Both the position numbers and the translations under genes were made by a program. A DNA stretch of 64,000 nucleotides, from positions 31,428 to 95,427 of the IMG/VR virus record IMGVR_UViG_3300005805_000054. The stretch is one strand, 5' to 3'. The notes below the pieces were generated by a model. The model did not search any database. It saw nothing but the letters and a program-made list of their open reading frames with translations, and had not been told where the DNA came from. Below, in pieces: positions 1-64,000 of the stretch. Numbering within the stretch: position 1 is the stretch's first letter; the number at the start of each line of letters is the position of its first letter. Source of the stretch: a virus. Taxonomy: Duplodnaviria > Heunggongvirae > Uroviricota > Caudoviricetes.

Positions 1-244
1 TAGAAGCATACAATGTTGAGAACGATAAATTTAACAAAGGCAATGCAGCCGCTGGTACACGTGCCCGTAAAGCATTAGCAGAACTAGCTAAAGCAGTTAA
101 GGCTCGCCGTAATGAAATTACAGCAGAAAAAGCCGCACGTGCTGAAGAAAAAGCTAAAGCTAAGTAATTGTGATAAATATGTTGTAAGCTACACAACGGT
201 AGCTTACACTTCAAAACAAAAACCATCACAAAGGAAGGTTATCT

Positions 245-919
245 ATGAGTTATAACAAAACAAAAACAGATCCAGAGTTGGGTCAAAAAGTACACGAGTA
301 TCTAGTAAAAATGGGAGTCGAAACTCCTATCTTTAATTCTATTTTTGATCGTAAAGAAAAGATTGAAAAGATTGAAAAACATTTCAAGATCATCATGGAG
401 ACATTAGGTCTTGACCTCAACGATGACAGTTTAGAAGAAACACCCAAGCGTGTTGCTAAGATGTACGTCAACGAAATTTTCTGGGGCTTAGATTATGAAG
501 CGTTTCCCAAATGCACCACAGTTGATAATAAGATGCAGTATAATGAAATGGTGTGTGAACGCAATGTCAATGTACAATCAAACTGTGAACATCACTTTGT
601 CGTCATTGACGGTCTTGCCACTGTTGCTTACGTACCAAAAGACAAAGTACTTGGATTGAGTAAGATCAATCGTATCGTAGAATATTTCAGTAAGCGTCCT
701 CAAATTCAAGAACGATTGACTGAGCAAGTGTTCTATGCATTGCAGTATATCTTGGACACGGAAGATGTTGCAGTTATGATTGATGCACAACATTATTGTG
801 TTAAGAGTCGTGGTGTAGAAGACACTGGTAGTTCAACTGTCACTAGCAAACTAGGTGGCGGATTCAAAAGTGATCCAGCAGCACGAGCAGAGTTCTATCA
901 ATTAGCACGGGGACGATAA
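245..919 (+). CDS. folE: GTP cyclohydrolase I (FolE), first enzyme toward 7-deazaguanine/pterin precursors
   Basis: 224 aa; conserved GCH-I core including the CEHH zinc motif (VQSNCEHHFVVIDG) and C-terminal ...HYCVKSRGV... region; RBS AAGGAAGG upstream. Confidence 0.85.
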   Translation: MSYNKTKTDPELGQKVHEYLVKMGVETPIFNSIFDRKEKIEKIEKHFKIIMETLGLDLNDDSLEETPKRVAKMYVNEIFWGLDYEAFPKCTTVDNKMQYNEMVCERNVNVQSNCEHHFVVIDGLATVAYVPKDKVLGLSKINRIVEYFSKRPQIQERLTEQVFYALQYILDTEDVAVMIDAQHYCVKSRGVEDTGSSTVTSKLGGGFKSDPAARAEFYQLARGR

Positions 920-1101
920 TGAAATCTATTCCATTATGGCGTAAGTCTATCTATATGTTCTTTGCACCATTGTTCATTTTTGTTTGGATGATCTTTCATC
1001 CTAAACTAGTTTGGGCACAAGCAAAGAAAGAATGGAATGGTACATCAGCCTGCACTGGTGACTGTAATCAAGGACGCAGATGTAATTGTAGAGGAGAATA
1101 A
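919..1101 (+). CDS. small hydrophobic/Cys-rich hypothetical protein
   Basis: 60 aa ORF with ATGA overlap to folE stop; predicted TM segment (FFAPLFIFVWMIF); C-rich tail. Confidence 0.35.
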   Translation: MKSIPLWRKSIYMFFAPLFIFVWMIFHPKLVWAQAKKEWNGTSACTGDCNQGRRCNCRGE

Positions 1102-1102
1102 C

Positions 1103-1339
1103 ATGGGATTCAGAAAACCAATGGACTATAATAGTGTTAGCCATCAAATTTATATGTCAGGTGTAGAACTATACAGCCCTTACAACGACGGATACGTTCA
1201 ATTTGAAATCAAGAAAGACTTGTATAAACTCAAGTGGTTGATTGATGCAATGATGAAGGATAGTCCTGAGTTTGGAGGTGAGCAAGAGTTTGTAAACGAA
1301 CATGAAAAGACTATAATGTGGCGCACACTGACAAAATAA
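1103..1339 (+). CDS. hypothetical protein
   Basis: In-frame ATG with GAGGAG RBS at 1091-1096; 78 aa; translationally coupled to upstream ORF. Confidence 0.4.
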   Translation: MGFRKPMDYNSVSHQIYMSGVELYSPYNDGYVQFEIKKDLYKLKWLIDAMMKDSPEFGGEQEFVNEHEKTIMWRTLTK

Positions 1340-1344
1340 GATTA

Positions 1345-1593
1345 ATGAATAACATGACGAAAGAGGAAGCACGTGCTTTCATTCGTAAGGTTATGGGTCC
1401 TTCCAAACGAACGTTAGAGGGACAAGAGAAAGAAAACATATTACTATTGTTCAAACTAATAGAACCAGTCGAAACTACCAACAATCAACGATCTTTTACA
1501 GAAGAATATGTTCATGCAGGTAAAACATATTACGTTCATTACTTTGGCAGTGAAACAGAAGTAGAAGAAGTATTACCAGATGATATTCAATAA
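1345..1593 (+). CDS. hypothetical protein
   Basis: ORF continues in frame; ATG at 1345 lies just past the previous stop; ends overlapping the next gene. Confidence 0.35.
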   Translation: MNNMTKEEARAFIRKVMGPSKRTLEGQEKENILLLFKLIEPVETTNNQRSFTEEYVHAGKTYYVHYFGSETEVEEVLPDDIQ

Positions 1594-2050
1594 AGTTAAA
1601 GAATTAAAAGAGCAAGGTAAAAAAATTGGCATAACATTTAGTCAATTCGATATGCTACATGCAGGACATATCGCTATGCTTGCAGAAGCAAAAAATCATT
1701 GTGACTATCTAATTGCAGGACTACAAACAAATGCATCCATTGACCGCCCAGACACTAAAAACCCACCTATACAAAGTATTGTGGAACGTCAAATCCAGCT
1801 GGCGGCGTGTCGTTACGTTGACGAAGTGGTTGTGTATAGTACAGAGCAGGACCTCGTTGACCTCTTACTCATACTACCGGTGGATGTCAGAATCCTTGGT
1901 GTCGAATATGCCGACAAGGAGTTCACCGGTAAAAGTGAGTGTGAGCTCCGATCCATCGATCTTGTCTTTAACGGTAGAGATCACTCCTTCAGTTCCAGTA
2001 GCCTACGTAAACGTGTCTATGACAGTGAGTCCAACAAAAGGGGGCAATGA
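1580..2050 (+). CDS. cytidylyltransferase-like nucleotidyltransferase (HxGH family)
   Basis: 156 aa; N-terminal GITFSQFDMLHAGHIAML matches the (H/T)xGH motif of TagD/RfaE-domain-II/CTP-transferase Rossmann-like nucleotidyltransferases. Confidence 0.6.
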   Translation: MIFNKVKELKEQGKKIGITFSQFDMLHAGHIAMLAEAKNHCDYLIAGLQTNASIDRPDTKNPPIQSIVERQIQLAACRYVDEVVVYSTEQDLVDLLLILPVDVRILGVEYADKEFTGKSECELRSIDLVFNGRDHSFSSSSLRKRVYDSESNKRGQ

Positions 2051-2337
2051 TGAATGATTTTATAAACAAGTATAGAATTAAACATGTACGAGTTAGTAAA
2101 GACTATCATACTATAGATTACGGGTATAAGCTAGGATCAACTATTAGTTACAGTGGTCGTGAAGATTTCGTTGAAATGGAATTGCCTCGTAGTGCATTTG
2201 AAGAACTAACGAGTATGGATCGCAAGTTAGAGGACTGGTGTCGGGAAGAGGGTGAAGAAGCATATCTGCGTAGACAACATCCTGCAATCAAAGAAGCGTA
2301 TGAAAAATATTTAATGTTATTGGAGTTATACAGATGA
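2047..2337 (+). CDS. hypothetical protein
   Basis: 96 aa ORF; start overlaps the upstream stop and the 3' end overlaps the downstream start. Confidence 0.4.
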   Translation: MMNDFINKYRIKHVRVSKDYHTIDYGYKLGSTISYSGREDFVEMELPRSAFEELTSMDRKLEDWCREEGEEAYLRRQHPAIKEAYEKYLMLLELYR

Positions 2338-3128
2338 AAAGAATTTTAATTATGGGCTTACCCGGATCGGGTAAAACTTATCTAGCACAGTATGTACTAG
2401 AACATTTACAAAACGAAAAGAAAAAAGTAGGTTGGCTAAATGCCGATGATGTTCGTAAAAAATACAACGACTGGGACTTTAGTACCGAAGGTCGTGTACG
2501 TCAAAGTCTACGTATGCGTGAACTAGCAGATGCAATGACAGAGTATGATTATGTTATCTGTGACTTTGTTGCGCCTTTAGTTGAGATGCGTAACAACTTT
2601 AAAGCAGATTGGACTGTATGGGTTGACACTATCGACAAAGGTCGTTTTGAAGATACCAACAAAGCATTTATTCCACCTGATGTATATGACTTTAGAATTA
2701 CAGAACAACACGGTGAAAAATGGGGCGAGTTTATTGCCGCACATATATTAGACAATAGACGCAGACCAATTTTTGATTGGCAAAAAGAAACTGTACAGAT
2801 GTTGGGTCGTTGGCAACCATGGCATGAAGGACATCGTGCGCTGTTTGAACGTGCTATTGCCAAGACTGGACAAGTAGTTATTCAAATTAGAGACTGTCAA
2901 GGATGGCAAGGAAGTAATCCGTTTGCAATTGACCAAGTAAAAAGTTTTATCAAACGTGACTTAGATATGTTATATCAAGGTCAATATGAGATTCAAATTG
3001 TTCCAAATATTGTAAACATTACATATGGGCGTGATGTTGGATATAAAATTGAACAAGAAACGTTTGATGATGCAACCCATGCTATATCTGCCACAAAAAT
3101 CCGAAAAAGTTTAGGTTTTGGTAAATAA
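2334..3128 (+). CDS. bifunctional P-loop kinase / HxGH nucleotidyltransferase
   Basis: N-terminus ILIMGLPGSGKTYLAQ (Walker A, APS-kinase/gluconokinase-like); C-terminal half has GRWQPWHEGHRALFERA (HxGH nucleotidyltransferase motif). Confidence 0.55.
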   Translation: MKRILIMGLPGSGKTYLAQYVLEHLQNEKKKVGWLNADDVRKKYNDWDFSTEGRVRQSLRMRELADAMTEYDYVICDFVAPLVEMRNNFKADWTVWVDTIDKGRFEDTNKAFIPPDVYDFRITEQHGEKWGEFIAAHILDNRRRPIFDWQKETVQMLGRWQPWHEGHRALFERAIAKTGQVVIQIRDCQGWQGSNPFAIDQVKSFIKRDLDMLYQGQYEIQIVPNIVNITYGRDVGYKIEQETFDDATHAISATKIRKSLGFGK

Positions 3129-3157
3129 GAATAGCGGTCTTTTGGCATCACTCCCGC

Positions 3158-3186
3158 TTTACAAATTCTGCTGCCTATGCTATAAT
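3158..3186 (+). promoter_or_regulatory. sigma70-like promoter (TTTACA-N17-TATAAT) upstream of queD
   Basis: TTTACA 3158-3163, TATAAT 3181-3186, 17-bp spacer; ATG at 3204 with GGAGAA RBS. Confidence 0.45.
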
Positions 3187-3203
3187 CAACATAGGAGAAA
3201 ATC

Positions 3204-3686
3204 ATGGCAAACAAAAAATTCTTTTCAACAAAAACATACAGACAAATAGGTCCTGTAGCATATCGTCAATGGCGTGCAGACAGCCATTGTAACTTAATTC
3301 ATGGCTATGCTATGAGTTTTCACTTTGAGTTTGAGGCTGACACATTAGATGCCCGTAACTGGGTAACTGACTTTGGTGGATTGAAGCCACTAAAGGGAGT
3401 ATTAGAAGATTGGTTTGACCATACTCTATTAGTCGCACAAGATGACCCAATGCGTGAACATCTATTAGAGCTAGGTCGATTGAAACTAGCAAAGATTACA
3501 GAAGTAGAACGTACAGGTTGTGAAGGTATTGCTGACTTCTTGTATGAATACGTTAACACAATCTTTTTACCTAACTGCGGTAGTGAAGAGGCTAAACGTG
3601 TATGGTGCTGTAGAGTAGAAGTACGTGAGACTGATAGCAATATGGCAGGTAGAGGTGGTCATAGGGAAGACGGAGAGTTTGAATAA
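3204..3686 (+). CDS. queD: 6-carboxy-5,6,7,8-tetrahydropterin synthase (QueD/PTPS family)
   Basis: 160 aa; PTPS-fold signatures (HCNLIHGY... zinc-binding Cys/His region; C-terminal ...CRVEVRETD...); adjacent to folE and queE. Confidence 0.65.
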   Translation: MANKKFFSTKTYRQIGPVAYRQWRADSHCNLIHGYAMSFHFEFEADTLDARNWVTDFGGLKPLKGVLEDWFDHTLLVAQDDPMREHLLELGRLKLAKITEVERTGCEGIADFLYEYVNTIFLPNCGSEEAKRVWCCRVEVRETDSNMAGRGGHREDGEFE

Positions 3687-4306
3687 TGTTAGAAACAATT
3701 TGCGATACATTAGTTGAAGCATATAAACGCAATTGGATTACTAGTCGTGATGGCAATGTAAGTATTCGTCATCACGACCGTGACCACTTTTATATTACAC
3801 CAAGTGGTGTGCGTAAACAAACAATGCAACCAGACCAGTTTAAAAAAATCAGTATTCACGGCTTACTCTGGCAAGAAGAATTCTATACTGATATCAGTGC
3901 TAAACTAAAGCCTAGCGGAGAGATTCCACTACACTTCGGTTTACAAAGAGCAATGGGTCAGCATAGTAATGACGTTAGAGTAGTAGTTCATTTGCACCCT
4001 ACCTATTGTGTTGCGGCTATGCATCGTGGTATTGAGTTAAGTAGGCTTGCTGATGACTTTCCTGAACTAAGTCGCTACACTAGTGTAGCACCTAATGTAG
4101 GGGATGTGCCACCTATCAGTCAAGAACTTGCTGACCGTTGTCACGAAAATCTCAAGTTAGATGACTATGGCAATATTGCTTACGACATTGTGGGTATCAA
4201 AGGACACGGGGTTGTTGCCATCGATACTAGCCCGTGGAGGGCGTTTGAACATATAGAACGCCTCGAGCACATTTGCCAAATCGTATTAGCATCAGGGAAA
4301 TATTAA
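3686..4306 (+). CDS. class II aldolase/adducin-family protein (FucA/AraD-like aldolase or epimerase)
   Basis: 206 aa; SRDGNVSIR (phosphate-binding GN(L/V)S motif) and VVHLHPTY (HxH zinc ligands) typical of class II aldolase / L-ribulose-5-P 4-epimerase fold. Confidence 0.5.
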   Translation: MLETICDTLVEAYKRNWITSRDGNVSIRHHDRDHFYITPSGVRKQTMQPDQFKKISIHGLLWQEEFYTDISAKLKPSGEIPLHFGLQRAMGQHSNDVRVVVHLHPTYCVAAMHRGIELSRLADDFPELSRYTSVAPNVGDVPPISQELADRCHENLKLDDYGNIAYDIVGIKGHGVVAIDTSPWRAFEHIERLEHICQIVLASGKY

Positions 4307-4307
4307 C

Positions 4308-4943
4308 ATGAGTTATATAGTAGGATCATTGCCACCCGTCAAGTGCTTTGTTAAAAGAGAATTTCTCTATAATTTTGAAAAGGGTCACGGAGAATTAGAG
4401 CCTGCAATCTGGGTCAGTCTTAAAGCACTACGTGGGCAGGTGTTTCGCATTGAAAGTTTATTACCTAATTACGGAGCACTATATGACAAACTACCGATCC
4501 ACGCTTATGTATGGCAAAAAAATCACACAGGAAATTTACCCATAGATACATTACAACTCTGGGACTGCATGGGCTATCGTTTTACTATCATTGAAAAGAT
4601 AGGCTTACGTAATCTAGGTGTTAAGTTTTTAGGTAAAGACAAAGAATGGCATTATGGAACCTACTTATTTACAGTAGATTTTTGTGCTGACGGCATGGAT
4701 GTGGACACTGGATTTACTGAGGTTTCTGAAGAACATAAATCGTTTAATTTTATTAAGTTAGAGAATGGACAGTTTGCTTGTCAGCCTAACAACCGTTGCT
4801 TGTGGTACGATCAAAGTTTGATTCCCAGTGAAACTAAGTTTCCTGATTTTCAAGCGGCTCAAAATCTATGGACAGTAGACGGCACACGCAAATGGACTGC
4901 GGGGGATGATTGGTTTTATTCTATTGAGGAGAAACATGAATAG
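4308..4943 (+). CDS. hypothetical protein
   Basis: 211 aa ORF, tightly packed after upstream gene. Confidence 0.45.
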   Translation: MSYIVGSLPPVKCFVKREFLYNFEKGHGELEPAIWVSLKALRGQVFRIESLLPNYGALYDKLPIHAYVWQKNHTGNLPIDTLQLWDCMGYRFTIIEKIGLRNLGVKFLGKDKEWHYGTYLFTVDFCADGMDVDTGFTEVSEEHKSFNFIKLENGQFACQPNNRCLWYDQSLIPSETKFPDFQAAQNLWTVDGTRKWTAGDDWFYSIEEKHE

Positions 4944-5130
4944 TTTAGAAAAAATATGGGCAAGAGCAACCGGTCATTTAATGGGTAATACAGATGATGA
5001 TAGACCCGATGTTCCCATTCTTACATTAAGAGAAGCAAGAATTGCATTGTTCCTAAAAACTTTCTGGATTATACTACATGTGATAACATGTTGTTTCATC
5101 ATAGCAAATACATTACGTCATTGGTAACAT

Positions 5131-5322
5131 ATGAATAAAAAAATTAAAGAACTATGGGAAGAAGCCGCTCAACGAGATGACATAATGGATGAAAAACGTT
5201 ATGAACATTTTGCAGAGTTAGTAATTAGAGACTGCGCTAAACAAGTCAATCATCTTTATAAACAAGGTGGTGGAACTTGGGGTGAAGTTATTCTTAAACA
5301 TTTTGATGTAAAGATCAAATGA
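5131..5322 (+). CDS. small protein, divergent member of the MNERIRE paralog family
   Basis: MNKKIKELWEEAAQ...HFAELVIRDCAKQ...ILKHFDVKIK shares N-terminal, central FAEL(I/V)IR(D/E)C and C-terminal KHF.V motifs with ORFs at 26474, 26698, 27759, 29005, 31423 and 63803. Confidence 0.5.
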   Translation: MNKKIKELWEEAAQRDDIMDEKRYEHFAELVIRDCAKQVNHLYKQGGGTWGEVILKHFDVKIK

Positions 5323-5391
5323 TAAATAATAAAGGGTGAACGGATTGATCCTCCTTCTGTGCCAATACACAGATAGCCCATCTATTACTTA

Positions 5392-6174
5392 TTGGAGTAT
5401 CTTATGTTGAAGCAAACACTAATTGAAAAGTCCACGGTACCTAATATTAGGTATATAGACAGATATATTTCATACATTGAAAAATGTAAACTTATACCAA
5501 TCTTTGTTTCTTTTGAAAAACATCATATATTACCTAAATCGTTTGGTGGTAACAATATTAATAACTTAATAAAACTATCACCGAGACACCACTATATTGC
5601 CCATGTTTTACTAGCAAAAGCAACCGGATCTCCTAAAATGATTAAAGCATTACATAAAATGATGTATTCTAGAACAGGTGATGTTAAAAGAGATTATAAG
5701 ATTTCTAGTAGAATGTATGAGTATTTGAGAATTGAACATGCTAAAGTGGTAAGTGCTTATAGTAAAAATACAGTTACTGCTAAACATATGTTTACTAACG
5801 AAGTAAAGCGTATACCAAAAAAACTGTTTGACAAGTATAATGGAGTGTTATATGAGGCAATGGCTAAGGGTAGGAAAGATTCACAAGTGACAATAGAACT
5901 TAAAAGAATTGCCAGCAAAAAACTCAGAAAAGTTAAACAAGGTACTAGAGTAAGAAGTTTGGCCGCGTCAAAGTATTCATATATAACACCCAAAGGGTAT
6001 TGTGAAAATAGCACTGATCTGCTAAACTTATATAGTACTTTTACTAAAAATACATTAACTGTATTAGAAGATGAATTTGTGATTAGTCACAAATTTGCCA
6101 GTATCCACAATGAATTTAAAGATTATGTGGGTAAAAAATTAAAAGACATTGAATTTACAAGAAAGATAAAATGA
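5392..6174 (+). CDS. HNH homing endonuclease
   Basis: 260 aa; HHILPKSFGGNNINNLIKLSPRHHYIAH HNH motif followed by a basic DNA-binding C-terminal region; free-standing between queuosine-pathway genes. Confidence 0.6.
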   Translation: MEYLMLKQTLIEKSTVPNIRYIDRYISYIEKCKLIPIFVSFEKHHILPKSFGGNNINNLIKLSPRHHYIAHVLLAKATGSPKMIKALHKMMYSRTGDVKRDYKISSRMYEYLRIEHAKVVSAYSKNTVTAKHMFTNEVKRIPKKLFDKYNGVLYEAMAKGRKDSQVTIELKRIASKKLRKVKQGTRVRSLAASKYSYITPKGYCENSTDLLNLYSTFTKNTLTVLEDEFVISHKFASIHNEFKDYVGKKLKDIEFTRKIK

Positions 6175-7025
6175 GCAAGTTACATTATACAGAGTTATTT
6201 TATAGCATTCAAGGTGAGGGTAGATATACCGGTGTTCCATCTGTGTTCTTACGAACATTCGGATGTAACTTTAAATGCCGAAATTTCGGCAGAGATAAAA
6301 ATGATACTTCCGATAATCAAGAAGTAATGGATATTATAAAGAATATTGACAAGTATGACAAATTCAAAAGTCTACCACTAGTTAGTACAGGATGCGACAG
6401 TTATAGTTCAGTTTATCCTCAATTCAAATCTTTTGTCACTCATTCTGACACAGATGATATTGTTGACAGTATTATGGATATACTTCCTCACAAGCGTTGG
6501 ATGGATGAACATCTTGTTATCACAGGTGGTGAACCTCTACTCGGATGGCAAAGAGCGTATCCAGAACTACTTTCAAACTCTAAGATGAGTTCATTAAAAG
6601 AGATTACATTTGAAACTAATGGTACACAAGAATTGAGTACAGAGTTCAAAGAATATCTAAATATGTGGAAGATGCATCGTGAAAAGAACGCATTGACATT
6701 CAGTGTCAGTCCTAAATTAAGTATCAGCGGTGAGAAGTGGGAAGAAGCAATTTGTCCCGAAGTCATTCGTCAATATGAAAGTGTTGGCTTTGTCTATCTT
6801 AAATTTGTTGTAGCAAGTGAAGAAGATGTAGAAGAAGCAGAAAAAGCAGTTAAAGAATTTCGTGCTGGTGGATTCAGAGGTCCTGTTTACTTGATGCCAT
6901 GCGGTGGTGTCGAATCATTGTATAACATGAATGCTAAGAATGTAGCGATTGCGGCAATGAATCGTGGCTGGCGTTATAGTGACAGATTACAAGTACCATT
7001 GTTTAAAAACGAGTGGGGCACTTGA
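6171..7025 (+). CDS. queE: 7-carboxy-7-deazaguanine synthase (QueE, radical SAM)
   Basis: 284 aa; N-terminus LFYSIQGEGRYTGVPSVFLRTFGCNFKCRNF matches the QueE (QGEG...TGVP...R..GC...C) signature with a cluster-loop insertion (later TGCDSYS); ATGA overlap with the upstream gene. Confidence 0.7.
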   Translation: MSKLHYTELFYSIQGEGRYTGVPSVFLRTFGCNFKCRNFGRDKNDTSDNQEVMDIIKNIDKYDKFKSLPLVSTGCDSYSSVYPQFKSFVTHSDTDDIVDSIMDILPHKRWMDEHLVITGGEPLLGWQRAYPELLSNSKMSSLKEITFETNGTQELSTEFKEYLNMWKMHREKNALTFSVSPKLSISGEKWEEAICPEVIRQYESVGFVYLKFVVASEEDVEEAEKAVKEFRAGGFRGPVYLMPCGGVESLYNMNAKNVAIAAMNRGWRYSDRLQVPLFKNEWGT

Positions 7026-7417
7026 TGCCTCAGACGCAGGTACATGATTCATTTTACAGATGGTCATTAGGAGCCGAACTTAAATTTGCTTGGCTCCCCG
7101 AGACTTGCTATATATCAGGTAAACGCATTTGGTTAACGTATGGATACCGATTGACTAGACTAATCACTGGTCCCGGGGATACAATATTTGAACACAGATG
7201 GCACGATAAGAATGCCCATATTATATGGTTGTTGAAAAGGTAAATATATGTATGAATTAAGATATTTTGTCCGACCCGGTTGGGACGGACCTGAAAAAGT
7301 GTTACAATATAGAACACAATTTGAAGTATCTGATTATAGTTCTCCTAATGAAAATGGAAAATATATATCAGTAAAAAAATGGACTGAATGGCAAGATGTG
7401 CCTACAGTAGAAGATAA

Positions 7418-8743
7418 ATGAGAACATACGATAAACGAATTGGCTTTTTGGTAAGCTATCAGACATTAATACCCCATGGTGGTATCGGACAATTTACAAA
7501 AAGCTTTTGTGAGTTGATGGATAGTCACAATATCAAAGTTGATATTATTACTGACAAAGAACCGCAAGATAATGAATTCGTTAAATCTATTCCTGCAAAT
7601 GTAATTGCCCCCATTGAATCACTTAAGTATACCGATCATTCAAATATCTTTATGTACGGTGATACATTTTGCTATGAGCGTATGGCTAACTTTCGTAATG
7701 CTATTGTAGAAGCACTAGAACATAATTTATATGATGCACTGATATGCAACACATATGAGACCATTCAAGTTGCTAGTACAATGGGCTTAGAAGATGTAAT
7801 TCAAGTTATTGGATATACTCACTTAGAGAGTCAAATTTTTAAAGACACTAAGAATCCATTCTTGTATAATACGAATGTATTGATGCGTCAGCAACTAGAA
7901 ACAGATAATGTTTTTGTCGGTACGCAAAGCGTTTTCAATTTATTGAATGTAGATGGTACCGCGTTTCATCTACCTATTCCTATCACAGAACAGGAATTAC
8001 TAACTGAGCACACCGGTGAGCGTGAGGGGATATTGTTTGTTGGTCGATGGGAAGAAGGTAAGAATCCTGAATTGTTTATCGATTTAATAGAACAAACAAA
8101 ACTACCTGCAAAAGTTATGACTAGCCCAAACGGAGCCAAGAAGTTTGAAGAACGTTTGTCAAAGTTGGGTGTTAAGTATGATGTTCGTGCCAGTATCATC
8201 GGACAAGAGAAAGTAGACTTTATCAAGTCAAGTAGAATTGCATTTAATCCTAGCACTGTTGAAAGTTATGGAATGGCGTTCTATGAACAACATATACAAC
8301 TACCTACACTAGTATTAGAGAATCAACGTTGGACAAATAACTTCAATAAAGACTTTTTCTATACTTGTACTAAAAAAGACATGGCAAGTAAAGCAAAAGA
8401 ATTGTACGATATATTTGAAAAAGCAGAATCATGGTATAACTTAGGTTCACTGAAACATGCTAACCAACAAGAAGCAAATGTGTTTCACAAGTGGAATGAA
8501 TGCTTTAATGAATTCAACTCAAAAGAATCTAATACAAACACCGCTAAAATCTGTAGTGAGAACACAGTTAAATTACAAGATTACATCAAGGATTTAGGTC
8601 GTAAAGTTATTTGTATGGATGACATTCGCAGTGTGTTAACCAATAAACACAAGTTTAGAGTTATCTACTCAGACAATGATACTTACTTAACAAAAGACCC
8701 TAGCTTTGAACCCACAGAAGAAGAAAGTTTATTTTCATGGTAA
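7418..8743 (+). CDS. glycosyltransferase (GT-B fold, GT4-like)
   Basis: 441 aa; C-terminal domain with GILFVGRWEEGKNPELFIDL..., typical GT1/GT4 retaining glycosyltransferase core; overlaps the downstream epimerase by ATGGTAA. Confidence 0.5.
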   Translation: MRTYDKRIGFLVSYQTLIPHGGIGQFTKSFCELMDSHNIKVDIITDKEPQDNEFVKSIPANVIAPIESLKYTDHSNIFMYGDTFCYERMANFRNAIVEALEHNLYDALICNTYETIQVASTMGLEDVIQVIGYTHLESQIFKDTKNPFLYNTNVLMRQQLETDNVFVGTQSVFNLLNVDGTAFHLPIPITEQELLTEHTGEREGILFVGRWEEGKNPELFIDLIEQTKLPAKVMTSPNGAKKFEERLSKLGVKYDVRASIIGQEKVDFIKSSRIAFNPSTVESYGMAFYEQHIQLPTLVLENQRWTNNFNKDFFYTCTKKDMASKAKELYDIFEKAESWYNLGSLKHANQQEANVFHKWNECFNEFNSKESNTNTAKICSENTVKLQDYIKDLGRKVICMDDIRSVLTNKHKFRVIYSDNDTYLTKDPSFEPTEEESLFSW

Positions 8744-9564
8744 AAAAAGTTTTAATCACAGGTAGCTCAGGCTACATCGGCTCACATCTATGCAAGATGT
8801 TAGAAAATGACTATGAGGTTCACGGGCTGGATATTTGTATGCCACAAGTTCCAGTAAAGAAATTCCATCAAGTTAGCATTAATCAGCCATTCAATATTGA
8901 AGAAGAATATGATTGTGTAATTCATTTAGCCGCATTAGTTCGTGTTGCTGAAAGTGAGCAAATGCCTATCAAATATTATATCACTAACTTGAATGGCACG
9001 ATGAATGTAGTGAACAAAATTAAAACAAAAAACTTTATCTTTGCTAGTACAGGTGCCGCACAAGATTGTAGTAGTGCATATGGCATCAGTAAACGTGCGG
9101 CAGAAGATGTTGTGCATGAGTTCTACACACAGCATAGACCTACACCATATACTATCTTTAGATTTTACAATGTAATAGGAAGTACAGTAGTAGCGCCCAC
9201 TAACCCTGACGGACTAATGTACAATCTAGTGAAAGCACATGAGACCGGTGAGTTTACTATCTATGGTACAGACTATGAGAGGACAAGTGATGGAACTTGT
9301 GTCAGAGACTATGTACATGTAAACGAGATATGCGATGCCATAAAGCAAGCAATTGAGAAACCTTCTAATCAAATAGAATCATTAGGACATGGTGTTGGTT
9401 ATACGGTTAAAGAGATTGTTGATTTGTTTCAGAAAGTCAATGATACTGATTTTGAAGTAAAATACGGATCAAGAAGAAAGGGTGACATTGATGTTTCTGT
9501 ATTAGAAGAGGTGTCACCCTATATGAAGAACTTATATACTTTAGTACAGTTGCTAAAAGTTTAA
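8737..9564 (+). CDS. NAD-dependent epimerase/dehydratase (SDR family, UDP-sugar 4-epimerase-like)
   Basis: 275 aa; N-terminal VLITGSSGYIGSHLCKML (GxxGxxG Rossmann), YGISK (YxxxK catalytic motif). Confidence 0.7.
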   Translation: MVKKVLITGSSGYIGSHLCKMLENDYEVHGLDICMPQVPVKKFHQVSINQPFNIEEEYDCVIHLAALVRVAESEQMPIKYYITNLNGTMNVVNKIKTKNFIFASTGAAQDCSSAYGISKRAAEDVVHEFYTQHRPTPYTIFRFYNVIGSTVVAPTNPDGLMYNLVKAHETGEFTIYGTDYERTSDGTCVRDYVHVNEICDAIKQAIEKPSNQIESLGHGVGYTVKEIVDLFQKVNDTDFEVKYGSRRKGDIDVSVLEEVSPYMKNLYTLVQLLKV

Positions 9565-9595
9565 CGACTATAGTATTGGTTCAACACATTACTAT

Positions 9596-9787
9596 TTAAG
9601 CGGCACCGTAATCACCTTGAGAAAAGTGTATATCATAGTGTTCTCTGATAGAAACTAATTTTAGATTTGCAGGATCGTTATTGTCATGATTTCCGTCAAT
9701 GTGATGAATATCCATAAACTTTGGAATTTTTATCCCGTGAAATTCTTCATAAATCTTTCTATGGGATTTCATAAACTCTGTCCCCAC
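9596..9787 (-). CDS. short HNH endonuclease (possibly truncated)
   Basis: 63 aa; HHIDGNHDNNDPANLKLVSIREHYDIH HNH core; start overlaps SOD stop. Confidence 0.45.
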   Translation of the reverse strand: MGTEFMKSHRKIYEEFHGIKIPKFMDIHHIDGNHDNNDPANLKLVSIREHYDIHFSQGDYGAA

Positions 9788-10323
9788 CTTGTGTTAATTA
9801 CATTCCAGTTTATTATTTTCCATTGTTCGGATAGATATTTCTTTTTATTTGAACCATAGTCCAATAAAAACGCATGTTCCCACCAGTCAACTAATAACAA
9901 TATGTCATTGCGAACTTGATGATTTGGTATTGTTTTGATCTTACCATCAGTTGCTAAGTATATCCAACCACTACCTTGAATCTTCATAGCCTCAGTTTCA
10001 AACTGATCCTTCATACTATCATATGAGCCGTAGTGTTTGTTGATAAAGCCCATCATAGGACCATTTGGTTTATTATTGTTTCTTACTTCACGAAACTGAG
10101 GGAACAATGTATTATGCAAGAATGCACCTGCATAATTAAAGTCTCTATCGCCCTCTTTCTTGTTGTATCGTTCAGCATAACCATGCGCTAACTTGCCATA
10201 GTGTAAGTCCAATGTATCTACTGACAACACAGGACTTACCTCACTTGGCTCAAAGTTAAGCTGAATGATTTCTATATCTTGAGGCTTTGACTTATCCTCA
10301 AGTAACTGAATGATATCACGCAT
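9769..10323 (-). CDS. sodA: Fe/Mn superoxide dismutase
   Basis: 184 aa; LHYGKLAHGYAERYN..., ...FLHNTLFPQF..., DWWEHAFLLDY (the D-x-WEHAYY metal-ligand motif). Confidence 0.8.
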   Translation of the reverse strand: MRDIIQLLEDKSKPQDIEIIQLNFEPSEVSPVLSVDTLDLHYGKLAHGYAERYNKKEGDRDFNYAGAFLHNTLFPQFREVRNNNKPNGPMMGFINKHYGSYDSMKDQFETEAMKIQGSGWIYLATDGKIKTIPNHQVRNDILLLVDWWEHAFLLDYGSNKKKYLSEQWKIINWNVINTRWGQSL

Positions 10324-10324
10324 T

Positions 10325-12838
10325 TTAGTGTCTTAGTAACAACGTTGATATGATGTTAGGGTCATTAGCACTGATATCACCTTCGCCCGGAGCAACGATA
10401 ACATTGTACTTCATACCTTGAGGTATCGACTTACGCTTAGCCATATACTCATCGTATGATAAGATACTGTTAGCACTTAGTCCATACTCACTAGCCAATC
10501 TTTGTTTTAGTTCAGGTAACTTGTCAGGTTGTACTTGCCATTGGCCACTTGCCCCCTTAACTAAGTTTTTCTTTTCATCCTTAACTAACAAATCTTGGAA
10601 CAAATCATCTGGAACAATACGACTATTCTTAGTTGTATCTAAGTTGGCATCTTTTGCTTTAACTTGTTTCTCTTGACTTGTGTTAGCACCTTCACTCCAG
10701 TTGATAATGAAGTTAGGTGGTTTCTGTGCAAGTGCGGCACCTGCCATTTTTGTGTAAGCATAGAACTTAACATCAGGATGCTTTGCAGCCATCTTTAATG
10801 CCATGTCTAAGTATTCCGGACTAAAGAAGTCACCAGCATCGTGCCAACGAACAGTTGTTTGCCAGCCATTAGGGAATTTCTTATCACCTTTTTTACCAGC
10901 AACTGATTCTTTTGTAATCTCAGCACTTAGTTGATTGAAGAAGCCATCTGGGTCGTTCAATAGATATGTCAAGATACGACCGTCACTTTGCCACGGACCT
11001 TGGAACTGAACTTTACCACCCTTCATAGCGAAACAATCTACTTTACATGAACCAGCACCTGGACATGTGTTAACAATGATTAGATTGTTAGTTTGTTCAT
11101 CTAGTGCGATACCAGTCAATGCAGCAAAGCCAACGTTGAAGAATTGTTCAAACTCTCCGTTACTATGCTTCATCTTTTCGTTCTGCTTTAATAATGCTTT
11201 AGGACGAATCGCTAGAGTTTTCTTAACTGCGTCTTCATCATATGTCTTACCATCAGGACTCAAGTATGACACAACGCTTGAACGATGGATATAAGGCATC
11301 TTGTATCTGTCGCTCTTAGTCTTACCGGACACATACTTTTCATTGCCCTTCTTGTCAGTCTTGACATTACCTTGTTTGTCTACATCGGGCGTACCGACAA
11401 TACGATTCATATAGTCTTGAAACTCTTGACCACCAAACTCACGACTTTGTGCTGGTAGTTTAGTTGCTTCTTCTAAGCCAGATAGTTTACGAATTCTGTT
11501 TAAATGTTCTAGGCCTTCCGCCACAGCTTGCTTCAACTTTCTTCTTAGCATTGATTTGGCTTTATCAATGTCCATTCGGATATATGATCGTTCCATCCCA
11601 AACATTTCTGCTGCGGCGTTAGTCAATTCCTCGATATGATTTTTGAGTTCATCTACTGACATTTTTGAAAGATTAGGTTCCTCGGAATAATCAGAGCCTT
11701 CCGCCACACCTTCGTCTAAATCTGGATTCATCTTCTCGTATTCTCCAAGACCTTCGAACCAGCCCTCGTCATATTCTTCCGCTTCTTTGCTTCTAAGAGG
11801 AAAAGGATTGCGTTTTCTATTACCATTATACCCGTCACTAAATCCTTGGTCGTAAGGATCATCATAGCCCTCCGCCACACCTTGATCTTTGATGTTTAGT
11901 TGCTTTTTAGTATAGGCCACTGCGTCATCTAATGCGACCAAACCTTTTTGTTCAGAGTTCTTGCTCAATCCAGTATCATAAAGTTCATCACCGTTATAGA
12001 TACGAACCTGCCACCCCATTCCAGTATTGACCAAATCGTGTCTAAAGTTTCCTACCTTGACTGACTTGACTACATTCTTTCCCGAGCCTTCCGCCACACC
12101 TTGCTTTAAGCAATGTTTTAATTCTGCTACTGCTTCTTCATATGAGTCATAGCCCGCATTGTCTATATCGTAAGCATAACACTTCATATACCACTGACCA
12201 ACACCAGGACTTGACTCGCGGTCAATACCAACTTCGCCTACTGGTTCACCGTTTTTCTTAAACACGTTGCGTTGTTGGTCTGCATGACCTTCCGTCATGC
12301 CTTGCTGCCTGGCTTTTCTTTCAGCCGCCCTACGAGCAACTTCTTTTGGTGTGTGTGGGGTGCCATCAGCGTAAAATTTTGTATCTTTGCCGTACTTGGC
12401 CTGGCGAATGGCCTTTTGTGTTTTTGCTAAAGCAACTGCATCTCTAAATTGTTTTGTATCTTCAATGTCATCCAAAGAGCCTTCCGCCACACCTTGCTGT
12501 TTTCTACCATAACCTTGTCCGGCTGCTTTCAGTCCTTTGGATTTTTCGTTGCGACCTTTCAAGAAACCGGCATTATAATGTTTGAAGTTGTCTCCCCACT
12601 CTGCCTTGGCACGGTCCATATTATTACCTACACCTTCACGGCCATGTTTTAGGCCATACATATATGCAGTTCTTACTATGTCATTGTCTGTTAAGCCTTC
12701 CGCCACACCTTCTTCTGATTCTTCACCGGGCATGTCGCCAGCTTTAGCAACGAATTGCTGAGGTGTCATAATTTGGATACCACCAGGTGCTCCGGGCATC
12801 TTTGGCTCAGCGCCTTCCATTAAATGTCTGATTTTCAT
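10325..12838 (-). CDS. large (837 aa) protein with seven GVAEG/GMTEG repeat linkers and a ~400 aa C-terminal Cys-rich domain; candidate processed polyprotein / internal virion protein
   Basis: Seven copies of (Q/E)GVAEG (one is GMTEG) encoded by the near-identical nucleotide repeat ccttccgccacacc at 11514, 11694, 11866, 12084, 12286, 12477 and 12694; C-terminal domain contains NTCPGAGSCKVDCFAMKGG. Confidence 0.6.
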   Translation of the reverse strand: MKIRHLMEGAEPKMPGAPGGIQIMTPQQFVAKAGDMPGEESEEGVAEGLTDNDIVRTAYMYGLKHGREGVGNNMDRAKAEWGDNFKHYNAGFLKGRNEKSKGLKAAGQGYGRKQQGVAEGSLDDIEDTKQFRDAVALAKTQKAIRQAKYGKDTKFYADGTPHTPKEVARRAAERKARQQGMTEGHADQQRNVFKKNGEPVGEVGIDRESSPGVGQWYMKCYAYDIDNAGYDSYEEAVAELKHCLKQGVAEGSGKNVVKSVKVGNFRHDLVNTGMGWQVRIYNGDELYDTGLSKNSEQKGLVALDDAVAYTKKQLNIKDQGVAEGYDDPYDQGFSDGYNGNRKRNPFPLRSKEAEEYDEGWFEGLGEYEKMNPDLDEGVAEGSDYSEEPNLSKMSVDELKNHIEELTNAAAEMFGMERSYIRMDIDKAKSMLRRKLKQAVAEGLEHLNRIRKLSGLEEATKLPAQSREFGGQEFQDYMNRIVGTPDVDKQGNVKTDKKGNEKYVSGKTKSDRYKMPYIHRSSVVSYLSPDGKTYDEDAVKKTLAIRPKALLKQNEKMKHSNGEFEQFFNVGFAALTGIALDEQTNNLIIVNTCPGAGSCKVDCFAMKGGKVQFQGPWQSDGRILTYLLNDPDGFFNQLSAEITKESVAGKKGDKKFPNGWQTTVRWHDAGDFFSPEYLDMALKMAAKHPDVKFYAYTKMAGAALAQKPPNFIINWSEGANTSQEKQVKAKDANLDTTKNSRIVPDDLFQDLLVKDEKKNLVKGASGQWQVQPDKLPELKQRLASEYGLSANSILSYDEYMAKRKSIPQGMKYNVIVAPGEGDISANDPNIISTLLLRH

Positions 12839-13191
12839 TTCATATTCCTAATTTTTTGTTCGGCAATCATTACTAATTCTTGCATCTGTTCTACACTCTC
12901 GCAGTTCCATCTACGTAATGCTTTATTGATTGGGCTATCCGGATCTCTCTTAGTCTTAGCACTTGCATGTGCCTTCTTCATGCCACTCATACGAGCGCAG
13001 AATGATTTACGGCGTTTGGCAGCTTTAGAACCCTTCTTTAGTTTTGAAGGCTTAGTGGTAACAGCAGTCTTTAGTTTAGATCCTGGATTTTCCCTACGAT
13101 ATGCTTTTACCGCTTTACGGCTCATACCAGAAGTTTTGTCCTTTTTATTGACCTTTTGCCAATCTTCATTGATAATTTCATCTGCTCTCAT
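12835..13191 (-). CDS. small highly basic protein (Lys/Arg-rich), possible DNA-binding/internal protein
   Basis: 118 aa; about 30% K/R; ATGA-overlap with the downstream big ORF on the same strand. Confidence 0.5.
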   Translation of the reverse strand: MRADEIINEDWQKVNKKDKTSGMSRKAVKAYRRENPGSKLKTAVTTKPSKLKKGSKAAKRRKSFCARMSGMKKAHASAKTKRDPDSPINKALRRWNCESVEQMQELVMIAEQKIRNMK

Positions 13192-13208
13192 TTTAGTATC
13201 CTAAATAG

Positions 13209-13237
13209 TTGACTTTATTGCGTAGGTATGCTACACT
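13209..13237 (+). promoter_or_regulatory. candidate sigma70 promoter for uvdE (TTGACT-N17-TACACT)
   Basis: TTGACT 13209-13214, TACACT 13232-13237 in the divergent intergenic region. Confidence 0.35.
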
Positions 13238-13267
13238 GTATCTATTATTTATCATTTTGGTCTATCT

Positions 13268-14299
13268 ATGTATACAAATCAGTCAGTCAAACGCATTGGA
13301 TTTGCGTGTAAATGGGCAGAAATCAATAAGAAAGGTGAGATTGTTTCAGCCGAAGGTCTTAACACAGGCGGTACAACACAAGCATGGGCAAAGCGTAACA
13401 ACCGTAGTGTAGTAGAAGAAAAGATTATGGATGTTGCTAAACGCAATATTCTCAATACACATGCACTAGTTAAGAAAGTTGCAACACTTAATCCACAATT
13501 GCGTATGTTGCGTCTTACTAGTGATATGTTTTCATTTTATACCATGGATGGATACAAAGATTTCTGGCATAGTACCGATGTACAGAATAGCTTAGAACGT
13601 TGGATGGCACCTATCGGTGAAACTGCACGTGCCAATGATGTTCGTCTAAGTTTTCACCCCGATCAGTTTGTAGTTTTAGCAAGTGACCGTGAAGAAGTAG
13701 TAAATAAGAGTATAGAAGAATTTGAATATCATTGTGACATGGCTCGATGGATGGGTTATGGGCAAAAGTTTCAAGATATGAAAATCAATGTACATATCTC
13801 AGGACGTAGAGGACCACAAGGCATTAGAGATGTATACAACAGATTGTCGCCAGAAGCGAGAAACACACTTACACTAGAGAATGAGGAATATACACATGGA
13901 CTATCTGACTGCTTATCATTATCTGACCTCGTACCTACGGTCATGGACATCCATCACCACTCCATTCGGGAAATTGAATATATTAAATCTACTGATGACC
14001 GCATTAAAAAGGTTATTGACAGTTGGCGTGGTGTTCGTCCTACTATCCATTATTCTATTAGTAGGGAAGATGTACTTATCAACCATTCCAGATCAATCTT
14101 ACCCGATGTTAGTGCGTTGATTGAATCAGGACATAATAAACAAAAGTTACGGGCCCATAGTGACTATATGTGGTCAGATGCCGCAAACGATTGGGCATAC
14201 ACTCATTGGGATTGGGCCGATGTTATGGTGGAAGCAAAAGCCAAAAACCTAGCTAGTTTTAAACTGTTTGAGTATTGGAAAAGCCTTGAAATGAAGTGA
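13268..14299 (+). CDS. uvsE: UV DNA damage endonuclease (UvdE/UvsE family)
   Basis: 343 aa; collinear matches to the recalled B. subtilis UvsE sequence: VRLSFHPDQFVVLASD, INVHISGRRGPQG, TLTLENEE, MDIHHHS, HSDYMW, ADVMVEAKAKN. Confidence 0.8.
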   Translation: MYTNQSVKRIGFACKWAEINKKGEIVSAEGLNTGGTTQAWAKRNNRSVVEEKIMDVAKRNILNTHALVKKVATLNPQLRMLRLTSDMFSFYTMDGYKDFWHSTDVQNSLERWMAPIGETARANDVRLSFHPDQFVVLASDREEVVNKSIEEFEYHCDMARWMGYGQKFQDMKINVHISGRRGPQGIRDVYNRLSPEARNTLTLENEEYTHGLSDCLSLSDLVPTVMDIHHHSIREIEYIKSTDDRIKKVIDSWRGVRPTIHYSISREDVLINHSRSILPDVSALIESGHNKQKLRAHSDYMWSDAANDWAYTHWDWADVMVEAKAKNLASFKLFEYWKSLEMK

Positions 14300-14914
14300 T
14301 GGGTCTTTTTTGATAGATGCGACAAGTGTTTGGCTACATCCTAATATTTTAGAAATTTTTTTAACAGAATATCCTTCTGCGATAAATCTGAATATTTCTA
14401 TTAACGCATCTAGTCTATGCTCGTTTTTAGATTTGATGATAGAAATTTTTCTATCAATGGAACAGGGTAGTTTCTTACCAAACATCCCGTTCTTGTCTCC
14501 TTTCTTAGAAAGAGATAAATTTTCTTTCCAAGATGAATTCATTACCCTTCCTACAAAAGCCCTGGACCATTTTTCTTTTGTTTTGTCCGACGGTTTCCAT
14601 CCTTCTTTTGTTGGGGGTCTACTTCCTCCTTTATTAGCATTCCAGCCAATATTTCTATTTGGTCGTAGTGCTTCTTCCAATAAATAACATCCTTCTTCGG
14701 TACCTTGAAAAATAATAGTTTGAGTTATCTCATGTGTATGTTTCTGTAATACCCTACCAAAAAATGGATTTTTATCATTATATGTTCTTGAATCGTTTAA
14801 ATGTTCAGAGAGTCTGCGTTTGGGATTATTAGAAACACCTACATACCCTTCTGAGTTGATATCAGTATGATGCGGCAAATGAATCCAATAGACGGAATGC
14901 GTATAAATAGTCAT
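14249..14914 (-). CDS. GIY-YIG homing endonuclease (Seg-like)
   Basis: 221 aa; N-terminus MTIYTHSVYWIHL...GYVGVSNNPKRRLSEH (GIY-YIG core), basic C-terminal DNA-binding region; overlaps the 3' end of uvdE convergently. Confidence 0.7.
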   Translation of the reverse strand: MTIYTHSVYWIHLPHHTDINSEGYVGVSNNPKRRLSEHLNDSRTYNDKNPFFGRVLQKHTHEITQTIIFQGTEEGCYLLEEALRPNRNIGWNANKGGSRPPTKEGWKPSDKTKEKWSRAFVGRVMNSSWKENLSLSKKGDKNGMFGKKLPCSIDRKISIIKSKNEHRLDALIEIFRFIAEGYSVKKISKILGCSQTLVASIKKDPSLHFKAFPILKQFKTS

Positions 14915-15045
14915 GCTGATTGCTCCTTTGTAGCATTAGAGAGGGTGGGTATTTCCAGTACCGCGACTCTCATTTTTATTTATCATTTTACTTGACTTCT
15001 TGTGGTAAATATGATATGATTGACTGACTTACATGAAAGATACAA

Positions 15046-15477
15046 ATGTTTAACAAAATAAAAAATCTATTTAAGAAACCGGAAGTTATTCCTGAAGTAA
15101 AGAAAGAAAAGAAGCCTCGCAAGCCTAAGGAGAAGAAGGTTGCACCTGAACTTACTGCTAAAGAAAAAGCAACACAGGCAGGTGAGCCTTATGTTAACAT
15201 CATTAAGATGGAAGTAGATCCTAAGGACCTGAACAGCGGTCATATAGAACTTGACTTCAACGATAAGTTTGTATTGAATCTAATTCGTGCAGGTTACAAA
15301 ATGAAAGATACCGATACAGATAATGATATCGTAGATCGCTGGTGGACTAATTTATGTAGAGCAACTGTATTAGAAACCTTTGAACAAGAAATCGCTGATC
15401 CTGATAAACGGGCACCCGGAGATGTACGCAATGTAGTCACTCGGGATTTAGGAAACGGTCGTACTGAGGTTAGTTAA
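15046..15477 (+). CDS. hypothetical protein with Lys-rich N-terminus
   Basis: 143 aa ORF; ATGA overlap with the downstream HNH gene. Confidence 0.45.
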   Translation: MFNKIKNLFKKPEVIPEVKKEKKPRKPKEKKVAPELTAKEKATQAGEPYVNIIKMEVDPKDLNSGHIELDFNDKFVLNLIRAGYKMKDTDTDNDIVDRWWTNLCRATVLETFEQEIADPDKRAPGDVRNVVTRDLGNGRTEVS

Positions 15478-16520
15478 TGATTGAATGGCCAATAGAAATA
15501 ATAGATTCCAAATACAGAAGATGGTATGAGGGAATTATAAACAAAGCCAATAAACGAGGACTACCTGCTAAAAAATCTTCAATGCAATATGATGGTAACT
15601 ATACTGAATTACATCATATAGTCCCTAGGTCATTCGGTGGCAAGGATGATAAAACTAATCTAGTGCGGTTTACTGCCAGAGAACATTTTATATGTCATTG
15701 GTTATTAGTGAAAATGACAACAGGTAAGCATCGTGCTAAGATGGTAACTGCATTAATAATGATGACTGGTCAAGGAAGTAAATCTGCAAGATATTCTAGT
15801 ATCAATAAAAATAGTAAATGGTATGAAAAAATAAGAAAAGAATATGCTGAACAAGTCAGTAAAAGAATGTCTGGTAGAAAAGTTTCAGAAGAAACTAAAA
15901 AGAAATTAAGTATTGCTAAGACTGGCACAAAAATGTCAGATGAAGTAAAAAGAAAACAAAGTGAACGACAAAAAGGAAAGCCTAGAAATTTATCAGAAGA
16001 AGGTAGAAAAAGATTAATTGAAGCCCTAAAAAATAAAGTAGTAGTCGTATCAGAAGAAACAAGAAAGAAGCATAGCATAAACAATTCAGGTGCCGGCAAC
16101 CCTTTTTATGGTAAAAAACATTCACAAGAATCTATGGAAAAAATTCGTGAATATCATTCAAGACCCGAAATAAAAAAACAAAAAAGCGAGCGTGCCATGG
16201 GTGATAAAAATCCTGCAAAGCGCAGTGATGTTAGATTGTCTATTAGTAAAACACAAAAAGAAAGACTTGACAAAGAAAGAGCCACTGGTACCGGATACTT
16301 TAGTGCAGAACAAAAGGCTAAACGAAGCGAAGTGCAGACAGGTGCAAAAAACGGTAACGCAAAGACCTTTAAGTGTACATCTCCTAATGGGGAAGTACAC
16401 ATGGTTACAGGTCGGTTAAAAAAGTTTTGTAAAGAGTATAATTTATCATACGGATCTATTTTGGGTAAAGATATAGTGGAACATCGGGGATGGACTATAG
16501 AATTTATACCAAAAAAATAA
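15477..16520 (+). CDS. HNH homing endonuclease with NUMOD3-like repeats
   Basis: 347 aa; ELHHIVPRSFGGKDDKTNLVRFTAREHFICH HNH motif; repeated (S/K)EETKKKLS / NPFYGKKHSQES NUMOD3-type DNA-binding repeats. Confidence 0.65.
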   Translation: MIEWPIEIIDSKYRRWYEGIINKANKRGLPAKKSSMQYDGNYTELHHIVPRSFGGKDDKTNLVRFTAREHFICHWLLVKMTTGKHRAKMVTALIMMTGQGSKSARYSSINKNSKWYEKIRKEYAEQVSKRMSGRKVSEETKKKLSIAKTGTKMSDEVKRKQSERQKGKPRNLSEEGRKRLIEALKNKVVVVSEETRKKHSINNSGAGNPFYGKKHSQESMEKIREYHSRPEIKKQKSERAMGDKNPAKRSDVRLSISKTQKERLDKERATGTGYFSAEQKAKRSEVQTGAKNGNAKTFKCTSPNGEVHMVTGRLKKFCKEYNLSYGSILGKDIVEHRGWTIEFIPKK

Positions 16521-16523
16521 AGG

Positions 16524-16552
16524 TTGACAATAAATCATTTTGGGTGTATAAT
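16524..16552 (+). promoter_or_regulatory. early promoter cassette copy (TTGACAATAAAT-N-TATAAT)
   Basis: TTGACA 16524-16529, TATAAT 16547-16552, 17-bp spacer; followed by AGAGG RBS and ATG at 16584. Confidence 0.6.
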
Positions 16553-16583
16553 AGATGTATTGTAACTATTAAAGAGGTTTATC

Positions 16584-17324
16584 ATGGCTGGTAAAGAATA
16601 CTATGAAGGCAGGGATATGGAGAGCAATGTTATTCTCCATAGTCACTTAATCAAGTGTTTGAAATTTCAAACTATTGAAGTACGTGGTACAAACTCAACT
16701 AAAGGGGATGTAGTTGGTGTTGTTTCCGGTGTAGAAACTCCTATCAGTATCAAACACGGTAGTCAGAAAAATACGCAGGTACATTTACCCACGCTACGCA
16801 GTTTTGCTAAAGCTATGAACACACCTAGTGATATTACTGCTATGCTAGAACAATGGCTAGGTGTAGTAAATCAAAATCAATTTGAGGGATGGCTTAATGG
16901 CAAGACCCCGACTAAATTACAACAAAAGTATAAGCGTTTGTTTGCCAAAGATATTCCAAACTGGGATAATGTAGTAAAGTGGTTTAATGACAATCGTAAA
17001 ACACTAGCCGAACTATTAATTCAAGCAATGAATGGTGAGAAGCCGGCAAAGTATTTAGTGTGGGTAAACAAACAGAAAAAGTCATATCAAGTTGTTGATA
17101 TACAAACTCTAGTTGATTGGATTACTACAGATTGCATTTGGGTTACCGGTCCTCGTAATGGAGGTAGTACTTTGCGGTGTGAGTACAAAGGTAAACCAAT
17201 TTTTCATCTACAGATGAAAGGATCAGGTGGTTCGGGTGATGAGTACAATCACAACCCGCAATTTCACATTCATACATATTGGCCTGAAAAATCTATTATT
17301 CATCAAGGTGTTCTTGAGGCATAA
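16584..17324 (+). CDS. hypothetical protein
   Basis: 246 aa ORF with its own promoter and RBS. Confidence 0.5.
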   Translation: MAGKEYYEGRDMESNVILHSHLIKCLKFQTIEVRGTNSTKGDVVGVVSGVETPISIKHGSQKNTQVHLPTLRSFAKAMNTPSDITAMLEQWLGVVNQNQFEGWLNGKTPTKLQQKYKRLFAKDIPNWDNVVKWFNDNRKTLAELLIQAMNGEKPAKYLVWVNKQKKSYQVVDIQTLVDWITTDCIWVTGPRNGGSTLRCEYKGKPIFHLQMKGSGGSGDEYNHNPQFHIHTYWPEKSIIHQGVLEA

Positions 17325-17342
17325 ATACGTGACCGCAATTGT

Positions 17343-17370
17343 TGACAAGTTGCGTTTTAGAAAGTATAAT
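17343..17370 (+). promoter_or_regulatory. sigma70-like promoter (TTGACA-N16-TATAAT)
   Basis: TTGACA 17343-17348, TATAAT 17365-17370. Confidence 0.5.
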
Positions 17371-17375
17371 ACACT

Positions 17376-18629
17376 ATGCCAAAAAATTTAATATTTACCG
17401 AACAAGATTTTTTAAATCAGTTCAACCTACCTAACATTTCATTTACAGATTTTTGTAATAAAATTTGTGTACTTGATGTTATGGATCGTTCAGGTTCATT
17501 CGTTGTACGAAGTGACCTCGATACATTCGTAAACCGTGTCAGTAAAAAAGATGACAGAAAACAACGGTTAAATCTATATAAACAAAATCTATATAAGATT
17601 CTAGTTACAGATGCAAAGTCTACACTAACAGCTTGGTTTAAACGTTATGGTGAACTTAAAGAAAATGTTGACTATTACTTTAATATACCCAATGCTAATA
17701 TTTTAAACAATGATACCTTTACTGGTAGAACAAATAGCAAGTATGGTAAAATTTGTAAAAATATTAACTTTGTAAACTTCTATAATACAAAGAAACTATA
17801 CACGAACGATAGCGAATATACATTCGGCTTAATGCGTGTAATGTTTGAAGAATTCAAATTACGCAACAGTCTAGTGGGTCCTGCATTCTTTGACCATATC
17901 TGTAAGTATACCGATGATTCAGGTCAATTCTGGTTAGATTTTATGATCGGTGCTAATCGTGCTAGTATCTTTAACCCAGCAACATATAAAGGAATACTAG
18001 ACGAAGTATTTACTGGTGAAACTTTGTTTGCTCCGGTCATGGGATGGAATAGCTATCAGATTGCTTTTTATAACAGCAAATTCAAAAACTTTATTGCAAC
18101 AGATGTAATTCCTGATGTAGTAGAGAATGGTAAACTATTACAAGTTGAATATAACAAGTACAAAGATGCTAGTATTTTTGAATTAGCAGAAAAGAATATT
18201 GACTTATATTTGTGCCCGAGTGAACAATTAGACAGTAAACATGATTTTGGTAATAAGTATGCTAATAGTGTTGATGCTGTACTATTAAGTCCACCTTACT
18301 TTGATTTGGAAATCTATCCTAGCGATGACCAAAGTTTCAATAGTTTTCCTGACTATCAATCATGGTTACAAGGTTACTGGGAAGAAACAGTTAAGTTATC
18401 TGTTAAGGTAATGAAGCCCGGCGCTAAGTTTGGTTTTGTTATTAGCAATTATGTTAATAGACAGAAACAAATGACTACTATTAGTGAGGATATGCGTGAT
18501 GTAGTGCTAAAATATCTTACACTTGATAAGCAATATCGTGTACAGTGGAGTGCTATTTCGGGTACAAGACAAGCAAAGAAAACAAGAGGCGGTAACTTTG
18601 AAGATTTATGGGTATTTGTTAAGAAATAA
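17376..18629 (+). CDS. DNA methyltransferase (N6-adenine/N4-cytosine type, SPPY motif)
   Basis: 417 aa; LLSPPYFDLEIY motif IV of amino-methyltransferases. Confidence 0.55.
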   Translation: MPKNLIFTEQDFLNQFNLPNISFTDFCNKICVLDVMDRSGSFVVRSDLDTFVNRVSKKDDRKQRLNLYKQNLYKILVTDAKSTLTAWFKRYGELKENVDYYFNIPNANILNNDTFTGRTNSKYGKICKNINFVNFYNTKKLYTNDSEYTFGLMRVMFEEFKLRNSLVGPAFFDHICKYTDDSGQFWLDFMIGANRASIFNPATYKGILDEVFTGETLFAPVMGWNSYQIAFYNSKFKNFIATDVIPDVVENGKLLQVEYNKYKDASIFELAEKNIDLYLCPSEQLDSKHDFGNKYANSVDAVLLSPPYFDLEIYPSDDQSFNSFPDYQSWLQGYWEETVKLSVKVMKPGAKFGFVISNYVNRQKQMTTISEDMRDVVLKYLTLDKQYRVQWSAISGTRQAKKTRGGNFEDLWVFVKK

Positions 18630-18693
18630 CATTTGACAAAAACTAAATAGTAGTCTATAATAGACACATATCAACACATACCTACTTTCAAAA

Positions 18694-19692
18694 ATGAACT
18701 ACGCACTAATTGATACTGCCAACACTTTTTTTCGTGCTAGACATGTTGCTTCACGCAATAGTACACCTGAGGAGAAGATAGGCATGGCACTACACTTGAC
18801 ACTTGCCTCAGTCAATCAGGCAGTACGAAAGTATTCAATTGACCACGTAGTATTTTGCTTAGAGGGTCGTTCGTTTCGTAAGGACCTCTATGCTCCATAC
18901 AAGAGGAATCGTATTGTGGATCAAATGTCAGTCACTGAGGAAGAAGCCGAAGAGTCAAAACTTTTTTGGGAAACTTACGAAAAGTTTACAACCTACATCA
19001 AAGAAAAGACCAACGTAAGTGTCCTTCGCCATGAACGTGCTGAGGCAGATGACATGATTGCCCGCTTCATTCACTTACATCCAGAAGACAACCACTACAT
19101 AATTTCAACAGATACAGATTACAACCAGTTGATTACTGATAAAGTAAAACAATTTAATGGGGTTACCGGTGAACTTGCAACACTAGAGGGCTACTTTAAA
19201 GAATCAGGTAAGCCTGTACTAGACAAGGAAAAGAAGCCTAAACTACTTGAAGATCCTGAATACTTATTATTTAAAAAATTGATCCGCGGTGATGCAGGAG
19301 ACAACGTATTTGCGTCATATCCGGGCGTGAGAGAAGTTGGTAGCAAGAACAAAGTCGGCATCAAAGAAGCATTTGAAGATCGCCACAAGCAAGGTTTTAA
19401 TTACAACAATTTTATGTTGCAACGTTATACCGACCATGAGGGCAATGAAGTTCGTGTTAAGGATGCGTTTGAAAGAAACCGTACCTTGATTGATTTGAAG
19501 GCACAGCCACAAGAAATCAAAGATGCAGTTGACCAACGCATTCGGGAAAGTGTCCGTGTTACAACCATTCCCCAAGTTGGCATTCACTTTATGAAATTCT
19601 GTGGTAAATATGAACTTACGAAAATCTCTGAGCAGGCTGAAACTTATTCTAAGTGGCTTAATTCACCGTATAAAGGCACGTTACATGAGTAA
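18694..19692 (+). CDS. rnh: RNase H / 5'-3' flap endonuclease (T4 rnh-like, FEN family)
   Basis: 332 aa; collinear with the recalled T4 RNase H: IDTANTFFRA, EADDMIARF...YIISTDTDYNQL, GDAGDNVFAS. Confidence 0.8.
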   Translation: MNYALIDTANTFFRARHVASRNSTPEEKIGMALHLTLASVNQAVRKYSIDHVVFCLEGRSFRKDLYAPYKRNRIVDQMSVTEEEAEESKLFWETYEKFTTYIKEKTNVSVLRHERAEADDMIARFIHLHPEDNHYIISTDTDYNQLITDKVKQFNGVTGELATLEGYFKESGKPVLDKEKKPKLLEDPEYLLFKKLIRGDAGDNVFASYPGVREVGSKNKVGIKEAFEDRHKQGFNYNNFMLQRYTDHEGNEVRVKDAFERNRTLIDLKAQPQEIKDAVDQRIRESVRVTTIPQVGIHFMKFCGKYELTKISEQAETYSKWLNSPYKGTLHE

Positions 19693-19921
19693 CGTTTTAC
19701 AAAAACAATTATACGCAGGTATACTTGCCGTGTTGAATGACCGAGATTCATACTACCAGTCTGGCATTGGTAAGAAGGGTGAATATAATCATTTCAACGA
19801 TAGTGGTAAAGAAGCTATAATGAATTTTGTTGAAACGTTTGCTCCATTAATGTTGAAGCAACAGAACTTAGAATTAGATGAACGTGCAAAAAAGATTATG
19901 TGGGAAGAATTGAAAAAATGA
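19685..19921 (+). CDS. hypothetical protein
   Basis: In-frame ATG overlapping the rnh stop (ATGAGTAA); 78 aa. Confidence 0.4.
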   Translation: MSNVLQKQLYAGILAVLNDRDSYYQSGIGKKGEYNHFNDSGKEAIMNFVETFAPLMLKQQNLELDERAKKIMWEELKK

Positions 19922-20145
19922 CATTCACTACACCAGAAAATCGTTTCAAACGTATTAGTGATAGTGACCAACACTTTTACATGAATGATGGCATCAAAAT
20001 AGTACCACGTGCTTCCATTGAAGTTAATCAAAACATCCCTTATAATTATAAACTGATTATATCTGAATGTATGGAAAGAGGTTGGGTTAAGCCAGTAGCA
20101 CATGTAAAGACCAAAGAACTGTTCTGGGAAGTGTTAGGAGATTGA
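19918..20145 (+). CDS. hypothetical protein
   Basis: ATGA start/stop overlap with the previous ORF; 75 aa. Confidence 0.4.
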   Translation: MTFTTPENRFKRISDSDQHFYMNDGIKIVPRASIEVNQNIPYNYKLIISECMERGWVKPVAHVKTKELFWEVLGD

Positions 20146-20146
20146 T

Positions 20147-20380
20147 ATGAACGACAAAGACATGAACAACATTCTGTTTATCCTCAACAGAAGCCAAGAA
20201 GAACTAGAAGCATGGTGGCATGGCATGGATCCTGAGGATCAAGAATATGCTATGTGGATCATCAAATCATATCGTGAAGAACTTGTACGTATGCAAGAAA
20301 CGTATGAGGACCTATGCCCAATAGATCAGAAAGAGGATTTATCAATTGCTAAAAACTATTTGAAAAAGTTTCAACTATGA
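20147..20380 (+). CDS. hypothetical protein
   Basis: 77 aa ORF in a tightly packed same-strand array. Confidence 0.4.
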   Translation: MNDKDMNNILFILNRSQEELEAWWHGMDPEDQEYAMWIIKSYREELVRMQETYEDLCPIDQKEDLSIAKNYLKKFQL

Positions 20381-20841
20381 AGAAAGTTTATTATGAAAAA
20401 ATTGGACGTAGATATCATCCTGTGGCTGAGTATGATAACAATCTTTTGGACAGTTTCCCTAAAGGTGCTCACTTGGTCCTCTGTTACCCGGGAGGATCCA
20501 GCCGTAGGTTTAACGTGGAACCTAATCATGCCGCGATGATTGCCGCAGGTAGAGTAGCAGAAGAAAAAATATCAGAAGTTATTCGTAAGGCTAGTGAACT
20601 GAAACCACAACGTGCGCCCTTAACACCCAACCAACATAAAGCTTGGAAAAAACTAGCAAAAGAGTTTGGTGACGAACTTTGTATGTTGCAAGGCGCAAGT
20701 ACACGTGATATTGCCGAAGCTGGGGTAAAGGCTATGATAGAAGAGGCTGAAAAACTTATGGCAAACCCTGCAGTGAAGAAAGCATATGAACATTTTATGT
20801 TAGTATGTGAATTAACCAAAGAACATAATGAAATCACGTGA
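20377..20841 (+). CDS. hypothetical protein
   Basis: 154 aa ORF; overlapping start/stop coupling. Confidence 0.45.
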   Translation: MKKVYYEKIGRRYHPVAEYDNNLLDSFPKGAHLVLCYPGGSSRRFNVEPNHAAMIAAGRVAEEKISEVIRKASELKPQRAPLTPNQHKAWKKLAKEFGDELCMLQGASTRDIAEAGVKAMIEEAEKLMANPAVKKAYEHFMLVCELTKEHNEIT

Positions 20842-21124
20842 AGAAATTATTACTGATATGTGTTACACATATCGTCATGATTATGGTTTAGACAAGGATC
20901 CCGATGATCCTCCCTGGACAGCAGGCATGACACCTGATGAGCGTAAAGGTCTGTATAATACCATGAGTCAAATCTTTGAACATAACATTGAACCAATGTT
21001 GAATCAATATAATGATTTAAACGAAGGTAATAGTGTTGTCCTACCCAAAGATAAAGAACATGCTGAAGCTATGGTAAGAATTGGTATGTTTTATTTGGAG
21101 CAAAAGAATGGCAAGCCTAGCTGA
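20828..21124 (+). CDS. hypothetical protein
   Basis: 98 aa ORF. Confidence 0.4.
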   Translation: MKSREEIITDMCYTYRHDYGLDKDPDDPPWTAGMTPDERKGLYNTMSQIFEHNIEPMLNQYNDLNEGNSVVLPKDKEHAEAMVRIGMFYLEQKNGKPS

Positions 21125-21383
21125 TTATTTTGAAAAGAATCGTTATAAGCCTAAATATGAGTTTATGGCTAGGGTAACTGGTATGTATGGTAAAATCAGA
21201 TGGATTGGTAGTGTAGGGAATGACACTGTTATTAGTGAACAGCGTGGACCCGAACTACATATTCATTTGGATTTACCATTAAAGATTGACGGAAAGTATA
21301 CTAGTGTGTTAGTATGTACACACAAGGGCGTAACACGATTAACTAATTTTGATGACGAACCTTCAACAAAGAAAAAGAAATAA
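21108..21383 (+). CDS. hypothetical protein
   Basis: ORF 21081..21383; internal ATG at 21108 is the more likely start. Confidence 0.35.
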   Translation: MASLADYFEKNRYKPKYEFMARVTGMYGKIRWIGSVGNDTVISEQRGPELHIHLDLPLKIDGKYTSVLVCTHKGVTRLTNFDDEPSTKKKK

Positions 21384-21385
21384 CT

Positions 21386-21853
21386 ATGACTGATAAATCA
21401 CTAATTGCAAAACCTGTAGTTAAAAATCAATTTTGGATTGTTACTGACGGAGATGAAAAAGTCGGTAATGTGTTGGCAGACGGATCAGGCTTTGAAGTGA
21501 AGCTAAACGGTAACAAAACACATTACAAGAATACAAAAGCAATTGAGCGCATTACTAACATTAAGTTTGAGAATGTAGGTAAGTTTAAAACTACTGTAAA
21601 AGACTTGCCATTTAGTGAGTATCCTACAACTGCAAAGATATATAACAGTATGCTGGATGTGAAGCGTAAACTACATTTGTTTACAAAAACTGTAAAAAGC
21701 AAGTGTTATTATGCCGCAGGATGGTATACAGTTAAGCAAGGTGCTGAAAGTAAAGCAATTTTCTGCCCTAAATACATCTTTATTCAGCGTTATGAGTACA
21801 CCGGACCCTATAAAACTAAGTCCGAGGCAGAAAATGTGCTAAATAGTATATGA
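21386..21853 (+). CDS. hypothetical protein
   Basis: 155 aa ORF. Confidence 0.45.
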   Translation: MTDKSLIAKPVVKNQFWIVTDGDEKVGNVLADGSGFEVKLNGNKTHYKNTKAIERITNIKFENVGKFKTTVKDLPFSEYPTTAKIYNSMLDVKRKLHLFTKTVKSKCYYAAGWYTVKQGAESKAIFCPKYIFIQRYEYTGPYKTKSEAENVLNSI

Positions 21854-22059
21854 TTATAATAAAACGTTTTATTGATAGAGTATCAGCTAGTGAGAGTAAA
21901 ACCGGAACAAACGTGATTCTTCCTATGGAAGAAGCAAGAATGTTGCGTGATGAACTAGCAAAACTACTGTCAGATAATTACGATTTATTAAACAACAAAA
22001 AGGAATCCATTGACAATACGGTAATTCAAGTTGAAGTCAATGGTGGTAAATGGTCATGA
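21850..22059 (+). CDS. hypothetical protein
   Basis: 69 aa ORF with ATGA overlap. Confidence 0.35.
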   Translation: MIIIKRFIDRVSASESKTGTNVILPMEEARMLRDELAKLLSDNYDLLNNKKESIDNTVIQVEVNGGKWS

Positions 22060-22349
22060 GTAGAACACAACCTAAATTATTATTAGAGATTGTAGATAAA
22101 GTTACATATAAATGTGACCAGATCGTAGAAGCTTCAGGCATATGGGCAGTATTTTATGACAATCAACCTATCAATCTAAAATCACAACATTATCAGGATC
22201 CTGATGCTACGCCTAAATATAAAAAGACTAGCTTCAGTAATCCAGGTCATGCTAGAAATCTTTGCCGTAAACTCAATGCTCAATTCAAAACAGACAAGTT
22301 CACAGTTGTCTTTATGAATCAAGGTACTTGTGTTTATCCAGATGAGTGA
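22050..22349 (+). CDS. hypothetical protein
   Basis: 99 aa ORF. Confidence 0.4.
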   Translation: MVMSRTQPKLLLEIVDKVTYKCDQIVEASGIWAVFYDNQPINLKSQHYQDPDATPKYKKTSFSNPGHARNLCRKLNAQFKTDKFTVVFMNQGTCVYPDE

Positions 22350-22749
22350 CAGAAAATCTTTAAAACAAATCATTACTGAAGCTGTGGCAAAAGAGTTGCC
22401 ACACGAATTGAACGAAGAAAAGTCTACACCAGCAGATGACTTATTATTTAAGTGGTGGCAGACCGGTAGGGGTGAGGGACTTAGATTAACCGACTACGGT
22501 GATTTAGCATTCAGAATGGCTGAGATAGAATTCTATCAATACGACCTAGCAACAAGACCAGCCGATGGATACTATTCATGGGTAATGGAACTCAACAAGA
22601 AAATCAAATGCCCCTACTATATGGGGGTAAATAAAGATGGAAAGAAAAGTAAACCATTCATTAGATTCTATGATAGTAAAATCGCTATGATGGTGAGTTT
22701 ATATGGAAATGTGAATGAATACTTAGATTCAATAAAGGTAAGAAAATGA
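22330..22749 (+). CDS. hypothetical protein
   Basis: 139 aa ORF. Confidence 0.45.
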   Translation: MFIQMSDRKSLKQIITEAVAKELPHELNEEKSTPADDLLFKWWQTGRGEGLRLTDYGDLAFRMAEIEFYQYDLATRPADGYYSWVMELNKKIKCPYYMGVNKDGKKSKPFIRFYDSKIAMMVSLYGNVNEYLDSIKVRK

Positions 22750-22913
22750 CAGAAGAAAAGAAAAGTTCAAATCCATTTATCAACATGGCTAACGAAGCTA
22801 AAAAGAAAAATGCACCAATGATTACTGGAAAGAAAAGTGAGCAGAAAGCTCCTAAGCCTAGCAAGGGCTTTGGTGGTGCGTCAGTGGTTCGTAGAACCGG
22901 GCGTGGTGGTTAA
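22746..22913 (+). CDS. small Lys/Gly-rich hypothetical protein
   Basis: 55 aa; ATGA overlap with upstream ORF; ends RRTGRGG*. Confidence 0.3.
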   Translation: MTEEKKSSNPFINMANEAKKKNAPMITGKKSEQKAPKPSKGFGGASVVRRTGRGG

Positions 22914-23401
22914 TACCAAACACCCTCATTACGCATACGTCGGATAGTGTATAGGTAAGTGCTACATATAGCATAGCATCGTACATTTACCATACTGAGT
23001 AAACTGCGGTCATTTATCTCTGGTAAAAACATAACACTATTTGCGTTGATAGGTACTGTGCCCGGAGTAATCAATTTACCATTGCTAGCAGTAGCATATG
23101 GTGGAGGTGGAGTGCTTGCGTCAAAATGAAAATAGTTTGGATATAATGTGCTTGGTTGAGTCGCAATCCAAGTTTGCATATCCGTGTTAACTGCATTAAT
23201 GTAAAATCTATTACCCTGTATATACTTCTCAGTGACTTCAATTAGAGGTTGACCATTACCTACATACAGTTTGTTGTTTATTCTCCAAACATCAATTAAA
23301 CAGGAAAACCCCTTTTGTTGGGCTTTACTTATTTGTTTGGGCGTATTGGCATCTTCATAATCTTTGCCATCGTAGATTCCTTGATAAGATATATAGAACA
23401 T
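22910..23401 (-). CDS. hypothetical protein (Tyr/Pro/Asn-rich)
   Basis: 163 aa minus-strand ORF, convergent with the plus-strand array. Confidence 0.45.
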   Translation of the reverse strand: MFYISYQGIYDGKDYEDANTPKQISKAQQKGFSCLIDVWRINNKLYVGNGQPLIEVTEKYIQGNRFYINAVNTDMQTWIATQPSTLYPNYFHFDASTPPPPYATASNGKLITPGTVPINANSVMFLPEINDRSLLSMVNVRCYAICSTYLYTIRRMRNEGVWY

Positions 23402-23490
23402 ATTGTATTTATGTCAACGGAATCAATAGCTAATGCGTTATATATATGTAGACATTGAAATCTACTTCATTAACTTAAAGGAAACTTAAA

Positions 23491-23754
23491 ATGAAAACAT
23501 TAGCAATCGCCCTTATCGCTACATTATCCGTAGCAACAGCAATGGCTCAGGCCACTGCCGCAAAACCAGCAACAACTGCTACGGCAGCTACAGCACCGGC
23601 TGCACCTGCTAAGGCAGAAGCACCAAAAGAAGAAATGAAGTTGGCTAAGAAGAAGGAAGACAAGAAGGCAGATGCCACTAAAAGTGCCCCTGCCAAGACA
23701 CAAGCGGCTACAGCAACAACTGCTCCGAAAGCAGACGCCAAGCCAGCTAAGTGA
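23491..23754 (+). CDS. secreted Ala/Thr/Pro/Lys low-complexity protein
   Basis: 87 aa; signal peptide MKTLAIALIATLSVATAMAQA; then AKPATTATAATAPAAPAKAEAPK... repeats; RBS AAGGAAA. Confidence 0.5.
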   Translation: MKTLAIALIATLSVATAMAQATAAKPATTATAATAPAAPAKAEAPKEEMKLAKKKEDKKADATKSAPAKTQAATATTAPKADAKPAK

Positions 23755-23959
23755 AGTAGATGATGACGATTGCTACGAGATAGTTGATTTAGACTTGCAT
23801 CGTAGTTATGGTCGCCCAAAGCTAATCCATACTAATCTATGGGATGATGATGAAGAATTACCCAAACATATCACCGATAGATTAGCTATAATTAGAGAGA
23901 AGGCTCTACAAAAATATAGAGAAGTTATGTTATAATGTCTCTACAGGTGATAAATACTT

Positions 23960-24295
23960 GTGAAGTTAGGGGTTCTTCATAAAAACCCAATTTTTAAACA
24001 CACACATAGGAGATATAAAATGTTTAACACAGCAACTTACGCCTTTATTGACGGCGTTTCAGACTTCAAAAAGAAATTCGTAGAACAAACAGTTCAACAC
24101 GAAGGCATCAAAAATGCAATGAATTCATTCGTTGATGCACAAGCAAAATATACTAAGTCAGCCGCAGATGCAGGAATGCAATCAATGATGGCTTTGGGTA
24201 TGATTTTCAGTAGCAAAGATTTCTACACACAATTAGCTGACCAGTATAAAGCAATGGTTCCGGCTTTCAATACAAACAAAACTAAGGCTAAGTAA
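23960..24295 (+). CDS. hypothetical protein
   Basis: 111 aa ORF with AGGAG RBS. Confidence 0.45.
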   Translation: MKLGVLHKNPIFKHTHRRYKMFNTATYAFIDGVSDFKKKFVEQTVQHEGIKNAMNSFVDAQAKYTKSAADAGMQSMMALGMIFSSKDFYTQLADQYKAMVPAFNTNKTKAK

Positions 24296-24669
24296 TTATG
24301 AAACTTTTAGGAATGCTAATAGCGTTCCTAGGTTTCTCTACGGACACCTACGGAACAGAGCTAGAAAAATACATTGTAGGACAGAATCCACAAAATGCAG
24401 GCGACATTGAGCGATTAACCTACGAGTTCCATCGCAAACAATCTGATTGGAGATTTCTATGAAAAAAATGTTCACACAATTTTATGATTTTTTACTAAGT
24501 TGGGGAGAGGTACTATATGAATATCGCAAAGCTAACGGAACTAAAAACTATTACTAATTGGTGGCCCGTCTCGGATGAAGAGTGGGAACGTTTAAATTTT
24601 CCCGAAAGATTTGAACAACCTAAAAAAATATTTTATACTATATAAACATTAACACACTAAGGAAATAAA

Positions 24670-24942
24670 ATGACAGACTTTACACCAAAAATGCCAGAAG
24701 TTAAATTTAACAAAAATGGCTATGAGCTACGCACTGATATATTAGCTATGGCTAAAGATATGGTTCAATCAGAGTATTCTATGAAATTTCATGGTTGGGA
24801 AATGAGCGCCAAGCGTGATGAGAAGACCAATCAGATCGTTAGCACAGTTGAAATGCCACAGTTTCCGGGCCTAGACAGGATTCTTGAAACTGCTGAAAAG
24901 ATGTACGGCTTTGTTAATCAAAGCACACAGTCTAAAAAGTAA
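24670..24942 (+). CDS. hypothetical protein
   Basis: 90 aa ORF; RBS AAGGAAA; followed by an intrinsic terminator. Confidence 0.45.
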   Translation: MTDFTPKMPEVKFNKNGYELRTDILAMAKDMVQSEYSMKFHGWEMSAKRDEKTNQIVSTVEMPQFPGLDRILETAEKMYGFVNQSTQSKK

Positions 24943-24960
24943 TACTTTTAGTTTTAATAA

Positions 24961-24988
24961 AAAGCCCCAATAATTGGGGCTTTTTTGT
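24961..24988 (+). terminator. rho-independent terminator
   Basis: aaagccccaataattggggcttttttgtg: 8-bp GC stem plus T-tract. Confidence 0.7.
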
Positions 24989-24997
24989 GCCTAAAAT

Positions 24998-25026
24998 TTG
25001 ACAATAAATGGGTAATAGCGTATAAT
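24998..25026 (+). promoter_or_regulatory. early promoter cassette copy (TTGACAATAAATGG-N-TATAAT)
   Basis: TTGACA 24998-25003, TATAAT 25021-25026, 17-bp spacer. Confidence 0.6.
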
Positions 25027-25057
25027 CTATACATAGATTGAAACAAAGGAGTTCGAA

Positions 25058-25306
25058 ATGAAATTTAAAATTCTGTACACTAGCCCAGTTTTCAAAAACG
25101 CTGATGGTTCTGGTCGTCAATTCATGATTCCCTTGAACGCAATCAAAACATATGCAAAGCGTGATGCCGCACTGATGGCAATGATGGAAATGGGTGGCAT
25201 CCATGCTACCCTGACTACTGAATTCATGGCACATCGCAGGACTATGATGTCCGCAAAGCGTAAAATTGAACGTGAAGGTTGGTTCTGCGATACAGTGTCG
25301 GCCTAA
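25058..25306 (+). CDS. hypothetical protein
   Basis: 82 aa; AAGGAG RBS. Confidence 0.45.
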   Translation: MKFKILYTSPVFKNADGSGRQFMIPLNAIKTYAKRDAALMAMMEMGGIHATLTTEFMAHRRTMMSAKRKIEREGWFCDTVSA

Positions 25307-25309
25307 AGG

Positions 25310-25338
25310 TTGACAATAAATCGGTTCGAGTATATAAT
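25310..25338 (+). promoter_or_regulatory. early promoter cassette copy
   Basis: TTGACAATAAATCGG...TATATAATAGAATCTTAAACAGT; TTGACA 25310-25315, TATAAT 25333-25338. Confidence 0.65.
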
Positions 25339-25371
25339 AGAATCTTAAACAGTTAAACAACGGAGTTAAAC

Positions 25372-25629
25372 ATGAAAGCATTAAAAGCATATATCGACAA
25401 GAAGAATCAGTGGAACGCTATTTTCAAAGGTCGTCAATATGAAATCCAAACTTCTAAAGGTCGTCAAGAAGTTGCTGCCTGCATCGATGCTGATCTTAGC
25501 CCCGAGAATTTGACTTGTGATGGCGAATTGCCCCGTAGTCAGGTTCAAGCTAAGTATCGTTCATTGACTAGTGCGGCACGTGATTTGCAAAAGTTGGACC
25601 CATCTGTTAAGTTTTACGAATTCGCTTAA
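25372..25629 (+). CDS. hypothetical protein
   Basis: 85 aa; RBS ACGGAG. Confidence 0.45.
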   Translation: MKALKAYIDKKNQWNAIFKGRQYEIQTSKGRQEVAACIDADLSPENLTCDGELPRSQVQAKYRSLTSAARDLQKLDPSVKFYEFA

Positions 25630-25638
25630 GGAGTAGTT

Positions 25639-26295
25639 ATGGCTCGCTATCAGAAACCTGTAGTCAATTACAATGCTGATGATGTGTGGGGTGCGGCAGT
25701 TGCGGCACAACGCATCAATGGTAAGTATGTTAAACTGGGCATGATTTCCGAATCTGATCCTGCTATCAATCGACAATCTAACCGACAGATTGTGAACAGT
25801 TTTTTAGCTGACCCATTCACTATCACCGACGAGGATCGTGTACAGGGGAAACAGGTTCGTACTTTCTTTCAAGCATACACTTTCAAAATCTTGCAGGGTA
25901 AGGCACTTAGTGAATTCAACAACACCGCAATGTTGATTTCCAATCGTGATGTAATTACCAGTGAATATGATGTTGCAGTCATTACAAGTTTGCCATCAAG
26001 CTATGAGCGTGGTGTTAAACAACAAACAGTTGACCAGCGTATCAATTTTGCACGTGGTGGTTATGTCGGCACAGTTGGTAATAAAATTCAAGTTGCTAAT
26101 GTCGAAGTATTGAAATGTATATATTCTGAAAAGTGGGGAACACATTTTGCTACTTGTATTACTAGTGAAGACCAAGTGTTGTTCTTTGCTATTAAAAATA
26201 AATTAGAAGTTGGTAATACAATTTCTATTCAAGGCACTGTGAAGGCACAGCGCAACCCTAATACAACACAACTTAATCGTGTAAAGGTGATATAA
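25639..26295 (+). CDS. hypothetical protein
   Basis: 218 aa; RBS AAGGAG. Confidence 0.5.
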   Translation: MARYQKPVVNYNADDVWGAAVAAQRINGKYVKLGMISESDPAINRQSNRQIVNSFLADPFTITDEDRVQGKQVRTFFQAYTFKILQGKALSEFNNTAMLISNRDVITSEYDVAVITSLPSSYERGVKQQTVDQRINFARGGYVGTVGNKIQVANVEVLKCIYSEKWGTHFATCITSEDQVLFFAIKNKLEVGNTISIQGTVKAQRNPNTTQLNRVKVI

Positions 26296-26477
26296 TGAAT
26301 ACAGTAGTTTGGATTATGGTCATGTTTACATACGGTAGTAATGTTAACACCGGCTCTGAATTTTCTAGTTTAGAGAAGTGTCAACGTGCCGCTGATGTGA
26401 TTACACAATCAGCAAATGACAGAATGACTATTATTAGTGGTATTCGTAAACCCTGGTGTGTAAGGATTGAAAAATGA
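26295..26477 (+). CDS. small membrane protein
   Basis: 60 aa; TM segment NTVVWIMVMFTYG; ATGA overlaps at both ends. Confidence 0.4.
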   Translation: MNTVVWIMVMFTYGSNVNTGSEFSSLEKCQRAADVITQSANDRMTIISGIRKPWCVRIEK

Positions 26478-26701
26478 ACGAACGAATTCGAGAACTGGCT
26501 GAACAGGCTGGTTGTGATTGGTGGGAAGGCAGGGCACAACGAGATATGACTCGTTGTGATACCGAATTACAAAAGTTCGCCGAGTTGATTGTTCGGGAAT
26601 GTATTGCTCAGTGTGAGAAAAATGCAGAGAACGAATGGTTGGGTTCTGGTAGCAAGTTAAGTGCATTTAATATTAAAGAACATTTCGGAGTTGAAGAATG
26701 A
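26474..26701 (+). CDS. MNERIRE-family small protein (paralog 1)
   Basis: MNERIRELAEQAG...KFAELIVRECIAQC...KEHFGVEE; the 3' GGAGTTGAAGAATGA overlaps the next start. Confidence 0.6.
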   Translation: MNERIRELAEQAGCDWWEGRAQRDMTRCDTELQKFAELIVRECIAQCEKNAENEWLGSGSKLSAFNIKEHFGVEE

Positions 26702-26943
26702 ACGAACGAATTAGAAAACTTGCTGAACAGGCTGGTGCAGTTTTTACTGATGTTCATGCAGTCTCATTGTTAGACGATGAGATAGAAAAGTTCGCCGAGT
26801 TGATTGTGAAAGAATGTGCTGGTATTGCTGATGGGTTGTCCAAACTATATCCGCGAACCGATGTAGGGTTTGATGTTGGATATACTATGGGCACAACAAG
26901 GGCGACAAAAGAGATTAAAGAACATTTCGGAGTTGAAGAATGA
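26698..26943 (+). CDS. MNERIRE-family small protein (paralog 2)
   Basis: MNERIRKLAEQAG...KFAELIVKECAG...KEHFGVEE; tandem to paralog 1. Confidence 0.6.
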   Translation: MNERIRKLAEQAGAVFTDVHAVSLLDDEIEKFAELIVKECAGIADGLSKLYPRTDVGFDVGYTMGTTRATKEIKEHFGVEE

Positions 26944-27068
26944 CTAAATTTTTAGTAGGTTTTATTCTTGGTATTGTCGTATCGACAGTTGGCTTTAGTG
27001 GTATCGCTAAAATGGCTGACAACGGTGTAAACAAAGTTAAAGAAGTAACGCAGGAACAGGTGAAATAA

Positions 27069-27497
27069 ATGGGCTTAGATATGTATGCTTATGTTGCCAG
27101 CAGAAAAGGACAACAAGATGAATTTTATGAAACTGCCGAGTTTGATAAAACAGTTAATGAGTTTGTAAGCAAGACAGTTAACAAGCCACACGAACTTGCT
27201 TATTGGCGTAAACATCCTAACTTGCATGGTTGGATGGAAAGTCTTTGGATTAGTAAAGGCAAACCTGGTACAGGTAATACTGATGCTGTTTTCAATGGCA
27301 TTGAACTTGAACTAACTTGGGATGACTTGGATGAACTTGAACGAGCTATTCGTCATGGTCAACTCCCAGACACATCAGGTTTCTTCTTTGGTAAGCCGGC
27401 AGACAATCATTACTATAAACAAGACCTTGAGTTTGTAAACAACGCTAAGGCAGAAGTGTTCTTAGGCTTGAAAGTATTTTACAATAGTAGCTGGTAA
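27069..27497 (+). CDS. hypothetical protein
   Basis: 142 aa ORF. Confidence 0.45.
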   Translation: MGLDMYAYVASRKGQQDEFYETAEFDKTVNEFVSKTVNKPHELAYWRKHPNLHGWMESLWISKGKPGTGNTDAVFNGIELELTWDDLDELERAIRHGQLPDTSGFFFGKPADNHYYKQDLEFVNNAKAEVFLGLKVFYNSSW

Positions 27498-27758
27498 TGT
27501 ATATCACCAACAAGTACGATTCAATCAGACTGCCTTATAGTGAAGAACTGTTAGAGTGGCTGATTGAAACTTATCCTTTTTCACAGTATATGGTGGTAGA
27601 ATGAAAGAAGAAAAATTCAAACAGTTGGTTGATGAAATCGAAGAATTTATCGGTGGGCACAATCAAAGTAATCCGCACTATTTGTTTGATGAAGAAATCA
27701 TCAAAGCATTTTCACACTACAAAAAGAAACATGTTAAGAAAGCATTAGAGGAATTGCG

Positions 27759-28088
27759 ATGAACGATAATATCAAAGCTGGCGGAGACATTCACGCAGGT
27801 GATGGTGGCTATAGTATAGGCACACAAGAAAAGTATGACGAGTTTGTCAAAGGTCGCAACCAATCATTGGGCAAGATGCGAATTCGACAACTTGCTGAAC
27901 AGTCTACTACTTACATTGAGCCTACATCTAACAGTGGTGAGGGTTGGATCTTTGACAAAGAAAAGTTCGCCGAGTTGATTGTTCGGGAGTGTGCCGACCT
28001 GTGTGACAGGTTTCAAGCAAGAGATGTAGGTATGCAACCTGCAGAATGTGCCGGTGCTATTCGTAAAATGTTTGGAGTTAAAGAATGA
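27759..28088 (+). CDS. MNERIRE-family protein with N-terminal extension (paralog 3)
   Basis: ...MRIRQLAEQS...KFAELIVRECADLC...RKMFGVKE; 3' GGAGTTAAAGAATGA couples to the next ORF. Confidence 0.55.
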   Translation: MNDNIKAGGDIHAGDGGYSIGTQEKYDEFVKGRNQSLGKMRIRQLAEQSTTYIEPTSNSGEGWIFDKEKFAELIVRECADLCDRFQARDVGMQPAECAGAIRKMFGVKE

Positions 28089-28480
28089 ACCTAACATATC
28101 ATAGCAAAAACAAGTTGATGCAGACTTTTGCACATTGGCGTGTGCCTAAAGAGTTTGCCGATCCAATGTTTAACTACCTTGTGCATGGATATAGTCCCGG
28201 TAGTTGTTTCACAAGTGTCCTGGCTAATGATTTTGCAAGTGCAATCTCACGCAGTCATCCATCTAATACTATTGAAGCATTAAAGACTTTGGTCGGTTGG
28301 ATTCGTGATACTATGCCTATTGAAGCCTATGGCAGTTATGAAAAGGTATCAGGTTGGAGCCGTATTAATCCGGAACAGCGTAGAATTATTTTGGAACACA
28401 ACAATTTAATTTTTACTAGCAAGGAAGAAGTAATTAAAATTCTGAAGGATGAACCTTCAGTTGAGCCCGTATTATATTAA
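28085..28480 (+). CDS. hypothetical protein
   Basis: 131 aa ORF. Confidence 0.45.
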   Translation: MNLTYHSKNKLMQTFAHWRVPKEFADPMFNYLVHGYSPGSCFTSVLANDFASAISRSHPSNTIEALKTLVGWIRDTMPIEAYGSYEKVSGWSRINPEQRRIILEHNNLIFTSKEEVIKILKDEPSVEPVLY

Positions 28481-28488
28481 GGAAACAT

Positions 28489-29001
28489 ATGGCAATTTTA
28501 TATCGTATTAAACCAACTGATAAAAAGTCAATCGAGGCTTTCTATGATGTTTACAGCAAAGACGCACAAGGTAATATCCGTAGTTGGAGTGTTACCGAAA
28601 TGTATCGATGGGGTCAAGGCTTTGTTGAGGATGTAATTGATTTACCCTACAGTGATGACAAAGAACATTCAGTTGATCCTCAAATTGGTTGGGGTTGTGA
28701 ACTTGAGGACCTTTGTGCAGTAGATTTTGAGTTTGACGATAGTTTTACCGAAGAAGAAAAAGAACAAATTGAAAACTGTTGGAATGACGGTGACCCAAAT
28801 GATGAGTATGAAAGATCGGGCGTAGCCTGGTTATATGACGGTGACCATAATTGGCAAGTTGACTATGATAGTGTGACAATTTATGGGCCATTTAAGGTTG
28901 ACAAAATTGACGAGGAAGTGTATAATGAGACTATTGAAGAAGTTGAATTAAAACCCCGTCCACCGTTTGAAGCAACAACAGCATGGCCATTCTCAGGATA
29001 A
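28489..29001 (+). CDS. acidic hypothetical protein
   Basis: 170 aa, strongly D/E-rich with conserved Trp residues. Confidence 0.45.
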   Translation: MAILYRIKPTDKKSIEAFYDVYSKDAQGNIRSWSVTEMYRWGQGFVEDVIDLPYSDDKEHSVDPQIGWGCELEDLCAVDFEFDDSFTEEEKEQIENCWNDGDPNDEYERSGVAWLYDGDHNWQVDYDSVTIYGPFKVDKIDEEVYNETIEEVELKPRPPFEATTAWPFSG

Positions 29002-29004
29002 AAC

Positions 29005-29250
29005 ATGAACGAACGAATTAAACAACTTGCTGAACAGGCTGAAAAGCAGGTTCGTGTTAAAACAAAATCCAATCTGGGTTATATGGGTTTTGAAATTGAC
29101 GAAGACGAATTTAGACGGGTGTTCGCCGAGTTGATTGTGAGACAATGTGCCGAAGTTGGACTGGATAGCGTTGAAGATGGCGATGACCTGGATGCTATTA
29201 TGAAGCGTGTACATAACAACATTTTGAAACATTTCGGAGTTGAAAAATGA
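29005..29250 (+). CDS. MNERIRE-family small protein (paralog 4)
   Basis: MNERIKQLAEQAEK...VFAELIVRQCAEV...LKHFGVEK; the 3' end overlaps the ligase start (GGAGTTGAAAAATGA). Confidence 0.6.
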   Translation: MNERIKQLAEQAEKQVRVKTKSNLGYMGFEIDEDEFRRVFAELIVRQCAEVGLDSVEDGDDLDAIMKRVHNNILKHFGVEK

Positions 29251-30596
29251 GTGCAAGTTGGATTAATAAACTAAACGAATCAGATAGCCGCCTGCACAAG
29301 GAAGATGTTATCAAACAAGCATTAGAGGCGTGTGTTCTCGGTAGCACAAATAGTCAAGTATTTCTAGGCTTTCTCAAAGCCTGCTACAACCCCTACGTAA
29401 CATTTGGTGTCAAGCAAATCCCTGACTCAGTTGGCATCACTGGTGCAGAAAATCCCTGGACTGAATTTAATGAATTGATACTACAACTAAGTCAGCGTAG
29501 ATTGACCGGGCATGCCGCCCGTGATGCTATTCAAGAAATGGCAGAGCGTTTTGACAGTGAAGAATGGAATACATTCCTTGCCCCTGTATTGCGTAGAGAT
29601 ATGCGGGCAGGCATTTCAGATAAAACAATCAACAAAATTTGTAAGGGTACTGATTACGAGATCCCAATCTTTGGTTGTCAACTTGCAACTAATAGCGAAG
29701 GTCGCCCTGAGATGAAGGGTACTAAACGCCTCGAGCCTAAGCTTGATGGTGTTCGTGCATTGTTCATGGTAATTCCTAGTGATGATGGTGAAATCACTAC
29801 TATCTGTTTCAGTCGTAATGGCAAACAGTTTGACAACTTTGGTCACATTGAAGAACAGATTCGGGATAATTATACTACGATTGTTCGTGCTTGTGTAGGT
29901 GCCGATCAAGGTCGTAGTTTGATTAATGGTTTTGTGTTAGATGGTGAAGTGATCGGCAACACATTCCAAGAACTTATGCGACAAGCACGCCGTAAATCTG
30001 ATGTGCAGGCAGATGACAGTGTGTTTAATATCTTTGATATTATTCCATTACAAGACTTTAGGCGCGGTCACTGGAATGCTCAGTTGCGTAAGCGTATTGC
30101 ATTGCTTGATAACATGCGTCCTGTGATTCACAATATGCCTAACGTTGAATTGTTGCCACACATCATGGTTGACCTTGATACTGCGGCAGGTAAGGATCAA
30201 CTTGAGCGTTATGCTAAGGACAATGTGAACGCAGGGTTCGAGGGCATTATGGTGAAATCCGTAGACGCTCCTTACGAATGTAAGCGCAATACCTCGTGGA
30301 TGAAATGGAAACCTGTGTATGATTACGACTTGACGGTTATCGGTGTAGAGGAAGGCACAGGTAAAAATATTGGTCGTATGGGCGCATTAGTATGCGAAGG
30401 GGTTGATGATGAAAAACACATCACAGTCAATGTCGGGTCTGGATATACAGATGAAGAACGGCAATCATATTGGAATGATAAGAGTTTGGTCATTGGGCAG
30501 ACTGCTGTAGTTATGGCAGACGCAATTACACAAAACCGCGACGGGACTTACTCACTCCGTTTTCCAAGATTCAAGACATTTAGGGACGATAAGTAA
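29247..30596 (+). CDS. ATP-dependent DNA ligase
   Basis: 449 aa; motif I LEPKLDGVRAL (KxDGxR adenylation lysine), motif IV EGIMVK, motif V ...LVCEGV..., C-terminal OB-like region. Confidence 0.7.
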   Translation: MSASWINKLNESDSRLHKEDVIKQALEACVLGSTNSQVFLGFLKACYNPYVTFGVKQIPDSVGITGAENPWTEFNELILQLSQRRLTGHAARDAIQEMAERFDSEEWNTFLAPVLRRDMRAGISDKTINKICKGTDYEIPIFGCQLATNSEGRPEMKGTKRLEPKLDGVRALFMVIPSDDGEITTICFSRNGKQFDNFGHIEEQIRDNYTTIVRACVGADQGRSLINGFVLDGEVIGNTFQELMRQARRKSDVQADDSVFNIFDIIPLQDFRRGHWNAQLRKRIALLDNMRPVIHNMPNVELLPHIMVDLDTAAGKDQLERYAKDNVNAGFEGIMVKSVDAPYECKRNTSWMKWKPVYDYDLTVIGVEEGTGKNIGRMGALVCEGVDDEKHITVNVGSGYTDEERQSYWNDKSLVIGQTAVVMADAITQNRDGTYSLRFPRFKTFRDDK

Positions 30597-30643
30597 ACCA
30601 TCATAATACCGTCAAAGGCATAAATACATGTATGGAGAGTATT

Positions 30644-31426
30644 ATGAAACATACATGTGATTATGGATGCGGCGCAGAGGGTTTTTTCTTTAATGAGAAG
30701 TCAAAAAAATGGTGTTGTTTGGAAAGTGTCAAAAAATGCCCGGGTGTTCAGGAAAAGAAAAAACAGACATTGTTAAAGAAATACGGTGTGACCAATGTAA
30801 GTCAACTTAGTGATATTCAAGAACGGAAGAAAAAAACCTGGATAGAAAAATACGGAGTTGATAACCCATCCAAAGCACCAGAAATAGTACAAAAAATAAA
30901 AGACAAATGGGAAATCATTGATGCCAAACGAAAGGTGACAATGGTTGACAAATATGGTGTAGATAGTTATAATAAGACTACTGAGTTTTCAGAAAGAAGA
31001 AAAGCAACTTGGACTGAAAAATACGGTGTTGACAATCCCACAAAGAATGTAGACATTTTTCATAAGGCGTTTGTATCCAGAGCAAAGTCAGAGTATTCAA
31101 CTAAAACAATGACAATGCCAAGTGGTAAGACAATCAGGTATCAAGGATTTGAGAATCAAGTAATTGAAGATTTATTGAAAGCAGGTATACACGAAGATGA
31201 TATCGTAACAGGTCCAGGTAATGTCCCTCACATTCAATATGAGTTTGAAGGCAAAATTTGTAGATATTACCCTGACATATATCTTCCTAAACTTAATCAA
31301 ATAATTGAAGTGAAGTCGTTATACACTTGGAACAAATACAAACAAAAGAACTTAGCGAAATACAAAGCAACAAAAGAAGCAGGATTTAAGGTAAACATTG
31401 TTATCAAACGAAAAAATGGAAAATGA
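30644..31426 (+). CDS. Cys-rich protein with four KYGVxNxxK repeats; possible homing-endonuclease-type DNA-binding protein
   Basis: N-terminus CDYGCGAEGFFFNEKSKKWCCLESVKKC; repeats KKYGVTNVSQ / EKYGVDNPSK / DKYGVDSYNK / EKYGVDNPTK similar in style to NUMOD-type modules; GGAGAG RBS before the ATG at 30644. Confidence 0.4.
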   Translation: MKHTCDYGCGAEGFFFNEKSKKWCCLESVKKCPGVQEKKKQTLLKKYGVTNVSQLSDIQERKKKTWIEKYGVDNPSKAPEIVQKIKDKWEIIDAKRKVTMVDKYGVDSYNKTTEFSERRKATWTEKYGVDNPTKNVDIFHKAFVSRAKSEYSTKTMTMPSGKTIRYQGFENQVIEDLLKAGIHEDDIVTGPGNVPHIQYEFEGKICRYYPDIYLPKLNQIIEVKSLYTWNKYKQKNLAKYKATKEAGFKVNIVIKRKNGK

Positions 31427-31665
31427 ACAAACGAATTCGAGAACTTCATATGCAGGCGCAACAAGAGGCTTTCAATGAACCAATTGATATTGAAAATTGT
31501 GCAGTAGAAGATATAAAAGGATTCAGTCAACAAGTTTACGAAAAGTTTGCTGAGTTGATTGCTTACGAATGCATCGACCTTGCGCTAGGATCAAGTCATA
31601 GAGAAGATGATATGGGTGCTATCATTGCCAATAAGATTAGAAAACATTTTGGAGTTGAAGAATGA
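31423..31665 (+). CDS. MNERIRE-family small protein (paralog 5)
   Basis: MNKRIRELHMQAQ...KFAELIAYECIDL...RKHFGVEE. Confidence 0.55.
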   Translation: MNKRIRELHMQAQQEAFNEPIDIENCAVEDIKGFSQQVYEKFAELIAYECIDLALGSSHREDDMGAIIANKIRKHFGVEE

Positions 31666-31846
31666 TTAAAGTTTTGTTATTTTTTGTATTAATTTTTGCA
31701 CTATTCTTTTTGGGTATCAAGACTATACGAAATATTACCGGTAAAGAGGCATTAGCCTTGACAAAAATTGTAGGGTATAGTATAGTATGTGCTATACTGA
31801 CAGTTGCAGTATTAATTTCAATCGTTGTTATTTTTTAAGGATTCAT

Positions 31847-32644
31847 ATGAAAAACGTTTTTAAGATTTCCGCTATCGTTGCACTTGTAGCACTTGCAACG
31901 GGATGCACCCGTATCGAAACTGGTGAAGTTGGCGTACGTGTTGGCTTTGATAAACAAGTACAAAGTGGCGAGTTGCTGCCAGGTTCGTTTAATCAAGTAT
32001 TGATTGGCGATGTGCTTACATTCCCAGTTAAGGATGTTAACGTGGTGCTGGAGAATATGACTCCTGTTGCTAAAGATAACAGCACAATGAAAGACTTGGA
32101 TGCTGTGGTTGTTTACAACATCAACCCGCAACAAGTTGCCGAGTTGTATGCAACTAAGAACAAGAGCTTTCACGCTGAAGCTAAAGGCGACACTTATGTA
32201 ATGTATAACTACATTGTTCAAAATGCTCGTAATGCTATCTACAAGGCAGCACGTAAGTATGAAGCATTGGACATGGCAGACAATCGCACTGACATGGAAA
32301 ACTACATCAAGGAAGAAATTGTTCGCAACCTTTCTGAAGAAAAGTTGGACGGTTCCATTATGATCAGCCAGGTTATGATTCGCAATGTGTTGCCTTCTGA
32401 CACTGTTGTTGAGAGTGCCAACGCATTGGTTCGTAGTAAGAACGAACTCAAGCAGAAGGAAGTTGAAGTAAAAACTGCTGAGGCTGAAAGCCGTCGTATG
32501 GCAGCACTGGCTAATAACTCTGGCGCATCAATTGCATTCATGCAGGCTCAAGCTATGCTGAATATCTCAGAAGGCATTAAGAACGGTCAGGTACAGACAA
32601 TCGTTGTGCCATCCAACTTCAATGCTTTGATGATGCCAAAATGA
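31847..32644 (+). CDS. SPFH/band-7 (prohibitin/HflC-like) domain lipoprotein
   Basis: Start at ATG 31847 after TAAGGA RBS; lipobox LVALATGC; IETGEVGVRVGFDKQV... SPFH N-terminus; C-terminal coiled coil. Confidence 0.55.
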   Translation: MKNVFKISAIVALVALATGCTRIETGEVGVRVGFDKQVQSGELLPGSFNQVLIGDVLTFPVKDVNVVLENMTPVAKDNSTMKDLDAVVVYNINPQQVAELYATKNKSFHAEAKGDTYVMYNYIVQNARNAIYKAARKYEALDMADNRTDMENYIKEEIVRNLSEEKLDGSIMISQVMIRNVLPSDTVVESANALVRSKNELKQKEVEVKTAEAESRRMAALANNSGASIAFMQAQAMLNISEGIKNGQVQTIVVPSNFNALMMPK

Positions 32645-32755
32645 CATTCAACGAGTTTGTATATTTTATATGCGGAATCGTATGGGGTGTATGGATAATA
32701 CACCCTATAATTGATATAGGTAAAAAGATTTGGAAGAACGCTAAGGAGGCGCATA

Positions 32756-33847
32756 ATGGTAACAATCGTAAAACATGAATGGCATCAACACGATAGGCAA
32801 TATGCCATTGAACTTGATGAAGCACTATTAAGTGAAATCTATCCTGATTTGGATGAGGATGAGATTGTACAAAAACTCACAGACATTCAATCAGGTGAAG
32901 TTGATTTCGAAGAAGTTATCAATGATGCCTATGAGAATGACGTAGAGCTTGAATGGGACTTTCAATACGATGACTGCTGGACTGACCGTAAAGGTGGATA
33001 TGAGGTTACCTATGAATTAGGTGATGAATCAAGTTGGCATAATGTAGAAGAACCAGTTGATGAGGCTGATTTGGAAGCAGACCTTGAAGAACTTAAGCGT
33101 GAGTTTGAACAACTACCAGTAGAAGATAAAATTTCCGCACACTGGCCATCGCCAGATAGCGATTTCGTAGAAACTGCTAAATGGCCCTTTGAAGATGACG
33201 AGGATGATGGTTCATTAAAAGAAAGTTATCCGGAAGATACATATACAATTCGTATCTGGGGTCGTACACGTGAGATTGGTGTACATAAGATTAAGAAAGC
33301 ACAATACGAACATTGGAGTAGTGAAGAACACGAAGATGATTTGAGCGATGCCCTTAACGAGAACTATGATTACGATGATAATGAGACTCCTGAGGCCGCA
33401 CGATTTGATTTGCCTTATTACGAGTATCAAGGCAAACATTCATTCTGGGGCTTTGACCAAGATGATACTCACATGACTATTGAGAATAGCGAAGGTGAGA
33501 CTATCTACGATGGTGATTTGGAATCATTCTTTAGTGACGCACACGGTGATGAAGATAGTCGTTGGGAAACATCAGAAGAACAAGAAGAACTATATCCAGA
33601 ACATTTGGGTAAGGGCTATTGGTTGATGTGGACACAAGGTGGTAAAGGTTCTTGTATTCAAACTACTATTGAAGGTGTGTTTGAACCTAAGAAACTTAAA
33701 GCACTATATTGGGATGTTCAAGGTACAAGTGTTGTCACCCGACTTGTATATGATGGCGTTGAACTTGATGACGAGGGTATGGACAGTGACCATGATAACT
33801 GGCGTGGTCAATGGTCTACATTTAGTGTACATCATAATAAAAAATGA
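32756..33847 (+). CDS. highly acidic Trp-rich protein (possible DNA mimic)
   Basis: 363 aa; extreme D/E content with many W/Y/F; no enzymatic motifs. Confidence 0.5.
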   Translation: MVTIVKHEWHQHDRQYAIELDEALLSEIYPDLDEDEIVQKLTDIQSGEVDFEEVINDAYENDVELEWDFQYDDCWTDRKGGYEVTYELGDESSWHNVEEPVDEADLEADLEELKREFEQLPVEDKISAHWPSPDSDFVETAKWPFEDDEDDGSLKESYPEDTYTIRIWGRTREIGVHKIKKAQYEHWSSEEHEDDLSDALNENYDYDDNETPEAARFDLPYYEYQGKHSFWGFDQDDTHMTIENSEGETIYDGDLESFFSDAHGDEDSRWETSEEQEELYPEHLGKGYWLMWTQGGKGSCIQTTIEGVFEPKKLKALYWDVQGTSVVTRLVYDGVELDDEGMDSDHDNWRGQWSTFSVHHNKK

Positions 33848-34047
33848 TGACAGAAGAAATGCAACGATGTGTAGGCAAGACCTACACATTCGAAGATGGT
33901 AATAGCATTACTGTTATTCAAATCAAACGCCGAGATGAAGAACAATACTGGGTTACGTATTTGGTGAATACTGGTCCTGGTGTTCCCGCTAAATTTGTTT
34001 TAGAATGGGAACAATTCAAAGACCACTATATTCACTTATTCCCATAA
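33844..34047 (+). CDS. hypothetical protein
   Basis: 67 aa; ATGA overlap. Confidence 0.4.
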   Translation: MMTEEMQRCVGKTYTFEDGNSITVIQIKRRDEEQYWVTYLVNTGPGVPAKFVLEWEQFKDHYIHLFP

Positions 34048-34085
34048 TATGTAGATTAATAGGTCAACACATAACTAAATATTAG

Positions 34086-35741
34086 ATGCGCCTTAATTTT
34101 TTATCATTCTCAAATCTCACACTATTAGTAGCACTATCGCTTAGTTCGGTAGCTGCCTGGTATAGTATCATCGGCTTAACCGCTATCTTTGCAGGTGCGG
34201 TTATTCCTGTTATCATCATGGGTGGTATCCTAGAAGTAGGAAAGATTACTGCTACAGTATGGCTACGTAAATATTGGCGCCGTGCTGGTTGGTTATTAAA
34301 ACTATACCTAGTACCCGCTGTTATTGCACTTGCATTGCTTACTTCTATGGGCATTTTTGGTTTCTTAAGTAAAGCACACATGGAACATGGTATCAGTACT
34401 GGTGATAGTCAAGCCAAACTATCACTCTATGATGAAAAGATTAAAACACAACGAGACAATATTGAGTTAGCACGAAAAGCATTAACTCAAATGGACAATC
34501 AAGTTGACCAACGATTAAGTCGCGGTGATAGCGAGAATAGTGCTGAACGTGCCGTACAGATTCGTAGACAACAAACAGGTGAGCGCACTAAACTACAAAA
34601 AGAAATTGGTGATGCTCAAAAAGAAATTGCTAAACTAAATGAAGAACGAGCACCTATTGCGGCAGAGAATCGCAAGATAGAAGCAGAAGTTGGACCTATC
34701 AAGTATATTGCCGCATTGATTTACGGTGACAATGCTGATAACAATACACTAGAAGCGGCAGTACGTTGGGTTATTATCCTATTAGTTATTGTGTTTGATC
34801 CACTAGCCATTGCACTTGTTCTTGCGGCTAATGCAAGCAAAGAATGGGATAAAGAAGAACCTGTCAAAGAAGAATCTGGATATGAACCTGACGATGGTCC
34901 ACTAACTGACAAACAACTTGAACAGGTAGAAGAAACTGCTAAGGAAGACTTACCTGATGGTGAGTTGATTACTAAATCAGAGTTGTTTCCGGATGAATCT
35001 ATCAAGTGTTATAAATGCGGTACACCATTAATGGATGCTCCTAGTATCGGACTGTTCTGCCCTAATAAACAATGTGATGTAATAGACAATACTAAAGGCA
35101 TAGCGTGGACATTCATTCCACCTGAACCAATCGTAGAGCCTGAAAAGTCTATAGCAGAACTACATCCTTACTTGAATAAACCATTTGAACACTTTGAAAA
35201 CTTAGAACCAATGGTATATAAATCAGAAGTAGCAGAAAAACCAACTAAGCCAAAAAAGAAACGTGTCAAAAAAGAAGTAAAGCCTAATCCAGAGCCAGAG
35301 CCTACTGTTGATGCTAATGGCATGGATGTAAAACAAGACTTGCCATTCAAAGAATTACCTGGCGGCTATGTTTCATATCAAGGTAAGCATATGAATAAAG
35401 ATGCATTGTTTAGCCAGCATCCAGAATTCTTAAAATTATCTGCTGACGCTAGTAAACCTGTTAATAGCAGTTTTGGATCTAAATTTCCGAATGATGCTAA
35501 CAAGGGCGATGTGTTTACTAGAGTAGATGTATTACCCAATAAAGTGTTTAAGTATGATGGAAGAAATTGGATTGAGATTAATAAAGAAACATCCAACACA
35601 TACCTTTATAACACCAAATACCTTGAGTACCTTATTGAAATGATTGACAAGGGTGAATACGATCCTGAGTTATTATCAGACAATGAACGTGCCCAAATTG
35701 AAGATCATATTAAAATCAACAAACTTAACCAAAGTCATTGA
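34086..35741 (+). CDS. integral membrane protein with coiled-coil and zinc-ribbon (CxxC...CxxxxC)
   Basis: 551 aa; about four N-terminal TM helices, a long coiled-coil, CYKCGTPLMDAPSIGLFCPNKQCD zinc ribbon, a further TM (VIILLVIVFDPLAIALVLA). Confidence 0.55.
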   Translation: MRLNFLSFSNLTLLVALSLSSVAAWYSIIGLTAIFAGAVIPVIIMGGILEVGKITATVWLRKYWRRAGWLLKLYLVPAVIALALLTSMGIFGFLSKAHMEHGISTGDSQAKLSLYDEKIKTQRDNIELARKALTQMDNQVDQRLSRGDSENSAERAVQIRRQQTGERTKLQKEIGDAQKEIAKLNEERAPIAAENRKIEAEVGPIKYIAALIYGDNADNNTLEAAVRWVIILLVIVFDPLAIALVLAANASKEWDKEEPVKEESGYEPDDGPLTDKQLEQVEETAKEDLPDGELITKSELFPDESIKCYKCGTPLMDAPSIGLFCPNKQCDVIDNTKGIAWTFIPPEPIVEPEKSIAELHPYLNKPFEHFENLEPMVYKSEVAEKPTKPKKKRVKKEVKPNPEPEPTVDANGMDVKQDLPFKELPGGYVSYQGKHMNKDALFSQHPEFLKLSADASKPVNSSFGSKFPNDANKGDVFTRVDVLPNKVFKYDGRNWIEINKETSNTYLYNTKYLEYLIEMIDKGEYDPELLSDNERAQIEDHIKINKLNQSH

Positions 35742-35766
35742 CAACTAGTTACATTTAGCGTATAAT
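35738..35766 (+). promoter_or_regulatory. sigma70-like promoter (TTGACA-N17-TATAAT)
   Basis: TTGACA 35738-35743, TATAAT 35761-35766, immediately upstream of the lipoprotein gene. Confidence 0.5.
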
Positions 35767-35797
35767 AACTCTATCTGTAACTACAACCGAAGTATAT

Positions 35798-36466
35798 ATG
35801 AAACTCAAACTTTTAGCAATCTCAGTAGCACTAGTGTTGGCTGGGTGTTCATCAACTAGTAAAAATGCAAGTGTAGAATCTGCACCTATTACTGCTATCA
35901 ATGCACAAAAACTTACCTCTAGTTTTAAGCGACAGGGTATTAAGATTGAATGGTCTTGTGCATTCGGTACAGGACTGTTCGGCATGAGTGATGCATTGTG
36001 TGTCAAAGGTGAAATTCAAGCTATTGAAGTCACTGGCTACGCAAACAGTTTTGGTAATAGCGAAGCATTGCGTGAACGTGCATTTATTGCCGCAGAGATG
36101 GATGCTAAAGCACGATTGATTCGTTTTATGAACGAGGGTGTTGGCTCTAACAACTTTGCCAATACTGTCACTAAGAACGTAGAGAAAGCGCAAGACCGCA
36201 TTAAGAATCGCATCAAGTCCGACGAGGATGTTGAAATGAGCGATACAGATGCCGGTAAAGATACAAACTTTGCTATCCGTGAAAACAACAACGAGGTTGT
36301 TCGTACACTAAGTGAAAGCATTCGTAACAATGCTGAAGGTAAACTGCGTGGTGCATTACTCAAAGATACTGAAATCGTAGATAGACAAACTGTTAAAGCA
36401 GTTATTCGCTGGGATCATAATACTGAACGTGCCGCAACATACATGCGTAAACGCTTTGGTAACTGA
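35798..36466 (+). CDS. lipoprotein
   Basis: 222 aa; signal plus lipobox MKLKLLAISVALVLAGCSS. Confidence 0.55.
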   Translation: MKLKLLAISVALVLAGCSSTSKNASVESAPITAINAQKLTSSFKRQGIKIEWSCAFGTGLFGMSDALCVKGEIQAIEVTGYANSFGNSEALRERAFIAAEMDAKARLIRFMNEGVGSNNFANTVTKNVEKAQDRIKNRIKSDEDVEMSDTDAGKDTNFAIRENNNEVVRTLSESIRNNAEGKLRGALLKDTEIVDRQTVKAVIRWDHNTERAATYMRKRFGN

Positions 36467-37437
36467 TGAAATACCTGGTAGTACTACTAACTCTTGTTTG
36501 TAATATTGCATTAGCACAACCGATACGTGTAGAAGGTATCGGTAGTACATTACGACAGGCTAAAGATAACGCATTTAAAACTGCGGTAGAATTACAAGTT
36601 GGTTCTGTTCTAGTCAACGAATTAGAATCAAAAGACACCAAACTCATACGCAATGACATTATAAATTATAGTGCGGGCTATGTTGATAGTTATAAAATTA
36701 TCACTACTAACTCATACGATAATAAAGTTGTCGTCATAATTGATGTGTGGGTATCATCGAGCAAAATTGCAAATAGAATTTTAGGGACTAGCACTAATCC
36801 TAAAATATTTGACAATCAAACACAAAGCACACGATACGAAACTTATATCCAATCAAAACGTAATGGGGATATGTTGTTGCGTAGTGTGTTGAATGATTAT
36901 CCAAGTAAGGCATTTAGAGTACAACAAGGTCAACATAAGTTTGGTGTTGGTACTGACCGTAATCCTTTTATTGAAATAGGCTTTACTTTCAGATGGAACT
37001 ATAATTACATTGAATCATTCAATGAAACACTATCACTAATTGAAGATGGTAGCAACGGATTGTTTAGAACAAGCCCCGGCAATATCATCACTATGGCAAA
37101 AGACCCTAAAGATTATGTCTTGGGAAAAAAGAATCATTACAAATTCAATGATGTATTGGCTATGCATACTATCATTGATAGATTTAATAATTACAAGCCT
37201 AATATACAATTGATGATACACAATCAAAACAATAGTGTGTTTTATAAACAATGCTATACACCAGAATCGTTTACAGGAAGAAAGCCTGGATTATATTCTA
37301 TAGGAGATACCCTTATACTCTATGGCAATCAAACAGAAAACAATATAATAAGAATTCGTCTATCAAACATTGGTGATGCATTGAGATTTATAGAACGAAT
37401 TGAACTAAGTGTCGTTGGACATGAAAGTTGTAAGTGA
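36466..37437 (+). CDS. secreted protein
   Basis: 323 aa; signal peptide MKYLVVLLTLVCNIALAQP; ATGA overlap with the lipoprotein gene. Confidence 0.5.
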   Translation: MKYLVVLLTLVCNIALAQPIRVEGIGSTLRQAKDNAFKTAVELQVGSVLVNELESKDTKLIRNDIINYSAGYVDSYKIITTNSYDNKVVVIIDVWVSSSKIANRILGTSTNPKIFDNQTQSTRYETYIQSKRNGDMLLRSVLNDYPSKAFRVQQGQHKFGVGTDRNPFIEIGFTFRWNYNYIESFNETLSLIEDGSNGLFRTSPGNIITMAKDPKDYVLGKKNHYKFNDVLAMHTIIDRFNNYKPNIQLMIHNQNNSVFYKQCYTPESFTGRKPGLYSIGDTLILYGNQTENNIIRIRLSNIGDALRFIERIELSVVGHESCK

Positions 37438-37461
37438 ATAACAAAACAGATAAGTAGAACT

Positions 37462-38664
37462 ATGCCAACAGAAACAAAACTAAACCATTGCACTTTTTGT
37501 GATAAACACAAAGATGATGTTAAAAAACTAATTGTTAGTGAGGATGTAGCAATTTGCAGTGATTGTGTAGACCTATGCAATAAATTGATGCTAGACGAGG
37601 AGAATGAAAAACTAGAACCAGTTGAACATAGTGTATCATATGATCCTGAATCTATTAAAGAATTTCTTGACCAGCACATTATTGGACAAGATAGTGCCAA
37701 GAGTGTATTGAGTGTAGCTATTGCTAATCATTATAAACGCATTAACAAGCCACCAAAAGACTTGGAAATCTCTAAAGGTAATGTATTATTGATTGGTCCT
37801 ACTGGTAGCGGTAAAACATTACTTGCTAAGACTGTAGCAAAATACTTGGAAGTTCCCTTCATTGTAGCAGATGCAACAAGTATCACAGAAGCAGGATATG
37901 TAGGTGATGATGTTGAGTCAATGATTAGTATGCTAGTCAATGCCGCCGGCGGTGATCCTAGATTAGCAGAGCGTGGTATTGTGTTTGTTGACGAGATTGA
38001 CAAGATTGCCCGTCGAGGTGAAAGTGCTAGTATCACACGTGATGTATCAGGTGAGGGTGTTCAACAAGCATTGCTTAAGTTAGTTGAAGGTACTATTTGT
38101 CGGATTCCGGCTAGTGGTGGACGTAAGCATCCCGGTGGTGATATGCTTGAGATTAATACCAAAGACATTCTATTCATTGCTGGTGGTGCGTTTGTTGGAT
38201 TAAAAGAAATCATCAACAACCGTGAGAATGGTACAAGCATTGGCTTTGGTGCAGAGATTAAAGACAATCGTAAAGAATCAGAGTTGAATAATGTATCACC
38301 TGATGATTTAGTAAGATTCGGTATGATTCCTGAATTCATTGGTCGTTTTACTACTACAGTAAGTGTGAGCGACTTGACTAAGGATGAACTGATTAAGGTC
38401 CTTAAAGAAGTTAAGAACAACTATATTGACCAATATAAGTATTTGCTCAGTTTAGACAATGTTGCAATAGAGTTTACTGAGGATGCATTGGATCAACTAG
38501 CAGAAAATTGCTTGAAACTAAAGACAGGTGCACGTGGATTGCATACTGAGATTGAGCGCACATTAATGCCTCATATGTTTAACACTAAGACATATCGGAA
38601 AAACAACGTTACAGAGATAAATATAGATAGAGATTTAGTTTTGGAGCCAAAATCAGTAGTATGA
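37462..38664 (+). CDS. clpX: ATP-dependent Clp protease ATP-binding subunit ClpX
   Basis: 400 aa; N-terminal C4 zinc-binding domain (CTFCDK...CSDCVDLC), Walker A LLIGPTGSGKTLLAKT, GYVG pore loop, Walker B FVDEIDK, sensor and IGF-like regions. Confidence 0.85.
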   Translation: MPTETKLNHCTFCDKHKDDVKKLIVSEDVAICSDCVDLCNKLMLDEENEKLEPVEHSVSYDPESIKEFLDQHIIGQDSAKSVLSVAIANHYKRINKPPKDLEISKGNVLLIGPTGSGKTLLAKTVAKYLEVPFIVADATSITEAGYVGDDVESMISMLVNAAGGDPRLAERGIVFVDEIDKIARRGESASITRDVSGEGVQQALLKLVEGTICRIPASGGRKHPGGDMLEINTKDILFIAGGAFVGLKEIINNRENGTSIGFGAEIKDNRKESELNNVSPDDLVRFGMIPEFIGRFTTTVSVSDLTKDELIKVLKEVKNNYIDQYKYLLSLDNVAIEFTEDALDQLAENCLKLKTGARGLHTEIERTLMPHMFNTKTYRKNNVTEINIDRDLVLEPKSVV

Positions 38665-38876
38665 GTGGAAGAAAAGTATTAGTGCAAGACGGTAACTTTG
38701 ACAAAGCATTGCGTAAATTCAAAAAGAAGATTACGGATTCTGGGTTACTGCAGGAAGTTAGGGATAGACAACAATATGTCAAGCCCGCAGTCCAGCGCAA
38801 ACTTGCAAAAAGCCAGGCAAAAAGACGTTGGCAGAAATACTTACGTGACCAAAGTCTTCCTAAGAAAGACTTTTGA
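38661..38876 (+). CDS. rpsU: ribosomal protein bS21 homolog
   Basis: 71 aa; MSGRKVLVQDGNFDKALRKFKKKITDSGLLQEVRDRQQYVKPAVQRKLAKSQAKRRWQK is collinear with bacterial S21 (recalled as [52 protein letters not shown]...). Confidence 0.7.
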   Translation: MSGRKVLVQDGNFDKALRKFKKKITDSGLLQEVRDRQQYVKPAVQRKLAKSQAKRRWQKYLRDQSLPKKDF

Positions 38877-38981
38877 GTTCCAAAATAATAGATTTTTTTG
38901 CGTGTTTTAGTATAATAAATACGTATGTAGATGCCGATGGTCGGGTCTACAACAGTCATAACTTGCTTAATAGGAGAAAAA

Positions 38982-39419
38982 ATGACAAAAACTTTAACCC
39001 TTCGTTCCCTCGACATTCCGTCAATCGCTAAATTTGGTATCGGTTTCGATAACATGTTTGATGAACTTGCACGAATGAATAGTCAACAATCACTTAACTA
39101 TCCCCCATATAACATCGTCAAGAATACCGAAGATTCCTTCGATATTCAAGTAGCTGTATCTGGCTTTAGTCAGGGTGAAATTCAAGTTAACCTTGACAAC
39201 CGTGTATTGACTATCAAGGGACAGAAGAATGAGGAACTCATTGCTGAGTATCTACATAAAGGTATCAGTACACGTGATTTTGTGCGTGAGTTTACACTAG
39301 CAGAACACGTTGAGGTAATCAATGCTTCACAAAAAGATGGTATTTTGACTATTCAACTAGAACGAATTGTTCCGGAAGAAAAGAAGCCAAAAGCTATTGT
39401 TATTACTTACACTAAGTAA
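38982..39419 (+). CDS. small heat-shock protein (Hsp20/alpha-crystallin, IbpA-like)
   Basis: Start at 38982 after AGGAG; YPPYNIVK...FDIQVAVSGFSQGEIQVNLDNRVLTIKGQ...GILTIQLER alpha-crystallin domain. Confidence 0.8.
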   Translation: MTKTLTLRSLDIPSIAKFGIGFDNMFDELARMNSQQSLNYPPYNIVKNTEDSFDIQVAVSGFSQGEIQVNLDNRVLTIKGQKNEELIAEYLHKGISTRDFVREFTLAEHVEVINASQKDGILTIQLERIVPEEKKPKAIVITYTK

Positions 39420-39480
39420 TATAATAGAGGTTCAATAAATAAGTGTGCGGGGGAACTCGCACACATTAACAAAGAAAATT

Positions 39481-39798
39481 ATGTCTAAAACTGATACTAA
39501 AACTGATACTAAAATTAAAATCAAACCTAATCTTGCTTTAAGAGAGCCTCCATTGTATAAAATCATTTATATCAATGATGAAGTGACCAGCATGAATTTT
39601 GTCGTAAACAGCTTGATTAGTTATTTTAATTATAACGAAGATACAGCTACATTATTAACGCATAACATTCATAGTGAAGGTAGTGCCATCGTAGCTGTAT
39701 TGCCCTATGAAATTGCAGAACAACGCGGAATTGAAGTTACACTAGACGCACGTAGTCAAGGTTTCCCGCTACAAATCAAAGTAGAAGCTGAAGCTTAA
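39481..39798 (+). CDS. clpS: ClpS-like Clp protease adaptor
   Basis: LYKIIYINDEVTSMNFVVNSLISYF...ATLLTHNIHSEGSAIVAVLPYEIAEQ matches the ClpS core; N-terminal TDTKTDTK tandem repeat. Confidence 0.6.
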   Translation: MSKTDTKTDTKIKIKPNLALREPPLYKIIYINDEVTSMNFVVNSLISYFNYNEDTATLLTHNIHSEGSAIVAVLPYEIAEQRGIEVTLDARSQGFPLQIKVEAEA

Positions 39799-40502
39799 AT
39801 TTCTATATCTATTCGCTTAGGCCAATAAGGCTCTTTGCCGAAACAAGAATTGTTGATATAATTTATATTGTCTATAGTTGTGTCAACAATCTTATCATAA
39901 CTCCCGTAAACCCAATGACTGACTTTAAATTCAGTATCGCTAAGTAATGTATCTTTTAGCGCAAAATACTCTGATATATTGTGCGGTTCTTCTCCAAAGA
40001 ACAGTTCGGGGCTAGGTGCTGAATGTGTGACTACTAGGATCTTTTTCACATCTAGATGTAATTGTAGCTTTCCTAAACTAAGTCCTAGATATTGAATATC
40101 TTCCATGTGCTGTGCATGAAGATGGAGTTTTTCTAACTCTGAATCTAGTTCCATTTCTATCTTATTTACATACCAGCCGTTGCAGCCAAGTATTGCAATT
40201 CCGTTGATTATTACAACATGCTTGTGTAGATATGCGACATTTGCTATAGTCCTACACAATTTGTTTAATTCATCATGGCGGTGTTTTACAAAGTGCATAG
40301 ATTCGTGTTCAGACGAACCTGCTATGTAAAACACCCCTTGATAAAATCTACTCAAATGAAGCAGTGTTTGATGTACTACTCGCAAGTTATTGCTAATATT
40401 ACCGGCTATAACTAGGTACAGGCTAGTAGCCTTCCCGTCCCAGTTAAATTCATCTTCAGCGTCCAGATTAAGGTCGCTGATAACATCAAACCCTATTTTC
40501 AT
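39795..40502 (-). CDS. calcineurin-like metallophosphoesterase-like protein (motifs degenerate)
   Basis: 235 aa; ISDLNL / AGNISN / GSSEHE / VVTHSAP resemble phosphoesterase motifs I-IV with substitutions. Confidence 0.4.
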   Translation of the reverse strand: MKIGFDVISDLNLDAEDEFNWDGKATSLYLVIAGNISNNLRVVHQTLLHLSRFYQGVFYIAGSSEHESMHFVKHRHDELNKLCRTIANVAYLHKHVVIINGIAILGCNGWYVNKIEMELDSELEKLHLHAQHMEDIQYLGLSLGKLQLHLDVKKILVVTHSAPSPELFFGEEPHNISEYFALKDTLLSDTEFKVSHWVYGSYDKIVDTTIDNINYINNSCFGKEPYWPKRIDIEI

Positions 40503-40834
40503 TAAGCCTGAGGCTTAGCCTTAGTTGCTCTTGGCTTAGCAGGGGCTTTTGCTTTTGTAGCTGCCGGAGCTTTTGCTTTTGCTGGTGCTCTAGGCTTTGC
40601 CGGTGCTTTGGCTTTTACAGGTTTAACTGCCTCTACAACCAAAGGAATCGGTGTAGTTGCGGCTGGCTCCGGTACTTTGTACGGGGCAGTGACATTATCC
40701 GGGGCAGATGTGACTACTTCATCTGGTTTCTTCTCATCACGGATGAAAAACCACCAAAGTGCGCCACCCAAAAATACTAATGCTACAATAATTTCCATTT
40801 GAATTCTCCTAAACATATATTTAATCGGATTCAT
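40502..40834 (-). CDS. membrane-anchored protein with Pro/Ala/Lys (KAPAK) repeat tail
   Basis: 110 aa; N-terminal TM (IIVALVFLGGALWWFFI), then AKAPAKPRAPAKAKAPAATKAKAPAKPRATKAKPQA low-complexity tail (TonB/H1-like). Confidence 0.45.
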   Translation of the reverse strand: MNPIKYMFRRIQMEIIVALVFLGGALWWFFIRDEKKPDEVVTSAPDNVTAPYKVPEPAATTPIPLVVEAVKPVKAKAPAKPRAPAKAKAPAATKAKAPAKPRATKAKPQA

Positions 40835-40898
40835 TCCATAAACTTTTTTTCCTGATAACTGTGTAGTTTCTGCGATGGAATAGTATTATAAATACATC

Positions 40899-41390
40899 AT
40901 GTTCAGAAAAGCTAATCTCGCCGAACTTATGCGTGAGGAGTTACCTCCTATAGCATATCAAAAACGTCTTTGTTATAGGACCGACTATAACGAAGTAGTA
41001 TCACTTTATCGTTTAATTAATAAGACGATTTTCAACAATAAACTAATCATGCCTGAGATTGAGGTTATGCCCCGTTGTAGAAAATACTGGGGAATGTGCT
41101 ACGGTGCAACTACTATGCCCACTAAGTCTAAAAGCTATTGTAAAATTAGAATGATGGACAAATGGTATTGCCGTCAATGGTTAATTACTATATTAGCACA
41201 TGAAATGTGTCACCAATATCAGTGGGATGTTGAGGGTCTAAAAAGACTTCATATAGGAAAAGAACCTATTATGAGTCATGGACCTAGTTTCTTTATATTC
41301 CGAGACAAATTAAAGAAATATGGAATCTGTTTAAAAAGCGCACATAGCAGACGCAGATGGTTCCTACATCAAAACTTGTTTAAGTGTTAA
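40899..41390 (+). CDS. SprT-like zinc metallopeptidase domain protein
   Basis: 163 aa; ITILAHEMCHQYQW contains the HExxH motif in a SprT-like context. Confidence 0.5.
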   Translation: MFRKANLAELMREELPPIAYQKRLCYRTDYNEVVSLYRLINKTIFNNKLIMPEIEVMPRCRKYWGMCYGATTMPTKSKSYCKIRMMDKWYCRQWLITILAHEMCHQYQWDVEGLKRLHIGKEPIMSHGPSFFIFRDKLKKYGICLKSAHSRRRWFLHQNLFKC

Positions 41391-42494
41391 TTATTTTAAG
41401 TTTGGATTGTCTACGACATTGCCAAACTGGTCAACAAGAATAACATCTTTCTTTCCCGTCTTACCAATACCGCGAGTTAATGTCACACCTAGAGGACGAA
41501 TACCCGCAATGCCTAATGCGCCTCCGTTACGGGTACTATCATTACGTAGTAACCAAACCATCATGTGACTTTCTGGGATCTCAGCGGCATTAGTAATAAC
41601 AGCATGACATTGAACCGTGACGTTATTATCTACTTGCTTGAAATGCTCTGGCTTGAATGTTTGAACGACAACACCTCCTTTAGGATTTAAGTCATTACCA
41701 AATACAGCACTCAATGCCTCTTGTTCAGTTGGCTCCATGACAATCTCTTTAGATAACGCATAAACAGGAACGGGGCCCGACTTCATTTTGCGTTCGCCAA
41801 CTGGCTGTAATTTTACGATACCATCTTTGATTAGTTTGTCTAATATAGAACGAGCCCGTTGACCAAACATATTATCAGCACTTTCCCACATATCCGCATC
41901 TAGCTTTTTAATACTGATTGGCAAACTGCCTCTTTCACTGGTCAATACCACATCAGCTTTCTTGCGGTCTGCCGTGTCACGACCGGCAACTTCAACATTT
42001 GTACAGTTACGAATAGTCATTTTCTTACCACGTGGATCAACGAATGTAACATTAGCCGAACCATATTTCTGAATCAATGACTGTAGCAAACTAGCCATTT
42101 CTAATTCATTAGCAACACCGGCACTATTATCACCTTGCTTGCCCGTGTCTTTAACCACAACTGTAATTGGACTATTACTGAATACAACTCCGCCCAAACT
42201 ACTGATACCTGGATCAGCACTATATTCTGCGTCTCCTTCGGGAAGTTGTTTTTGTAAGATTGCTAAAATTTCATTAAGTATGGCAGTACGGAACTCATTT
42301 TTCTTTTGTCCAGCTGGGATTTGAACCAATACATTAATCTTGTTTCCGTTTGGTTTCAAATCTTCATAACCATTCTTACGAAGAATCTGTTCAACTTGAC
42401 CCTTAGTCACAGGTTGGGGTTGAATATCAACTTTACCAGCGGTTGGTTGGGCGGCTCTTTCTACCAAAGTTCTTGCAAATTCGTTGTATCTCAT
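41391..42494 (-). CDS. hypothetical protein
   Basis: 367 aa minus-strand ORF between the SprT-like gene and clpP; no recognised motifs. Confidence 0.5.
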   Translation of the reverse strand: MRYNEFARTLVERAAQPTAGKVDIQPQPVTKGQVEQILRKNGYEDLKPNGNKINVLVQIPAGQKKNEFRTAILNEILAILQKQLPEGDAEYSADPGISSLGGVVFSNSPITVVVKDTGKQGDNSAGVANELEMASLLQSLIQKYGSANVTFVDPRGKKMTIRNCTNVEVAGRDTADRKKADVVLTSERGSLPISIKKLDADMWESADNMFGQRARSILDKLIKDGIVKLQPVGERKMKSGPVPVYALSKEIVMEPTEQEALSAVFGNDLNPKGGVVVQTFKPEHFKQVDNNVTVQCHAVITNAAEIPESHMMVWLLRNDSTRNGGALGIAGIRPLGVTLTRGIGKTGKKDVILVDQFGNVVDNPNLK

Positions 42495-42575
42495 ATATAA
42501 TATCTCAAAGAGTTAATGAAGTGATAATTATATCACCGATTCTATATTTATCGAAAATTTTATAAAAGGAAACTT

Positions 42576-43163
42576 ATGAGTCTAGTCCCAATCGTCATTG
42601 AACAAACAGCTAAAGGTGAGCGTAGTTATGACATTTACAGCCGTCTATTGCGTGACCGTGTTATTTTGCTTGAGGGCGAAGTGCATGACCAAATGGCGAA
42701 CTTGATTGTTGCCCAGCTACTGTTCTTGGAATCTGAGGGTGAGAAGGATATCTCAATGTACATTAATAGCCCAGGAGGTAGCGTAACTGCTGGTATGGCT
42801 ATCTATGATTGTATGCAATTCATCAAACCCGATGTGCAGACAATCGTTATGGGACAAGCATGTTCAATGGGTAGTTTGCTTGCTAATGCAGGTGCACCCG
42901 GCAAACGTATGATGTTGCCAAACGCACGACACATGATTCATCAACCCAGTGGTGGTGCCCGAGGTATGCAAAGTGACATTGAAATCAGCTACAAAGAAAT
43001 CACATACTTGAAAAAGCGATTGACTGATATCTATGTCAAGCACAACAGTGCAGGAAAGACATATGAAGAATTTGAACGGGATATGGATCGTGACAAGTTT
43101 ATGAGTGCTGACGAAGCATTAGCATATGGTCTAATCGACAAAATCATCGATAAACGCAATTAA
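42576..43163 (+). CDS. clpP: ATP-dependent Clp protease proteolytic subunit ClpP
   Basis: 195 aa; [34 protein letters not shown] (Ser), [19 protein letters not shown] (His) catalytic-triad context. Confidence 0.9.
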
Positions 43164-43235
43164 ACACACTTTACCCATCTTATAGTCAGTATTTTTCTAA
43201 TCATAAATACAATATGACTAACAGATGGGTAACCC

Positions 43236-46106
43236 ATGGATGATTTAGATCCGCGTAAATTATACGAACTTTCGGAATCTCTTAACGAACTTACCGGTAC
43301 AGTAAAATATACCGATGAGGCAATGCGGTCCATGCTGGGACCTCAAGCCGAGGCCAACAAGAAGCTAAAAGAATCCGGCAAAGCTAGATCCGATGTAGAG
43401 GCGGCCGGGGCAGAACAGCGGAATAAAGAGTTAAACAAACAAGCAGAAGCTGAAGGTAAACAACAGAAACTATTTGAAGATGAACTGCGCTATCGAGGTT
43501 ATAAGCTAGATGCAACCAACAACTTAAGCAAAACAACCACAGAGCTTTCTGTAGCTCAAAAACAATCACTTGAAACATTAGATAAGCGCATTAGCAAAGA
43601 GCGTGAACTTGCTAGGGCTGCCGAAGACCCAGTCAAGGAGTTTAGACGCCTAAGCACCAGTGTCAACAGTCTTGATGGCATTATGGGTAAGTTGCAAGAG
43701 GGTATGTTTGAGATGACCGGCAAGAGTGTGGGCTGGGCAGCTAGCCTCACCTTAGTTACGTCAATTTTCAGTGGAGTTACTAAAGCCGCTATGGGAATGG
43801 CTGAATCCTTGTTCAATGGTGAGCGTGGTGCCAAAGTTGGCGCCAAGGCAATGAAGGATTTGAACGGGACAGTATCCAAAGCCTTATACTTAATCGGTGG
43901 GGTGATGATGTTCACCGGTGTCGGTACTGCTGTAAAGATATTAGGTGGTGTCGTTGCCGCATTTGGATTTGCGTTAGAAAAATCGACTAAACTCATTGAG
44001 ATGGGTGCAGAGTATAACGATAAGGTATACGATTCATTCAACAAACTAAGTGAAGTAGGACTAACAACGTCAAAGGGCATGAGTGGTGTTAGTACTACCT
44101 TAGAAAAATTAAACTTAACCAGTGCTGAAATTGAAAAATTCAATTCACTATTAGTATCTGGATCAAAAGATTTAGCATTGTTTGGTGGAACTGCATCTAG
44201 TGGATTAGAAAAATTTGCAGGTGTAGCAAATCAAATCACAGGTCTTGAAGGGCCGGCTAAGGAACTTAACAGAAAGTTATTGTTACTTGGTATATCAAGT
44301 GACGAACAAAGAGAACATACATTAAAGTACATGGCCTTGCAAACACGCATGGGCATGGCGCAAGGCAAAACCCAAGCTGATTTAGTTAAAGGTTCTGTTG
44401 CCTACATGGAAGAACTAGATAGAATTGCCGCTATTACTGGTATAGGTCGTAAAGAACAAGAAGAAGCACAGAAGCAGGTAATGGCAATTGAAGAACTGCG
44501 CGCCGCTATGTACCAGGCTGAAAAGTCAGGTGATACTAAACGACAAGCAGAATTAGAGCAGGCAATGAAATACTCTACCCGCTTAATGGCAGAGGGTAGA
44601 AAGAAAGAAGCAGCCGGTGTTGCTAAGTATTATGCCGCAGGTAAAAATGTTATTGATGCTGAGTCTGCAATGGCAATGCAAAATAGTGCAGGTGCTATTG
44701 AAGCTATTAGTAAAGGTAAGAAAGGTGAAGTCGTTTATCAAGCAGGTATTGAAAGTGCAAGAGAATCTGCAAAACGAACGGCCGGTACAAAACGAATTGG
44801 TGGTGATGTATCTAATTTAATTGGTGACTTTAACGCTACACTTGATGCTATTAAAGCTAGTGACAAACTACAAGCTGAGGTTAAAAAATCAGGTTTAACT
44901 CCGGAAGCATATGCTAAAAAAATTCAAGAAGATAAACAAAAAGGCGATGATGAGGTATTAAAGAAAAATGTAGAAGCTATACAGATTCAACAGAAGGCTG
45001 GCTTGAATTTTGACCAAGCTGCCAAACTTATGGACGGTGCCGGTCTTGCAATGGCTTCATCAGTTAAAGCATTTAATGAAGCAGTAAAATTATTTCAACA
45101 AGCTTCCGGTACTGGCCCAACACAAGGTGCAGGAGTAGAGAAAGCTAGACAGGCAGATACCGCGGCATTGAATAAACAACAAGCCGCAATGGATGCTAAT
45201 AAGAAAACACAATCTGATCCTAATGCTACTGCAAAACAAAAAGCAGAAGCACAAAAAGCAGAGGATGATGCCAATAAAGAATCAATGAAGGCAATGGCGG
45301 CTAAGAGAGAAGCCTTGTTCAAAGAACAAAATGAGTTGCGTGAGTTAAACAAAAAACAACGTGGTGCTGGCAAAGAAGTCTTTAAGACTATGGAAGACGC
45401 ACGAAAGGCTGGTGCGGCGCCGGCTGCTCCGGCAGCAGAACCGGTAGCAATGGGAAATGAAGGTAGAAGAGGATCAACACCCTCACCTAGTAGTGCATCA
45501 GAGGCTCATAGTGAGGGAGAATCAGGTAAGGCAGCGGAACCAACTGCGCCAAAGACGGCTCCACCTGTACCATTAAAATCAAGCTCAACTAAATCTGATT
45601 TATTGATAGCAAACGAACCGGTCACTGCTGATAAGCCATTAAGTATGGCACAACTGGCAGCAATAGAATTATCATTAGGTTCTGGTAACTCTTATCCTGC
45701 TCATGTCATGGATAAGTATAACAGTCAGAAAGCAAATAAAGCTTCTCCTGTTGCCCCGACTTCTTCTGAAACAATACCTATTAACAAAGCCGATATCGGT
45801 GGTGTCTTTGATGGTCCTGGTAAGAATTCAGTAATGCTAAACAGCAGTAGCATGCCTGCTAACGATATACTAACTTCATTAAGAGAATCATTTGGTAGTG
45901 TGCAAAAGAAGTCAATTGAGAGTGAAGTACCAAAATTAACTAAATTTAATACGATGTCACTAGGTGGCAGGGGAGGCTCTAGTAGTTCAATGGACATACT
46001 AGAAAGATTTACCGACATTATGGAACAAAAAATGTCTGATGTGATAGATGCCATCTCCGATAACAACAATATTAAAGAAGAAATACTATTGTACTCCAAA
46101 GCATAA
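43236..46106 (+). CDS. large coiled-coil protein with hydrophobic segments (tape-measure-like / injected structural protein?)
   Basis: 956 aa; extended coiled-coil, two hydrophobic stretches (AASLTLVTSIFSGV, YLIGGVMMFTGVGTAVKILGGVVAAFGFAL), Pro/Ala/Ser-rich disordered C-terminal region. Confidence 0.55.
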   Translation: MDDLDPRKLYELSESLNELTGTVKYTDEAMRSMLGPQAEANKKLKESGKARSDVEAAGAEQRNKELNKQAEAEGKQQKLFEDELRYRGYKLDATNNLSKTTTELSVAQKQSLETLDKRISKERELARAAEDPVKEFRRLSTSVNSLDGIMGKLQEGMFEMTGKSVGWAASLTLVTSIFSGVTKAAMGMAESLFNGERGAKVGAKAMKDLNGTVSKALYLIGGVMMFTGVGTAVKILGGVVAAFGFALEKSTKLIEMGAEYNDKVYDSFNKLSEVGLTTSKGMSGVSTTLEKLNLTSAEIEKFNSLLVSGSKDLALFGGTASSGLEKFAGVANQITGLEGPAKELNRKLLLLGISSDEQREHTLKYMALQTRMGMAQGKTQADLVKGSVAYMEELDRIAAITGIGRKEQEEAQKQVMAIEELRAAMYQAEKSGDTKRQAELEQAMKYSTRLMAEGRKKEAAGVAKYYAAGKNVIDAESAMAMQNSAGAIEAISKGKKGEVVYQAGIESARESAKRTAGTKRIGGDVSNLIGDFNATLDAIKASDKLQAEVKKSGLTPEAYAKKIQEDKQKGDDEVLKKNVEAIQIQQKAGLNFDQAAKLMDGAGLAMASSVKAFNEAVKLFQQASGTGPTQGAGVEKARQADTAALNKQQAAMDANKKTQSDPNATAKQKAEAQKAEDDANKESMKAMAAKREALFKEQNELRELNKKQRGAGKEVFKTMEDARKAGAAPAAPAAEPVAMGNEGRRGSTPSPSSASEAHSEGESGKAAEPTAPKTAPPVPLKSSSTKSDLLIANEPVTADKPLSMAQLAAIELSLGSGNSYPAHVMDKYNSQKANKASPVAPTSSETIPINKADIGGVFDGPGKNSVMLNSSSMPANDILTSLRESFGSVQKKSIESEVPKLTKFNTMSLGGRGGSSSSMDILERFTDIMEQKMSDVIDAISDNNNIKEEILLYSKA

Positions 46107-46126
46107 TTCTTAGCATAGTCACATAA

Positions 46127-46144
46127 TTGTCATCGTACTGTCAT
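46127..46144 (+). promoter_or_regulatory. Pho box (PhoB binding site) upstream of pstS
   Basis: TTGTCAT-cgta-CTGTCAT: two 7-bp direct repeats with a 4-bp spacer, about 50 bp upstream of the pstS ATG. Confidence 0.6.
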
Positions 46145-46193
46145 ATTTCCTGAAGTAAATACTTGTGTAATAAACACACAAGGAGACTATTAC

Positions 46194-47201
46194 ATGAAAA
46201 AACTAACAGCATTAGTAGGTGCATTACTAATATCAACGGTCGCATTTAGTGCAGACATCACAGGAGCAGGTGCTACCTTCCCATTCCCGATCTATGCTAA
46301 GTGGGCTGAAGGCTACAAAAAAGCTACAGGCACAGGCATGAACTATCAAAGCATTGGAAGTTCGGGCGGCATTAGACAAATCAACGCAAAGACAGTAGAA
46401 TTTGGTGCTACAGATGCTCCAGTAAGCGGAGAGAATTTAGACAAGATGGGTCAAGTTCAGTTTCCTGCTATCATCGGCGGAACAGTGCCTGTAGTAAACT
46501 TAGACGGATTCAAGCCCGGCGAACTACGCATCACCGGACCTGTTATGGCTGAAGTGTTTATGGGCAATATTAATCGTTGGAATGACCCTAAACTAGTAGC
46601 ACTAAATCCAGGTAAGAATTTGCCTAATACAGAGATAACTATTGTACATCGTGCTGATGGCAGTGGCACAACATTCAACTGGACCGATTACTTGGCTACA
46701 GTCAGTCCAGAGTGGTTACAGCGTGTTGGTCGTGGCGCCGCAGTTAAGTGGCCAGCTGCTACATCAGTAGGTGGCAAGGGCAATGAAGGTGTTGCAGCCA
46801 ACGTCAACAGAATCAAAGGTTCAATTGGTTATGTAGAGTATGCTTATGTTAAGAAAAACAACATGACGTTCCTACAATTACAAAACAAGAGTGGTAAGTA
46901 TGTTAGTCCAGATGACTTAACATTTGCCGCAGCCGCTGACGGTGCTGATTGGTTCAGTGTTCCGGGTATGGGACTGAGTATTGTGGATCAAAAGAATCCT
47001 AATGCTTGGCCAGTAAGTTCGGCAAGTTTTATTATCATGTACAAAGAACCAAAGAACAAAGCTACTAGTGATGAAGTGTTAAAGTTTTTTGATTGGGCAT
47101 TTAAGAATGGTAAGAAAGATGCTGTAGATTTAGATTACGTGCCTTTACCAGATGCACTAACAAAGCAGATCCGTGAGCGTGTTTGGACACAGATAAAATA
47201 A
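46194..47201 (+). CDS. pstS: phosphate ABC transporter substrate-binding protein PstS
   Basis: 335 aa; signal peptide; GAGATFPFPIYAKWAEGYKKATG...YQSIGSSGGI...FGATDAP signature of PstS. Confidence 0.85.
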   Translation: MKKLTALVGALLISTVAFSADITGAGATFPFPIYAKWAEGYKKATGTGMNYQSIGSSGGIRQINAKTVEFGATDAPVSGENLDKMGQVQFPAIIGGTVPVVNLDGFKPGELRITGPVMAEVFMGNINRWNDPKLVALNPGKNLPNTEITIVHRADGSGTTFNWTDYLATVSPEWLQRVGRGAAVKWPAATSVGGKGNEGVAANVNRIKGSIGYVEYAYVKKNNMTFLQLQNKSGKYVSPDDLTFAAAADGADWFSVPGMGLSIVDQKNPNAWPVSSASFIIMYKEPKNKATSDEVLKFFDWAFKNGKKDAVDLDYVPLPDALTKQIRERVWTQIK

Positions 47202-47213
47202 CTGACTTTTAAC

Positions 47214-47245
47214 AAAAAAGGCCCCAAACAAAGGGGCTTTTTTAT
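47214..47245 (+). terminator. rho-independent terminator
   Basis: aaaaaaggccccaaacaaaggggctttttta. Confidence 0.7.
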
Positions 47246-47254
47246 GCCCAATAT

Positions 47255-47283
47255 TTGACATTAAATGGATTTGGGCTTATAAT
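47255..47283 (+). promoter_or_regulatory. early promoter cassette copy
   Basis: TTGACATTAAATGG-N-TATAAT; TTGACA 47255-47260, TATAAT 47278-47283. Confidence 0.6.
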
Positions 47284-47313
47284 ACATGTATTGAATCGAT
47301 AAAAGGAACTGAA

Positions 47314-47556
47314 ATGACTGAATTTGAATCTAAGTGCTACGGTATGTCTGAGTCTGATATCCGCGAGCAGTACATGGAAAGTATTACCGCTAAGTTCTCT
47401 GGTCTGGAGATGGTCGTGATGGGCATCATGAGTGACTGCCAAGAAATGATGGCAATGGGTACAGGTCCTCGTTCAGTTGAATACGTTCGTAAACAAATGA
47501 ATGTAGCTAAGTTTATCCTCTCTGAAATGATGGATCAAAAAGAAGCCCAAATTTGA
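47314..47556 (+). CDS. hypothetical protein
   Basis: 80 aa; RBS AAGGAA. Confidence 0.45.
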   Translation: MTEFESKCYGMSESDIREQYMESITAKFSGLEMVVMGIMSDCQEMMAMGTGPRSVEYVRKQMNVAKFILSEMMDQKEAQI

Positions 47557-47581
47557 CAATAAATGGGTTTGGTGCTATAAT
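47553..47581 (+). promoter_or_regulatory. early promoter cassette copy
   Basis: TTGACAATAAATGGGTTTGGTGCTATAATAGAATCTTAGACAGT; overlaps the stop of the upstream ORF. Confidence 0.65.
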
Positions 47582-47613
47582 AGAATCTTAGACAGTAAAG
47601 AAAAGGAAACAAA

Positions 47614-47829
47614 ATGGCAAACTACTCAATGTACACAGGTTTTGGTAACGATGCTGTTGACGCAATCGTGCGTAGTGCAAAAGTACTCAAAATGGAATGG
47701 CCCCAAGTTCTTGCTGAACTCCGTAGTTTGGCTGACCGTTTCCCCGAAGAATTTGGTGAGGCTACTGACACCGCAGTCCGTGAGTGTGTCTATGACGCCC
47801 TAGGCTTTGACACTCCTTTCTATATCTAA
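47614..47829 (+). CDS. hypothetical protein
   Basis: 71 aa; RBS AAGGAAA. Confidence 0.45.
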   Translation: MANYSMYTGFGNDAVDAIVRSAKVLKMEWPQVLAELRSLADRFPEEFGEATDTAVRECVYDALGFDTPFYI

Positions 47830-47840
47830 GGAACTAACAA

Positions 47841-48065
47841 ATGAACTGGTTATACATTCCGGAAATGGACTATGGTAGCGCCCGCCGAAAGTTAATCATG
47901 CACATGTTTGACACCACTCCGGACGCGGCATACTGTGTGAACCGCAAGTATCGCCCGCAAATGAAAAATGATACTGACTTGCGCCGATTGGTGAAGACAG
48001 GCAAGCTGAAACTAAAGCGCATGGGTATGCCAGGCTCCAGATACACATACCTAGTAAAAGCCTAA
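47841..48065 (+). CDS. hypothetical protein
   Basis: 74 aa; RBS AAGGAA. Confidence 0.45.
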   Translation: MNWLYIPEMDYGSARRKLIMHMFDTTPDAAYCVNRKYRPQMKNDTDLRRLVKTGKLKLKRMGMPGSRYTYLVKA

Positions 48066-48068
48066 AAT

Positions 48069-48097
48069 TTGACAATAAATGGTTTTGGGTATATAAT
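48069..48097 (+). promoter_or_regulatory. early promoter cassette copy (near-identical to the copy at 58174)
   Basis: TTGACAATAAATGGTTTTGGGTATATAATAGAATCTTAGACAGTCAACTAAAGGACACAAAATG; 64-bp identity with 58174-58237 except one base. Confidence 0.7.
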
Positions 48098-48129
48098 AGA
48101 ATCTTAGACAGTCAACTAAAGGACACAAA

Positions 48130-48291
48130 ATGCTGAAATCTGAACTTCAACAAGCAATTGACAAACTGAAAGAAGCCCGAGATTTGGTCTATAAAGCATT
48201 GGGTGATACCGATGCAGGAAACATGACTGTTCAGAATATTGAGGCAGCTATTGACGACCTCGAGGCTGATCTTGAATTTATGTTTGGTTGA
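48130..48291 (+). CDS. small hypothetical protein
   Basis: 53 aa (MLKSELQQAIDKLKEARDL...); the stop overlaps the next promoter's -35. Confidence 0.35.
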   Translation: MLKSELQQAIDKLKEARDLVYKALGDTDAGNMTVQNIEAAIDDLEADLEFMFG

Positions 48292-48316
48292 CAATAAATC
48301 CAAACTCTGATACAAT
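48288..48316 (+). promoter_or_regulatory. early promoter upstream of rIIA
   Basis: TTGACAATAAATCC...TACAAT; TTGACA 48288-48293, TACAAT 48311-48316. Confidence 0.55.
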
Positions 48317-48348
48317 ACTTGTATTGACACTGAAAAACAGGAATTTTA

Positions 48349-50508
48349 ATGATTATCAATCATGCACCCCAAAACGAAGCAATCATGTCCAACGTGGGCG
48401 AGATTGGTGAGTTCCGCATTCGCAATAGTGCGAAGGCTTTCAACATTCTGTCCTCAGGTTTGTATGCAAACAAAATCCGAGCAATCGTCCGAGAATTGTC
48501 CTGCAACGCTGTTGACTCACATACGGCAGCTGGCAAACAAAACACCCCCTTTGATGTTCACTTGCCCAACAGTCTCGAACCCTGGTTCTCAATCCGAGAC
48601 TATGGTACTGGTCTGTCGCACGACCAAGTCACTAACATCTACACCACTTACTTTGAAAGTACTAAAACAGCGTCCAATGAATTCATCGGTGCGTTGGGTC
48701 TCGGTAGCAAGTCTCCATTCTCTTACACTGACAACTTCACCGTTACAGCGATTAAAGACGGTGTTAAAGGTATTTACACAGCCTTCATCAACGAACAAGG
48801 TGTCCCGTCTATCGCTAAAATGATGGATGAACAAACTACTGATCCAGCTGGTGTTGAGGTTCGTTTTGCTGTGGAAGAACGTTACGACTTTGACAAGTTC
48901 CGTCAAGAGGCAAAGTCTGTTTACGAATACTTCAAACTGCGCCCAGTAATTTCTGGCAACCAAGAGTTTAAGTTTAAGGATCCTGAGTACAAGGAAAAAG
49001 ATATCATCCCGGGTGTTCACTATCATACTGATGGTCAACGTAGCTATGCTATCATGGGTAACATCAAGTACCCGATTGATGTGCCTAATGCTGAAAAGTC
49101 ACTCGACGGTCTGCAAGGTCTGTTGAGTTGCGGTCTTGTGATGGAATTCAAAATTGGTGAACTCGACTTTCAAGCGTCACGTGAAGGTCTGAGTTACATC
49201 CCGCAAACTATCGAGGCTATCAAAAACAAATTGGTAGCATTGAACGCACAATTGGCAATTCATATCGCACAAGAGGCCGACAAGATTACCAACTTGTGGG
49301 AACGTGCTGATTATTTGGAAAAGCGTCATGTTGACTATTTGTTCTGTACAGCCGTGCAGAAGTATGTTACTGATACAAAGTTTGAATTGTACACTCCACA
49401 GCACAATCGTTGGAATGCAAAGAAGACCTTCAAGTTTGAAGTGAAACATTTGGCAAGTACTTACAACATTGCATTGCGTGGTTTCAGTAAGAGCCCTAGT
49501 TATGCTGCCTGTTCTACACTAAAGCCAACTCATAATTACAACAGTGTAAACGGTCAAGCTGTAACTCGTGATGAATGGGAAATCTCTGTTATCCCCAATG
49601 TACACTTTGTTATCAACGATACTAAAGTTGGTGCTACTGAACGTGCAAAACATCACTGGAAGACTTCTACTGACATTAACAACCAATATAGTTCTAGTGT
49701 GTATGTGATTGAGGCTGCTGACAAATCTAAGCCAATTGACACTAAGGCTTTCTTCACCGCAATGTCTAACCCTCCTGAATCTAAGATTCTGCAGGCTAGT
49801 TCGTTGCTTGAAAAAGAACGTGCAGGTGGTATGGGTCAGAACGTTACTATCATGCGACTGGAAGAAGGTCGTAGTCGTGGTTGGCGTGATCGTGCTGAAA
49901 TGGTATGGCGTGATGGTGGCAAGGCTGGCTCATTTGATGCTAAACAAACTTACTACTACTTGCCATTGAGCGGTTACAAGAATCTTGGTACTGTTGAGGA
50001 TATCAAGACTCTGGAAGTTCACTTGCGTAAGAGTGGTATCTACACTGATCACATTTATGGCGTGCGTAAAGGTGACATTGAAGCTATCAAGGCTCAAAAG
50101 AACTGGGTTAACCTTGACGAACATGTTAAGGGCAAACTGGCACTGTTGGGTCAGGCTGATGTGATGGGACTTGTGAAGCAAAGCATCGGCTGGAAAGATT
50201 TGTATGAGTTCGGAGCATCTAAACTTATCAAGGATGCGTCAAGTCCATATATGATTCTATTCAACACATTCAAGGATGTGAAATCCACAGATGCAAATTT
50301 GCGTCAAAGTCTAGAATGGCTCTGTCGTCAGTATAAGGTTACCAGTCAATCAAACATTGATCCTAGCGCATTGATTGATAAGTATACCAAAGAAGTTGAG
50401 GATGTGTATACCCGATATCCCCTTCTGAAGGCAATTAGTAAATATAACACCGAAGTGAAGGCAATTTCGGATTATATCACTATGGTTGATAAGTATCATC
50501 CTGTTTAA
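48349..50508 (+). CDS. rIIA: rIIA-like protein (GHKL/histidine-kinase-type ATPase fold)
   Basis: 719 aa (T4 rIIA is about 725 aa); N-terminal GHKL boxes: ELSCNAVDSH (N box), DYGTGLS (G1), GALGLGSKS (G2); followed downstream by an rIIB homolog. Confidence 0.65.
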   Translation: MIINHAPQNEAIMSNVGEIGEFRIRNSAKAFNILSSGLYANKIRAIVRELSCNAVDSHTAAGKQNTPFDVHLPNSLEPWFSIRDYGTGLSHDQVTNIYTTYFESTKTASNEFIGALGLGSKSPFSYTDNFTVTAIKDGVKGIYTAFINEQGVPSIAKMMDEQTTDPAGVEVRFAVEERYDFDKFRQEAKSVYEYFKLRPVISGNQEFKFKDPEYKEKDIIPGVHYHTDGQRSYAIMGNIKYPIDVPNAEKSLDGLQGLLSCGLVMEFKIGELDFQASREGLSYIPQTIEAIKNKLVALNAQLAIHIAQEADKITNLWERADYLEKRHVDYLFCTAVQKYVTDTKFELYTPQHNRWNAKKTFKFEVKHLASTYNIALRGFSKSPSYAACSTLKPTHNYNSVNGQAVTRDEWEISVIPNVHFVINDTKVGATERAKHHWKTSTDINNQYSSSVYVIEAADKSKPIDTKAFFTAMSNPPESKILQASSLLEKERAGGMGQNVTIMRLEEGRSRGWRDRAEMVWRDGGKAGSFDAKQTYYYLPLSGYKNLGTVEDIKTLEVHLRKSGIYTDHIYGVRKGDIEAIKAQKNWVNLDEHVKGKLALLGQADVMGLVKQSIGWKDLYEFGASKLIKDASSPYMILFNTFKDVKSTDANLRQSLEWLCRQYKVTSQSNIDPSALIDKYTKEVEDVYTRYPLLKAISKYNTEVKAISDYITMVDKYHPV

Positions 50509-51325
50509 ATAGTGTCCAATCCTTGATGGTTTTCCCGTCAAGGATTTTTCCTAAAAAATGAAGGCTGATATTATATTTTGTTCTAAACTCATACTTGGTT
50601 AAGCATTCGCTAACCCCGGAAGAGTGTTGAAAATGAAATTTAGTCATATCACATCTAGGATTATTTGTACCTATCTTAGCATTACGCTGTGATTGTTTGG
50701 TAATAGGGTTGTTACGCAATTCTATTTGTGATTGACGGAATACAGGATCTTCCCAGAGTTTTCTATGGGCATCTGCTATTTTCTCCGTTACCTCAGGTTT
50801 GTTCCTAGCCTCAGTGAGAAGTTTAATTTGTTGTTGCTTCCATTCACTATCACCCCAATTATCTAGCATAGTATGCTTCTTTACTTTAATGGCTTCCGGT
50901 TTGTTCTGTGCTTCTTTTTGGGCTACAGACCTGTTGAAAAAAGATTCAGGAGTTTTGTTACCTTCAAGCATCCCGTTAATCATTCTTTCTCTTACTTCAG
51001 GTACTGATGTATCAATCGCTTTGCCGTCGGACTTGTTCAAGTAATCTTCTCTTGAAGTGACCTTCAGTCTCTTTAAAACTCTATGTTCCCATAGTCTGGC
51101 TTTTGTTGAATCAACAAATTTTTTGCGGATAATCTTAATATCAGGTTCGCCGTGCTCTTTCACATAATCTGATACATAATTACTGGATGTAAAATAGTCA
51201 ATCCAAAATTCTGAAGGGTGACAGTTTTGTGCGAATCTGACTCCATAATACTTCATCCCGGTTTTGGACCATTTTATAAAGTAGGTATAAGGTGTATAAA
51301 TAGTCATGCTGGTGCTTCCTTTCAA
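50480..51325 (-). CDS. GIY-YIG homing endonuclease inserted between rIIA and rIIB
   Basis: 281 aa; MTIYTPYTYFIKWSKTGMKYYGVRF...EFWIDYFTSS GIY-YIG core; C-terminal basic repeats; the 3' end overlaps the rIIA 3' end. Confidence 0.65.
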   Translation of the reverse strand: MKGSTSMTIYTPYTYFIKWSKTGMKYYGVRFAQNCHPSEFWIDYFTSSNYVSDYVKEHGEPDIKIIRKKFVDSTKARLWEHRVLKRLKVTSREDYLNKSDGKAIDTSVPEVRERMINGMLEGNKTPESFFNRSVAQKEAQNKPEAIKVKKHTMLDNWGDSEWKQQQIKLLTEARNKPEVTEKIADAHRKLWEDPVFRQSQIELRNNPITKQSQRNAKIGTNNPRCDMTKFHFQHSSGVSECLTKYEFRTKYNISLHFLGKILDGKTIKDWTLFKQDDTYQP

Positions 51326-51411
51326 GATATGAGCGTTAGAGTAGTCGGAGAGGTAAGAGACTCGTGGACTACACTTTTATTTATCATTGTGCCCAAAAAC
51401 TTCAAAATTAG

Positions 51412-51440
51412 TTGACAGAAAACATGTTTTCAGTTATACT
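51412..51440 (+). promoter_or_regulatory. sigma70-like promoter for rIIB (TTGACA-N17-TATACT)
   Basis: TTGACA 51412-51417, TATACT 51435-51440. Confidence 0.5.
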
Positions 51441-51472
51441 CTATCTATAAATTAACTCTTTAAGGATTTTTC

Positions 51473-52528
51473 ATGTCGTACCCTTTCATCATGCAGGGCA
51501 ATAGTATCACAGTTGTGATTGGTTCTAAGCCCCACACAATCTCTAAGAGCCACATCACTTTCCAGAAGGTTCTCGATGCTATCAAAGCACAAGATTGGAA
51601 CTTGGTTAAAGACATTATCGAACCAGTCAAGGTTGTTCTCAACTATGGCAAGGGCAATGTAAGTGTCCAGGGCGAGGAATTGTTCTGGAAAGGTAAGCCA
51701 ATGCACAATGCATTGAGCAACCGAATGATTTCAATGTTGCAAGAAGGCTTCCCCGTTGAACCTCTGGTCAACTTCATGGAGAACTTGATGACTAACCCAT
51801 CTAAGCGGGCAGTCACTGAGTTGTATGGCTTCTTGGAAAAGAACAGCTTGCCAATCACTCCTGATGGTTGCTTCTTGGCTTACAAGAAAGTTCGTAACGA
51901 CTTCTTGGACATTCACAGTGGCACTATGGACAATAGCGTCGGTAAGATTGTTGAAATGGAACGTAACGAAGTTGATGACAACAAGGATCAAACTTGTTCA
52001 ACTGGTTTGCACTTCTGTTCACAAGACTATCTGCCACACTTTGGCAATGGCTACGATAGCCGTGTTGTTATCTTGAAGATCAACCCTGCTGATGTGGTCT
52101 CTATCCCTAGCGACTACAACAACGCTAAAGGTCGTGCATGTCGTTATGAAGTTGTCGGTGAAATCGGCAACGATGGTGACAAGATTGACAATGCTTTCAA
52201 TAAGCCTGTGCAGTCTAACGCTAGTAACAACATTGCTAAGCCAGTTACCCCGGTAGCAAAAGCACCAAAGACTGGTTCAAGTGAATTCTATCGTGGTTAC
52301 ACTGATGGATATGAAGGTCGTGACTATGCTCTGCCTGATAGCAACCGTAAAGACTATGACGAAGGTTACGAAAAGGGACAGATGCATAGCGAAGATGGCT
52401 ACGATCCTCGCTATCAGTATGTGAGTACACCAGCAGGTTGGACTCGACACAGTGATGGTAAAGTAAGTCCTCCACCAGGAACTACTTTTAATGCACAAAG
52501 TGGTGCGTGGCCCTTCCCAACTAAGTAA
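51473..52528 (+). CDS. rIIB: rIIB-like protein
   Basis: 351 aa; long collinear similarity to T4 rIIB as recalled (NPSKRAVTELYGFLEKNSLPITPDGCFLAYKKVRNDFLDIHSGTMDNSVGKIVEM...QTCSTGLHFCSQDYLPHFG...RVVILKINPADVVSIPSDYNNAKGRACRYEVVGEIG). Confidence 0.7.
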   Translation: MSYPFIMQGNSITVVIGSKPHTISKSHITFQKVLDAIKAQDWNLVKDIIEPVKVVLNYGKGNVSVQGEELFWKGKPMHNALSNRMISMLQEGFPVEPLVNFMENLMTNPSKRAVTELYGFLEKNSLPITPDGCFLAYKKVRNDFLDIHSGTMDNSVGKIVEMERNEVDDNKDQTCSTGLHFCSQDYLPHFGNGYDSRVVILKINPADVVSIPSDYNNAKGRACRYEVVGEIGNDGDKIDNAFNKPVQSNASNNIAKPVTPVAKAPKTGSSEFYRGYTDGYEGRDYALPDSNRKDYDEGYEKGQMHSEDGYDPRYQYVSTPAGWTRHSDGKVSPPPGTTFNAQSGAWPFPTK

Positions 52529-52545
52529 TACTTAGTACTACAAAT

Positions 52546-52569
52546 TAGCCCCTTAGTTGGGGCTTTTTT
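52546..52569 (+). terminator. rho-independent terminator
   Basis: agccccttagttggggcttttttg. Confidence 0.65.
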
Positions 52570-52574
52570 GTGGC

Positions 52575-52603
52575 TTGACAATAAATCAGTTTGGGCGTAT
52601 AAT
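52575..52603 (+). promoter_or_regulatory. early promoter cassette copy
   Basis: TTGACAATAAATCAGTTTGGGCGTATAAT; TTGACA 52575-52580, TATAAT 52598-52603. Confidence 0.6.
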
Positions 52604-52609
52604 ACTAAC

Positions 52610-52801
52610 ATGAACTACAAAATGACAACTTACGAACGCATCAGTGAGAAACTACTGAAGGGTCAGCCCAAGGCAAAGAGATTCGGTCTATTTGACGGTA
52701 AGCGTTTTTGGACAGGAACAAAGAGCCTGCATAGGACAAAGCAATCAAGACTTTGGCGACTTTTCTGGCGATTGAAGGTTGACAGAAAAAGTAAAGTCTG
52801 A
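52610..52801 (+). CDS. small basic hypothetical protein (possibly leaderless)
   Basis: ATG at 52610 lies 7 nt after the -10; the listed ORF start at 52568 would precede the promoter. Confidence 0.35.
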   Translation: MNYKMTTYERISEKLLKGQPKAKRFGLFDGKRFWTGTKSLHRTKQSRLWRLFWRLKVDRKSKV

Positions 52802-52869
52802 TACAATAAGATAAATAAAACAAAGCAACGAGATAGACTCCGCGCTGACATTATTGAAAGGATTTTTCA

Positions 52870-53226
52870 ATGTCTAAAGCAACTACATTCACCATCAAAA
52901 AAGCCTATGCACTCAGTGCCATAGACAAAGCAGGCAAGCGTGTCTATTACGACACTGACTCACACAGCGGCGGTTATCCATACTGGAGCCCGTGGCTTGA
53001 CCAACACAAGACTTGGAAATCGCTAGACGAGATTCCTACATTCTCTAGCACAGACTACATGCGTAAGGATGTTAACAGCATTGAAGTTCTGGAAGTTAAA
53101 ATTCAAGCCAAGGTAGTTTCTACTACTGAAATCGTTAGTGAAGTCCGAGCAAAAGCTATGGCAGAGATTGAGAAACTTGAACAAGAACTACGCCGTAAAG
53201 TCGCAATGTTGGAAGGTACAAAATGA
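52870..53226 (+). CDS. hypothetical protein
   Basis: 118 aa; RBS AAAGGA. Confidence 0.45.
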   Translation: MSKATTFTIKKAYALSAIDKAGKRVYYDTDSHSGGYPYWSPWLDQHKTWKSLDEIPTFSSTDYMRKDVNSIEVLEVKIQAKVVSTTEIVSEVRAKAMAEIEKLEQELRRKVAMLEGTK

Positions 53227-53402
53227 CTAAGCAATACGAAATCACTGTGAAGATTTTGGTCACCGTGCCCAATGACAATAGTTTGGGTATGAATGCAGAT
53301 CAATGGGCCGGCAAAATTGCGGGCGACTGGGCAAACATGGCGCTGACTTACAGAAACATCGGCGCTGATGAAGTTGTGGAAGTAACTGCAAAGGAAGCAT
53401 AA
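53223..53402 (+). CDS. small hypothetical protein
   Basis: 59 aa; ATGA overlap upstream; stop 2 nt before the natV ATG. Confidence 0.35.
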   Translation: MTKQYEITVKILVTVPNDNSLGMNADQWAGKIAGDWANMALTYRNIGADEVVEVTAKEA

Positions 53403-53403
53403 A

Positions 53404-54423
53404 ATGTCTAAAAAATACAACACACTGGTCCTTATTGGACGCTTTCAACCCCTGCACAATGCTCACCTTGAGATTATCAAACGTGCCACAGCATTGACTG
53501 ACCAACTGATTATCATCACTGGTTCTGCAAAACAACCTCGCACATACAAGAATCCCTTCACAAGTGCCGAACGTGCAGTAATGATTAAGAACGCTACTCG
53601 CGGTCTTGATATGCAGGTCTACATTGAAGAAAACATTGACACCATTTATAACGACCAAGCATGGGCAGTGCGTGTTCAAGGCATTGTAAGCAAGTACAAC
53701 TTACTTGGTGGCAAGGTCGGTATCATCGGTCACAAGAAAGATGATTCTAGTTTTTACCTTGACATGTTCCCGCAATGGGGATATGAGAATGTAGGACTCA
53801 TTGAATTTTTGAGTGCTGTTGACATTCGTGACCTGTATTTTAAGCGTGATGTTAACATGAAATTTATTCAAGGTGTGGTTCCGGAAACTACATTTGATTT
53901 CTTAGAACAGTTCCGCACTACGCCTGAGTATGAACAAATTATCCGCGAACGTGAGTTTGTAGCTAACTACAAAAAGCAATATGCATCGTTGCCTTATCCC
54001 CCAATCTTCTCTACTGCGGATGCGGTCGTAATTCAATCAGGTCATGTACTGATGATTAAACGCCGTAGCGAACCCGGTAAAGGTCTGTGGGCATTGCCCG
54101 GTGGTTATGTGAATGCTAACACGGACAAGAGTGTAGAGGATGCGGCTATTCGTGAACTCAGAGAAGAAACAATGATTAAAGTGCCCGCACCCGTATTGCG
54201 AGGTAGCATCAAGCGTAGTAAGGTCTTTGATGCGATTGGTCGTAGTCCGCGTGGTCGTATTATCACCCATGCATTTCACATTGAATTACCCGATGGTGAA
54301 CTGCCTAAAGTAAAAGGCAGTGATGATGCTGAAAAGGCACGTTGGGTTCCTATTGCAGAGGTCAAGTCAGAGGAAACTTTTGAGGACCACTACGAAATTT
54401 TGCAACACTTTCTTGGAGCTTGA
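53404..54423 (+). CDS. natV: bifunctional NMN adenylyltransferase / Nudix hydrolase (NadM-Nudix, NatV-like)
   Basis: 339 aa; N-terminus LIGRFQPLHNAHLEII (archaeal-type NMNAT HxxH), C-terminal Nudix box GGYVNANTDKSVEDAAIRELREETMIKV. Confidence 0.8.
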   Translation: MSKKYNTLVLIGRFQPLHNAHLEIIKRATALTDQLIIITGSAKQPRTYKNPFTSAERAVMIKNATRGLDMQVYIEENIDTIYNDQAWAVRVQGIVSKYNLLGGKVGIIGHKKDDSSFYLDMFPQWGYENVGLIEFLSAVDIRDLYFKRDVNMKFIQGVVPETTFDFLEQFRTTPEYEQIIREREFVANYKKQYASLPYPPIFSTADAVVIQSGHVLMIKRRSEPGKGLWALPGGYVNANTDKSVEDAAIRELREETMIKVPAPVLRGSIKRSKVFDAIGRSPRGRIITHAFHIELPDGELPKVKGSDDAEKARWVPIAEVKSEETFEDHYEILQHFLGA

Positions 54424-54424
54424 T

Positions 54425-54934
54425 ATGAGACATTATACAAACACAGACAATCCAATTGACTTCCCAAAGTCTTATTTGAAGTACAAAAAGGGCAATCTAC
54501 TTGACCTAGCAGAAGCAGGTGACTTTGATGTTATTGTTCAAGGCTGTAATTGCTTTAACACTATGGGCGGCGGCATTGCCCGTGAGATTCGTGAACGCTA
54601 TCCAATGGCAACACTAGTTGACAACGAAACAGAAAAAGGTGATTACAACAAACTCGGTAATTACACTACTGCCTTCACTGGAAAGTTCTTGATTGCCAAC
54701 GCTTATACACAGTACAATATGAGCCAAGGTGCAGATGTGTTTGAATACACTGCATTTGAATTGATTTTACAAAAGTTAATTCACGCATACGGTAACAAAC
54801 GACTAGGTTTCCCTTATATCGGCATGGGCCTAGCAGGTGGAAATAAAGAAACTATTATGGCAATGTTGGAAGACTTTGCTCAAGGAGTTTCGGCCGCGGG
54901 CGGCACAGTGACATTGGTGGAGTTTGTACAATGA
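54425..54934 (+). CDS. Macro domain protein (ADP-ribose binding/processing)
   Basis: 169 aa from the ATG at 54425 (TGAtATG after the natV stop); DVIVQGCNCFNTMGGGIAREIRERYP Macro-domain diphosphate-binding loop. Confidence 0.65.
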   Translation: MRHYTNTDNPIDFPKSYLKYKKGNLLDLAEAGDFDVIVQGCNCFNTMGGGIAREIRERYPMATLVDNETEKGDYNKLGNYTTAFTGKFLIANAYTQYNMSQGADVFEYTAFELILQKLIHAYGNKRLGFPYIGMGLAGGNKETIMAMLEDFAQGVSAAGGTVTLVEFVQ

Positions 54935-55407
54935 AACATATCAAATCACCTGACCGTTACGATAACGATAACATCTTTATCGGTGATGTATTCTTGGCAG
55001 GTTCTATTGAAATGGGTACTGCTGAACCCTGGCAAGAACGATTGGTCAATGAGTTCAAAGACACTGACATTCGTTTCTTAAATCCTCGGCGTGATGACTG
55101 GGATTCATCATGGGTACAGGAAGCAAGCAACTCTCAATTCGCTCAACAAGTTAATTGGGAATTGGACGCATTAGATTACAGCGACTTGATTGTATTTTAT
55201 TTTGATCCAAACACTAAAAGCCCTATCACCTTAATGGAATTAGGACTTTACGCCGCAAGCGGAAAAGTAATTGTATGTTGCCCGGATGGATTCTGGCGCA
55301 AAGGCAATGTAGAGATTGTATGCCAAAGACACAATGTAACTTTAGTTAACAGTTTTGATGAATTGGTCAATGCTGTCAAGAAAGAAACTAAGTTTTGGGC
55401 AACATAA
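54931..55407 (+). CDS. nucleoside 2-deoxyribosyltransferase-like protein (PF05014-like/SLOG-type fold)
   Basis: 158 aa; IFIGDVFLAGSIEMG...DLIVFYFDP...SPITLMELGLYAASGKVIVCCPDGFW matches the NDT/DNPH1-like core. Confidence 0.55.
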   Translation: MKHIKSPDRYDNDNIFIGDVFLAGSIEMGTAEPWQERLVNEFKDTDIRFLNPRRDDWDSSWVQEASNSQFAQQVNWELDALDYSDLIVFYFDPNTKSPITLMELGLYAASGKVIVCCPDGFWRKGNVEIVCQRHNVTLVNSFDELVNAVKKETKFWAT

Positions 55408-55411
55408 ACAG

Positions 55412-55440
55412 TTGACATTAAAATAGGTTAGTGTTATACT
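55412..55440 (+). promoter_or_regulatory. sigma70-like promoter for nadV (TTGACA-N17-TATACT)
   Basis: TTGACA 55412-55417, TATACT 55435-55440. Confidence 0.5.
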
Positions 55441-55493
55441 GTAAACAAGTCCTAGCGATAGACGCAAGGCAATTTAACTTAAAAGGAACTTTT

Positions 55494-56891
55494 ATGAAAC
55501 TCTCACATAATCCCATTTTGAACACAGATTCCTATAAGTGTTCAATGTTTTTACAAATGCCTCCAGGAACTACTGGTGTTTATTCATACATTGAATCCCG
55601 CGGGGGGCGTTACGATCAAACAGTATTCTTCGGACTACAGGCTTTTATCAAAGAGTACCTACTCGAACCCATTACTCAAGCCGACATTGATGTGGCTGAA
55701 GAAATCCTTACCGCACACGGTGAGCCTTTCAACCGAGCAGGATGGCAATACATACTGGACAAGCACAATGGATACCTCCCGGTTGTCATCAGAGCAGTCT
55801 CTGAAGGAACGGTTGTGCCAGTTAGAAATGTTCTTGCTACAATTGAAAACACAGATCCAGAATGCTTCTGGTTGACTACTTGGCTTGAGACTGCATTGCT
55901 CCGAGCAGTGTGGTACGGTACTACTGTATCTACACAAAGCAAATACATTAAAAACATCATCGCCGAATACTTGGAGAAATCAGGTGACCCTACAACTATT
56001 GACTTTAAGCTTCACGACTTCGGTGCTCGTGGCGTATCTTCTATGGAGTCTGCTGGTATTGGCAGTGCCGCACACCTTGTCAACTTCATGGGTACCGACA
56101 CTATTACTGGTGTTTTGTTTGCTCGTGAATACTACAATGCTGGTATCGCTGGTTTTTCAATCCCAGCCGCAGAGCATTCAACAATCACCAGTTGGGGTCG
56201 TGCAGGTGAAGTAAAAGCATACAGCAACATGGTTAGTCAATTCGGCAAGCCAGGTGCATTGTTGGCAGTTGTATCTGACAGCTACGACATTTACGAAGCA
56301 TGCCGCATGTGGGGCACTGAGTTGAAACAACAAGTGATTGATAGCGGTGCTACAGTTGTTATTCGTCCAGACAGTGGTGATCCAGTTGATGTGTTGCCAA
56401 AGATGTTCCGCATTTTGGCTGAAGGTTTCGGCTACACTACAAACAGTAAAGGCTACAAAGTACTGAACAATGTTCGTGTATTGTGGGGTGACGGTATCAA
56501 CCAATTGGGCATCAAGTCAATTCTTGGGGTGATTGTTGATGTACATGGCTACAGCATGGATAACATTGCATTCGGTATGGGTGGTGCATTGTTGCAACAA
56601 CTTGACCGTGATACACAAAAGTTCGCTATGAAGTGTTCAAGTGCAGAAGTCAACGGTGAATGGGTTGATGTGTTCAAAGATCCAATCACTGACCAAGTGA
56701 AAGCCTCTAAGAAAGGTCGTGTCACTCTTTGGCAATCCGGTGGTGAATTCGCATCTAGTGTTGAAGCACCAAGAGGATGGACTGACAAAGGCATTGGTCC
56801 TTGGACTGATGCTCTGGTGGAAGTATTCCGTGATGGTAAACTCATCCGCGAATACACCTTTAACGAAGTTCGTGCCAACAGCATGAAATAA
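55494..56891 (+). CDS. nadV: nicotinamide phosphoribosyltransferase (NadV/NAMPT)
   Basis: 465 aa from the ATG at 55494 (RBS AAAAGGAA); NPILNTDSYKCSMF N-terminus, HDFGARGVSS, GTDTITGV, RPDSGDPVD signature regions of NAMPT. Confidence 0.85.
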   Translation: MKLSHNPILNTDSYKCSMFLQMPPGTTGVYSYIESRGGRYDQTVFFGLQAFIKEYLLEPITQADIDVAEEILTAHGEPFNRAGWQYILDKHNGYLPVVIRAVSEGTVVPVRNVLATIENTDPECFWLTTWLETALLRAVWYGTTVSTQSKYIKNIIAEYLEKSGDPTTIDFKLHDFGARGVSSMESAGIGSAAHLVNFMGTDTITGVLFAREYYNAGIAGFSIPAAEHSTITSWGRAGEVKAYSNMVSQFGKPGALLAVVSDSYDIYEACRMWGTELKQQVIDSGATVVIRPDSGDPVDVLPKMFRILAEGFGYTTNSKGYKVLNNVRVLWGDGINQLGIKSILGVIVDVHGYSMDNIAFGMGGALLQQLDRDTQKFAMKCSSAEVNGEWVDVFKDPITDQVKASKKGRVTLWQSGGEFASSVEAPRGWTDKGIGPWTDALVEVFRDGKLIREYTFNEVRANSMK

Positions 56892-56893
56892 AG

Positions 56894-56920
56894 AAAGGGG
56901 CACTTGCCCTTTTCTTCTTT
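56894..56920 (+). terminator. rho-independent terminator after nadV
   Basis: aaaggggcacttgcccttttcttcttt. Confidence 0.6.
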
Positions 56921-56984
56921 ACAATAACTCCAATCTCTAGTACAATCTAGTTTCTAAATCGTTAAATCTTTTTGAAAGACACAC

Positions 56985-58043
56985 ATGGCACATTTTCTCA
57001 AATCGGGTAACACATATCAAGTCGCCTCTGATGAAGCAATGGATATTCATGCTCTGTTACCTGCAGGTAACTACACTGTCAAACAAAACCCAATGACAGG
57101 TGCATACTTCTTGGAACACATTGAAGACTTCAATTCCCCATCGAAGATTTATGGCGACTGCCTCAAGAACACTGACAGAGTGATTCAAACTTTCTTGTCT
57201 CGTCCAAATGCAACTGGTGTTATGTTGACTGGTGAGAAGGGTTCTGGTAAGACACTACTGACCAAGAACATTGCAATTGAATTGGCAAAGCAAGGCATTC
57301 CTACTATTGTCATCAATGCTCCTTTGCATGGTGACCAGTTCAATACATTCATTCAAACTATCACGCAACCATGTGCTGTATTGTTTGATGAATTTGAAAA
57401 GACCTATGATCGGGATCAACAAGAATCTATTCTAACACTGTTGGATGGTGTGTTCCCTACTAAAAAGTTGTTTATGTTGACAACTAACGACAAATACCGT
57501 GTTGACTATCACATGCGTAATCGTCCTGGTCGTATCTTCTACATGCTTGACTTTAAAGGTCTGGACACTAACTTCATTCGTGAGTTCTGTGAAGACAATT
57601 TGAAAAATAAGGAATACACTGAAAAGGTTGTGAATATCTCTAGCCTCTTTGCTGAATTCAACTTTGACATGCTGAAGGCATTGGTTGAAGAAATGAATCG
57701 CTACAACGAAACTCCGCAGGAAGCATTGCGTATGCTGAACGCTAAGCCAGAGTTTGATGGTGGTGCAAAGTACGATGTTGAGGTTATTCATCAAGGCAAG
57801 TCTATCACTGATACTAATCGTGATATGTTCGAAGGTAATCCTCTGCAACCCAATGGGGTTGAGATTGGTTTCGATACTAACCCAGACGATGACTCTGCTG
57901 ATTACATCTACAAGACCTTCAATGCTAACGCATTGGTCTCGGTTGATGCGGCATCTGGTAAGTTCATCTTTGAAGATAAGGGAACCCGAGTTATTCTGAC
58001 TAAGGTCAAGAACAAGTCTTACGATTACTTTGCGGCCTTTTGA
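56985..58043 (+). CDS. AAA+ ATPase of unknown function
   Basis: 352 aa; Walker A LTGEKGSGKTLLTK, Walker B VLFDEFEK, arginine-finger region NRPGRIFY. Confidence 0.6.
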   Translation: MAHFLKSGNTYQVASDEAMDIHALLPAGNYTVKQNPMTGAYFLEHIEDFNSPSKIYGDCLKNTDRVIQTFLSRPNATGVMLTGEKGSGKTLLTKNIAIELAKQGIPTIVINAPLHGDQFNTFIQTITQPCAVLFDEFEKTYDRDQQESILTLLDGVFPTKKLFMLTTNDKYRVDYHMRNRPGRIFYMLDFKGLDTNFIREFCEDNLKNKEYTEKVVNISSLFAEFNFDMLKALVEEMNRYNETPQEALRMLNAKPEFDGGAKYDVEVIHQGKSITDTNRDMFEGNPLQPNGVEIGFDTNPDDDSADYIYKTFNANALVSVDAASGKFIFEDKGTRVILTKVKNKSYDYFAAF

Positions 58044-58047
58044 CTAT

Positions 58048-58164
58048 AAAATGAGTACTTTTATATCTGATAAAGGTAAACAAAAGTACTCATTTTGACC
58101 CCTCAGGGGCTTCAAAATCGCTAGAGGTTTCAGGAACATATCTTGATACACTTCTAGCGATTTT
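58048..58164. repeat. intergenic region with two long perfect inverted repeats and a small GC hairpin
   Basis: aaaatgagtactttt (58048-58062) / aaaagtactcatttt (58083-58097), 15/15; cccc-tca-gggg hairpin 58099-58109; aaaatcgctaga (58114-58125) / tctagcgatttt (58153-58164), 12/12. Confidence 0.7.
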
Positions 58165-58173
58165 AGCCATTTG

Positions 58174-58202
58174 TTGACAATAAATGGATTTGGGTATATA
58201 AT
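58174..58202 (+). promoter_or_regulatory. early promoter cassette copy (near-identical to 48069)
   Basis: TTGACAATAAATGGATTTGGGTATATAATAGAATCTTAGACAGTCAACTAAAGGACACAAAATG. Confidence 0.7.
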
Positions 58203-58234
58203 AGAATCTTAGACAGTCAACTAAAGGACACAAA

Positions 58235-58507
58235 ATGCGTACAAAAACTATCATCGACGGCTTCAAAAATTCACAAAAATTCCGTGTAATTTTCAAGGGT
58301 GATGGATCTGAAAACGATGTTGGTATGTATATGACCATCAAGCAAATGACCGAGCAATTTGCTACAGTTACAGCCCGCACAGTTTGCTGGGAAGCATTGA
58401 TGAAATTGTCTTATATGCGTTACAATGCCAAAAAAGACAATGCCCTCATGCCCGTAGGACTCGGTGTTACAATTCGTGGTAAACAAGTCCAAGTTGACTT
58501 GGTTTAA
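58235..58507 (+). CDS. hypothetical protein
   Basis: 90 aa; the promoter cassette plus AAAGGA RBS directly upstream. Confidence 0.5.
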   Translation: MRTKTIIDGFKNSQKFRVIFKGDGSENDVGMYMTIKQMTEQFATVTARTVCWEALMKLSYMRYNAKKDNALMPVGLGVTIRGKQVQVDLV

Positions 58508-58509
58508 TC

Positions 58510-58938
58510 ATGGCGGCATCATCATTGTTAGAAGTGTCCACATTAAAGCCAAATGCACTTTGGCTTAGGAATAGATCAAACCCTATTACGGCACTTAAAA
58601 CTTGCTATAACAAAATTAAAAGTTGTTGCAATTTAAATGTTCGCCGTAAAGAGCGTGGTATTACTCTAGAGGTAACATTTGAACAATGTTTGGAATTGTA
58701 TCATAAACAAAATGGCAAGTGTGCTATATCCGGAAGAGTGTTAGTTGGTAACGCAGGACACGTTGATAAAATTTCAATTGATAGAATTGATTCCACTTTA
58801 TCATATAACATTGACAACATTCAATTGGTTACTGTACAAGTAAACCGCGGCAAAATGGACTTTTTAGAAGAAGATTTTATTGCAATGTGTGCGGCAGTTA
58901 CCGAATTTCAGAAGAAAGTAAAAGCTTCCAAAGGTTGA
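58510..58938 (+). CDS. HNH-like endonuclease domain protein
   Basis: 142 aa; CAISGRVL...HVDKISIDRIDSTLSYNIDNIQLV...VNRGK resembles compact HNH nucleases; the stop overlaps the next promoter. Confidence 0.4.
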   Translation: MAASSLLEVSTLKPNALWLRNRSNPITALKTCYNKIKSCCNLNVRRKERGITLEVTFEQCLELYHKQNGKCAISGRVLVGNAGHVDKISIDRIDSTLSYNIDNIQLVTVQVNRGKMDFLEEDFIAMCAAVTEFQKKVKASKG

Positions 58939-58963
58939 CAATAAATCGGTTTGGGTATATAAT
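58935..58963 (+). promoter_or_regulatory. early promoter cassette copy
   Basis: TTGACAATAAATCGGTTTGGGTATATAATAGAATCTTAGACAGTTAAATAAAGGACTTCAAAATG. Confidence 0.65.
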
Positions 58964-58996
58964 AGAATCTTAGACAGTTAAATAAAGGACTTCAAA

Positions 58997-59479
58997 ATGG
59001 CAACTCGCTCTACAATCGCTCTTGAATTCGCTGATGGTACTATTGGTCAAGTGTACTGTCACTGGGATGGTTACTTGTCTAACAACGGTAAAATCCTGTT
59101 TGAGAATTATTCTAATCCCTTTGTCGTGCGTGACTTGATTGACCTCGGTGGCTTGTCTAGCTTGCGTCCAACAATTGGTACAAAGCATCCCTTCAGTATG
59201 TTTGAAGCAAACATGACACAGGATGAATTTTATAATCTGTATCGTGACATGTGTACCTTCTATGGTCGTGACCGCGGCGAAGGTGAGTCCGATGCAACAT
59301 ACTTCAAGGACTTTGCTGATTACAGAGCCAATGGTCAAGCGGAAGAATATGATTACATTTTGCGTAATGTGAACGGTGTTGCTACATGGTTTGTATCCGA
59401 TCACGGTGATGACTTTGTTTTGTTGACAGAGGCTTTTGCTAAAGAAGCCGAAGCAGAAAAAGAAGAATTGCCCCTGTAA
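58997..59479 (+). CDS. hypothetical protein
   Basis: 160 aa. Confidence 0.5.
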   Translation: MATRSTIALEFADGTIGQVYCHWDGYLSNNGKILFENYSNPFVVRDLIDLGGLSSLRPTIGTKHPFSMFEANMTQDEFYNLYRDMCTFYGRDRGEGESDATYFKDFADYRANGQAEEYDYILRNVNGVATWFVSDHGDDFVLLTEAFAKEAEAEKEELPL

Positions 59480-59494
59480 AGTAGAGGAATTAAA

Positions 59495-59758
59495 ATGAGT
59501 TCGTTACAAAAATTAGTTAAGAAATTTGGTCTTGTACAAGACAAACGTTTCAAAAAAGGTAAAGTGTTTCGTCTGAGAAACGGGATTCCTAATCGGGATG
59601 TCCTAGAAAAAATAGGATATGATTTGATATGCGTTGATAGTGGTAGTGTTGTTTACAGATGTTGGAATGATGGTTCCGTAGTGTCCTCATCGATGTACAA
59701 GGGTGACTTTGTATTTGACGACAAAGCAAACAGTTCTTACAAATATGACATGTATTAA
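59495..59758 (+). CDS. hypothetical protein
   Basis: 87 aa; RBS GAGGAA. Confidence 0.45.
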   Translation: MSSLQKLVKKFGLVQDKRFKKGKVFRLRNGIPNRDVLEKIGYDLICVDSGSVVYRCWNDGSVVSSSMYKGDFVFDDKANSSYKYDMY

Positions 59759-59767
59759 GGAGCAAAA

Positions 59768-60097
59768 ATGGAAGCAGTAGTAGAAACAACAGTTTGGAAT
59801 GATAGCAACAATGCCAATCATACATACTTGCTTGACGGATCCAAAATGGTTGCGTACATCAAGGTTGGTTCTACTACCCCATTCTATTTCAAAAATCCAA
59901 TTACAATCGACAAGCGTGGTCGCAAATTTATAGCAGTAAAGCCCAATCCTTTCAAGGCAATTAAAGAAAAAAGTACAATCATCAAAGTGTCTGGTAGCAA
60001 AGGCAATGTCTATTCTATCGACACCGAAGAAAAAACATGCACGTGCCCGGGTTACCTGTATCGCGGTAGTTGTAAACACATTTTGGAGTTAGCATGA
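59768..60097 (+). CDS. SWIM zinc-finger protein
   Basis: 109 aa; CTCPGYLYRGSCKHILE matches the CxCxnCxH SWIM motif. Confidence 0.5.
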   Translation: MEAVVETTVWNDSNNANHTYLLDGSKMVAYIKVGSTTPFYFKNPITIDKRGRKFIAVKPNPFKAIKEKSTIIKVSGSKGNVYSIDTEEKTCTCPGYLYRGSCKHILELA

Positions 60098-60224
60098 ACT
60101 ATAACATTAATTGGTCTCAAAACTATCCCGGTTGGGAAAATTATGCTGAAAAGCTTTTGGAATTGACACTTGAGTTTAGTGATTTTACAGAAGCCAAAGA
60201 AGTTATCGCACGAATTAAATCATT

Positions 60225-60545
60225 GTGAATAAAATACCTAACAAATTTCGCCCCAGTTCAAGTATGACTACCAAGAGTATCATGCGTGAACGCCGTAAGC
60301 ACGGTGCATTGCTAGGCAGTTACAACTGGCAAAGCCGTGTTGAATGGTATCCTGCTGGTTATAAACTTAATCGCAAGACCATTTTTAAACAGTTTGGAAA
60401 GCTTCACTATCTAGCTTGCCACAGTCCTGAGCCAATCACAAAGAAGTGGCAGAGTGCATACAATAATTTTTACAATAAACATTTTGGTTCTTTCAAGGCA
60501 AGTGTCCGATATCTTAATAATTGGTCTTGCCACAATTGGTTATGA
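60225..60545 (+). CDS. hypothetical basic protein
   Basis: 106 aa. Confidence 0.4.
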   Translation: MNKIPNKFRPSSSMTTKSIMRERRKHGALLGSYNWQSRVEWYPAGYKLNRKTIFKQFGKLHYLACHSPEPITKKWQSAYNNFYNKHFGSFKASVRYLNNWSCHNWL

Positions 60546-60748
60546 ATGAAAAACTAAACACATTTAGGGCATTGCAAGAATTGCCACCAGTAGTGACAAG
60601 TTTTTGGTGCCGCTTTAATTGGCACAATTGGACTAAGTGGGGCCCTGTGGAAAGTAACAACAGTTCAATCTGGGCACGCCAAAACCGGTTCTGTATTCAT
60701 TGCAATGCATTTGAACAAAAGAAGTGGGAAATGTGGGAAATAAGATGA
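60542..60748 (+). CDS. hypothetical Cys/His/Trp-rich protein
   Basis: ATGA overlap start; FWCRFNWHNW...FCIHCNAF possible zinc-binding. Confidence 0.35.
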   Translation: MNEKLNTFRALQELPPVVTSFWCRFNWHNWTKWGPVESNNSSIWARQNRFCIHCNAFEQKKWEMWEIR

Positions 60749-60975
60749 ACAGTTCACAAAGACGGAAGAGTAAAAGAGAATTCCCCTATCTAATTAAGTT
60801 ATTCCCTGGCAATGGTATGCATTATTATGAACACGATGACCATGTAGAAGAGGCACGTAAATGGTGCAAGCAGAATTGCAGTGGAACCTACAATGTCAAT
60901 GCATATTGGGACCATGCTAAATTCAAGTTTGCTACAGAAAAGGATGCGGTTATATTCGCATTAAAATGGTTATGA
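60745..60975 (+). CDS. hypothetical protein
   Basis: ATGA overlap start; 76 aa. Confidence 0.35.
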   Translation: MNSSQRRKSKREFPYLIKLFPGNGMHYYEHDDHVEEARKWCKQNCSGTYNVNAYWDHAKFKFATEKDAVIFALKWL

Positions 60976-61166
60976 AATTTGAATCAGTCATTGTTATAGC
61001 CTGTGTAATAATACTTGCCGTCACCGTGGTATATGCCAACTATGAGGTTGACAACAAAAGAGTAATAAGATATAATTGTGATATAGCAGAATTTCACCCC
61101 GACTACCCAGTGGCAGTCAAAGAAAAATGTAGAGAATTATTAAATGAAAATCGCACTAGCAAGTGA
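60966..61166 (+). CDS. small membrane protein
   Basis: 66 aa; TM VIVIACVIILAVTVVYA. Confidence 0.4.
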   Translation: MVMKFESVIVIACVIILAVTVVYANYEVDNKRVIRYNCDIAEFHPDYPVAVKEKCRELLNENRTSK

Positions 61167-61992
61167 CCTGCACTTAGAGTTTCAGGACATCAACCTCAAG
61201 AACACAGAAGGTGCTGAGGTACTCATCCTATCGGGTGACATTATGGTTGCAGAGGACCTGCATAATCATCCCGAAATGGATTATGGAATGTACAGTAATG
61301 TCAATATTGCTGACCTCGGTCGTAGACAAGCTACCGCATTGCGCTTCCGTGACTTCCTCAAGCGTGTAAGTTTTGAGTTCCCTCATGTTGTGTATGTTGC
61401 GGGTAACCATGAATTCTATCACGGTAAGTGGAAGGCTAGCTTACAACATTTGCGTGATGAATGTGCAAAGTTCCCTAATGTTTACTTTTTGGAACGTGAT
61501 GTTAAGGTAATCAATGAAGTGTCCTTTATTGGTGCTACATTGTGGACTGACTGTAATAAGGGAGATCCATTAACATTACACGCACTAGCTGATATGATGA
61601 ATGATTATCGTATTATCCGTAATGACGAACATGGGTATAGTAAATTACGCCCCACACATACAATGTATCGCCATCAGCAAACACTTTCATACTTGAAAGC
61701 TATCCTTCCTGACATGAAGGATAAGAAGGTTGTGTTCGCAGGACATCATGGTCCTTCTGCAATGAGTACACATCCACGATATGTCAATGAGTATTTGATG
61801 AACGGTGGTTATCGCAGTGACCTAAGTGAATTGATTTTGGATCATCCAGAGATTGTTCTTTGGACTCATGGTCACATGCATGACCCATTTGACTACATGA
61901 TTGGTACTACCAGAGTGGTATGCAATCCTCGCGGTTATGCGGGCCATGATGAGCAAGCTGATGTATTTCAGCTAAAGTTTTTGGACATCTAA
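61144..61992 (+). CDS. calcineurin-like metallophosphoesterase
   Basis: 282 aa; ASDLHLE (motif I), LSGDI (II), VAGNHEF (III), GHHG and THGHMH (V/VI). Confidence 0.7.
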   Translation: MKIALASDLHLEFQDINLKNTEGAEVLILSGDIMVAEDLHNHPEMDYGMYSNVNIADLGRRQATALRFRDFLKRVSFEFPHVVYVAGNHEFYHGKWKASLQHLRDECAKFPNVYFLERDVKVINEVSFIGATLWTDCNKGDPLTLHALADMMNDYRIIRNDEHGYSKLRPTHTMYRHQQTLSYLKAILPDMKDKKVVFAGHHGPSAMSTHPRYVNEYLMNGGYRSDLSELILDHPEIVLWTHGHMHDPFDYMIGTTRVVCNPRGYAGHDEQADVFQLKFLDI

Positions 61993-62088
61993 ATGAAAAC
62001 AGGTGTCCAGAATGTGTTGTATGATGGTAAAATATATCGTATAATCTATTCACGTTGTGAGAACAACGAATTTTTAAAGGAAATGAAA

Positions 62089-62349
62089 ATGAACGTAACT
62101 AAGCAAACACGTGTCCTAGAGGCACTACAATCTGGTGAAGAACTCACTGCAAAGCAAATCTCTGCACGTTTTGGTATTAAGAACCCAACAGCAACTATCT
62201 CTAACATTCGTTTGAGTGGTTTTGCAGTTTACGCTAACAAGCGTACCAACAAGCTTGGTGGTACTTTTACCAAGTACCGCTTGGGTCAACCTAGCCGTGA
62301 GTTGGTAGCCGCAGGCTATCGTGCAATGTCTTTGGGCATCGCAGTCTAA
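62089..62349 (+). CDS. small putative DNA-binding (winged-helix-like) protein
   Basis: The ORF extends from 61993; the internal ATG at 62089 after AAGGAAA is the more probable start; ...LTAKQISARFGIKNPTATISNIRLSG... HTH-like. Confidence 0.35.
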   Translation: MNVTKQTRVLEALQSGEELTAKQISARFGIKNPTATISNIRLSGFAVYANKRTNKLGGTFTKYRLGQPSRELVAAGYRAMSLGIAV

Positions 62350-62368
62350 TCTCTATGAGATGACATGA

Positions 62369-62392
62369 AAAGGGTGATTCGTCACCCTTTTT
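62369..62392. terminator. bidirectional rho-independent terminator between convergent genes
   Basis: aaagggtgattcgtcaccctttttc: 9-bp perfect stem, T-tract on the plus strand and A-tract on the minus strand. Confidence 0.7.
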
Positions 62393-62923
62393 CTACCTTT
62401 GTTTTATCTTCTTTGGTTTTCTAAGGGCAGCCTTATGTTCCTCTGATAATGGTCTACGGAGTTTAGCCTTAACTTCTTCGGATCTTGGTCTACCCTTCAT
62501 CTTTAAGCTTCTAAGTTGTTTGCTTCCCTCAGATTGTGGGCCCATTTTAATTCCCTTATTCCAAGGTATTTGACCTTTTCTTTTAGTAAGTTCGGATTCT
62601 GTTTTTGGAATACCTTTATTCCATGGAGTTCTACCAGAAGGTCCTTCCCCACCGTCTGTTAAATTCCTAAGTATCCCTGTTCCTTGGTCTTTTCTCCCAT
62701 ACCATCCTATTAGTTTTCTTTCAATAGCGAATGAACCGATTTCAGTTAAATTTTCTTCAACTATTATGACCCTATTGAAATCTTCCGGGACTGTTGTGTT
62801 TTTGTGCTTTTTTATTGCCCTATTACCTTGACCTTTTCCTATATAATAAGGTGTTCCGTCGGGTCGTATATATGCGTAAACATAAAACCCTGAGGGCGGG
62901 TTTGATTTTGAATAAATATTCAT
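62393..62923 (-). CDS. GIY-YIG homing endonuclease with NUMOD3-like repeats
   Basis: 176 aa; [37 protein letters not shown] core; repeated [10 protein letters not shown] / [17 protein letters not shown]3-like repeats. Confidence 0.7.
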
Positions 62924-62999
62924 GCTGATGCTCCTTAATAGCGTTAGAGTAGTTGGGAATCCCCATTCCGCGAACTACACTTTTATTTAGTCTAAAAGG

Positions 63000-63028
63000 T
63001 TGATTTTTATTTGAAAGTGTGTTATAAT
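63000..63028 (+). promoter_or_regulatory. sigma70-like promoter (TTGATT-N17-TATAAT)
   Basis: TTGATT 63000-63005, TATAAT 63023-63028; upstream of the ORF at 63052 with RBS AGGAGAA. Confidence 0.45.
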
Positions 63029-63051
63029 AAACTTATTCTTAGGAGAATTCA

Positions 63052-63591
63052 ATGAGTTTGTTCAATATATTTCACCGAATAATGGTTAAACTAGGTAGGC
63101 ATCGTCTAATCCCGGATAGAAGGACCGGGGAAGACTATATGGATAGATATTATCTCTTTTTGAAAGACCGTAGTTGGTTTCCCTTTAATCTTACACTACA
63201 TAAAATTGTGCGTAGTGATGACCCTATCATGCACGATCACCCCTGGAGTTATTTGACTATTGTACTTAAAGGTGGTTACTGGGAGCATACACCAGTCTTT
63301 AGTAGTGAAGGCAAGATGATTGCAGAATTTCAAACATGGCGTGGTCCAGGTTCTATCATTAAGCGTAGTGCAGGTGAGTATCACTGGCTTGAACTTGATG
63401 AAAAGGTAGGACCTGCAACAACATTGTTTTTTATGGGTAAACAACAGCGTGAGTGGGGATTCTTAACAAACACAAAGACAGGAAAGAATCGTTGGATTCA
63501 ATGGGAATTGTATTTGAATAATTATAAAGAATATCACAAACAATACATTGAACCCAAGATTACACAAATGGCAAACAAAAAGAAGGATTGA
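63052..63591 (+). CDS. hypothetical protein
   Basis: 179 aa. Confidence 0.5.
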   Translation: MSLFNIFHRIMVKLGRHRLIPDRRTGEDYMDRYYLFLKDRSWFPFNLTLHKIVRSDDPIMHDHPWSYLTIVLKGGYWEHTPVFSSEGKMIAEFQTWRGPGSIIKRSAGEYHWLELDEKVGPATTLFFMGKQQREWGFLTNTKTGKNRWIQWELYLNNYKEYHKQYIEPKITQMANKKKD

Positions 63592-63806
63592 TTATGGCTG
63601 ATAGATTTGATTTAGAACAGCATATTATGAAATGCTGGAATGTTACTGAGGACATTAACTTGCTCAATTACAATGTATTAGAAAAAGATATGTCCAAAGA
63701 TGAAATCAGTAATTACTTGCTTGGGTTAAAAACAATCTATGAATGTAAATTTGAAGATTTGTTTGATACATTCAGCGAATTAATTGAGAAGGGTAAGATT
63801 AAATGA
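63588..63806 (+). CDS. hypothetical protein
   Basis: 72 aa; ATGA overlaps at both ends. Confidence 0.4.
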   Translation: MIMADRFDLEQHIMKCWNVTEDINLLNYNVLEKDMSKDEISNYLLGLKTIYECKFEDLFDTFSELIEKGKIK

Positions 63807-64000
63807 ACGAACGAATTAGAGAACTTATCAACCAAATGGATCAAGCAGGTCTTCCATATGGCGATAATGCCATGACCGTCACAGACAGAGACTTGGAATA
63901 TTTCGCCGAGTTGATTGTAGAAGAATGTATGACAATGTGTGATACTGTATCTGCTGATTATCTAAAACATCGCAAAGGTGCATTTGACTTTCAAGATAAG
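63803..64000 (+). CDS. MNERIRE-family small protein (paralog 6; runs off the window end)
   Basis: MNERIRELINQMDQAG...YFAELIVEECMTMC... Confidence 0.5.
   Translation, partial: MNERIRELINQMDQAGLPYGDNAMTVTDRDLEYFAELIVEECMTMCDTVSADYLKHRKGAFDFQDK

What the first reader, a model, noticed from the sequence alone, without database searches (positions are those of the whole stretch)
245..9564. 7-deazaguanine precursor genes interleaved with a nucleotide-sugar/glycosylation gene set: candidate DNA hypermodification locus
folE (245), queD (3204) and queE (6171) would make 7-carboxy-7-deazaguanine from GTP, as in phages that put 7-deazaguanines into their DNA. Between and after them sit two HxGH nucleotidyltransferases (1580; the C-terminal half of 2334), a P-loop kinase domain (N-terminal half of 2334), a class II aldolase/AraD-like epimerase-family protein (3686), a GT-B glycosyltransferase (7418) and an SDR sugar epimerase (8737). 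Kinase plus nucleotidyltransferase plus epimerase plus glycosyltransferase is the logic of activated-sugar synthesis and transfer seen in T-even hmC glucosylation and arabinosylation. The interleaving may point to a glycosylated or otherwise elaborated deazapurine, or to two co-located modification systems. The DNA methyltransferase at 17376 adds a third layer. queC and a DpdA transglycosylase are not in this window.
Basis: partly seen in the sequence, partly recalled or inferred. Interest (0 to 1): 0.68.

Follow-up and report, generated by a model that had tools for sequence, protein, structure and literature searches.

The report
Deazaguanine DNA-modification island with sugar genes
This stretch is the right-hand part of a phage gene island that replaces guanine in the phage's own DNA with 7-deazaguanine, and comparison with other phages suggests, without proving it, that conserved sugar-transfer enzymes decorate that DNA further.

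Summary
The genes are real and at the stated coordinates. FolE (245), QueD (3204) and QueE (6171) are genuine. They are a TGT-like DpdA with the DSGGFQ motif, a DpdL with the LxxxHRHxF motif, and a second GT-B glycosyltransferase that I call GT393. No QueC was found in 77 kb. This is therefore the QueC-less, DpdL-type route known from Cellulophaga phage phiST, whose product is 2'-deoxy-7-deazaguanine. It sits in an abundant uncultured jumbo-phage lineage related to Pseudomonas phage PA5oct.

The interleaved genes fall into two classes. The nucleotidyltransferase 1580, GT 7418 and the GalE-like epimerase 8737 are core, present in 52/53 to 71/73 relatives. The kinase-NMNAT fusion 2334, aldolase 3686, ORF 4308 and the HNH gene are accessory cargo and are probably unrelated.

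Full-length GT393 homologues occur only in DpdL-carrying phages. They were found in 7 cultured lineages and 8 metagenomic relatives, always inside the island. Homologues of 1580 and 8737, plus varying other sugar-nucleotide genes, recur there at shifting positions. Glycosylation of the deazaguanine DNA is therefore plausible (about 0.5) but chemically unproven. I rate it a new variant of a known kind.

The parts
245..919 (+). FolE, GTP cyclohydrolase I. First step: GTP to dihydroneopterin triphosphate.
   Evidence: NF006824 scores 329 bits against a cut-off of 202. PF01227 E 5.7e-62. Present in every relative that spans this region. The upstream parts of the same island lie outside the window, on contig ERZ27287901:k119_77905 (L003; window position = L003 position minus 9756). 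They are DpdA at L003 3767-5320, DpdL at 6096-6524 and GT393 at 7649-8830.
1037..1339 (+). Small conserved ORF of unknown function (100 aa) that follows folE.
   Evidence: No family hit. Present between FolE and QueE in 42/53 relatives.
1580..2050 (+). HxGH nucleotidyltransferase of the TagD/ECT/RfaE-domain-II type. Core to the island. Candidate maker of an activated (NDP/CDP) sugar or polyol donor.
   Evidence: PF01467 E 5e-11. rfaE_dom_II E 2e-21, below its cut-off. PDB ethanolamine-phosphate cytidylyltransferase E 5e-19 and TagD E 2e-10. Present in 52/53 relatives. Homologues at 59-64% identity sit inside the deazaguanine islands of 3 other metagenomic lineages. Homologues also occur in many phages without que genes.
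2334..3128 (+). Fusion of a P-loop kinase (APS-kinase-like) and an NMNAT-like nucleotidyltransferase. Accessory cargo, probably NAD-related and not sugar activation.
   Evidence: APS_kinase E 2e-11 over residues 4-91. NMN adenylyltransferase models match residues 153-248. Present in 22/53 relatives. Phage homologues in Xylella/Stenotrophomonas Sano-like phages sit next to COG3236/GTP cyclohydrolase II-type genes, not que genes.
3204..3686 (+). QueD, 6-carboxytetrahydropterin synthase, CxxxHGY subtype.
   Evidence: PF01242 E 4.8e-15. 68% identical to ACP17 QueD. Same motif variant as phiST QueD. Present in 53/53 relatives.
3686..4306 (+). Class II aldolase/adducin-family protein. Rare accessory gene.
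   Evidence: PF00596 E 5.8e-30. Below every NCBIfam equivalog cut-off. Present between FolE and QueE in 6/53 relatives. It moves together with ORF 4308 to a different position in L083.
4308..4943 (+). Member of an auxiliary gene family annotated 'PurM' or 'ferredoxin' in cyanophages. Function unknown. Accessory.
   Evidence: phrog_3704 E 1e-74. 114 phage records hold a homologue, mostly Synechococcus and Prochlorococcus phages. Present in 8/53 relatives.
5392..6174 (+). Probable homing endonuclease, inserted just before queE. Assigned from its HNH-like sequence motif and its near-absence in relatives.
   Evidence: An 'HHILPKSFGGNN' HNH-like motif is visible in the sequence. No Pfam hit. Present in only 1/53 relatives.
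6171..7025 (+). QueE, radical-SAM 7-carboxy-7-deazaguanine synthase.
   Evidence: 47% identical to BUCT-ZZ01 QueE and 37% to KVP40 QueE. Invariant C32/C36/C75, the QGEG motif and the TGGxP motif across phage QueEs. Weak matches to five NCBIfam QueE models.
7013..7243 (+). Small conserved ORF (76 aa) that precedes the glycosyltransferase.
   Evidence: Present in 60/73 relatives between QueE and GT7418. No family hit was sought.
7418..8743 (+). GT7418, a probable GT-B (GT4-like) glycosyltransferase. Acceptor unknown.
   Evidence: PF00534 E 1.4e-4, below the gathering score. Some cluster members carry PF00534, and JGI names them glycosyltransferase. The Foldseek matches of a low-confidence model are GT4 enzymes. 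The 38%-identical homologue in BUCT-ZZ01 lies between folE and dpdA. In Xanthomonas phage BUDD the homologue lies next to nadV/natV, and Erwinia Alexandravirus phages, which gave no QueE match, also carry one.
8737..9564 (+). GalE-like extended SDR, a probable UDP-hexose 4-epimerase. Its start overlaps the end of GT7418 by 7 nt.
   Evidence: PF01370 E 7.6e-32. PDB UDP-glucose 4-epimerases E 8e-31. Present in 71/73 relatives. SDR epimerases recur in 4/8 metagenomic deazaguanine islands, and PA5oct has a truncated one.

Best explanation
Window 245-9564 is the downstream two-thirds of a DNA-modification island of about 16 kb. The island starts right after the DNA polymerase gene of an abundant, uncultured jumbo phage related to PA5oct.

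**Steps shown by homology**
1. FolE, QueD and QueE convert GTP to 7-carboxy-7-deazaguanine (CDG).
2. There is no QueC. Instead the island encodes DpdL, the QueD paralogue proposed to decarboxylate CDG to 7-deazaguanine.
3. It also encodes a TGT-like DpdA, which would exchange guanine in phage DNA for that base. The product would be 2'-deoxy-7-deazaguanine (dDG), as in Cellulophaga phage phiST.

**Step inferred from gene neighbourhood only**
- The core nucleotidyltransferase (1580) and the GalE-like epimerase (8737) supply or interconvert an activated sugar.
- Two GT-B glycosyltransferases transfer the sugar either to the deazaguanine-containing DNA or to the base before insertion. One is GT393, next to dpdL just upstream of the window. 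The other is GT7418, in the window.
- The result would be a bulkier, restriction-proof base.
- The attachment site is unknown. N2-glycosylation of a 7-deazapurine by a GT4-type enzyme (HuiG in huimycin biosynthesis) is the only precedent.

**Probably unrelated cargo**
- The kinase-NMNAT fusion (2334), the aldolase (3686), ORF 4308 and the HNH gene are variable cargo in an insertion hot spot. They are probably not part of the pathway.
For: **Core pathway**
- FolE, QueD and QueE identities.
- DpdA: DSGGFQ, HxLGxG and FDC motifs align with the homologues in ACP17, BUDD (annotated queuine tRNA-ribosyltransferase), PA5oct and BUCT-ZZ01. In a profile search against the PDB, 25 of 26 hits are TGT.
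- DpdL: the LGTPHRHIF motif, 34% identity to phiST DpdL and 55% to ACP17 DpdL. The motif definition comes from PMC10516641.
- No QueC-like SGGxDS motif and no QueC Pfam hit in the window or in the 10 kb held upstream of it.
- PA5oct DNA resists restriction in a pattern that points to modified G (PMC12191111).

**Sugar link**
- Full-length GT393-family members in 50,697 phage records occur only in DpdL-carrying phages: 18 records in 6 cultured lineages. With this lineage that makes 7 lineages, always inside the dpdA/dpdL cluster.
- In 8/8 further metagenomic lineages the GT393 homologue lies 0-300 bp downstream of dpdL.
- NT1580 homologues (3/8), GalE-like SDRs (4/8), phosphomannomutase, UDP-glucose dehydrogenase and other sugar-type oxidoreductases recur in these islands at different positions.
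- Within this lineage NT1580 is in 52/53 relatives, SDR8737 in 71/73 and GT393 in 31/33.
- In BUCT-ZZ01 both GTs are embedded in one nine-gene que/dpd block.
[quoted passage not shown] The GT393 homologue lies between exactly those two genes.
Against: - No chemistry is available. dDG has no hydroxyl or amine side chain at C7 to accept a sugar.
- phiST makes dDG without any such GT.
- GT393 is missing in 2/33 members of the lineage (L072 and L073, which are identical in the map) and in six other DpdL-carrying lineages.
- GT7418 homologues also occur away from que genes (BUDD) and in Erwinia phages, which gave no QueE match.
- NT1580 homologues are common in phages without deazaguanine genes.
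- The predicted GT393 fold resembles generic GT4 enzymes. No T4 DNA glucosyltransferase is among the top 50 matches.
- Most of the metagenomic islands belong to one broad PA5oct-like family, so part of the synteny is inherited rather than independently selected.
- The DpdA match to solved TGT structures is marginal (E 0.055).
- The decarboxylase activity of DpdL is itself unproven.
Confidence: 0.5

Rival explanations
1. Two functionally separate things share one locus. The que/dpd genes make plain dDG DNA. The nucleotidyltransferase, epimerase and glycosyltransferases act on something that is not DNA, such as virion protein glycosylation or remodelling of the host envelope or LPS. They sit here only because the region after the polymerase gene is a hot spot for gene gain.
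For: - The region clearly is an insertion hot spot. KinNT2334, the aldolase, ORF 4308, HNH, a 2OG oxygenase, SOD and Bax1-I come and go. The FolE-to-QueE distance ranges from 1.3 to 6.4 kb.
- NT1580-type and GT7418-type genes occur in phages without que genes or away from them.
- JGI annotates the GTs as cell-wall-type enzymes.
- Both predicted folds match generic GT4 enzymes with small-molecule or glycan acceptors.
Against: - The restriction of full-length GT393 homologues to DpdL-carrying phages is hard to explain by chance co-location. So is their position next to dpdL/dpdA in unrelated phage families with different gene orders: Kyanoviridae (BUCT-ZZ01), Busanvirus (ACP17), BUDD/X1, BCSR5, Phosso and PA5oct.
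- Sugar-nucleotide genes of varying kinds keep re-appearing inside the same island.
Confidence: 0.3
2. There are two co-located DNA modification systems. Deazaguanine replaces G, while the glycosyltransferases decorate a different modified base, for example a hydroxymethylated pyrimidine as in T-even phages.
For: - DNA-modification genes of different kinds often cluster near replication genes in large phages (general knowledge).
- The island holds two different GTs plus an epimerase, as expected for sugar decoration of DNA.
- One related island carries ornithine/DAP decarboxylase, SAM synthetase and thymidine kinase, which hints at additional base chemistry there.
Against: - No thymidylate-synthase-like hydroxymethylase was found. 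This holds for every ORF of at least 250 aa in the window, for the named ORFs in the 10 kb held upstream and for the neighbourhoods of eight related islands.
- No T4 alpha- or beta-glucosyltransferase is among the top 50 structural matches.
- The phyletic tie of GT393 is to dpdL specifically.
- Most of the roughly 350-kb genome has not been seen.
Confidence: 0.12
3. The FolE/PTPS/radical-SAM genes are metabolic genes for tRNA queuosine, folate or pterins, not for DNA. One variant is a pterin glycoside: FolE + PTPS + SDR + GT-B is the enzyme set for tetrahydrobiopterin glucoside in cyanobacteria.
For: - The four enzyme types of biopterin-glucoside synthesis are formally present.
- Cyanobacterial BH4 glucosyltransferases appear among the Foldseek matches of GT7418, at ranks 16-47.
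- BUCT-ZZ01 infects Synechococcus elongatus PCC 7942, the source organism of one of those glucosyltransferase structures.
Against: - QueE, DpdL and a TGT-like DpdA are present, and they have no role in pterin synthesis.
- The SDR is GalE-like (E 8e-31), not a classical-SDR sepiapterin reductase.
- The GT7418 profile has no sequence match to any solved GT, including BGluT.
- The BGluT structural matches are no better than dozens of other GT4 enzymes, and the model is of low confidence.
- No tgt, queA, queF or queG set for tRNA queuosine was found.
- PA5oct DNA is modified on G.
Confidence: 0.04

Closest known systems
QueC-less 7-deazaguanine (dDG) system of Cellulophaga phage phiST: FolE, QueD, QueE, DpdL, DpdA3 (Cui et al. 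2023, PMC10516641)
   Same: - The same five enzyme types, and no QueC.
- The same QueD motif variant (CxxxHGY) and the same DpdL motif (LxxxHRHxF).
- The cluster lies next to the DNA polymerase gene.
   Different: - DpdA here is a long form of 517 aa, against 259 aa in phiST. A profile of the long forms does not detect phiST DpdA3, so the subfamily is unassigned.
- phiST has no GT393-like glycosyltransferase, nucleotidyltransferase or epimerase in its cluster.
G-modification cluster of Pseudomonas jumbo phage PA5oct (Wroclawvirus); G modification inferred from restriction resistance (PMC12191111)
   Same: - Closest cultured relative: polymerase about 50% identical, and the same order of polymerase, 243-aa protein and DpdA.
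- DpdA is 33% identical and DpdL 60% identical.
- A GT393 homologue lies between dpdA and dpdL, and QueE is nearby.
   Different: - PA5oct has a phosphoribosyltransferase and a truncated SDR in the cluster.
- Its PTPS gene is reported elsewhere in the genome (gp230), and no FolE was seen in the 18 kb examined.
- It has no GT7418 homologue.
- The chemical nature of its modified G has not been determined.
Synechococcus phage BUCT-ZZ01 (Kyanoviridae) cluster QueE-PRTase-x-QueD-FolE-GT-DpdA-DpdL-GT
   Same: It is the only cultured phage with homologues of both glycosyltransferases (GT7418 38% identical, GT393 63%) in one compact que/dpd block.
   Different: - It belongs to a different phage family (T4-like cyanophage) and has a different gene order.
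- It has a phosphoribosyltransferase.
- It has no nucleotidyltransferase 1580, GalE-like SDR or kinase-NMNAT fusion in the block.
- In its GenBank record the two GTs, DpdA and DpdL are all annotated 'hypothetical protein'.
T-even phage hydroxymethylcytosine glucosylation (alpha- and beta-glucosyltransferases using UDP-glucose)
   Same: The concept is the same: a non-canonical base in phage DNA that is then decorated post-replicatively by GT-B enzymes using a nucleotide sugar. The decoration is dispensable and varies between relatives.
   Different: - The base is a deazapurine inserted by transglycosylation, not a pyrimidine incorporated as a dNTP.
- No hydroxymethylase was found.
- The GTs here are GT4-like. 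No T4 AGT or BGT appears in the top 50 structural matches.
- DNA as the acceptor is not shown.
Huimycin/dapiramicin biosynthesis in actinomycetes: preQ0 core plus GT4-type HuiG, which N2-glycosylates a 7-deazapurine base with UDP-GlcNAc (PMC7439116; bioRxiv 10.64898/2026.04.15.718813)
   Same: FolE/QueD/QueE-type core genes are clustered with a GT-B (PF13439-type) glycosyltransferase whose acceptor is a 7-deazaguanine-derived base. This is the chemical precedent for a glycosylated deazapurine.
   Different: - It is a secondary metabolite of bacteria and it is a free base. It requires QueC and an O-methyltransferase.
- There is no DpdA or DpdL and no DNA involvement.
- Homology between HuiG and GT393 or GT7418 was not tested.

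Membership tests
Phage 7-deazaguanine DNA modification, QueC-less DpdL (dDG) type | GTP cyclohydrolase I (FolE) | tested here: met
   Window 245-919. NF006824 scores 329 bits against a cut-off of 202.
Phage 7-deazaguanine DNA modification, QueC-less DpdL (dDG) type | QueD (CPH4 synthase) with the catalytic Cys and the CxxxHG[HY] motif | tested here: met
   Window 3204-3686. The CNLIHGY motif aligns with the phiST, ACP17 and BUCT-ZZ01 QueDs, which all have HGY where E. coli has HGH. It is below the NCBIfam QueD cut-off.
Phage 7-deazaguanine DNA modification, QueC-less DpdL (dDG) type | QueE radical-SAM CDG synthase (three cluster cysteines, QGEG substrate motif, GGE SAM motif) | tested here: met
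   Window 6171-7025. C32, C36, C75, E16 and T118-G119-G120 are invariant across seven phage QueEs. 37-47% identity to the KVP40 and BUCT-ZZ01 QueEs.
Phage 7-deazaguanine DNA modification, QueC-less DpdL (dDG) type | DpdL, a QueD paralogue with LxxxHRHxF in place of CxxxHGH | tested here: met
   L003 6096-6524, which is 3.2 kb upstream of the window start. The motif is LGTPHRHIF. 34% identity to phiST DpdL and 55% to ACP17 DpdL.
Phage 7-deazaguanine DNA modification, QueC-less DpdL (dDG) type | DpdA, a TGT-superfamily DNA transglycosylase | tested here: met
   L003 3767-5320. The DSGGFQ, HxLGxG and FDC motifs are conserved with BUDD 'queuine tRNA-ribosyltransferase' and with ACP17 gp123 (424 aa, between gp122 and the GT393 homologue gp124), which I take to be the ACP17 DpdA. 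In a profile search against the PDB, 25/26 hits are TGT, but the best E is only 0.055. There is no Pfam or PHROG hit. The subfamily (DpdA1-4) is not assigned.
Phage 7-deazaguanine DNA modification, QueC-less DpdL (dDG) type | Absence of QueC, Gat-QueC, QueF and ArcS | tested here: inconclusive
   None was found in the 64-kb window or in the 10 kb held upstream (Pfam scans; SGGxDS motif scan). The full genome is about 350 kb and was not available.
Phage 7-deazaguanine DNA modification, QueC-less DpdL (dDG) type | dDG actually present in virion DNA | not testable with these tools
   This needs LC-MS/MS. The only indirect support is the restriction resistance of PA5oct, which points to modified G.
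T-even-type glycosylated hydroxymethyl-pyrimidine DNA | dCMP/dUMP hydroxymethylase (thymidylate-synthase fold) | tested here: not met
   No PF00303-type hit among the window ORFs scanned, the upstream ORFs scanned or the genes called in eight related islands. The rest of the genome has not been seen.
T-even-type glycosylated hydroxymethyl-pyrimidine DNA | Glycosyltransferase related to T4 alpha- or beta-glucosyltransferase | tested here: not met
   The top 50 Foldseek matches for both GT models are GT4-type and other GT-B enzymes. No T4 AGT or BGT is among them.
De novo nucleotide-sugar pathway (kinase, nucleotidyltransferase, epimerase, glycosyltransferase) | Sugar kinase or mutase that supplies a sugar-1-phosphate | tested here: not met
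   The only kinase (2334) is an APS-kinase-type P-loop domain fused to an NMNAT-like domain, and it is present in only 22/53 relatives. A phosphomannomutase is present in one related island, L104, but not here.
De novo nucleotide-sugar pathway (kinase, nucleotidyltransferase, epimerase, glycosyltransferase) | Sugar- or polyol-phosphate nucleotidyltransferase | tested here: inconclusive
   1580 belongs to the TagD/ECT/RfaE-II clade. It is below every equivalog cut-off, so the substrate is unknown.
De novo nucleotide-sugar pathway (kinase, nucleotidyltransferase, epimerase, glycosyltransferase) | NDP-sugar epimerase and a Leloir glycosyltransferase | tested here: met
   8737 is GalE-like (E 8e-31), and its start overlaps the end of GT7418. 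For GT7418 and GT393 as GT-B/GT4-like enzymes.
NadR/NARP-type NAD+ salvage (considered for ORF 2334 only) | NMN adenylyltransferase domain with a GxxxPxHxGH motif, plus a P-loop ribosylnicotinamide-type kinase | tested here: inconclusive
   The C-terminal half carries GRWQPWHEGH and matches archaeal and bifunctional NMNAT models at E 3e-6 to 1e-5, all far below their cut-offs. The kinase half matches APS kinase and KTI12, not NadR kinase.

The most novel reading that the evidence does not exclude
A widespread family of jumbo and large phages does not stop at 2'-deoxy-7-deazaguanine. The family includes the PA5oct-like phages, this abundant aquatic lineage, ACP17, BUDD/X1, BCSR5, Phosso and BUCT-ZZ01. 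These phages would carry a glycosylated 7-deazaguanine in their DNA. That would be the first sugar-decorated purine analogue in any genome. The GT393 family would be the dedicated transferase and the 'missing factor' that prevented reconstitution of the DpdL/DpdA pathway. Lineage-specific sugar-nucleotide genes (nucleotidyltransferase, GalE-like epimerase, PMM, UDP-glucose dehydrogenase, and a second GT such as GT7418) would diversify the sugar.
Probability: 0.33. Interest if true: 0.85.

Novelty: new variant of a known kind. Interest (0 to 1): 0.63.

Why it matters
- 7-Deazaguanine DNA is one of the few purine modifications phages use against restriction and CRISPR. All eight known derivatives are small. 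A sugar-bearing derivative would be a new class of DNA base.
- It could explain why the DpdL/DpdA route could not be reconstituted in E. coli.
- It would define new substrates for type IV restriction enzymes, END nucleases and the DNA glycosylases that sense deazaguanine.
- The hypothesis is directly testable, because at least six cultured phages carry the GT393-DpdL-DpdA trio.
- Even without the sugar, the result places a DpdL-type system, known to give complete G replacement in phiST, in a very abundant uncultured jumbo-phage lineage. The GT393 search alone returned thousands of 90%-identity protein clusters.

Tried and rejected
- **Near-identity DNA search.** Window 1-10000 against 50,697 phage records gave no match, so there is no cultured close relative.
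- **DpdA by single sequence.** A single-sequence PDB search gave only noise, and Pfam and PHROG gave nothing. Only the family profile and the motifs reveal TGT.
- **DpdA3 assignment.** A profile of the long DpdAs does not find phiST or MA9V-3 DpdA3, so I do not file it under DpdA3.
- **QueC.** An SGGxDS motif scan in six frames and Pfam scans of all candidate ORFs of about 200-250 aa found nothing.
- **GT7418 structure.** AF2 with 31 close homologues gave pLDDT 54. Its Foldseek matches are used only as weak support for a GT-B fold. The family profile has no PDB sequence hit.
- **Relatives of the BUCT-ZZ01 GT in IMG/VR.** None were found.
- **Pterin-glycoside pathway** (FolE + PTPS + SDR + BGluT-like GT). 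Considered and rejected. See the fourth rival explanation.
- **Heptose pathway** (RfaE-II-like nucleotidyltransferase plus an HldD-like epimerase). Rejected because the SDR is GalE-like, not HldD-like.
- **Promoter and terminator scans.** The numbers found were no higher than in shuffled sequence.
- **Literature not available.** The supplementary tables of Cui et al. and the 2024 MMBR review were not held. I could not check whether the authors list PA5oct-type DpdA or mention the neighbouring GT.
- **Literature searched.** Searches for glycosylated deazaguanine in phage DNA found nothing.

Full report

Yes. The + strand of window 245-9564 carries a tight array of ORFs, many overlapping by a few bases.

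- FolE (245-919) is unambiguous: NF006824 scores 329 bits against a cut-off of 202.
- ORF 3204-3686 is a PTPS/QueD-family protein (E 4.8e-15). It misses the NCBIfam QueD cut-off. It is, however, 68% identical to the QueD of Acidovorax phage ACP17. It also carries the same CxxxHGY variant of the QueD motif as the QueD of Cellulophaga phage phiST, ACP17 and BUCT-ZZ01.
- ORF 6171-7025 is a QueE. It is 47% identical to the QueE of Synechococcus phage BUCT-ZZ01 and 37% to that of KVP40. The QGEG motif, three cysteines (C32, C36, C75) and the TGGxP motif are invariant in an alignment of seven phage QueEs.
- The other calls also hold:
  - 1580-2050 is an HAGH nucleotidyltransferase of the TagD/ECT/RfaE-domain-II type.
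  - 2334-3128 is a fusion of an APS-kinase-type P-loop domain with an HEGH nucleotidyltransferase.
  - 3686-4306 is a class II aldolase.
  - 8737-9564 is a GalE-like SDR (PDB E 8e-31).
- The GT-B call for 7418-8743 is the weakest. Its Pfam score is below threshold, the AF2 model is poor and only GT4-type fold matches support it.

**2. What lies around it?**

The window is part of a 76.9-kb ENA metagenome contig, ERZ27287901:k119_77905. Ten kilobases upstream were read as locus L003. Window position equals L003 position minus 9756. Immediately before the window the contig encodes the following:

- a family-B DNA polymerase;
- a 243-aa protein;
- a 517-aa protein;
- a 2OG-Fe(II) oxygenase;
- a 142-aa protein;
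- a 393-aa protein;
- a Bax1-I membrane protein.

*The 517-aa protein is DpdA.* It contains GDSGGFQ. It aligns with PA5oct gp168, ACP17 gp123, the BUDD protein annotated queuine tRNA-ribosyltransferase and a 416-aa BUCT-ZZ01 protein. The Asp-Ser-Gly-Gly, HxLGxG and F/Y-D-C/S motifs are invariant. A profile of this alignment hits the PDB almost exclusively at tRNA-guanine transglycosylases: 25 of 26 hits, with the catalytic motifs in register, although the best E-value is only 0.055. I call it DpdA without assigning a subfamily, because a profile of the long forms does not find phiST DpdA3.

*The 142-aa protein is DpdL.* It carries LGTPHRHIF. That is the LxxxHRHxF signature by which Cui et al. 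defined DpdL, the proposed CDG decarboxylase (PMC10516641). It is 34% identical to phiST DpdL and 55-60% identical to the ACP17 and PA5oct homologues.

*No QueC.* No QueC or any other PP-loop protein was found in the window or in the 10 kb upstream.

The gene set is thus FolE-QueD-QueE-DpdL-DpdA without QueC. In phiST this set goes with complete replacement of dG by 2'-deoxy-7-deazaguanine.

**3. What phage is it?**

- The polymerase is about 50% identical to that of Pseudomonas jumbo phage PA5oct. The order of polymerase, 243-aa protein and DpdA is shared.
- PA5oct DNA resists several restriction enzymes in a pattern that points to a modified G (PMC12191111).
- IMG/VR holds 318 loci related to GT7418. 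The best 80 are 74-90% identical, and some lie on contigs of 348-367 kb.
- The GT393 search returned more than 7,900 protein clusters.
- This is therefore an abundant, uncultured jumbo-phage lineage.

**4. Core versus cargo.**

I mapped 30 query proteins onto the 80 IMG/VR loci and counted only loci that contain both flanking anchors.

The core order is: polymerase, 243-aa protein, DpdA, DpdL, 68-aa ORF, GT393, FolE, ORF1037, NT1580, QueD, QueE, ORF7013, GT7418, SDR8737.

| Gene | Present in relatives | Class |
|---|---|---|
| NT1580 | 52/53 | core |
| QueD | 53/53 | core |
| GT393 | 31/33 | core |
| SDR8737 | 71/73 | core |
| Kinase-NMNAT fusion 2334 | 22/53 | accessory |
| Aldolase 3686 | 6/53 | accessory |
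| ORF 4308 | 8/53 | accessory |
| HNH gene | 1/53 | accessory |

- The FolE-to-QueE distance varies from 1.3 to 6.4 kb.
- The aldolase and ORF 4308 move together to another position in L083.
- ORF 4308 belongs to a family widespread in cyanophages and annotated PurM or ferredoxin.
- The C-terminal half of 2334 matches NMN adenylyltransferases (motif GRWQPWHEGH). Its phage homologues sit in Sano-like Xylella and Stenotrophomonas phages beside COG3236/GTP cyclohydrolase II-type genes.
They are probably unrelated to sugar activation.

**5. Are the sugar genes tied to the deazaguanine genes?**

Here the comparative evidence is unexpectedly good.

*GT393 is a glycosyltransferase.* Its profile matches GT4 C-terminal domains in the PDB. 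Its AF2 model (pLDDT 73, pTM 0.73) matches the retaining GT4 enzymes MshA, BshA, PimA and GlgM.

*GT393 is confined to DpdL-carrying phages.* I searched 50,697 phage records with three different family members. Full-length homologues occur only in DpdL-carrying phages: the eleven PA5oct-like records, ACP17, X1, BUDD, BCSR5, Phosso and BUCT-ZZ01. The gene is always inside the dpdA/dpdL cluster, although gene order differs between these unrelated families. The only other hits are partial matches to a GT in PhiXhv-type Xanthomonas phages, next to GlmS and a deacetylase.

*Metagenomic relatives agree.* A profile without this lineage (A7) retrieved thousands of metagenomic relatives. I looked up eight on long contigs, and all eight show the GT 0-300 bp downstream of dpdL. 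DpdA is upstream within the flank in six of the eight, and FolE is downstream in all eight. The same islands contain the following:

- a phosphoribosyltransferase (6/8);
- NT1580 homologues at 59-64% identity (3/8);
- GalE-like SDRs (4/8);
- a HIT protein (4/8);
- a phosphomannomutase in L104;
- a UDP-glucose dehydrogenase in L102;
- a GFO/IDH/MocA oxidoreductase in L105, with ADH_N-type ones in L100 and L105;
- an aminotransferase and a Vut_1-family (PF02592) membrane protein, a family that I recall includes the YhhQ queuosine-precursor transporter, in L101.

These genes sit at different positions in different lineages. Varying sugar-nucleotide enzymes that keep re-appearing inside one island are what one expects if the sugar is part of the island's product.

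*GT7418 is less tightly bound.*
- In BUCT-ZZ01 it lies between folE and dpdA.
- In BUDD it lies beside nadV/natV.
- Erwinia Alexandravirus phages, which gave no QueE match, also have it.
- NT1580-type genes are common in phages without que genes.
- GT393 is absent in L072/L073 (two loci with identical maps) and in phiST-type systems. It is therefore an add-on and is not needed for base insertion as such.

**6. Most likely mechanism.**

*Shown by homology:*
1. GTP is converted by FolE to dihydroneopterin triphosphate.
2. QueD converts that to CPH4.
3. QueE converts CPH4 to CDG.

*Inferred from family membership:*
4. DpdL decarboxylates CDG to 7-deazaguanine. This activity is itself still a proposal in the literature.
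5. DpdA swaps 7-deazaguanine into phage DNA.

*Inferred from neighbourhood only:*
6. NT1580 and the GalE-like SDR provide an activated sugar. The SDR gene overlaps the end of the GT7418 gene by 7 nt.
7. GT393 and GT7418 add the sugar to the modified DNA or base.

The attachment site is unknown. 7-Deazaguanine offers no side-chain hydroxyl. The only precedent is N2-glycosylation of a 7-deazapurine base by the GT4-type HuiG in huimycin biosynthesis.

In relatives, the recurrent phosphoribosyltransferase may recycle the guanine released by base exchange back into GTP. This is my inference.

[quoted passage not shown] The GT393 homologue gp124 lies between exactly those two genes.

**7. Rivals.**

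- **Separate functions at one hot spot (0.30).** The sugar genes act on virion proteins or the host envelope.
- **A second DNA modification on another base (0.12).** No hydroxymethylase was seen in the window, in the 10 kb held upstream or in eight related islands. Most of the genome is unseen.
- **Pterin, folate or tRNA metabolism, including a biopterin-glucoside pathway (0.04).** The enzyme types fit superficially. QueE, DpdL and DpdA have no place in it. The SDR is GalE-like, and the GT7418 profile has no sequence match to the pterin glucosyltransferase.

**8. Novelty.**

- The deazaguanine core is a new member of a known kind (the DpdL type of Cui et al. 2023).
- I found no report of the conserved GT393 glycosyltransferase and the recurrent sugar-nucleotide genes in these islands in the searchable literature. 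The relevant supplementary tables and the 2024 review could not be read.
- I therefore rate it a new variant of a known kind.
- I put the probability at about one in three that the DNA really carries a glycosylated deazaguanine. That would be a new class of DNA base.
- The decisive experiment is nucleoside mass spectrometry on any of six cultured carriers.

Noticed in passing
window 53404-56891: An NAD+ salvage set: NatV-like NMNAT-Nudix (53404-54423), a nucleoside 2-deoxyribosyltransferase-like protein (54931-55407, PF15891 E 9e-38) and NadV/NAMPT (55431-56891). NadV plus NatV corresponds to the NARP2 anti-defence pathway cited in PMC12028318. The deoxyribosyltransferase-like gene between them is unexplained.
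   Followed up: partly
L003 7649-8830 (upstream of the window) and homologues in L001, L084, L085, L087, L088, L092, L098-L105: A GT4-like glycosyltransferase family whose full-length members were found only next to dpdL/dpdA. It appears in 7 lineages (6 of them cultured) and in 8/8 metagenomic lineages examined. GenBank annotates it 'hypothetical protein' in most records; Phosso and PAC2 call it a glycosyltransferase. It lies between the ACP17 dpdA and dpdL genes that failed to reconstitute dDG in E. coli.
   Followed up: yes
L084 6327-6725 (ACP17 gp122) and ~170-aa homologues in L099-L102, L104, L105: Another conserved protein of unknown function recurs between dpdA and dpdL in six metagenomic islands, and next to dpdA in ACP17. 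No homologue was found in this window or in L003.
   Followed up: partly
L085 10250-10684, L001 14861-15322, and L099-L102, L104, L105: A type I phosphoribosyltransferase (annotated XGPRT in BUCT-ZZ01) recurs in the deazaguanine islands of PA5oct, BUCT-ZZ01 and 6/8 metagenomic relatives. Only one member of this lineage has it (L049). It may salvage the guanine released by base exchange.
   Followed up: partly
window 37462-38664 and 42576-43163: Phage-encoded ClpX (with zinc finger) and ClpP protease subunits, about 4 kb apart.
   Followed up: no
window 46194-47201: A PstS-like periplasmic phosphate-binding protein (PBP_like_2, E 2e-32), an auxiliary gene typical of aquatic phages.
   Followed up: no
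window 9769-10323 (-) and 13268-14299 (+): A Fe/Mn superoxide dismutase and a UvdE UV-damage endonuclease flank a large minus-strand GP88-domain protein (10325-12838). The SOD is variable among relatives.
   Followed up: no
window 5392-6174, 9596-9787 (-), 14249-14914 (-), 15477-16520: Four probable homing endonucleases (HNH-like, HNH_3, GIY-YIG, HNH-NUMOD3) lie within 16 kb. One of them sits directly before queE and is absent from nearly all relatives.
   Followed up: partly
It has no Pfam hit and only weak PHROG matches (E 2e-5), so the assignment is tentative.
   Followed up: partly
L097 6618-9852 (Xanthomonas phage PhiXhv-12): A distant, partial relative of the GT393 family sits in a GlmS, LmbE-type deacetylase and GT trio with no que genes nearby. 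This is a different amino-sugar module in another jumbo phage.
   Followed up: no
L100 5425-7019 and 13767-17030: One related island also carries an ornithine/DAP decarboxylase, a thymidine kinase and a SAM synthetase. This hints at additional or different base chemistry in that lineage.
   Followed up: no

Follow-up and report, generated by a model that had tools for sequence, protein, structure and literature searches.

What does a phage reading frame encode when one short peptide, specified each time by nearly the same DNA, separates a series of unrelated segments? The question is raised by a gene of an uncultivated, T4-like phage from a freshwater metagenome, analysed here within a window of 64,000 nucleotides (the whole stretch of DNA). 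The gene occupies 10325..12838 on the minus strand and encodes 837 aa, as the preliminary description had it. The seven motifs reported there were located at aa 44, 116, 180, 247, 320, 377 and 438 (start positions) and read GVAEG (five copies), GMTEG and AVAEG, or (Q/E)G(V/M)(A/T)EG overall. The near identity of the underlying DNA, also claimed at first sight, was borne out by a core, CCTTCCGCCACACC (+ strand), present six times in the ORF with one mismatch at most; the sole extra match in the window, at position 30342 outside the ORF, carried two mismatches. The GMTEG copy (GGC ATG ACG GAA GG) differed from the consensus GGTGTGGCGGAAGG by transitions.

A functionless origin of the repeats by chance, low complexity or recent local duplication was rejected: nothing but the shortness of the motif spoke for it, and the window held seven matches (six in the ORF) vs. 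0.10 expected, a count reached in none of 100 shuffles. No tandem-repeat array was found in the linker region, and the linker 17-mer recurred in several gene families and in at least 120 IMG/VR stretches from further viral contigs.

Anatomy of the 837-aa protein and its neighbours

The features of the gene, of the gene upstream and of the next gene were as follows:

13243..13254, minus strand: late-promoter-like element TGATAAATAATA (xATAAATA), 55 nt upstream of the DUF6321 gene ATG
13192..13237, minus strand: conserved 5' leader GTGTAGCATACCTACGCAATAAAGTCAACTATTTAGGATACTAAA, preceding the first gene of the two-gene unit; one copy in the window
12835..13191, minus strand: DUF6321 protein, 118 aa, basic, N-terminal tag MRADEIINE
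12806..12838, minus strand: tag at the N-terminus (aa 1-11), MKIRHLMEGAE, similar to the capsid-targeting sequence of T4
12710..12805, minus strand: conserved leader PKMPGAPGGIQIMTPQQFVAKAGDMPGEESEE, aa 12-43, nearly invariant in 97 orthologues
12695..12709, minus strand: linker 1, GVAEG, aa 44-48
12494..12694, minus strand: module M1 LTDNDIVRTAYMYGLKHG..., aa 49-115, also in other multi-module proteins, e.g. P0153
12479..12493, minus strand: linker 2, GVAEG, aa 116-120
12302..12478, minus strand: module M2, aa 121-179, predicted helical (AlphaFold2 pLDDT ~75, aa 128-179)
12287..12301, minus strand: linker 3, GMTEG, aa 180-184, differing from the consensus by two transitions
12101..12286, minus strand: module M3 HADQQRNVFKKNGEPVGEVGIDRESSPG..., aa 185-246
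12086..12100, minus strand: linker 4, GVAEG, aa 247-251
11882..12085, minus strand: module M4, aa 252-319, predicted four-strand sheet plus helix (AlphaFold2 pLDDT 73-91)
11867..11881, minus strand: linker 5, GVAEG, aa 320-324
11711..11866, minus strand: module M5, aa 325-376, acidic, predicted disordered
11696..11710, minus strand: linker 6, GVAEG, aa 377-381
11528..11695, minus strand: module M6, aa 382-437, predicted helical (AlphaFold2 pLDDT ~80, aa 395-438)
11513..11527, minus strand: linker 7, AVAEG, aa 438-442
11468..11512, minus strand: mini-module LEHLNRIRKLSGLEE, aa 443-457, ending in a further L-x-E|A boundary
10325..11467, minus strand: GP88 domain, aa 458-837 and stop codon, radical-SAM-like predicted fold, invariant CX5CX3C
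9769..10323, minus strand: next gene, Fe/Mn superoxide dismutase (Pfam Sod_Fe_C, Sod_Fe_N) with an 18-aa N-extension MRDIIQLLEDKSKPQDIE

The segments between linkers were mutually unrelated, as first described (best E 0.02 in a six-sequence database, not significant), and measured 52-68 aa instead of the 60-130 aa originally given. Structure prediction was run on the modules: M2, M4 and M6 were modelled as folded and M5 as disordered, and each of the seven linkers was modelled at a pLDDT under 50, in stretches that separate folded modules. Seven residues of the mini-module (L446, I449, R450, L452, S453, G454 and L455) were invariant.

The protein upstream, correctly described as very basic (pI 10.5, 33 K+R), matched Pfam DUF6321 (48 bits vs. 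a gathering threshold of 28.5), and the stop codon of its gene overlaps the ATG of the 837-aa ORF. On the other side, the N-extension of the superoxide dismutase was kept in 20 of 20 unique orthologues; this enzyme is possibly a further tagged cargo protein, its membership of the unit being uncertain.

The last ~380-400 aa form the single repeat-free, Cys-containing domain (three Cys) noticed at the outset. This domain, then called effector-like, is GP88 (PF17338; 84.2 bits vs. a gathering threshold of 24.4, aa 550-724), and neither a peptidase nor a known conflict domain was detected in the protein, in which Pfam and PHROGs found GP88 only. Structural matches of the C-domain included Gene 88 and Gp37/Gp68-like viral proteins (DUF5131-type) as well as radical SAM enzymes, with spore photoproduct lyase ranked top. 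For the uncharacterised GP88 family a radical-SAM-like fold is predicted, with three invariant Cys in CPGAGSCKVDC (CX5CX3C) in place of the radical SAM cluster motif CX3CX2C, which was absent from the domain.

Nucleotide conservation of the linkers and exchange of modules

Codon usage at 72 unique GVAEG sites departed strongly from the background: GGT was used for the first Gly at 100% of sites (54% in the background), GTG for Val at 92% (9.6%), GCG for Ala at 94% (6.5%) and GGC for the last Gly at 65% (23%). Since the codons are fixed on the rare GTG and GCG, what is conserved in the linker is its nucleotide sequence; at invariant residues of the C-domain, by contrast, codons varied freely. 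The linker is a near-invariant, GC-rich 15-18-mer, (C/G)AAGGTGTGGCGGAAGG(C/T), in a 38% GC genome. The 15-18-nt coding linker contained no inverted repeat, and no integrase was present among the families found in the window and loci.

A cause at the level of RNA or translation was considered highly improbable. It would consist of a regulator-bound RNA motif, or of a rare-codon pause (GTG-GCG) giving the preceding module time to fold, the peptide being incidental, and the rare codons do fall exactly at domain boundaries in 92-94% of linkers. However, no Rfam family matched the region, pausing needs no specific 15-18-mer and does not explain module exchange, variants (synonymous or not) were tolerated only while V and E stayed, and distant clades kept the peptide pattern with other codons.

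Homologues of the protein numbered 703. The best 120 of these had a C-domain of ~90% identity and the N-leader in common, with 0-7 linkers and lengths of 469-860 aa. The comparison of orthologues proposed for detecting gain or loss of modules was run on ~200 sequences: the ~40-aa N-leader and the C-domain were kept, with 0-7 modules between them. Orthologues differed by whole modules with edges exactly at linkers, and in the minimal ones the leader was fused straight to the C-domain at ATKLPA via EVDE|A. A leader element, G-phi-x-phi-M-S/T-phi-x-x-F-phi (phi, hydrophobic), was kept even in distant GP88 clades.

Modules were also permuted. The order A-B-C in L017 was C-A-B in L029, with 97-100% DNA identity in the modules vs. 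87% in the backbone. The VRDLGY module lay at aa 264, 44, 48 and 118 in L004, L013, L017 and L029, respectively, with DNA identities of 94.5-98% in the module and 81-87% in the C-domains. At least 90 module clusters were counted among 139 unique carriers. The idea that the linkers are recombination points for shuffling was thereby directly supported: the modules are linker-bounded, permuted and closer in DNA than the backbone around them.

The linker system is family-wide and multi-gene, and not a peculiarity of one gene. Copies of the DNA core (one mismatch at most) were found 63 times within GP88 ORFs and 61 times elsewhere, always on the coding strand; the latter lay in DUF6321 carriers and in other neighbouring ORFs with modules common to GP88 carriers. 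Modules of the window recurred in 290 other proteins with different C-termini. M3 was widespread in other carriers, including those with DUF6321 or ParB C-termini, and L113 and L133 both have an M3-like module in the array gene located 3' of the gene for the major capsid protein (MCP). M4 was present in many other carriers and also in stand-alone genes of 72-83 aa whose N-tags end in hydrophobic-x-E, some of them within a split nrdA beside a 251-255-aa ORF.

A second carrier family is defined by DUF6321, of which the 118-aa protein is the minimal, module-free form: orthologues at other loci carried up to five GVAEG-delimited modules between tag and DUF6321. A tblastn search with DUF6321 retrieved 506 records from phages, for the most part Kyanoviridae and pelagiphages. 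P-TIM68 and S-SRM01, T4-like cyanophages, have the gene of their DUF6321 carrier beside those of the terminase subunits or between them, in the packaging/structural block; this position and the RIIA gene in the window count in favour of a T4-like phage. In the literature searched there was no mention of GVAEG in phages and none of DUF6321.

Shuffling at linkers does not require cleavage, and a modular, uncleaved protein of the polyvalent type is a possible, if rather unlikely, explanation. Linkers would here be flexible spacers and in-frame recombination joints and no protease would be involved; leader and C-domain would act jointly, with the modules decorating or regulating the enzyme. The rare-codon conservation points to a role of the DNA, the linkers lie in disordered segments, as any spacer might, and polyvalent phage proteins of 2-15 domains are known (PMC5512222). 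Throughout the GP88 family the leader (aa 12-43) is found together with the C-domain; this also counts against a cargo polyprotein and could mean that the two work jointly in a single uncleaved chain into which the modules are inserted.

Evidence bearing on cleavage and packaging

We favour, with moderate confidence, a reading in which the 837-aa protein is a polyprotein of cargo targeted to the capsid, where the prohead protease would cut it, and in which the linkers also act as recombination joints. From N- to C-terminus it comprises a capsid-targeting-like tag, a conserved leader, six unrelated modules, a motif like a scaffold C-terminus and the GP88 enzyme domain, each junction bearing (Q/E)-G-V-A-E-G or, in the wider form, [VMLI]-x-E and then a small residue. 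The DUF6321-GP88 gene pair would be expressed from a late-type promoter, and the tag, perhaps together with the RIRKLSGL motif, would bring the precursor into the prohead core. A T4 gp21-type protease would then cut each linker and free modules and enzyme in the capsid, and the products would leave the head along with the DNA to act early in host takeover or against host defences, in the manner of T4 IPI-III and Alt. The linker DNA would serve as a short-homology joint at which modules are inserted, deleted or permuted, always in frame, and through which carrier genes, as well as co-infecting phages, exchange them.

The boundaries themselves were sampled independently of the motif, at the edges of M3 and M4 wherever other proteins contained these modules. 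Of 164 boundaries, 159 (97%) read [VMLI]-x-E, with Glu at P1 in 98% and Val at P3 in 92%, and distant GP88 clades had GVDEA, DVEES, GLAEG and GMAEA at the boundaries. In arrays M4 was preceded by ...GVAE|GSGKNVVKS; as a stand-alone protein it was preceded by MRMRDILRE|GVVKS, MKINELLRE|GVIKS, ...LVE|NKNIVKS or ...YISE|SKIVKS. The linkers combine features of gp21-type sites, i.e. a hydrophobic P3, Glu at P1 and low-pLDDT segments (<50), but with Val at P3, whereas the documented consensus is L/I-x-E, T4 gp21 cutting after the Glu (PMC9026906); this difference counts against the capsid reading.

These boundaries count against an uncleaved protein: a pure recombination joint leaves unexplained why Val (P3) and Glu (P1) are held at 92-98% and the remaining positions vary, why [GDS][VLM]xE[GAES] persists in distant clades whose DNA differs, and why stand-alone modules have N-tags whose hydrophobic-x-E ending is spaced from the module just as in the arrays. 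It leaves equally unexplained the common tags like the T4 capsid-targeting sequence (CTS), conserved as peptides and not as DNA. The carrier tags MRADEIINE, MRANEFITE (MRAxEFITE) and MKIRHLMEGAE resemble the T4 tags read from NC_000866 (MKTYQEFIAE|A, MKTFKEFT...ITE|A and MELITELFDE). Among the 77 ORFs of at least 100 aa in the window, two matched the tag pattern, the 837-aa ORF and the DUF6321 ORF; in the loci, the tag was present in 32 of 44 linker-bearing ORFs vs. 110 of 1021 others, the latter mostly neighbours of linker-bearing ORFs. The tag is conserved as a peptide, because the codons inside it vary. Around the GP88 gene the locus was hypervariable, the tag alone being conserved in 75 unique contexts, all co-oriented, among unrelated ORFs (four consecutive tagged ORFs in L002).

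Homing-type endonucleases crowded these loci.

The mini-module contains the RIRKLSGL-type motif, I[RK][RKSNE]L[AS]GL, which in 1.4 M aa of six-frame ORFs occurred only in GP88 carriers and at scaffold/array C-termini (the extreme C-terminus in the scaffold proteins of L113 and L097 and in one array protein of L105). L113 and L097, both linker-bearing contigs, encode a portal, a gp67-like protein, a protease, a scaffold and an MCP, with the array gene just 3'; the protease was 42-44% identical to the P-TIM68 prohead protease, a gp21 homologue. The putative MCP site of L113 reads YLKE|N and so differs from GVAE|G, a point against the capsid reading. The late-promoter-like element, in the form GATAAATA, was present without change upstream of orthologous loci in all 29 unique sequences, and the window held seven hits (one mismatch at most), where 1.1 would be expected; four of the seven precede an ORF start by 50-60 nt. 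The late-promoter function is putative and is based on a 7/8 match to TATAAATA, which was counted as a weakness of the reading.

Cleavage at the linkers might instead take place in the cytoplasm, by a host or other phage Glu-specific protease, as a means of compact expression of many small early proteins from one ORF. The boundary logo suits any Glu-specific endopeptidase, the neighbourhood in the window is metabolic and repair-related rather than structural, and stand-alone M4 genes lie in nucleotide-metabolism regions. This was judged quite improbable: the N-tags are specifically like the T4 CTS, the carrier contains the scaffold-C-terminus motif, array genes are neighbours of the MCP and terminase genes on other contigs and in cyanophages, the late-promoter-like element is conserved upstream, and no alternative candidate for the protease was found in the cluster.

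The processed, capsid-delivered polyprotein of the preliminary description received indirect support from five independent lines consistent with it, namely the [VMLI]-x-E boundaries, the T4-like tags, the tags of stand-alone modules, the contigs with a gp21-type protease and the scaffold motif, but not by the window, which holds no head genes or protease. A gp21-type protease was likewise absent from 80 GP88 loci; the only contigs with head genes were other, short ones that bear the linker and could not be linked to a GP88 contig, and the gene pair sits among metabolic and repair genes. Also against packaging, some stand-alone M4 contexts (split nrdA) are not of virion type, DUF6321 carriers of cultured cyanophages have similar modules without GVAEG linkers, and a radical-SAM-like Fe-S enzyme would be unusual as capsid cargo.

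A bolder proposal, which we consider distinctly unlikely, makes the translated 15-18-nt linker an active element instead of passive homology, at once a capsid-protease site and the target of a dedicated DNA exchange, e.g. by a homing-type endonuclease or a recombination hotspot, in a kind of in-frame "protein-module integron". If so, a large uncultivated phage clade would assemble, reorder and trade hundreds of injected mini-proteins by means of several carrier genes.

If the favoured reading is right, one 18-base sequence would serve both packaging and reshuffling: many small host-takeover or anti-defence proteins would enter via a single tag and be released by the protease, and reshuffling would rearrange the cargo set fast and always in frame. 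The GP88 and DUF6321 families would gain a possible virion context, and a directly testable model of the evolution of T4-like head cargo would be available, as would a design, taken from nature, by which phage capsids could be loaded with several foreign proteins. The linker 17-mer and its peptide would provide a search handle for hundreds of 50-70-aa candidate injected effectors in metagenomes, otherwise invisible as "hypothetical" sequence.

Comparison with known systems

The likeness to GP88 (PF17338), Gp37/Gp68 and radical SAM proteins concerns the C-domain only. The system as a whole resembles that of IPI-III and Alt, internal proteins of T4 with capsid targeting and gp21 processing (PMC9026906), in its short N-terminal tag, M-K/R-x-x-(x)-E-F/I-I-x-E, on otherwise unrelated proteins; in boundaries of hydrophobic-x-Glu followed by a small residue; in a hypervariable locus where only the tag is conserved; in one basic neighbour that may bind DNA; and in an enzyme among the cargo (Alt in T4, GP88 here). 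It differs in that T4 has separate one-tag genes, whereas up to seven units are fused here in one ORF with internal sites, in P3 (Val vs. Leu/Ile), in the nucleotide-frozen internal site, and in that packaging and cleavage are here proposed from sequence.

Head-internal proteins of phiKZ, 201phi2-1 and SPN3US are cut after Glu (S/A-x-E), often at several sites, by gp21-related proteases (PMC9026906). Those multiple sites serve to trim propeptides from single proteins and not to part unrelated modules; the sites have no common linker of identical nucleotide sequence, and cassette-like exchange is not described there. Polyvalent proteins of phages and conjugative elements, proposed by Iyer et al. 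(2017) to be delivered with the DNA and processed into individual units (PMC5512222), share many unrelated domains per polypeptide and extensive mosaicism with the protein studied here. They have larger recognisable enzymatic domains and typically their own MPTase peptidase, whereas no peptidase or known conflict domain was detected here, the modules measure 50-70 aa and a uniform linker marks every junction.

Integron attC arrays are similar in being ordered sets of unrelated units with a repeated recombination site, variable in number and order; the joint here, however, is a coding one of 15-18 nt, and the units are modules of one ORF, not genes. In the T4-type PeSL cassettes and polymorphic IP loci, reportedly described by Arbiol et al. 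in 2010 and Repoila et al. in 1994, short conserved DNA is said to flank variable units and would mediate their exchange between co-infecting T4-like phages by homologous recombination. Those are intergenic regulatory cassettes or the 5' tag-coding ends of entire genes, whereas the joint described here is within an ORF, translated and frame-preserving; the exchange of modules probably proceeds by general homologous or short-homology recombination.

The module array and its exchange at linkers

The polyprotein gene, its upstream neighbour and the gene directly downstream were located as follows:

9769-10323, minus strand: Fe/Mn superoxide dismutase (SOD) gene
10325-12838, minus strand: 837-aa polyprotein ORF with the C-terminal GP88 domain
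12835-13191, minus strand: gene of the 118-aa DUF6321 protein

The preliminary description had reported an 837-aa minus-strand ORF with seven motif copies and, just upstream, a very basic 118-aa protein; both were confirmed, the latter (pI 10.5) being the DUF6321 protein, whose stop codon overlapped the start of the 837-aa ORF. The motifs, here called linkers, were at aa 44, 116, 180, 247, 320, 377 and 438 (five GVAEG, one GMTEG and one AVAEG). Their DNA core, CCTTCCGCCACACC on the plus strand, occurred six times in the ORF with up to one mismatch (0.10 copies expected window-wide, and matched by no shuffle), and the repeat finder aligned six copies across about 19-29 nt. Comparison of the six segments between linkers (modules M1 to M6) bore out the claim that they are mutually unrelated, though their length, put at 60-130 aa, had been set too high and measured 52-68 aa. 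The linker pattern in the polyprotein region was explained neither by a tandem repeat nor by an Rfam family, and Pfam and PHROGs returned no known domain in any of the six modules. The full-length structural model was weak overall (pLDDT 54) and was read only for which parts were ordered and which disordered: all seven linkers fell in segments with pLDDT below 50, between folded units, with M2 and M6 helical and M4 a four-strand sheet plus helix (pLDDT 73-91). Internal translation starts or frameshifting at the linkers were discarded, since no consistent start codon followed the linkers and the frame was kept at every linker examined.

A database search returned 703 homologues of the polyprotein. 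Among the best 120 of them, the last 400 aa or so (64-96% identity) and the first 40 aa or so were common to all, while total length ranged from 469 to 860 aa and linker number from 0 to 7; the comparison of orthologues for gain or loss of modules proposed earlier thus gave a variable array between conserved ends. No close cultured relative turned up when 25 kb were compared by megablast with 50,697 phage records, and tblastn with the whole 837-aa protein matched the GP88 part only, in 6 records. Among the papers searched, none mentioned GVAEG in connection with phages, and none mentioned DUF6321.

Eighty IMG/VR loci with GP88 were compared as DNA (loci are numbered L below). Minimal orthologues had the leader fused straight to the C-terminal domain via ...EVDE|ATKLPA, and others carried one to five modules from a large pool (about 94 module clusters counted among 139 unique carriers). 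The VRDLGY module was at aa 264 in L004, 44 in L013, 48 in L017 and 118 in L029, with 94.5-98% DNA identity among the four, against 81-87% for the C-domains of the same genes. Module order was A-B-C in L017 and C-A-B in L029, the modules being 97-100% identical in DNA and the backbone 87%, and all breakpoints coincided with linkers. Modules were therefore exchanged at the linkers, the shuffling points suspected from the sequence, because they had relocated and permuted at higher DNA identity than the backbone, with breakpoints at linkers.

This array was a family-wide, multi-gene one of in-frame, exchangeable protein modules. In the 80 loci, 63 core copies (up to one mismatch) were inside GP88 ORFs and 61 outside, in the upstream DUF6321 carrier and in downstream ORFs, and every copy was in frame and on one common strand. 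The DUF6321 carrier had no modules in the window but reached 834 aa with five linkers in L042, and shared modules with GP88 carriers (zinc ribbons, YQFKGPFPFDVDHM..., LYHATG... and others). With the window array as query, 290 proteins were found with M1, M3 or M4 but other C-termini, including DUF6321, ParB and RMF. At least 120 IMG/VR stretches contained the exact linker 17-mer CAAGGTGTGGCGGAAGG. In two cultured T4-like cyanophages, P-TIM68 (L081, 2981-4264) and S-SRM01 (L082, 2432-4261), genes for multi-module DUF6321 proteins lay next to the terminase subunit genes or between them, with small Cys-rich modules as in the metagenomic arrays (WSEKYKKSIDCNNPKGF..., DACYHKVKSRY..., KCWDGYKKKG...) and without the GVAEG linker.

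The linker as DNA and as peptide

The linker was conserved at two levels: as DNA, in 15-18 nt that use rare codons, and as peptide, in the form [V]-x-E. Codon use at 72 unique GVAEG sites was compared with background usage in the same ORFs:

Codon use at GVAEG sites (background in brackets)
First Gly, GGT: 100% (54%)
Val, GTG: 92% (9.6%)
Ala, GCG: 94% (6.5%)
Glu, GAA: 86% (75%)
Last Gly, GGC: 65% (23%)

At control residues invariant in the C-domain (CPGAG, HDAGDF, VIVAPGEG), synonymous codons varied freely and GTG and GCG were almost never used. The core had about 73% GC in a genome of 38% GC. Where the linker deviated in amino acid (to M, T, S, D or A, depending on the position), the variants were single-base neighbours of the consensus codons, which fits decay from a single ancestral sequence. 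We infer that uniformity is kept by repeated copying through recombination at the linkers, to which selection for an efficient short-homology joint may possibly add.

The peptide was assessed at 164 boundaries, picked by M3 or M4 flanks in other proteins to avoid circularity:

Residues around the presumed cut (P4-P1 before it, P1' after it; n=164)
P4: Gly 83%
P3: Val 92%, the remainder mostly Met, Leu or Ile
P2: Ala 86%
P1: Glu 98%
P1': Gly 80%

[VMLI]-x-E was present at 159 of the 164, and in distant GP88 clades with diverged DNA the variable parts were still separated by GVDEA, DVEES, GLAEG, GMAEA and similar peptides. Judged from these residues, the linker peptide appears conserved as expected of a Glu-specific protease site. 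Cleavage by the T4 prohead protease gp21 follows the Glu of L/I-x-E, and cleavage by its relatives in giant phages follows the Glu of S/A-x-E (PMC9026906). The published T4 consensus thus has Leu or Ile at P3 where the linkers have Val, which weakens a reading by protease and packaging.

M4 was also encoded by stand-alone genes of 72-83 aa, in which short N-terminal tags ended in hydrophobic-x-E right before the module (MRMRDILRE|GVVKS, MKINELLRE|GVIKS, ...YINLVE|NKNIVKS and ...EYISE|SKIVKS, compared with ...QGVAE|GSGKNVVKS at the equivalent array position). The LVE-type genes were inside a split nrdA, beside a 251-255-aa ORF; this is a mobile-insertion context and not a virion one, and weakens the packaging reading. 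The split gene, for the ribonucleotide reductase large subunit, was seen in several metagenomic phages (L206, 5702-9279; L210, 3082-6622; L211, 1842-5382), with the ORF and the M4 copy between the two reductase pieces. In phage Aeh1, mobE is inserted in nrdA in a similar "genes in pieces" arrangement.

Tags, head genes and a scaffold-like motif

The N-termini of both carriers resembled the T4 capsid-targeting sequence. In T4 (NC_000866), IPII and IPIII begin MKTYQEFIAE|A, IPI MKTFKEFT...ITE|A and Alt MELITELFDE; GP88 carriers began MKIRHLMEGAE or MNFKELFEGVE, DUF6321 carriers MRADEIINE or MRFSEIISE, and neighbour ORFs MRANEFITE. For T4 IPIII, the first ten residues are enough for encapsidation (PMC9026906). 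A regular expression for the tag matched 2 of the 77 ORFs in the window, exactly the GP88 and DUF6321 carrier genes, and in the loci 32 of 44 linker-bearing ORFs versus 110 of 1021 others, the 110 being mostly co-oriented neighbours within the same cluster. Codons varied synonymously within the tag, which was thus conserved as a peptide, the opposite of the linker. Downstream of GP88, L002 (10271-13700) and many other loci had runs of co-oriented, otherwise unrelated ORFs starting MRA(x)EF(I/V/L)(T/N/S)E, resembling the polymorphic internal-protein loci of T-even phages. The SOD had an 18-aa N-terminal extension, MRDIIQLLEDKSKPQDIE, kept in 20 of 20 unique orthologues; it looks like a further tag, ending in I-E, and the SOD might be capsid cargo too.

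Two linker-bearing contigs, L113 and L097, carried genes for portal, a gp67-like acidic protein, prohead protease (42-44% identical to that of P-TIM68), scaffold and major capsid protein, and just downstream an array gene with an M3-like module; at other linker loci, terminase or tail-sheath genes adjoined. The only loci to yield head genes were those retrieved with the linker 17-mer. Neither in the window (which carries RIIA, ligase, NAD-salvage, UvdE and SOD genes) nor in the 80 GP88 loci did tblastn detect a head gene, the queries being T4 gp18-24 and the head, recombination and late-sigma proteins of P-TIM68. This absence counts against the packaging reading, and no GP88 contig could be linked to a head module. 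ALMEG/ALLEG near the N-terminus of the major capsid protein was dismissed as a linker-like site, the LLEG segment being a conserved part of T4 gp23.

Directly before the C-domain, the mini-module LEHLNRIRKLSGLEE contained the motif I[RK][RKSNE]L[AS]GL. A survey of six-frame ORFs totalling 1.4 million residues found it only in GP88 carriers, always internally, and at three extreme C-termini: the scaffold proteins of L113 (5430-6515) and L097 (787-1887), ending ...IKRLAGL, and an L105 array protein ending ...RIRKLSGL (minus strand, first 614 nt of the reverse complement). The L105 ORF was rejected as a scaffold, blast identifying it as another array protein. From this distribution, the RIRKLSGL-type motif may be a short procapsid-binding peptide.

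The C-terminal domain, gene neighbourhood and overall reading

Pfam GP88 matched aa 550-724 at 84 bits (cut-off 24). A model of aa 458-837, built from 97 diverse representatives, was confident (pLDDT 94.9, pTM 0.91) and returned "Gene 88" and "Gp37/Gp68-like" proteins from a viral structure library, and nothing significant from the PDB by Foldseek or by sequence-profile search. The domain is predicted to be radical-SAM-like; it is not classed as a radical SAM enzyme because its three invariant Cys form CX5CX3C (CPGAGSCKVDC) and not the canonical CX3CX2C. Spore photoproduct lyase ranked first among the structural matches to the domain, and a uvdE gene is adjacent.

The element TGATAAATAATA was invariant in 29 of 29 unique regions upstream of the DUF6321-GP88 gene pair and had 7 matches in the window with up to one mismatch (1.1 expected), typically 50-60 nt before ORF starts, as at four ORFs, two of them homing-endonuclease genes:

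5320-5331, plus strand: TGATAAATAATA match
13243-13254, minus strand: TGATAAATAATA match
14974-14985, minus strand: TGATAAATAATA match
51375-51386, minus strand: TGATAAATAATA match

By its resemblance to the T4 late promoter TATAAATA, it is probably a related promoter class. Canonical TATAAATA was not enriched in the window (3 matches, 5.6 expected), and sigma-70 and terminator scans were at chance level.

Four homing-endonuclease-type genes (HNH, GIY-YIG, NUMOD3-containing and PHROG "homing endonuclease") lay within 11 kb around the polyprotein:

5392-6174, plus strand: homing-endonuclease-type gene
9596-9787, minus strand: homing-endonuclease-type gene
14249-14914, minus strand: homing-endonuclease-type gene
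15477-16520, plus strand: homing-endonuclease-type gene

The first was inserted in a plus-strand cluster (245-7025) with genes for GTP cyclohydrolase I (245-919), a PTPS/QueD-like protein (3204-3686), a QueE-like radical SAM protein (6171-7025), cytidylyltransferase, kinase and class II aldolase, suggesting 7-deazapurine or other nucleotide/DNA modification. NAD-salvage genes (a fused NMN adenylyltransferase-like/NUDIX gene, 53404-54423, and a nicotinamide phosphoribosyltransferase gene, 55431-56891) and a PstS-like phosphate-binding protein gene (46194-47201), all on the plus strand, belong to the auxiliary metabolic gene set typical of aquatic T4-like phages.

The array is thus set between a tag like the T4 capsid-targeting sequence and a GP88 domain of predicted radical-SAM-like fold. 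We lean slightly towards a reading in which the prohead would take up this precursor and a gp21-type protease would cleave it at every linker, freeing injected mini-proteins and the GP88 enzyme, with the linker DNA serving as a joint for recombination. That the same modular protein stays uncleaved, the main rival, seems rather unlikely to us; it draws on the leader element (G-phi-x-phi-M-S/T-phi-x-x-F-phi, phi being hydrophobic), which travels together with the C-domain across the whole GP88 family, so that the two may be mutually dependent and the modules no more than inserts, and it has to be weighed with the protease-like conservation of the linker peptide. Among known systems, those most like this array are the T4 internal proteins, which have a capsid-targeting sequence, the ejection proteins that giant phages process, and the polyvalent proteins; in none of these three do fused, unrelated modules go together with a translated joint that is uniform and identical in nucleotides.
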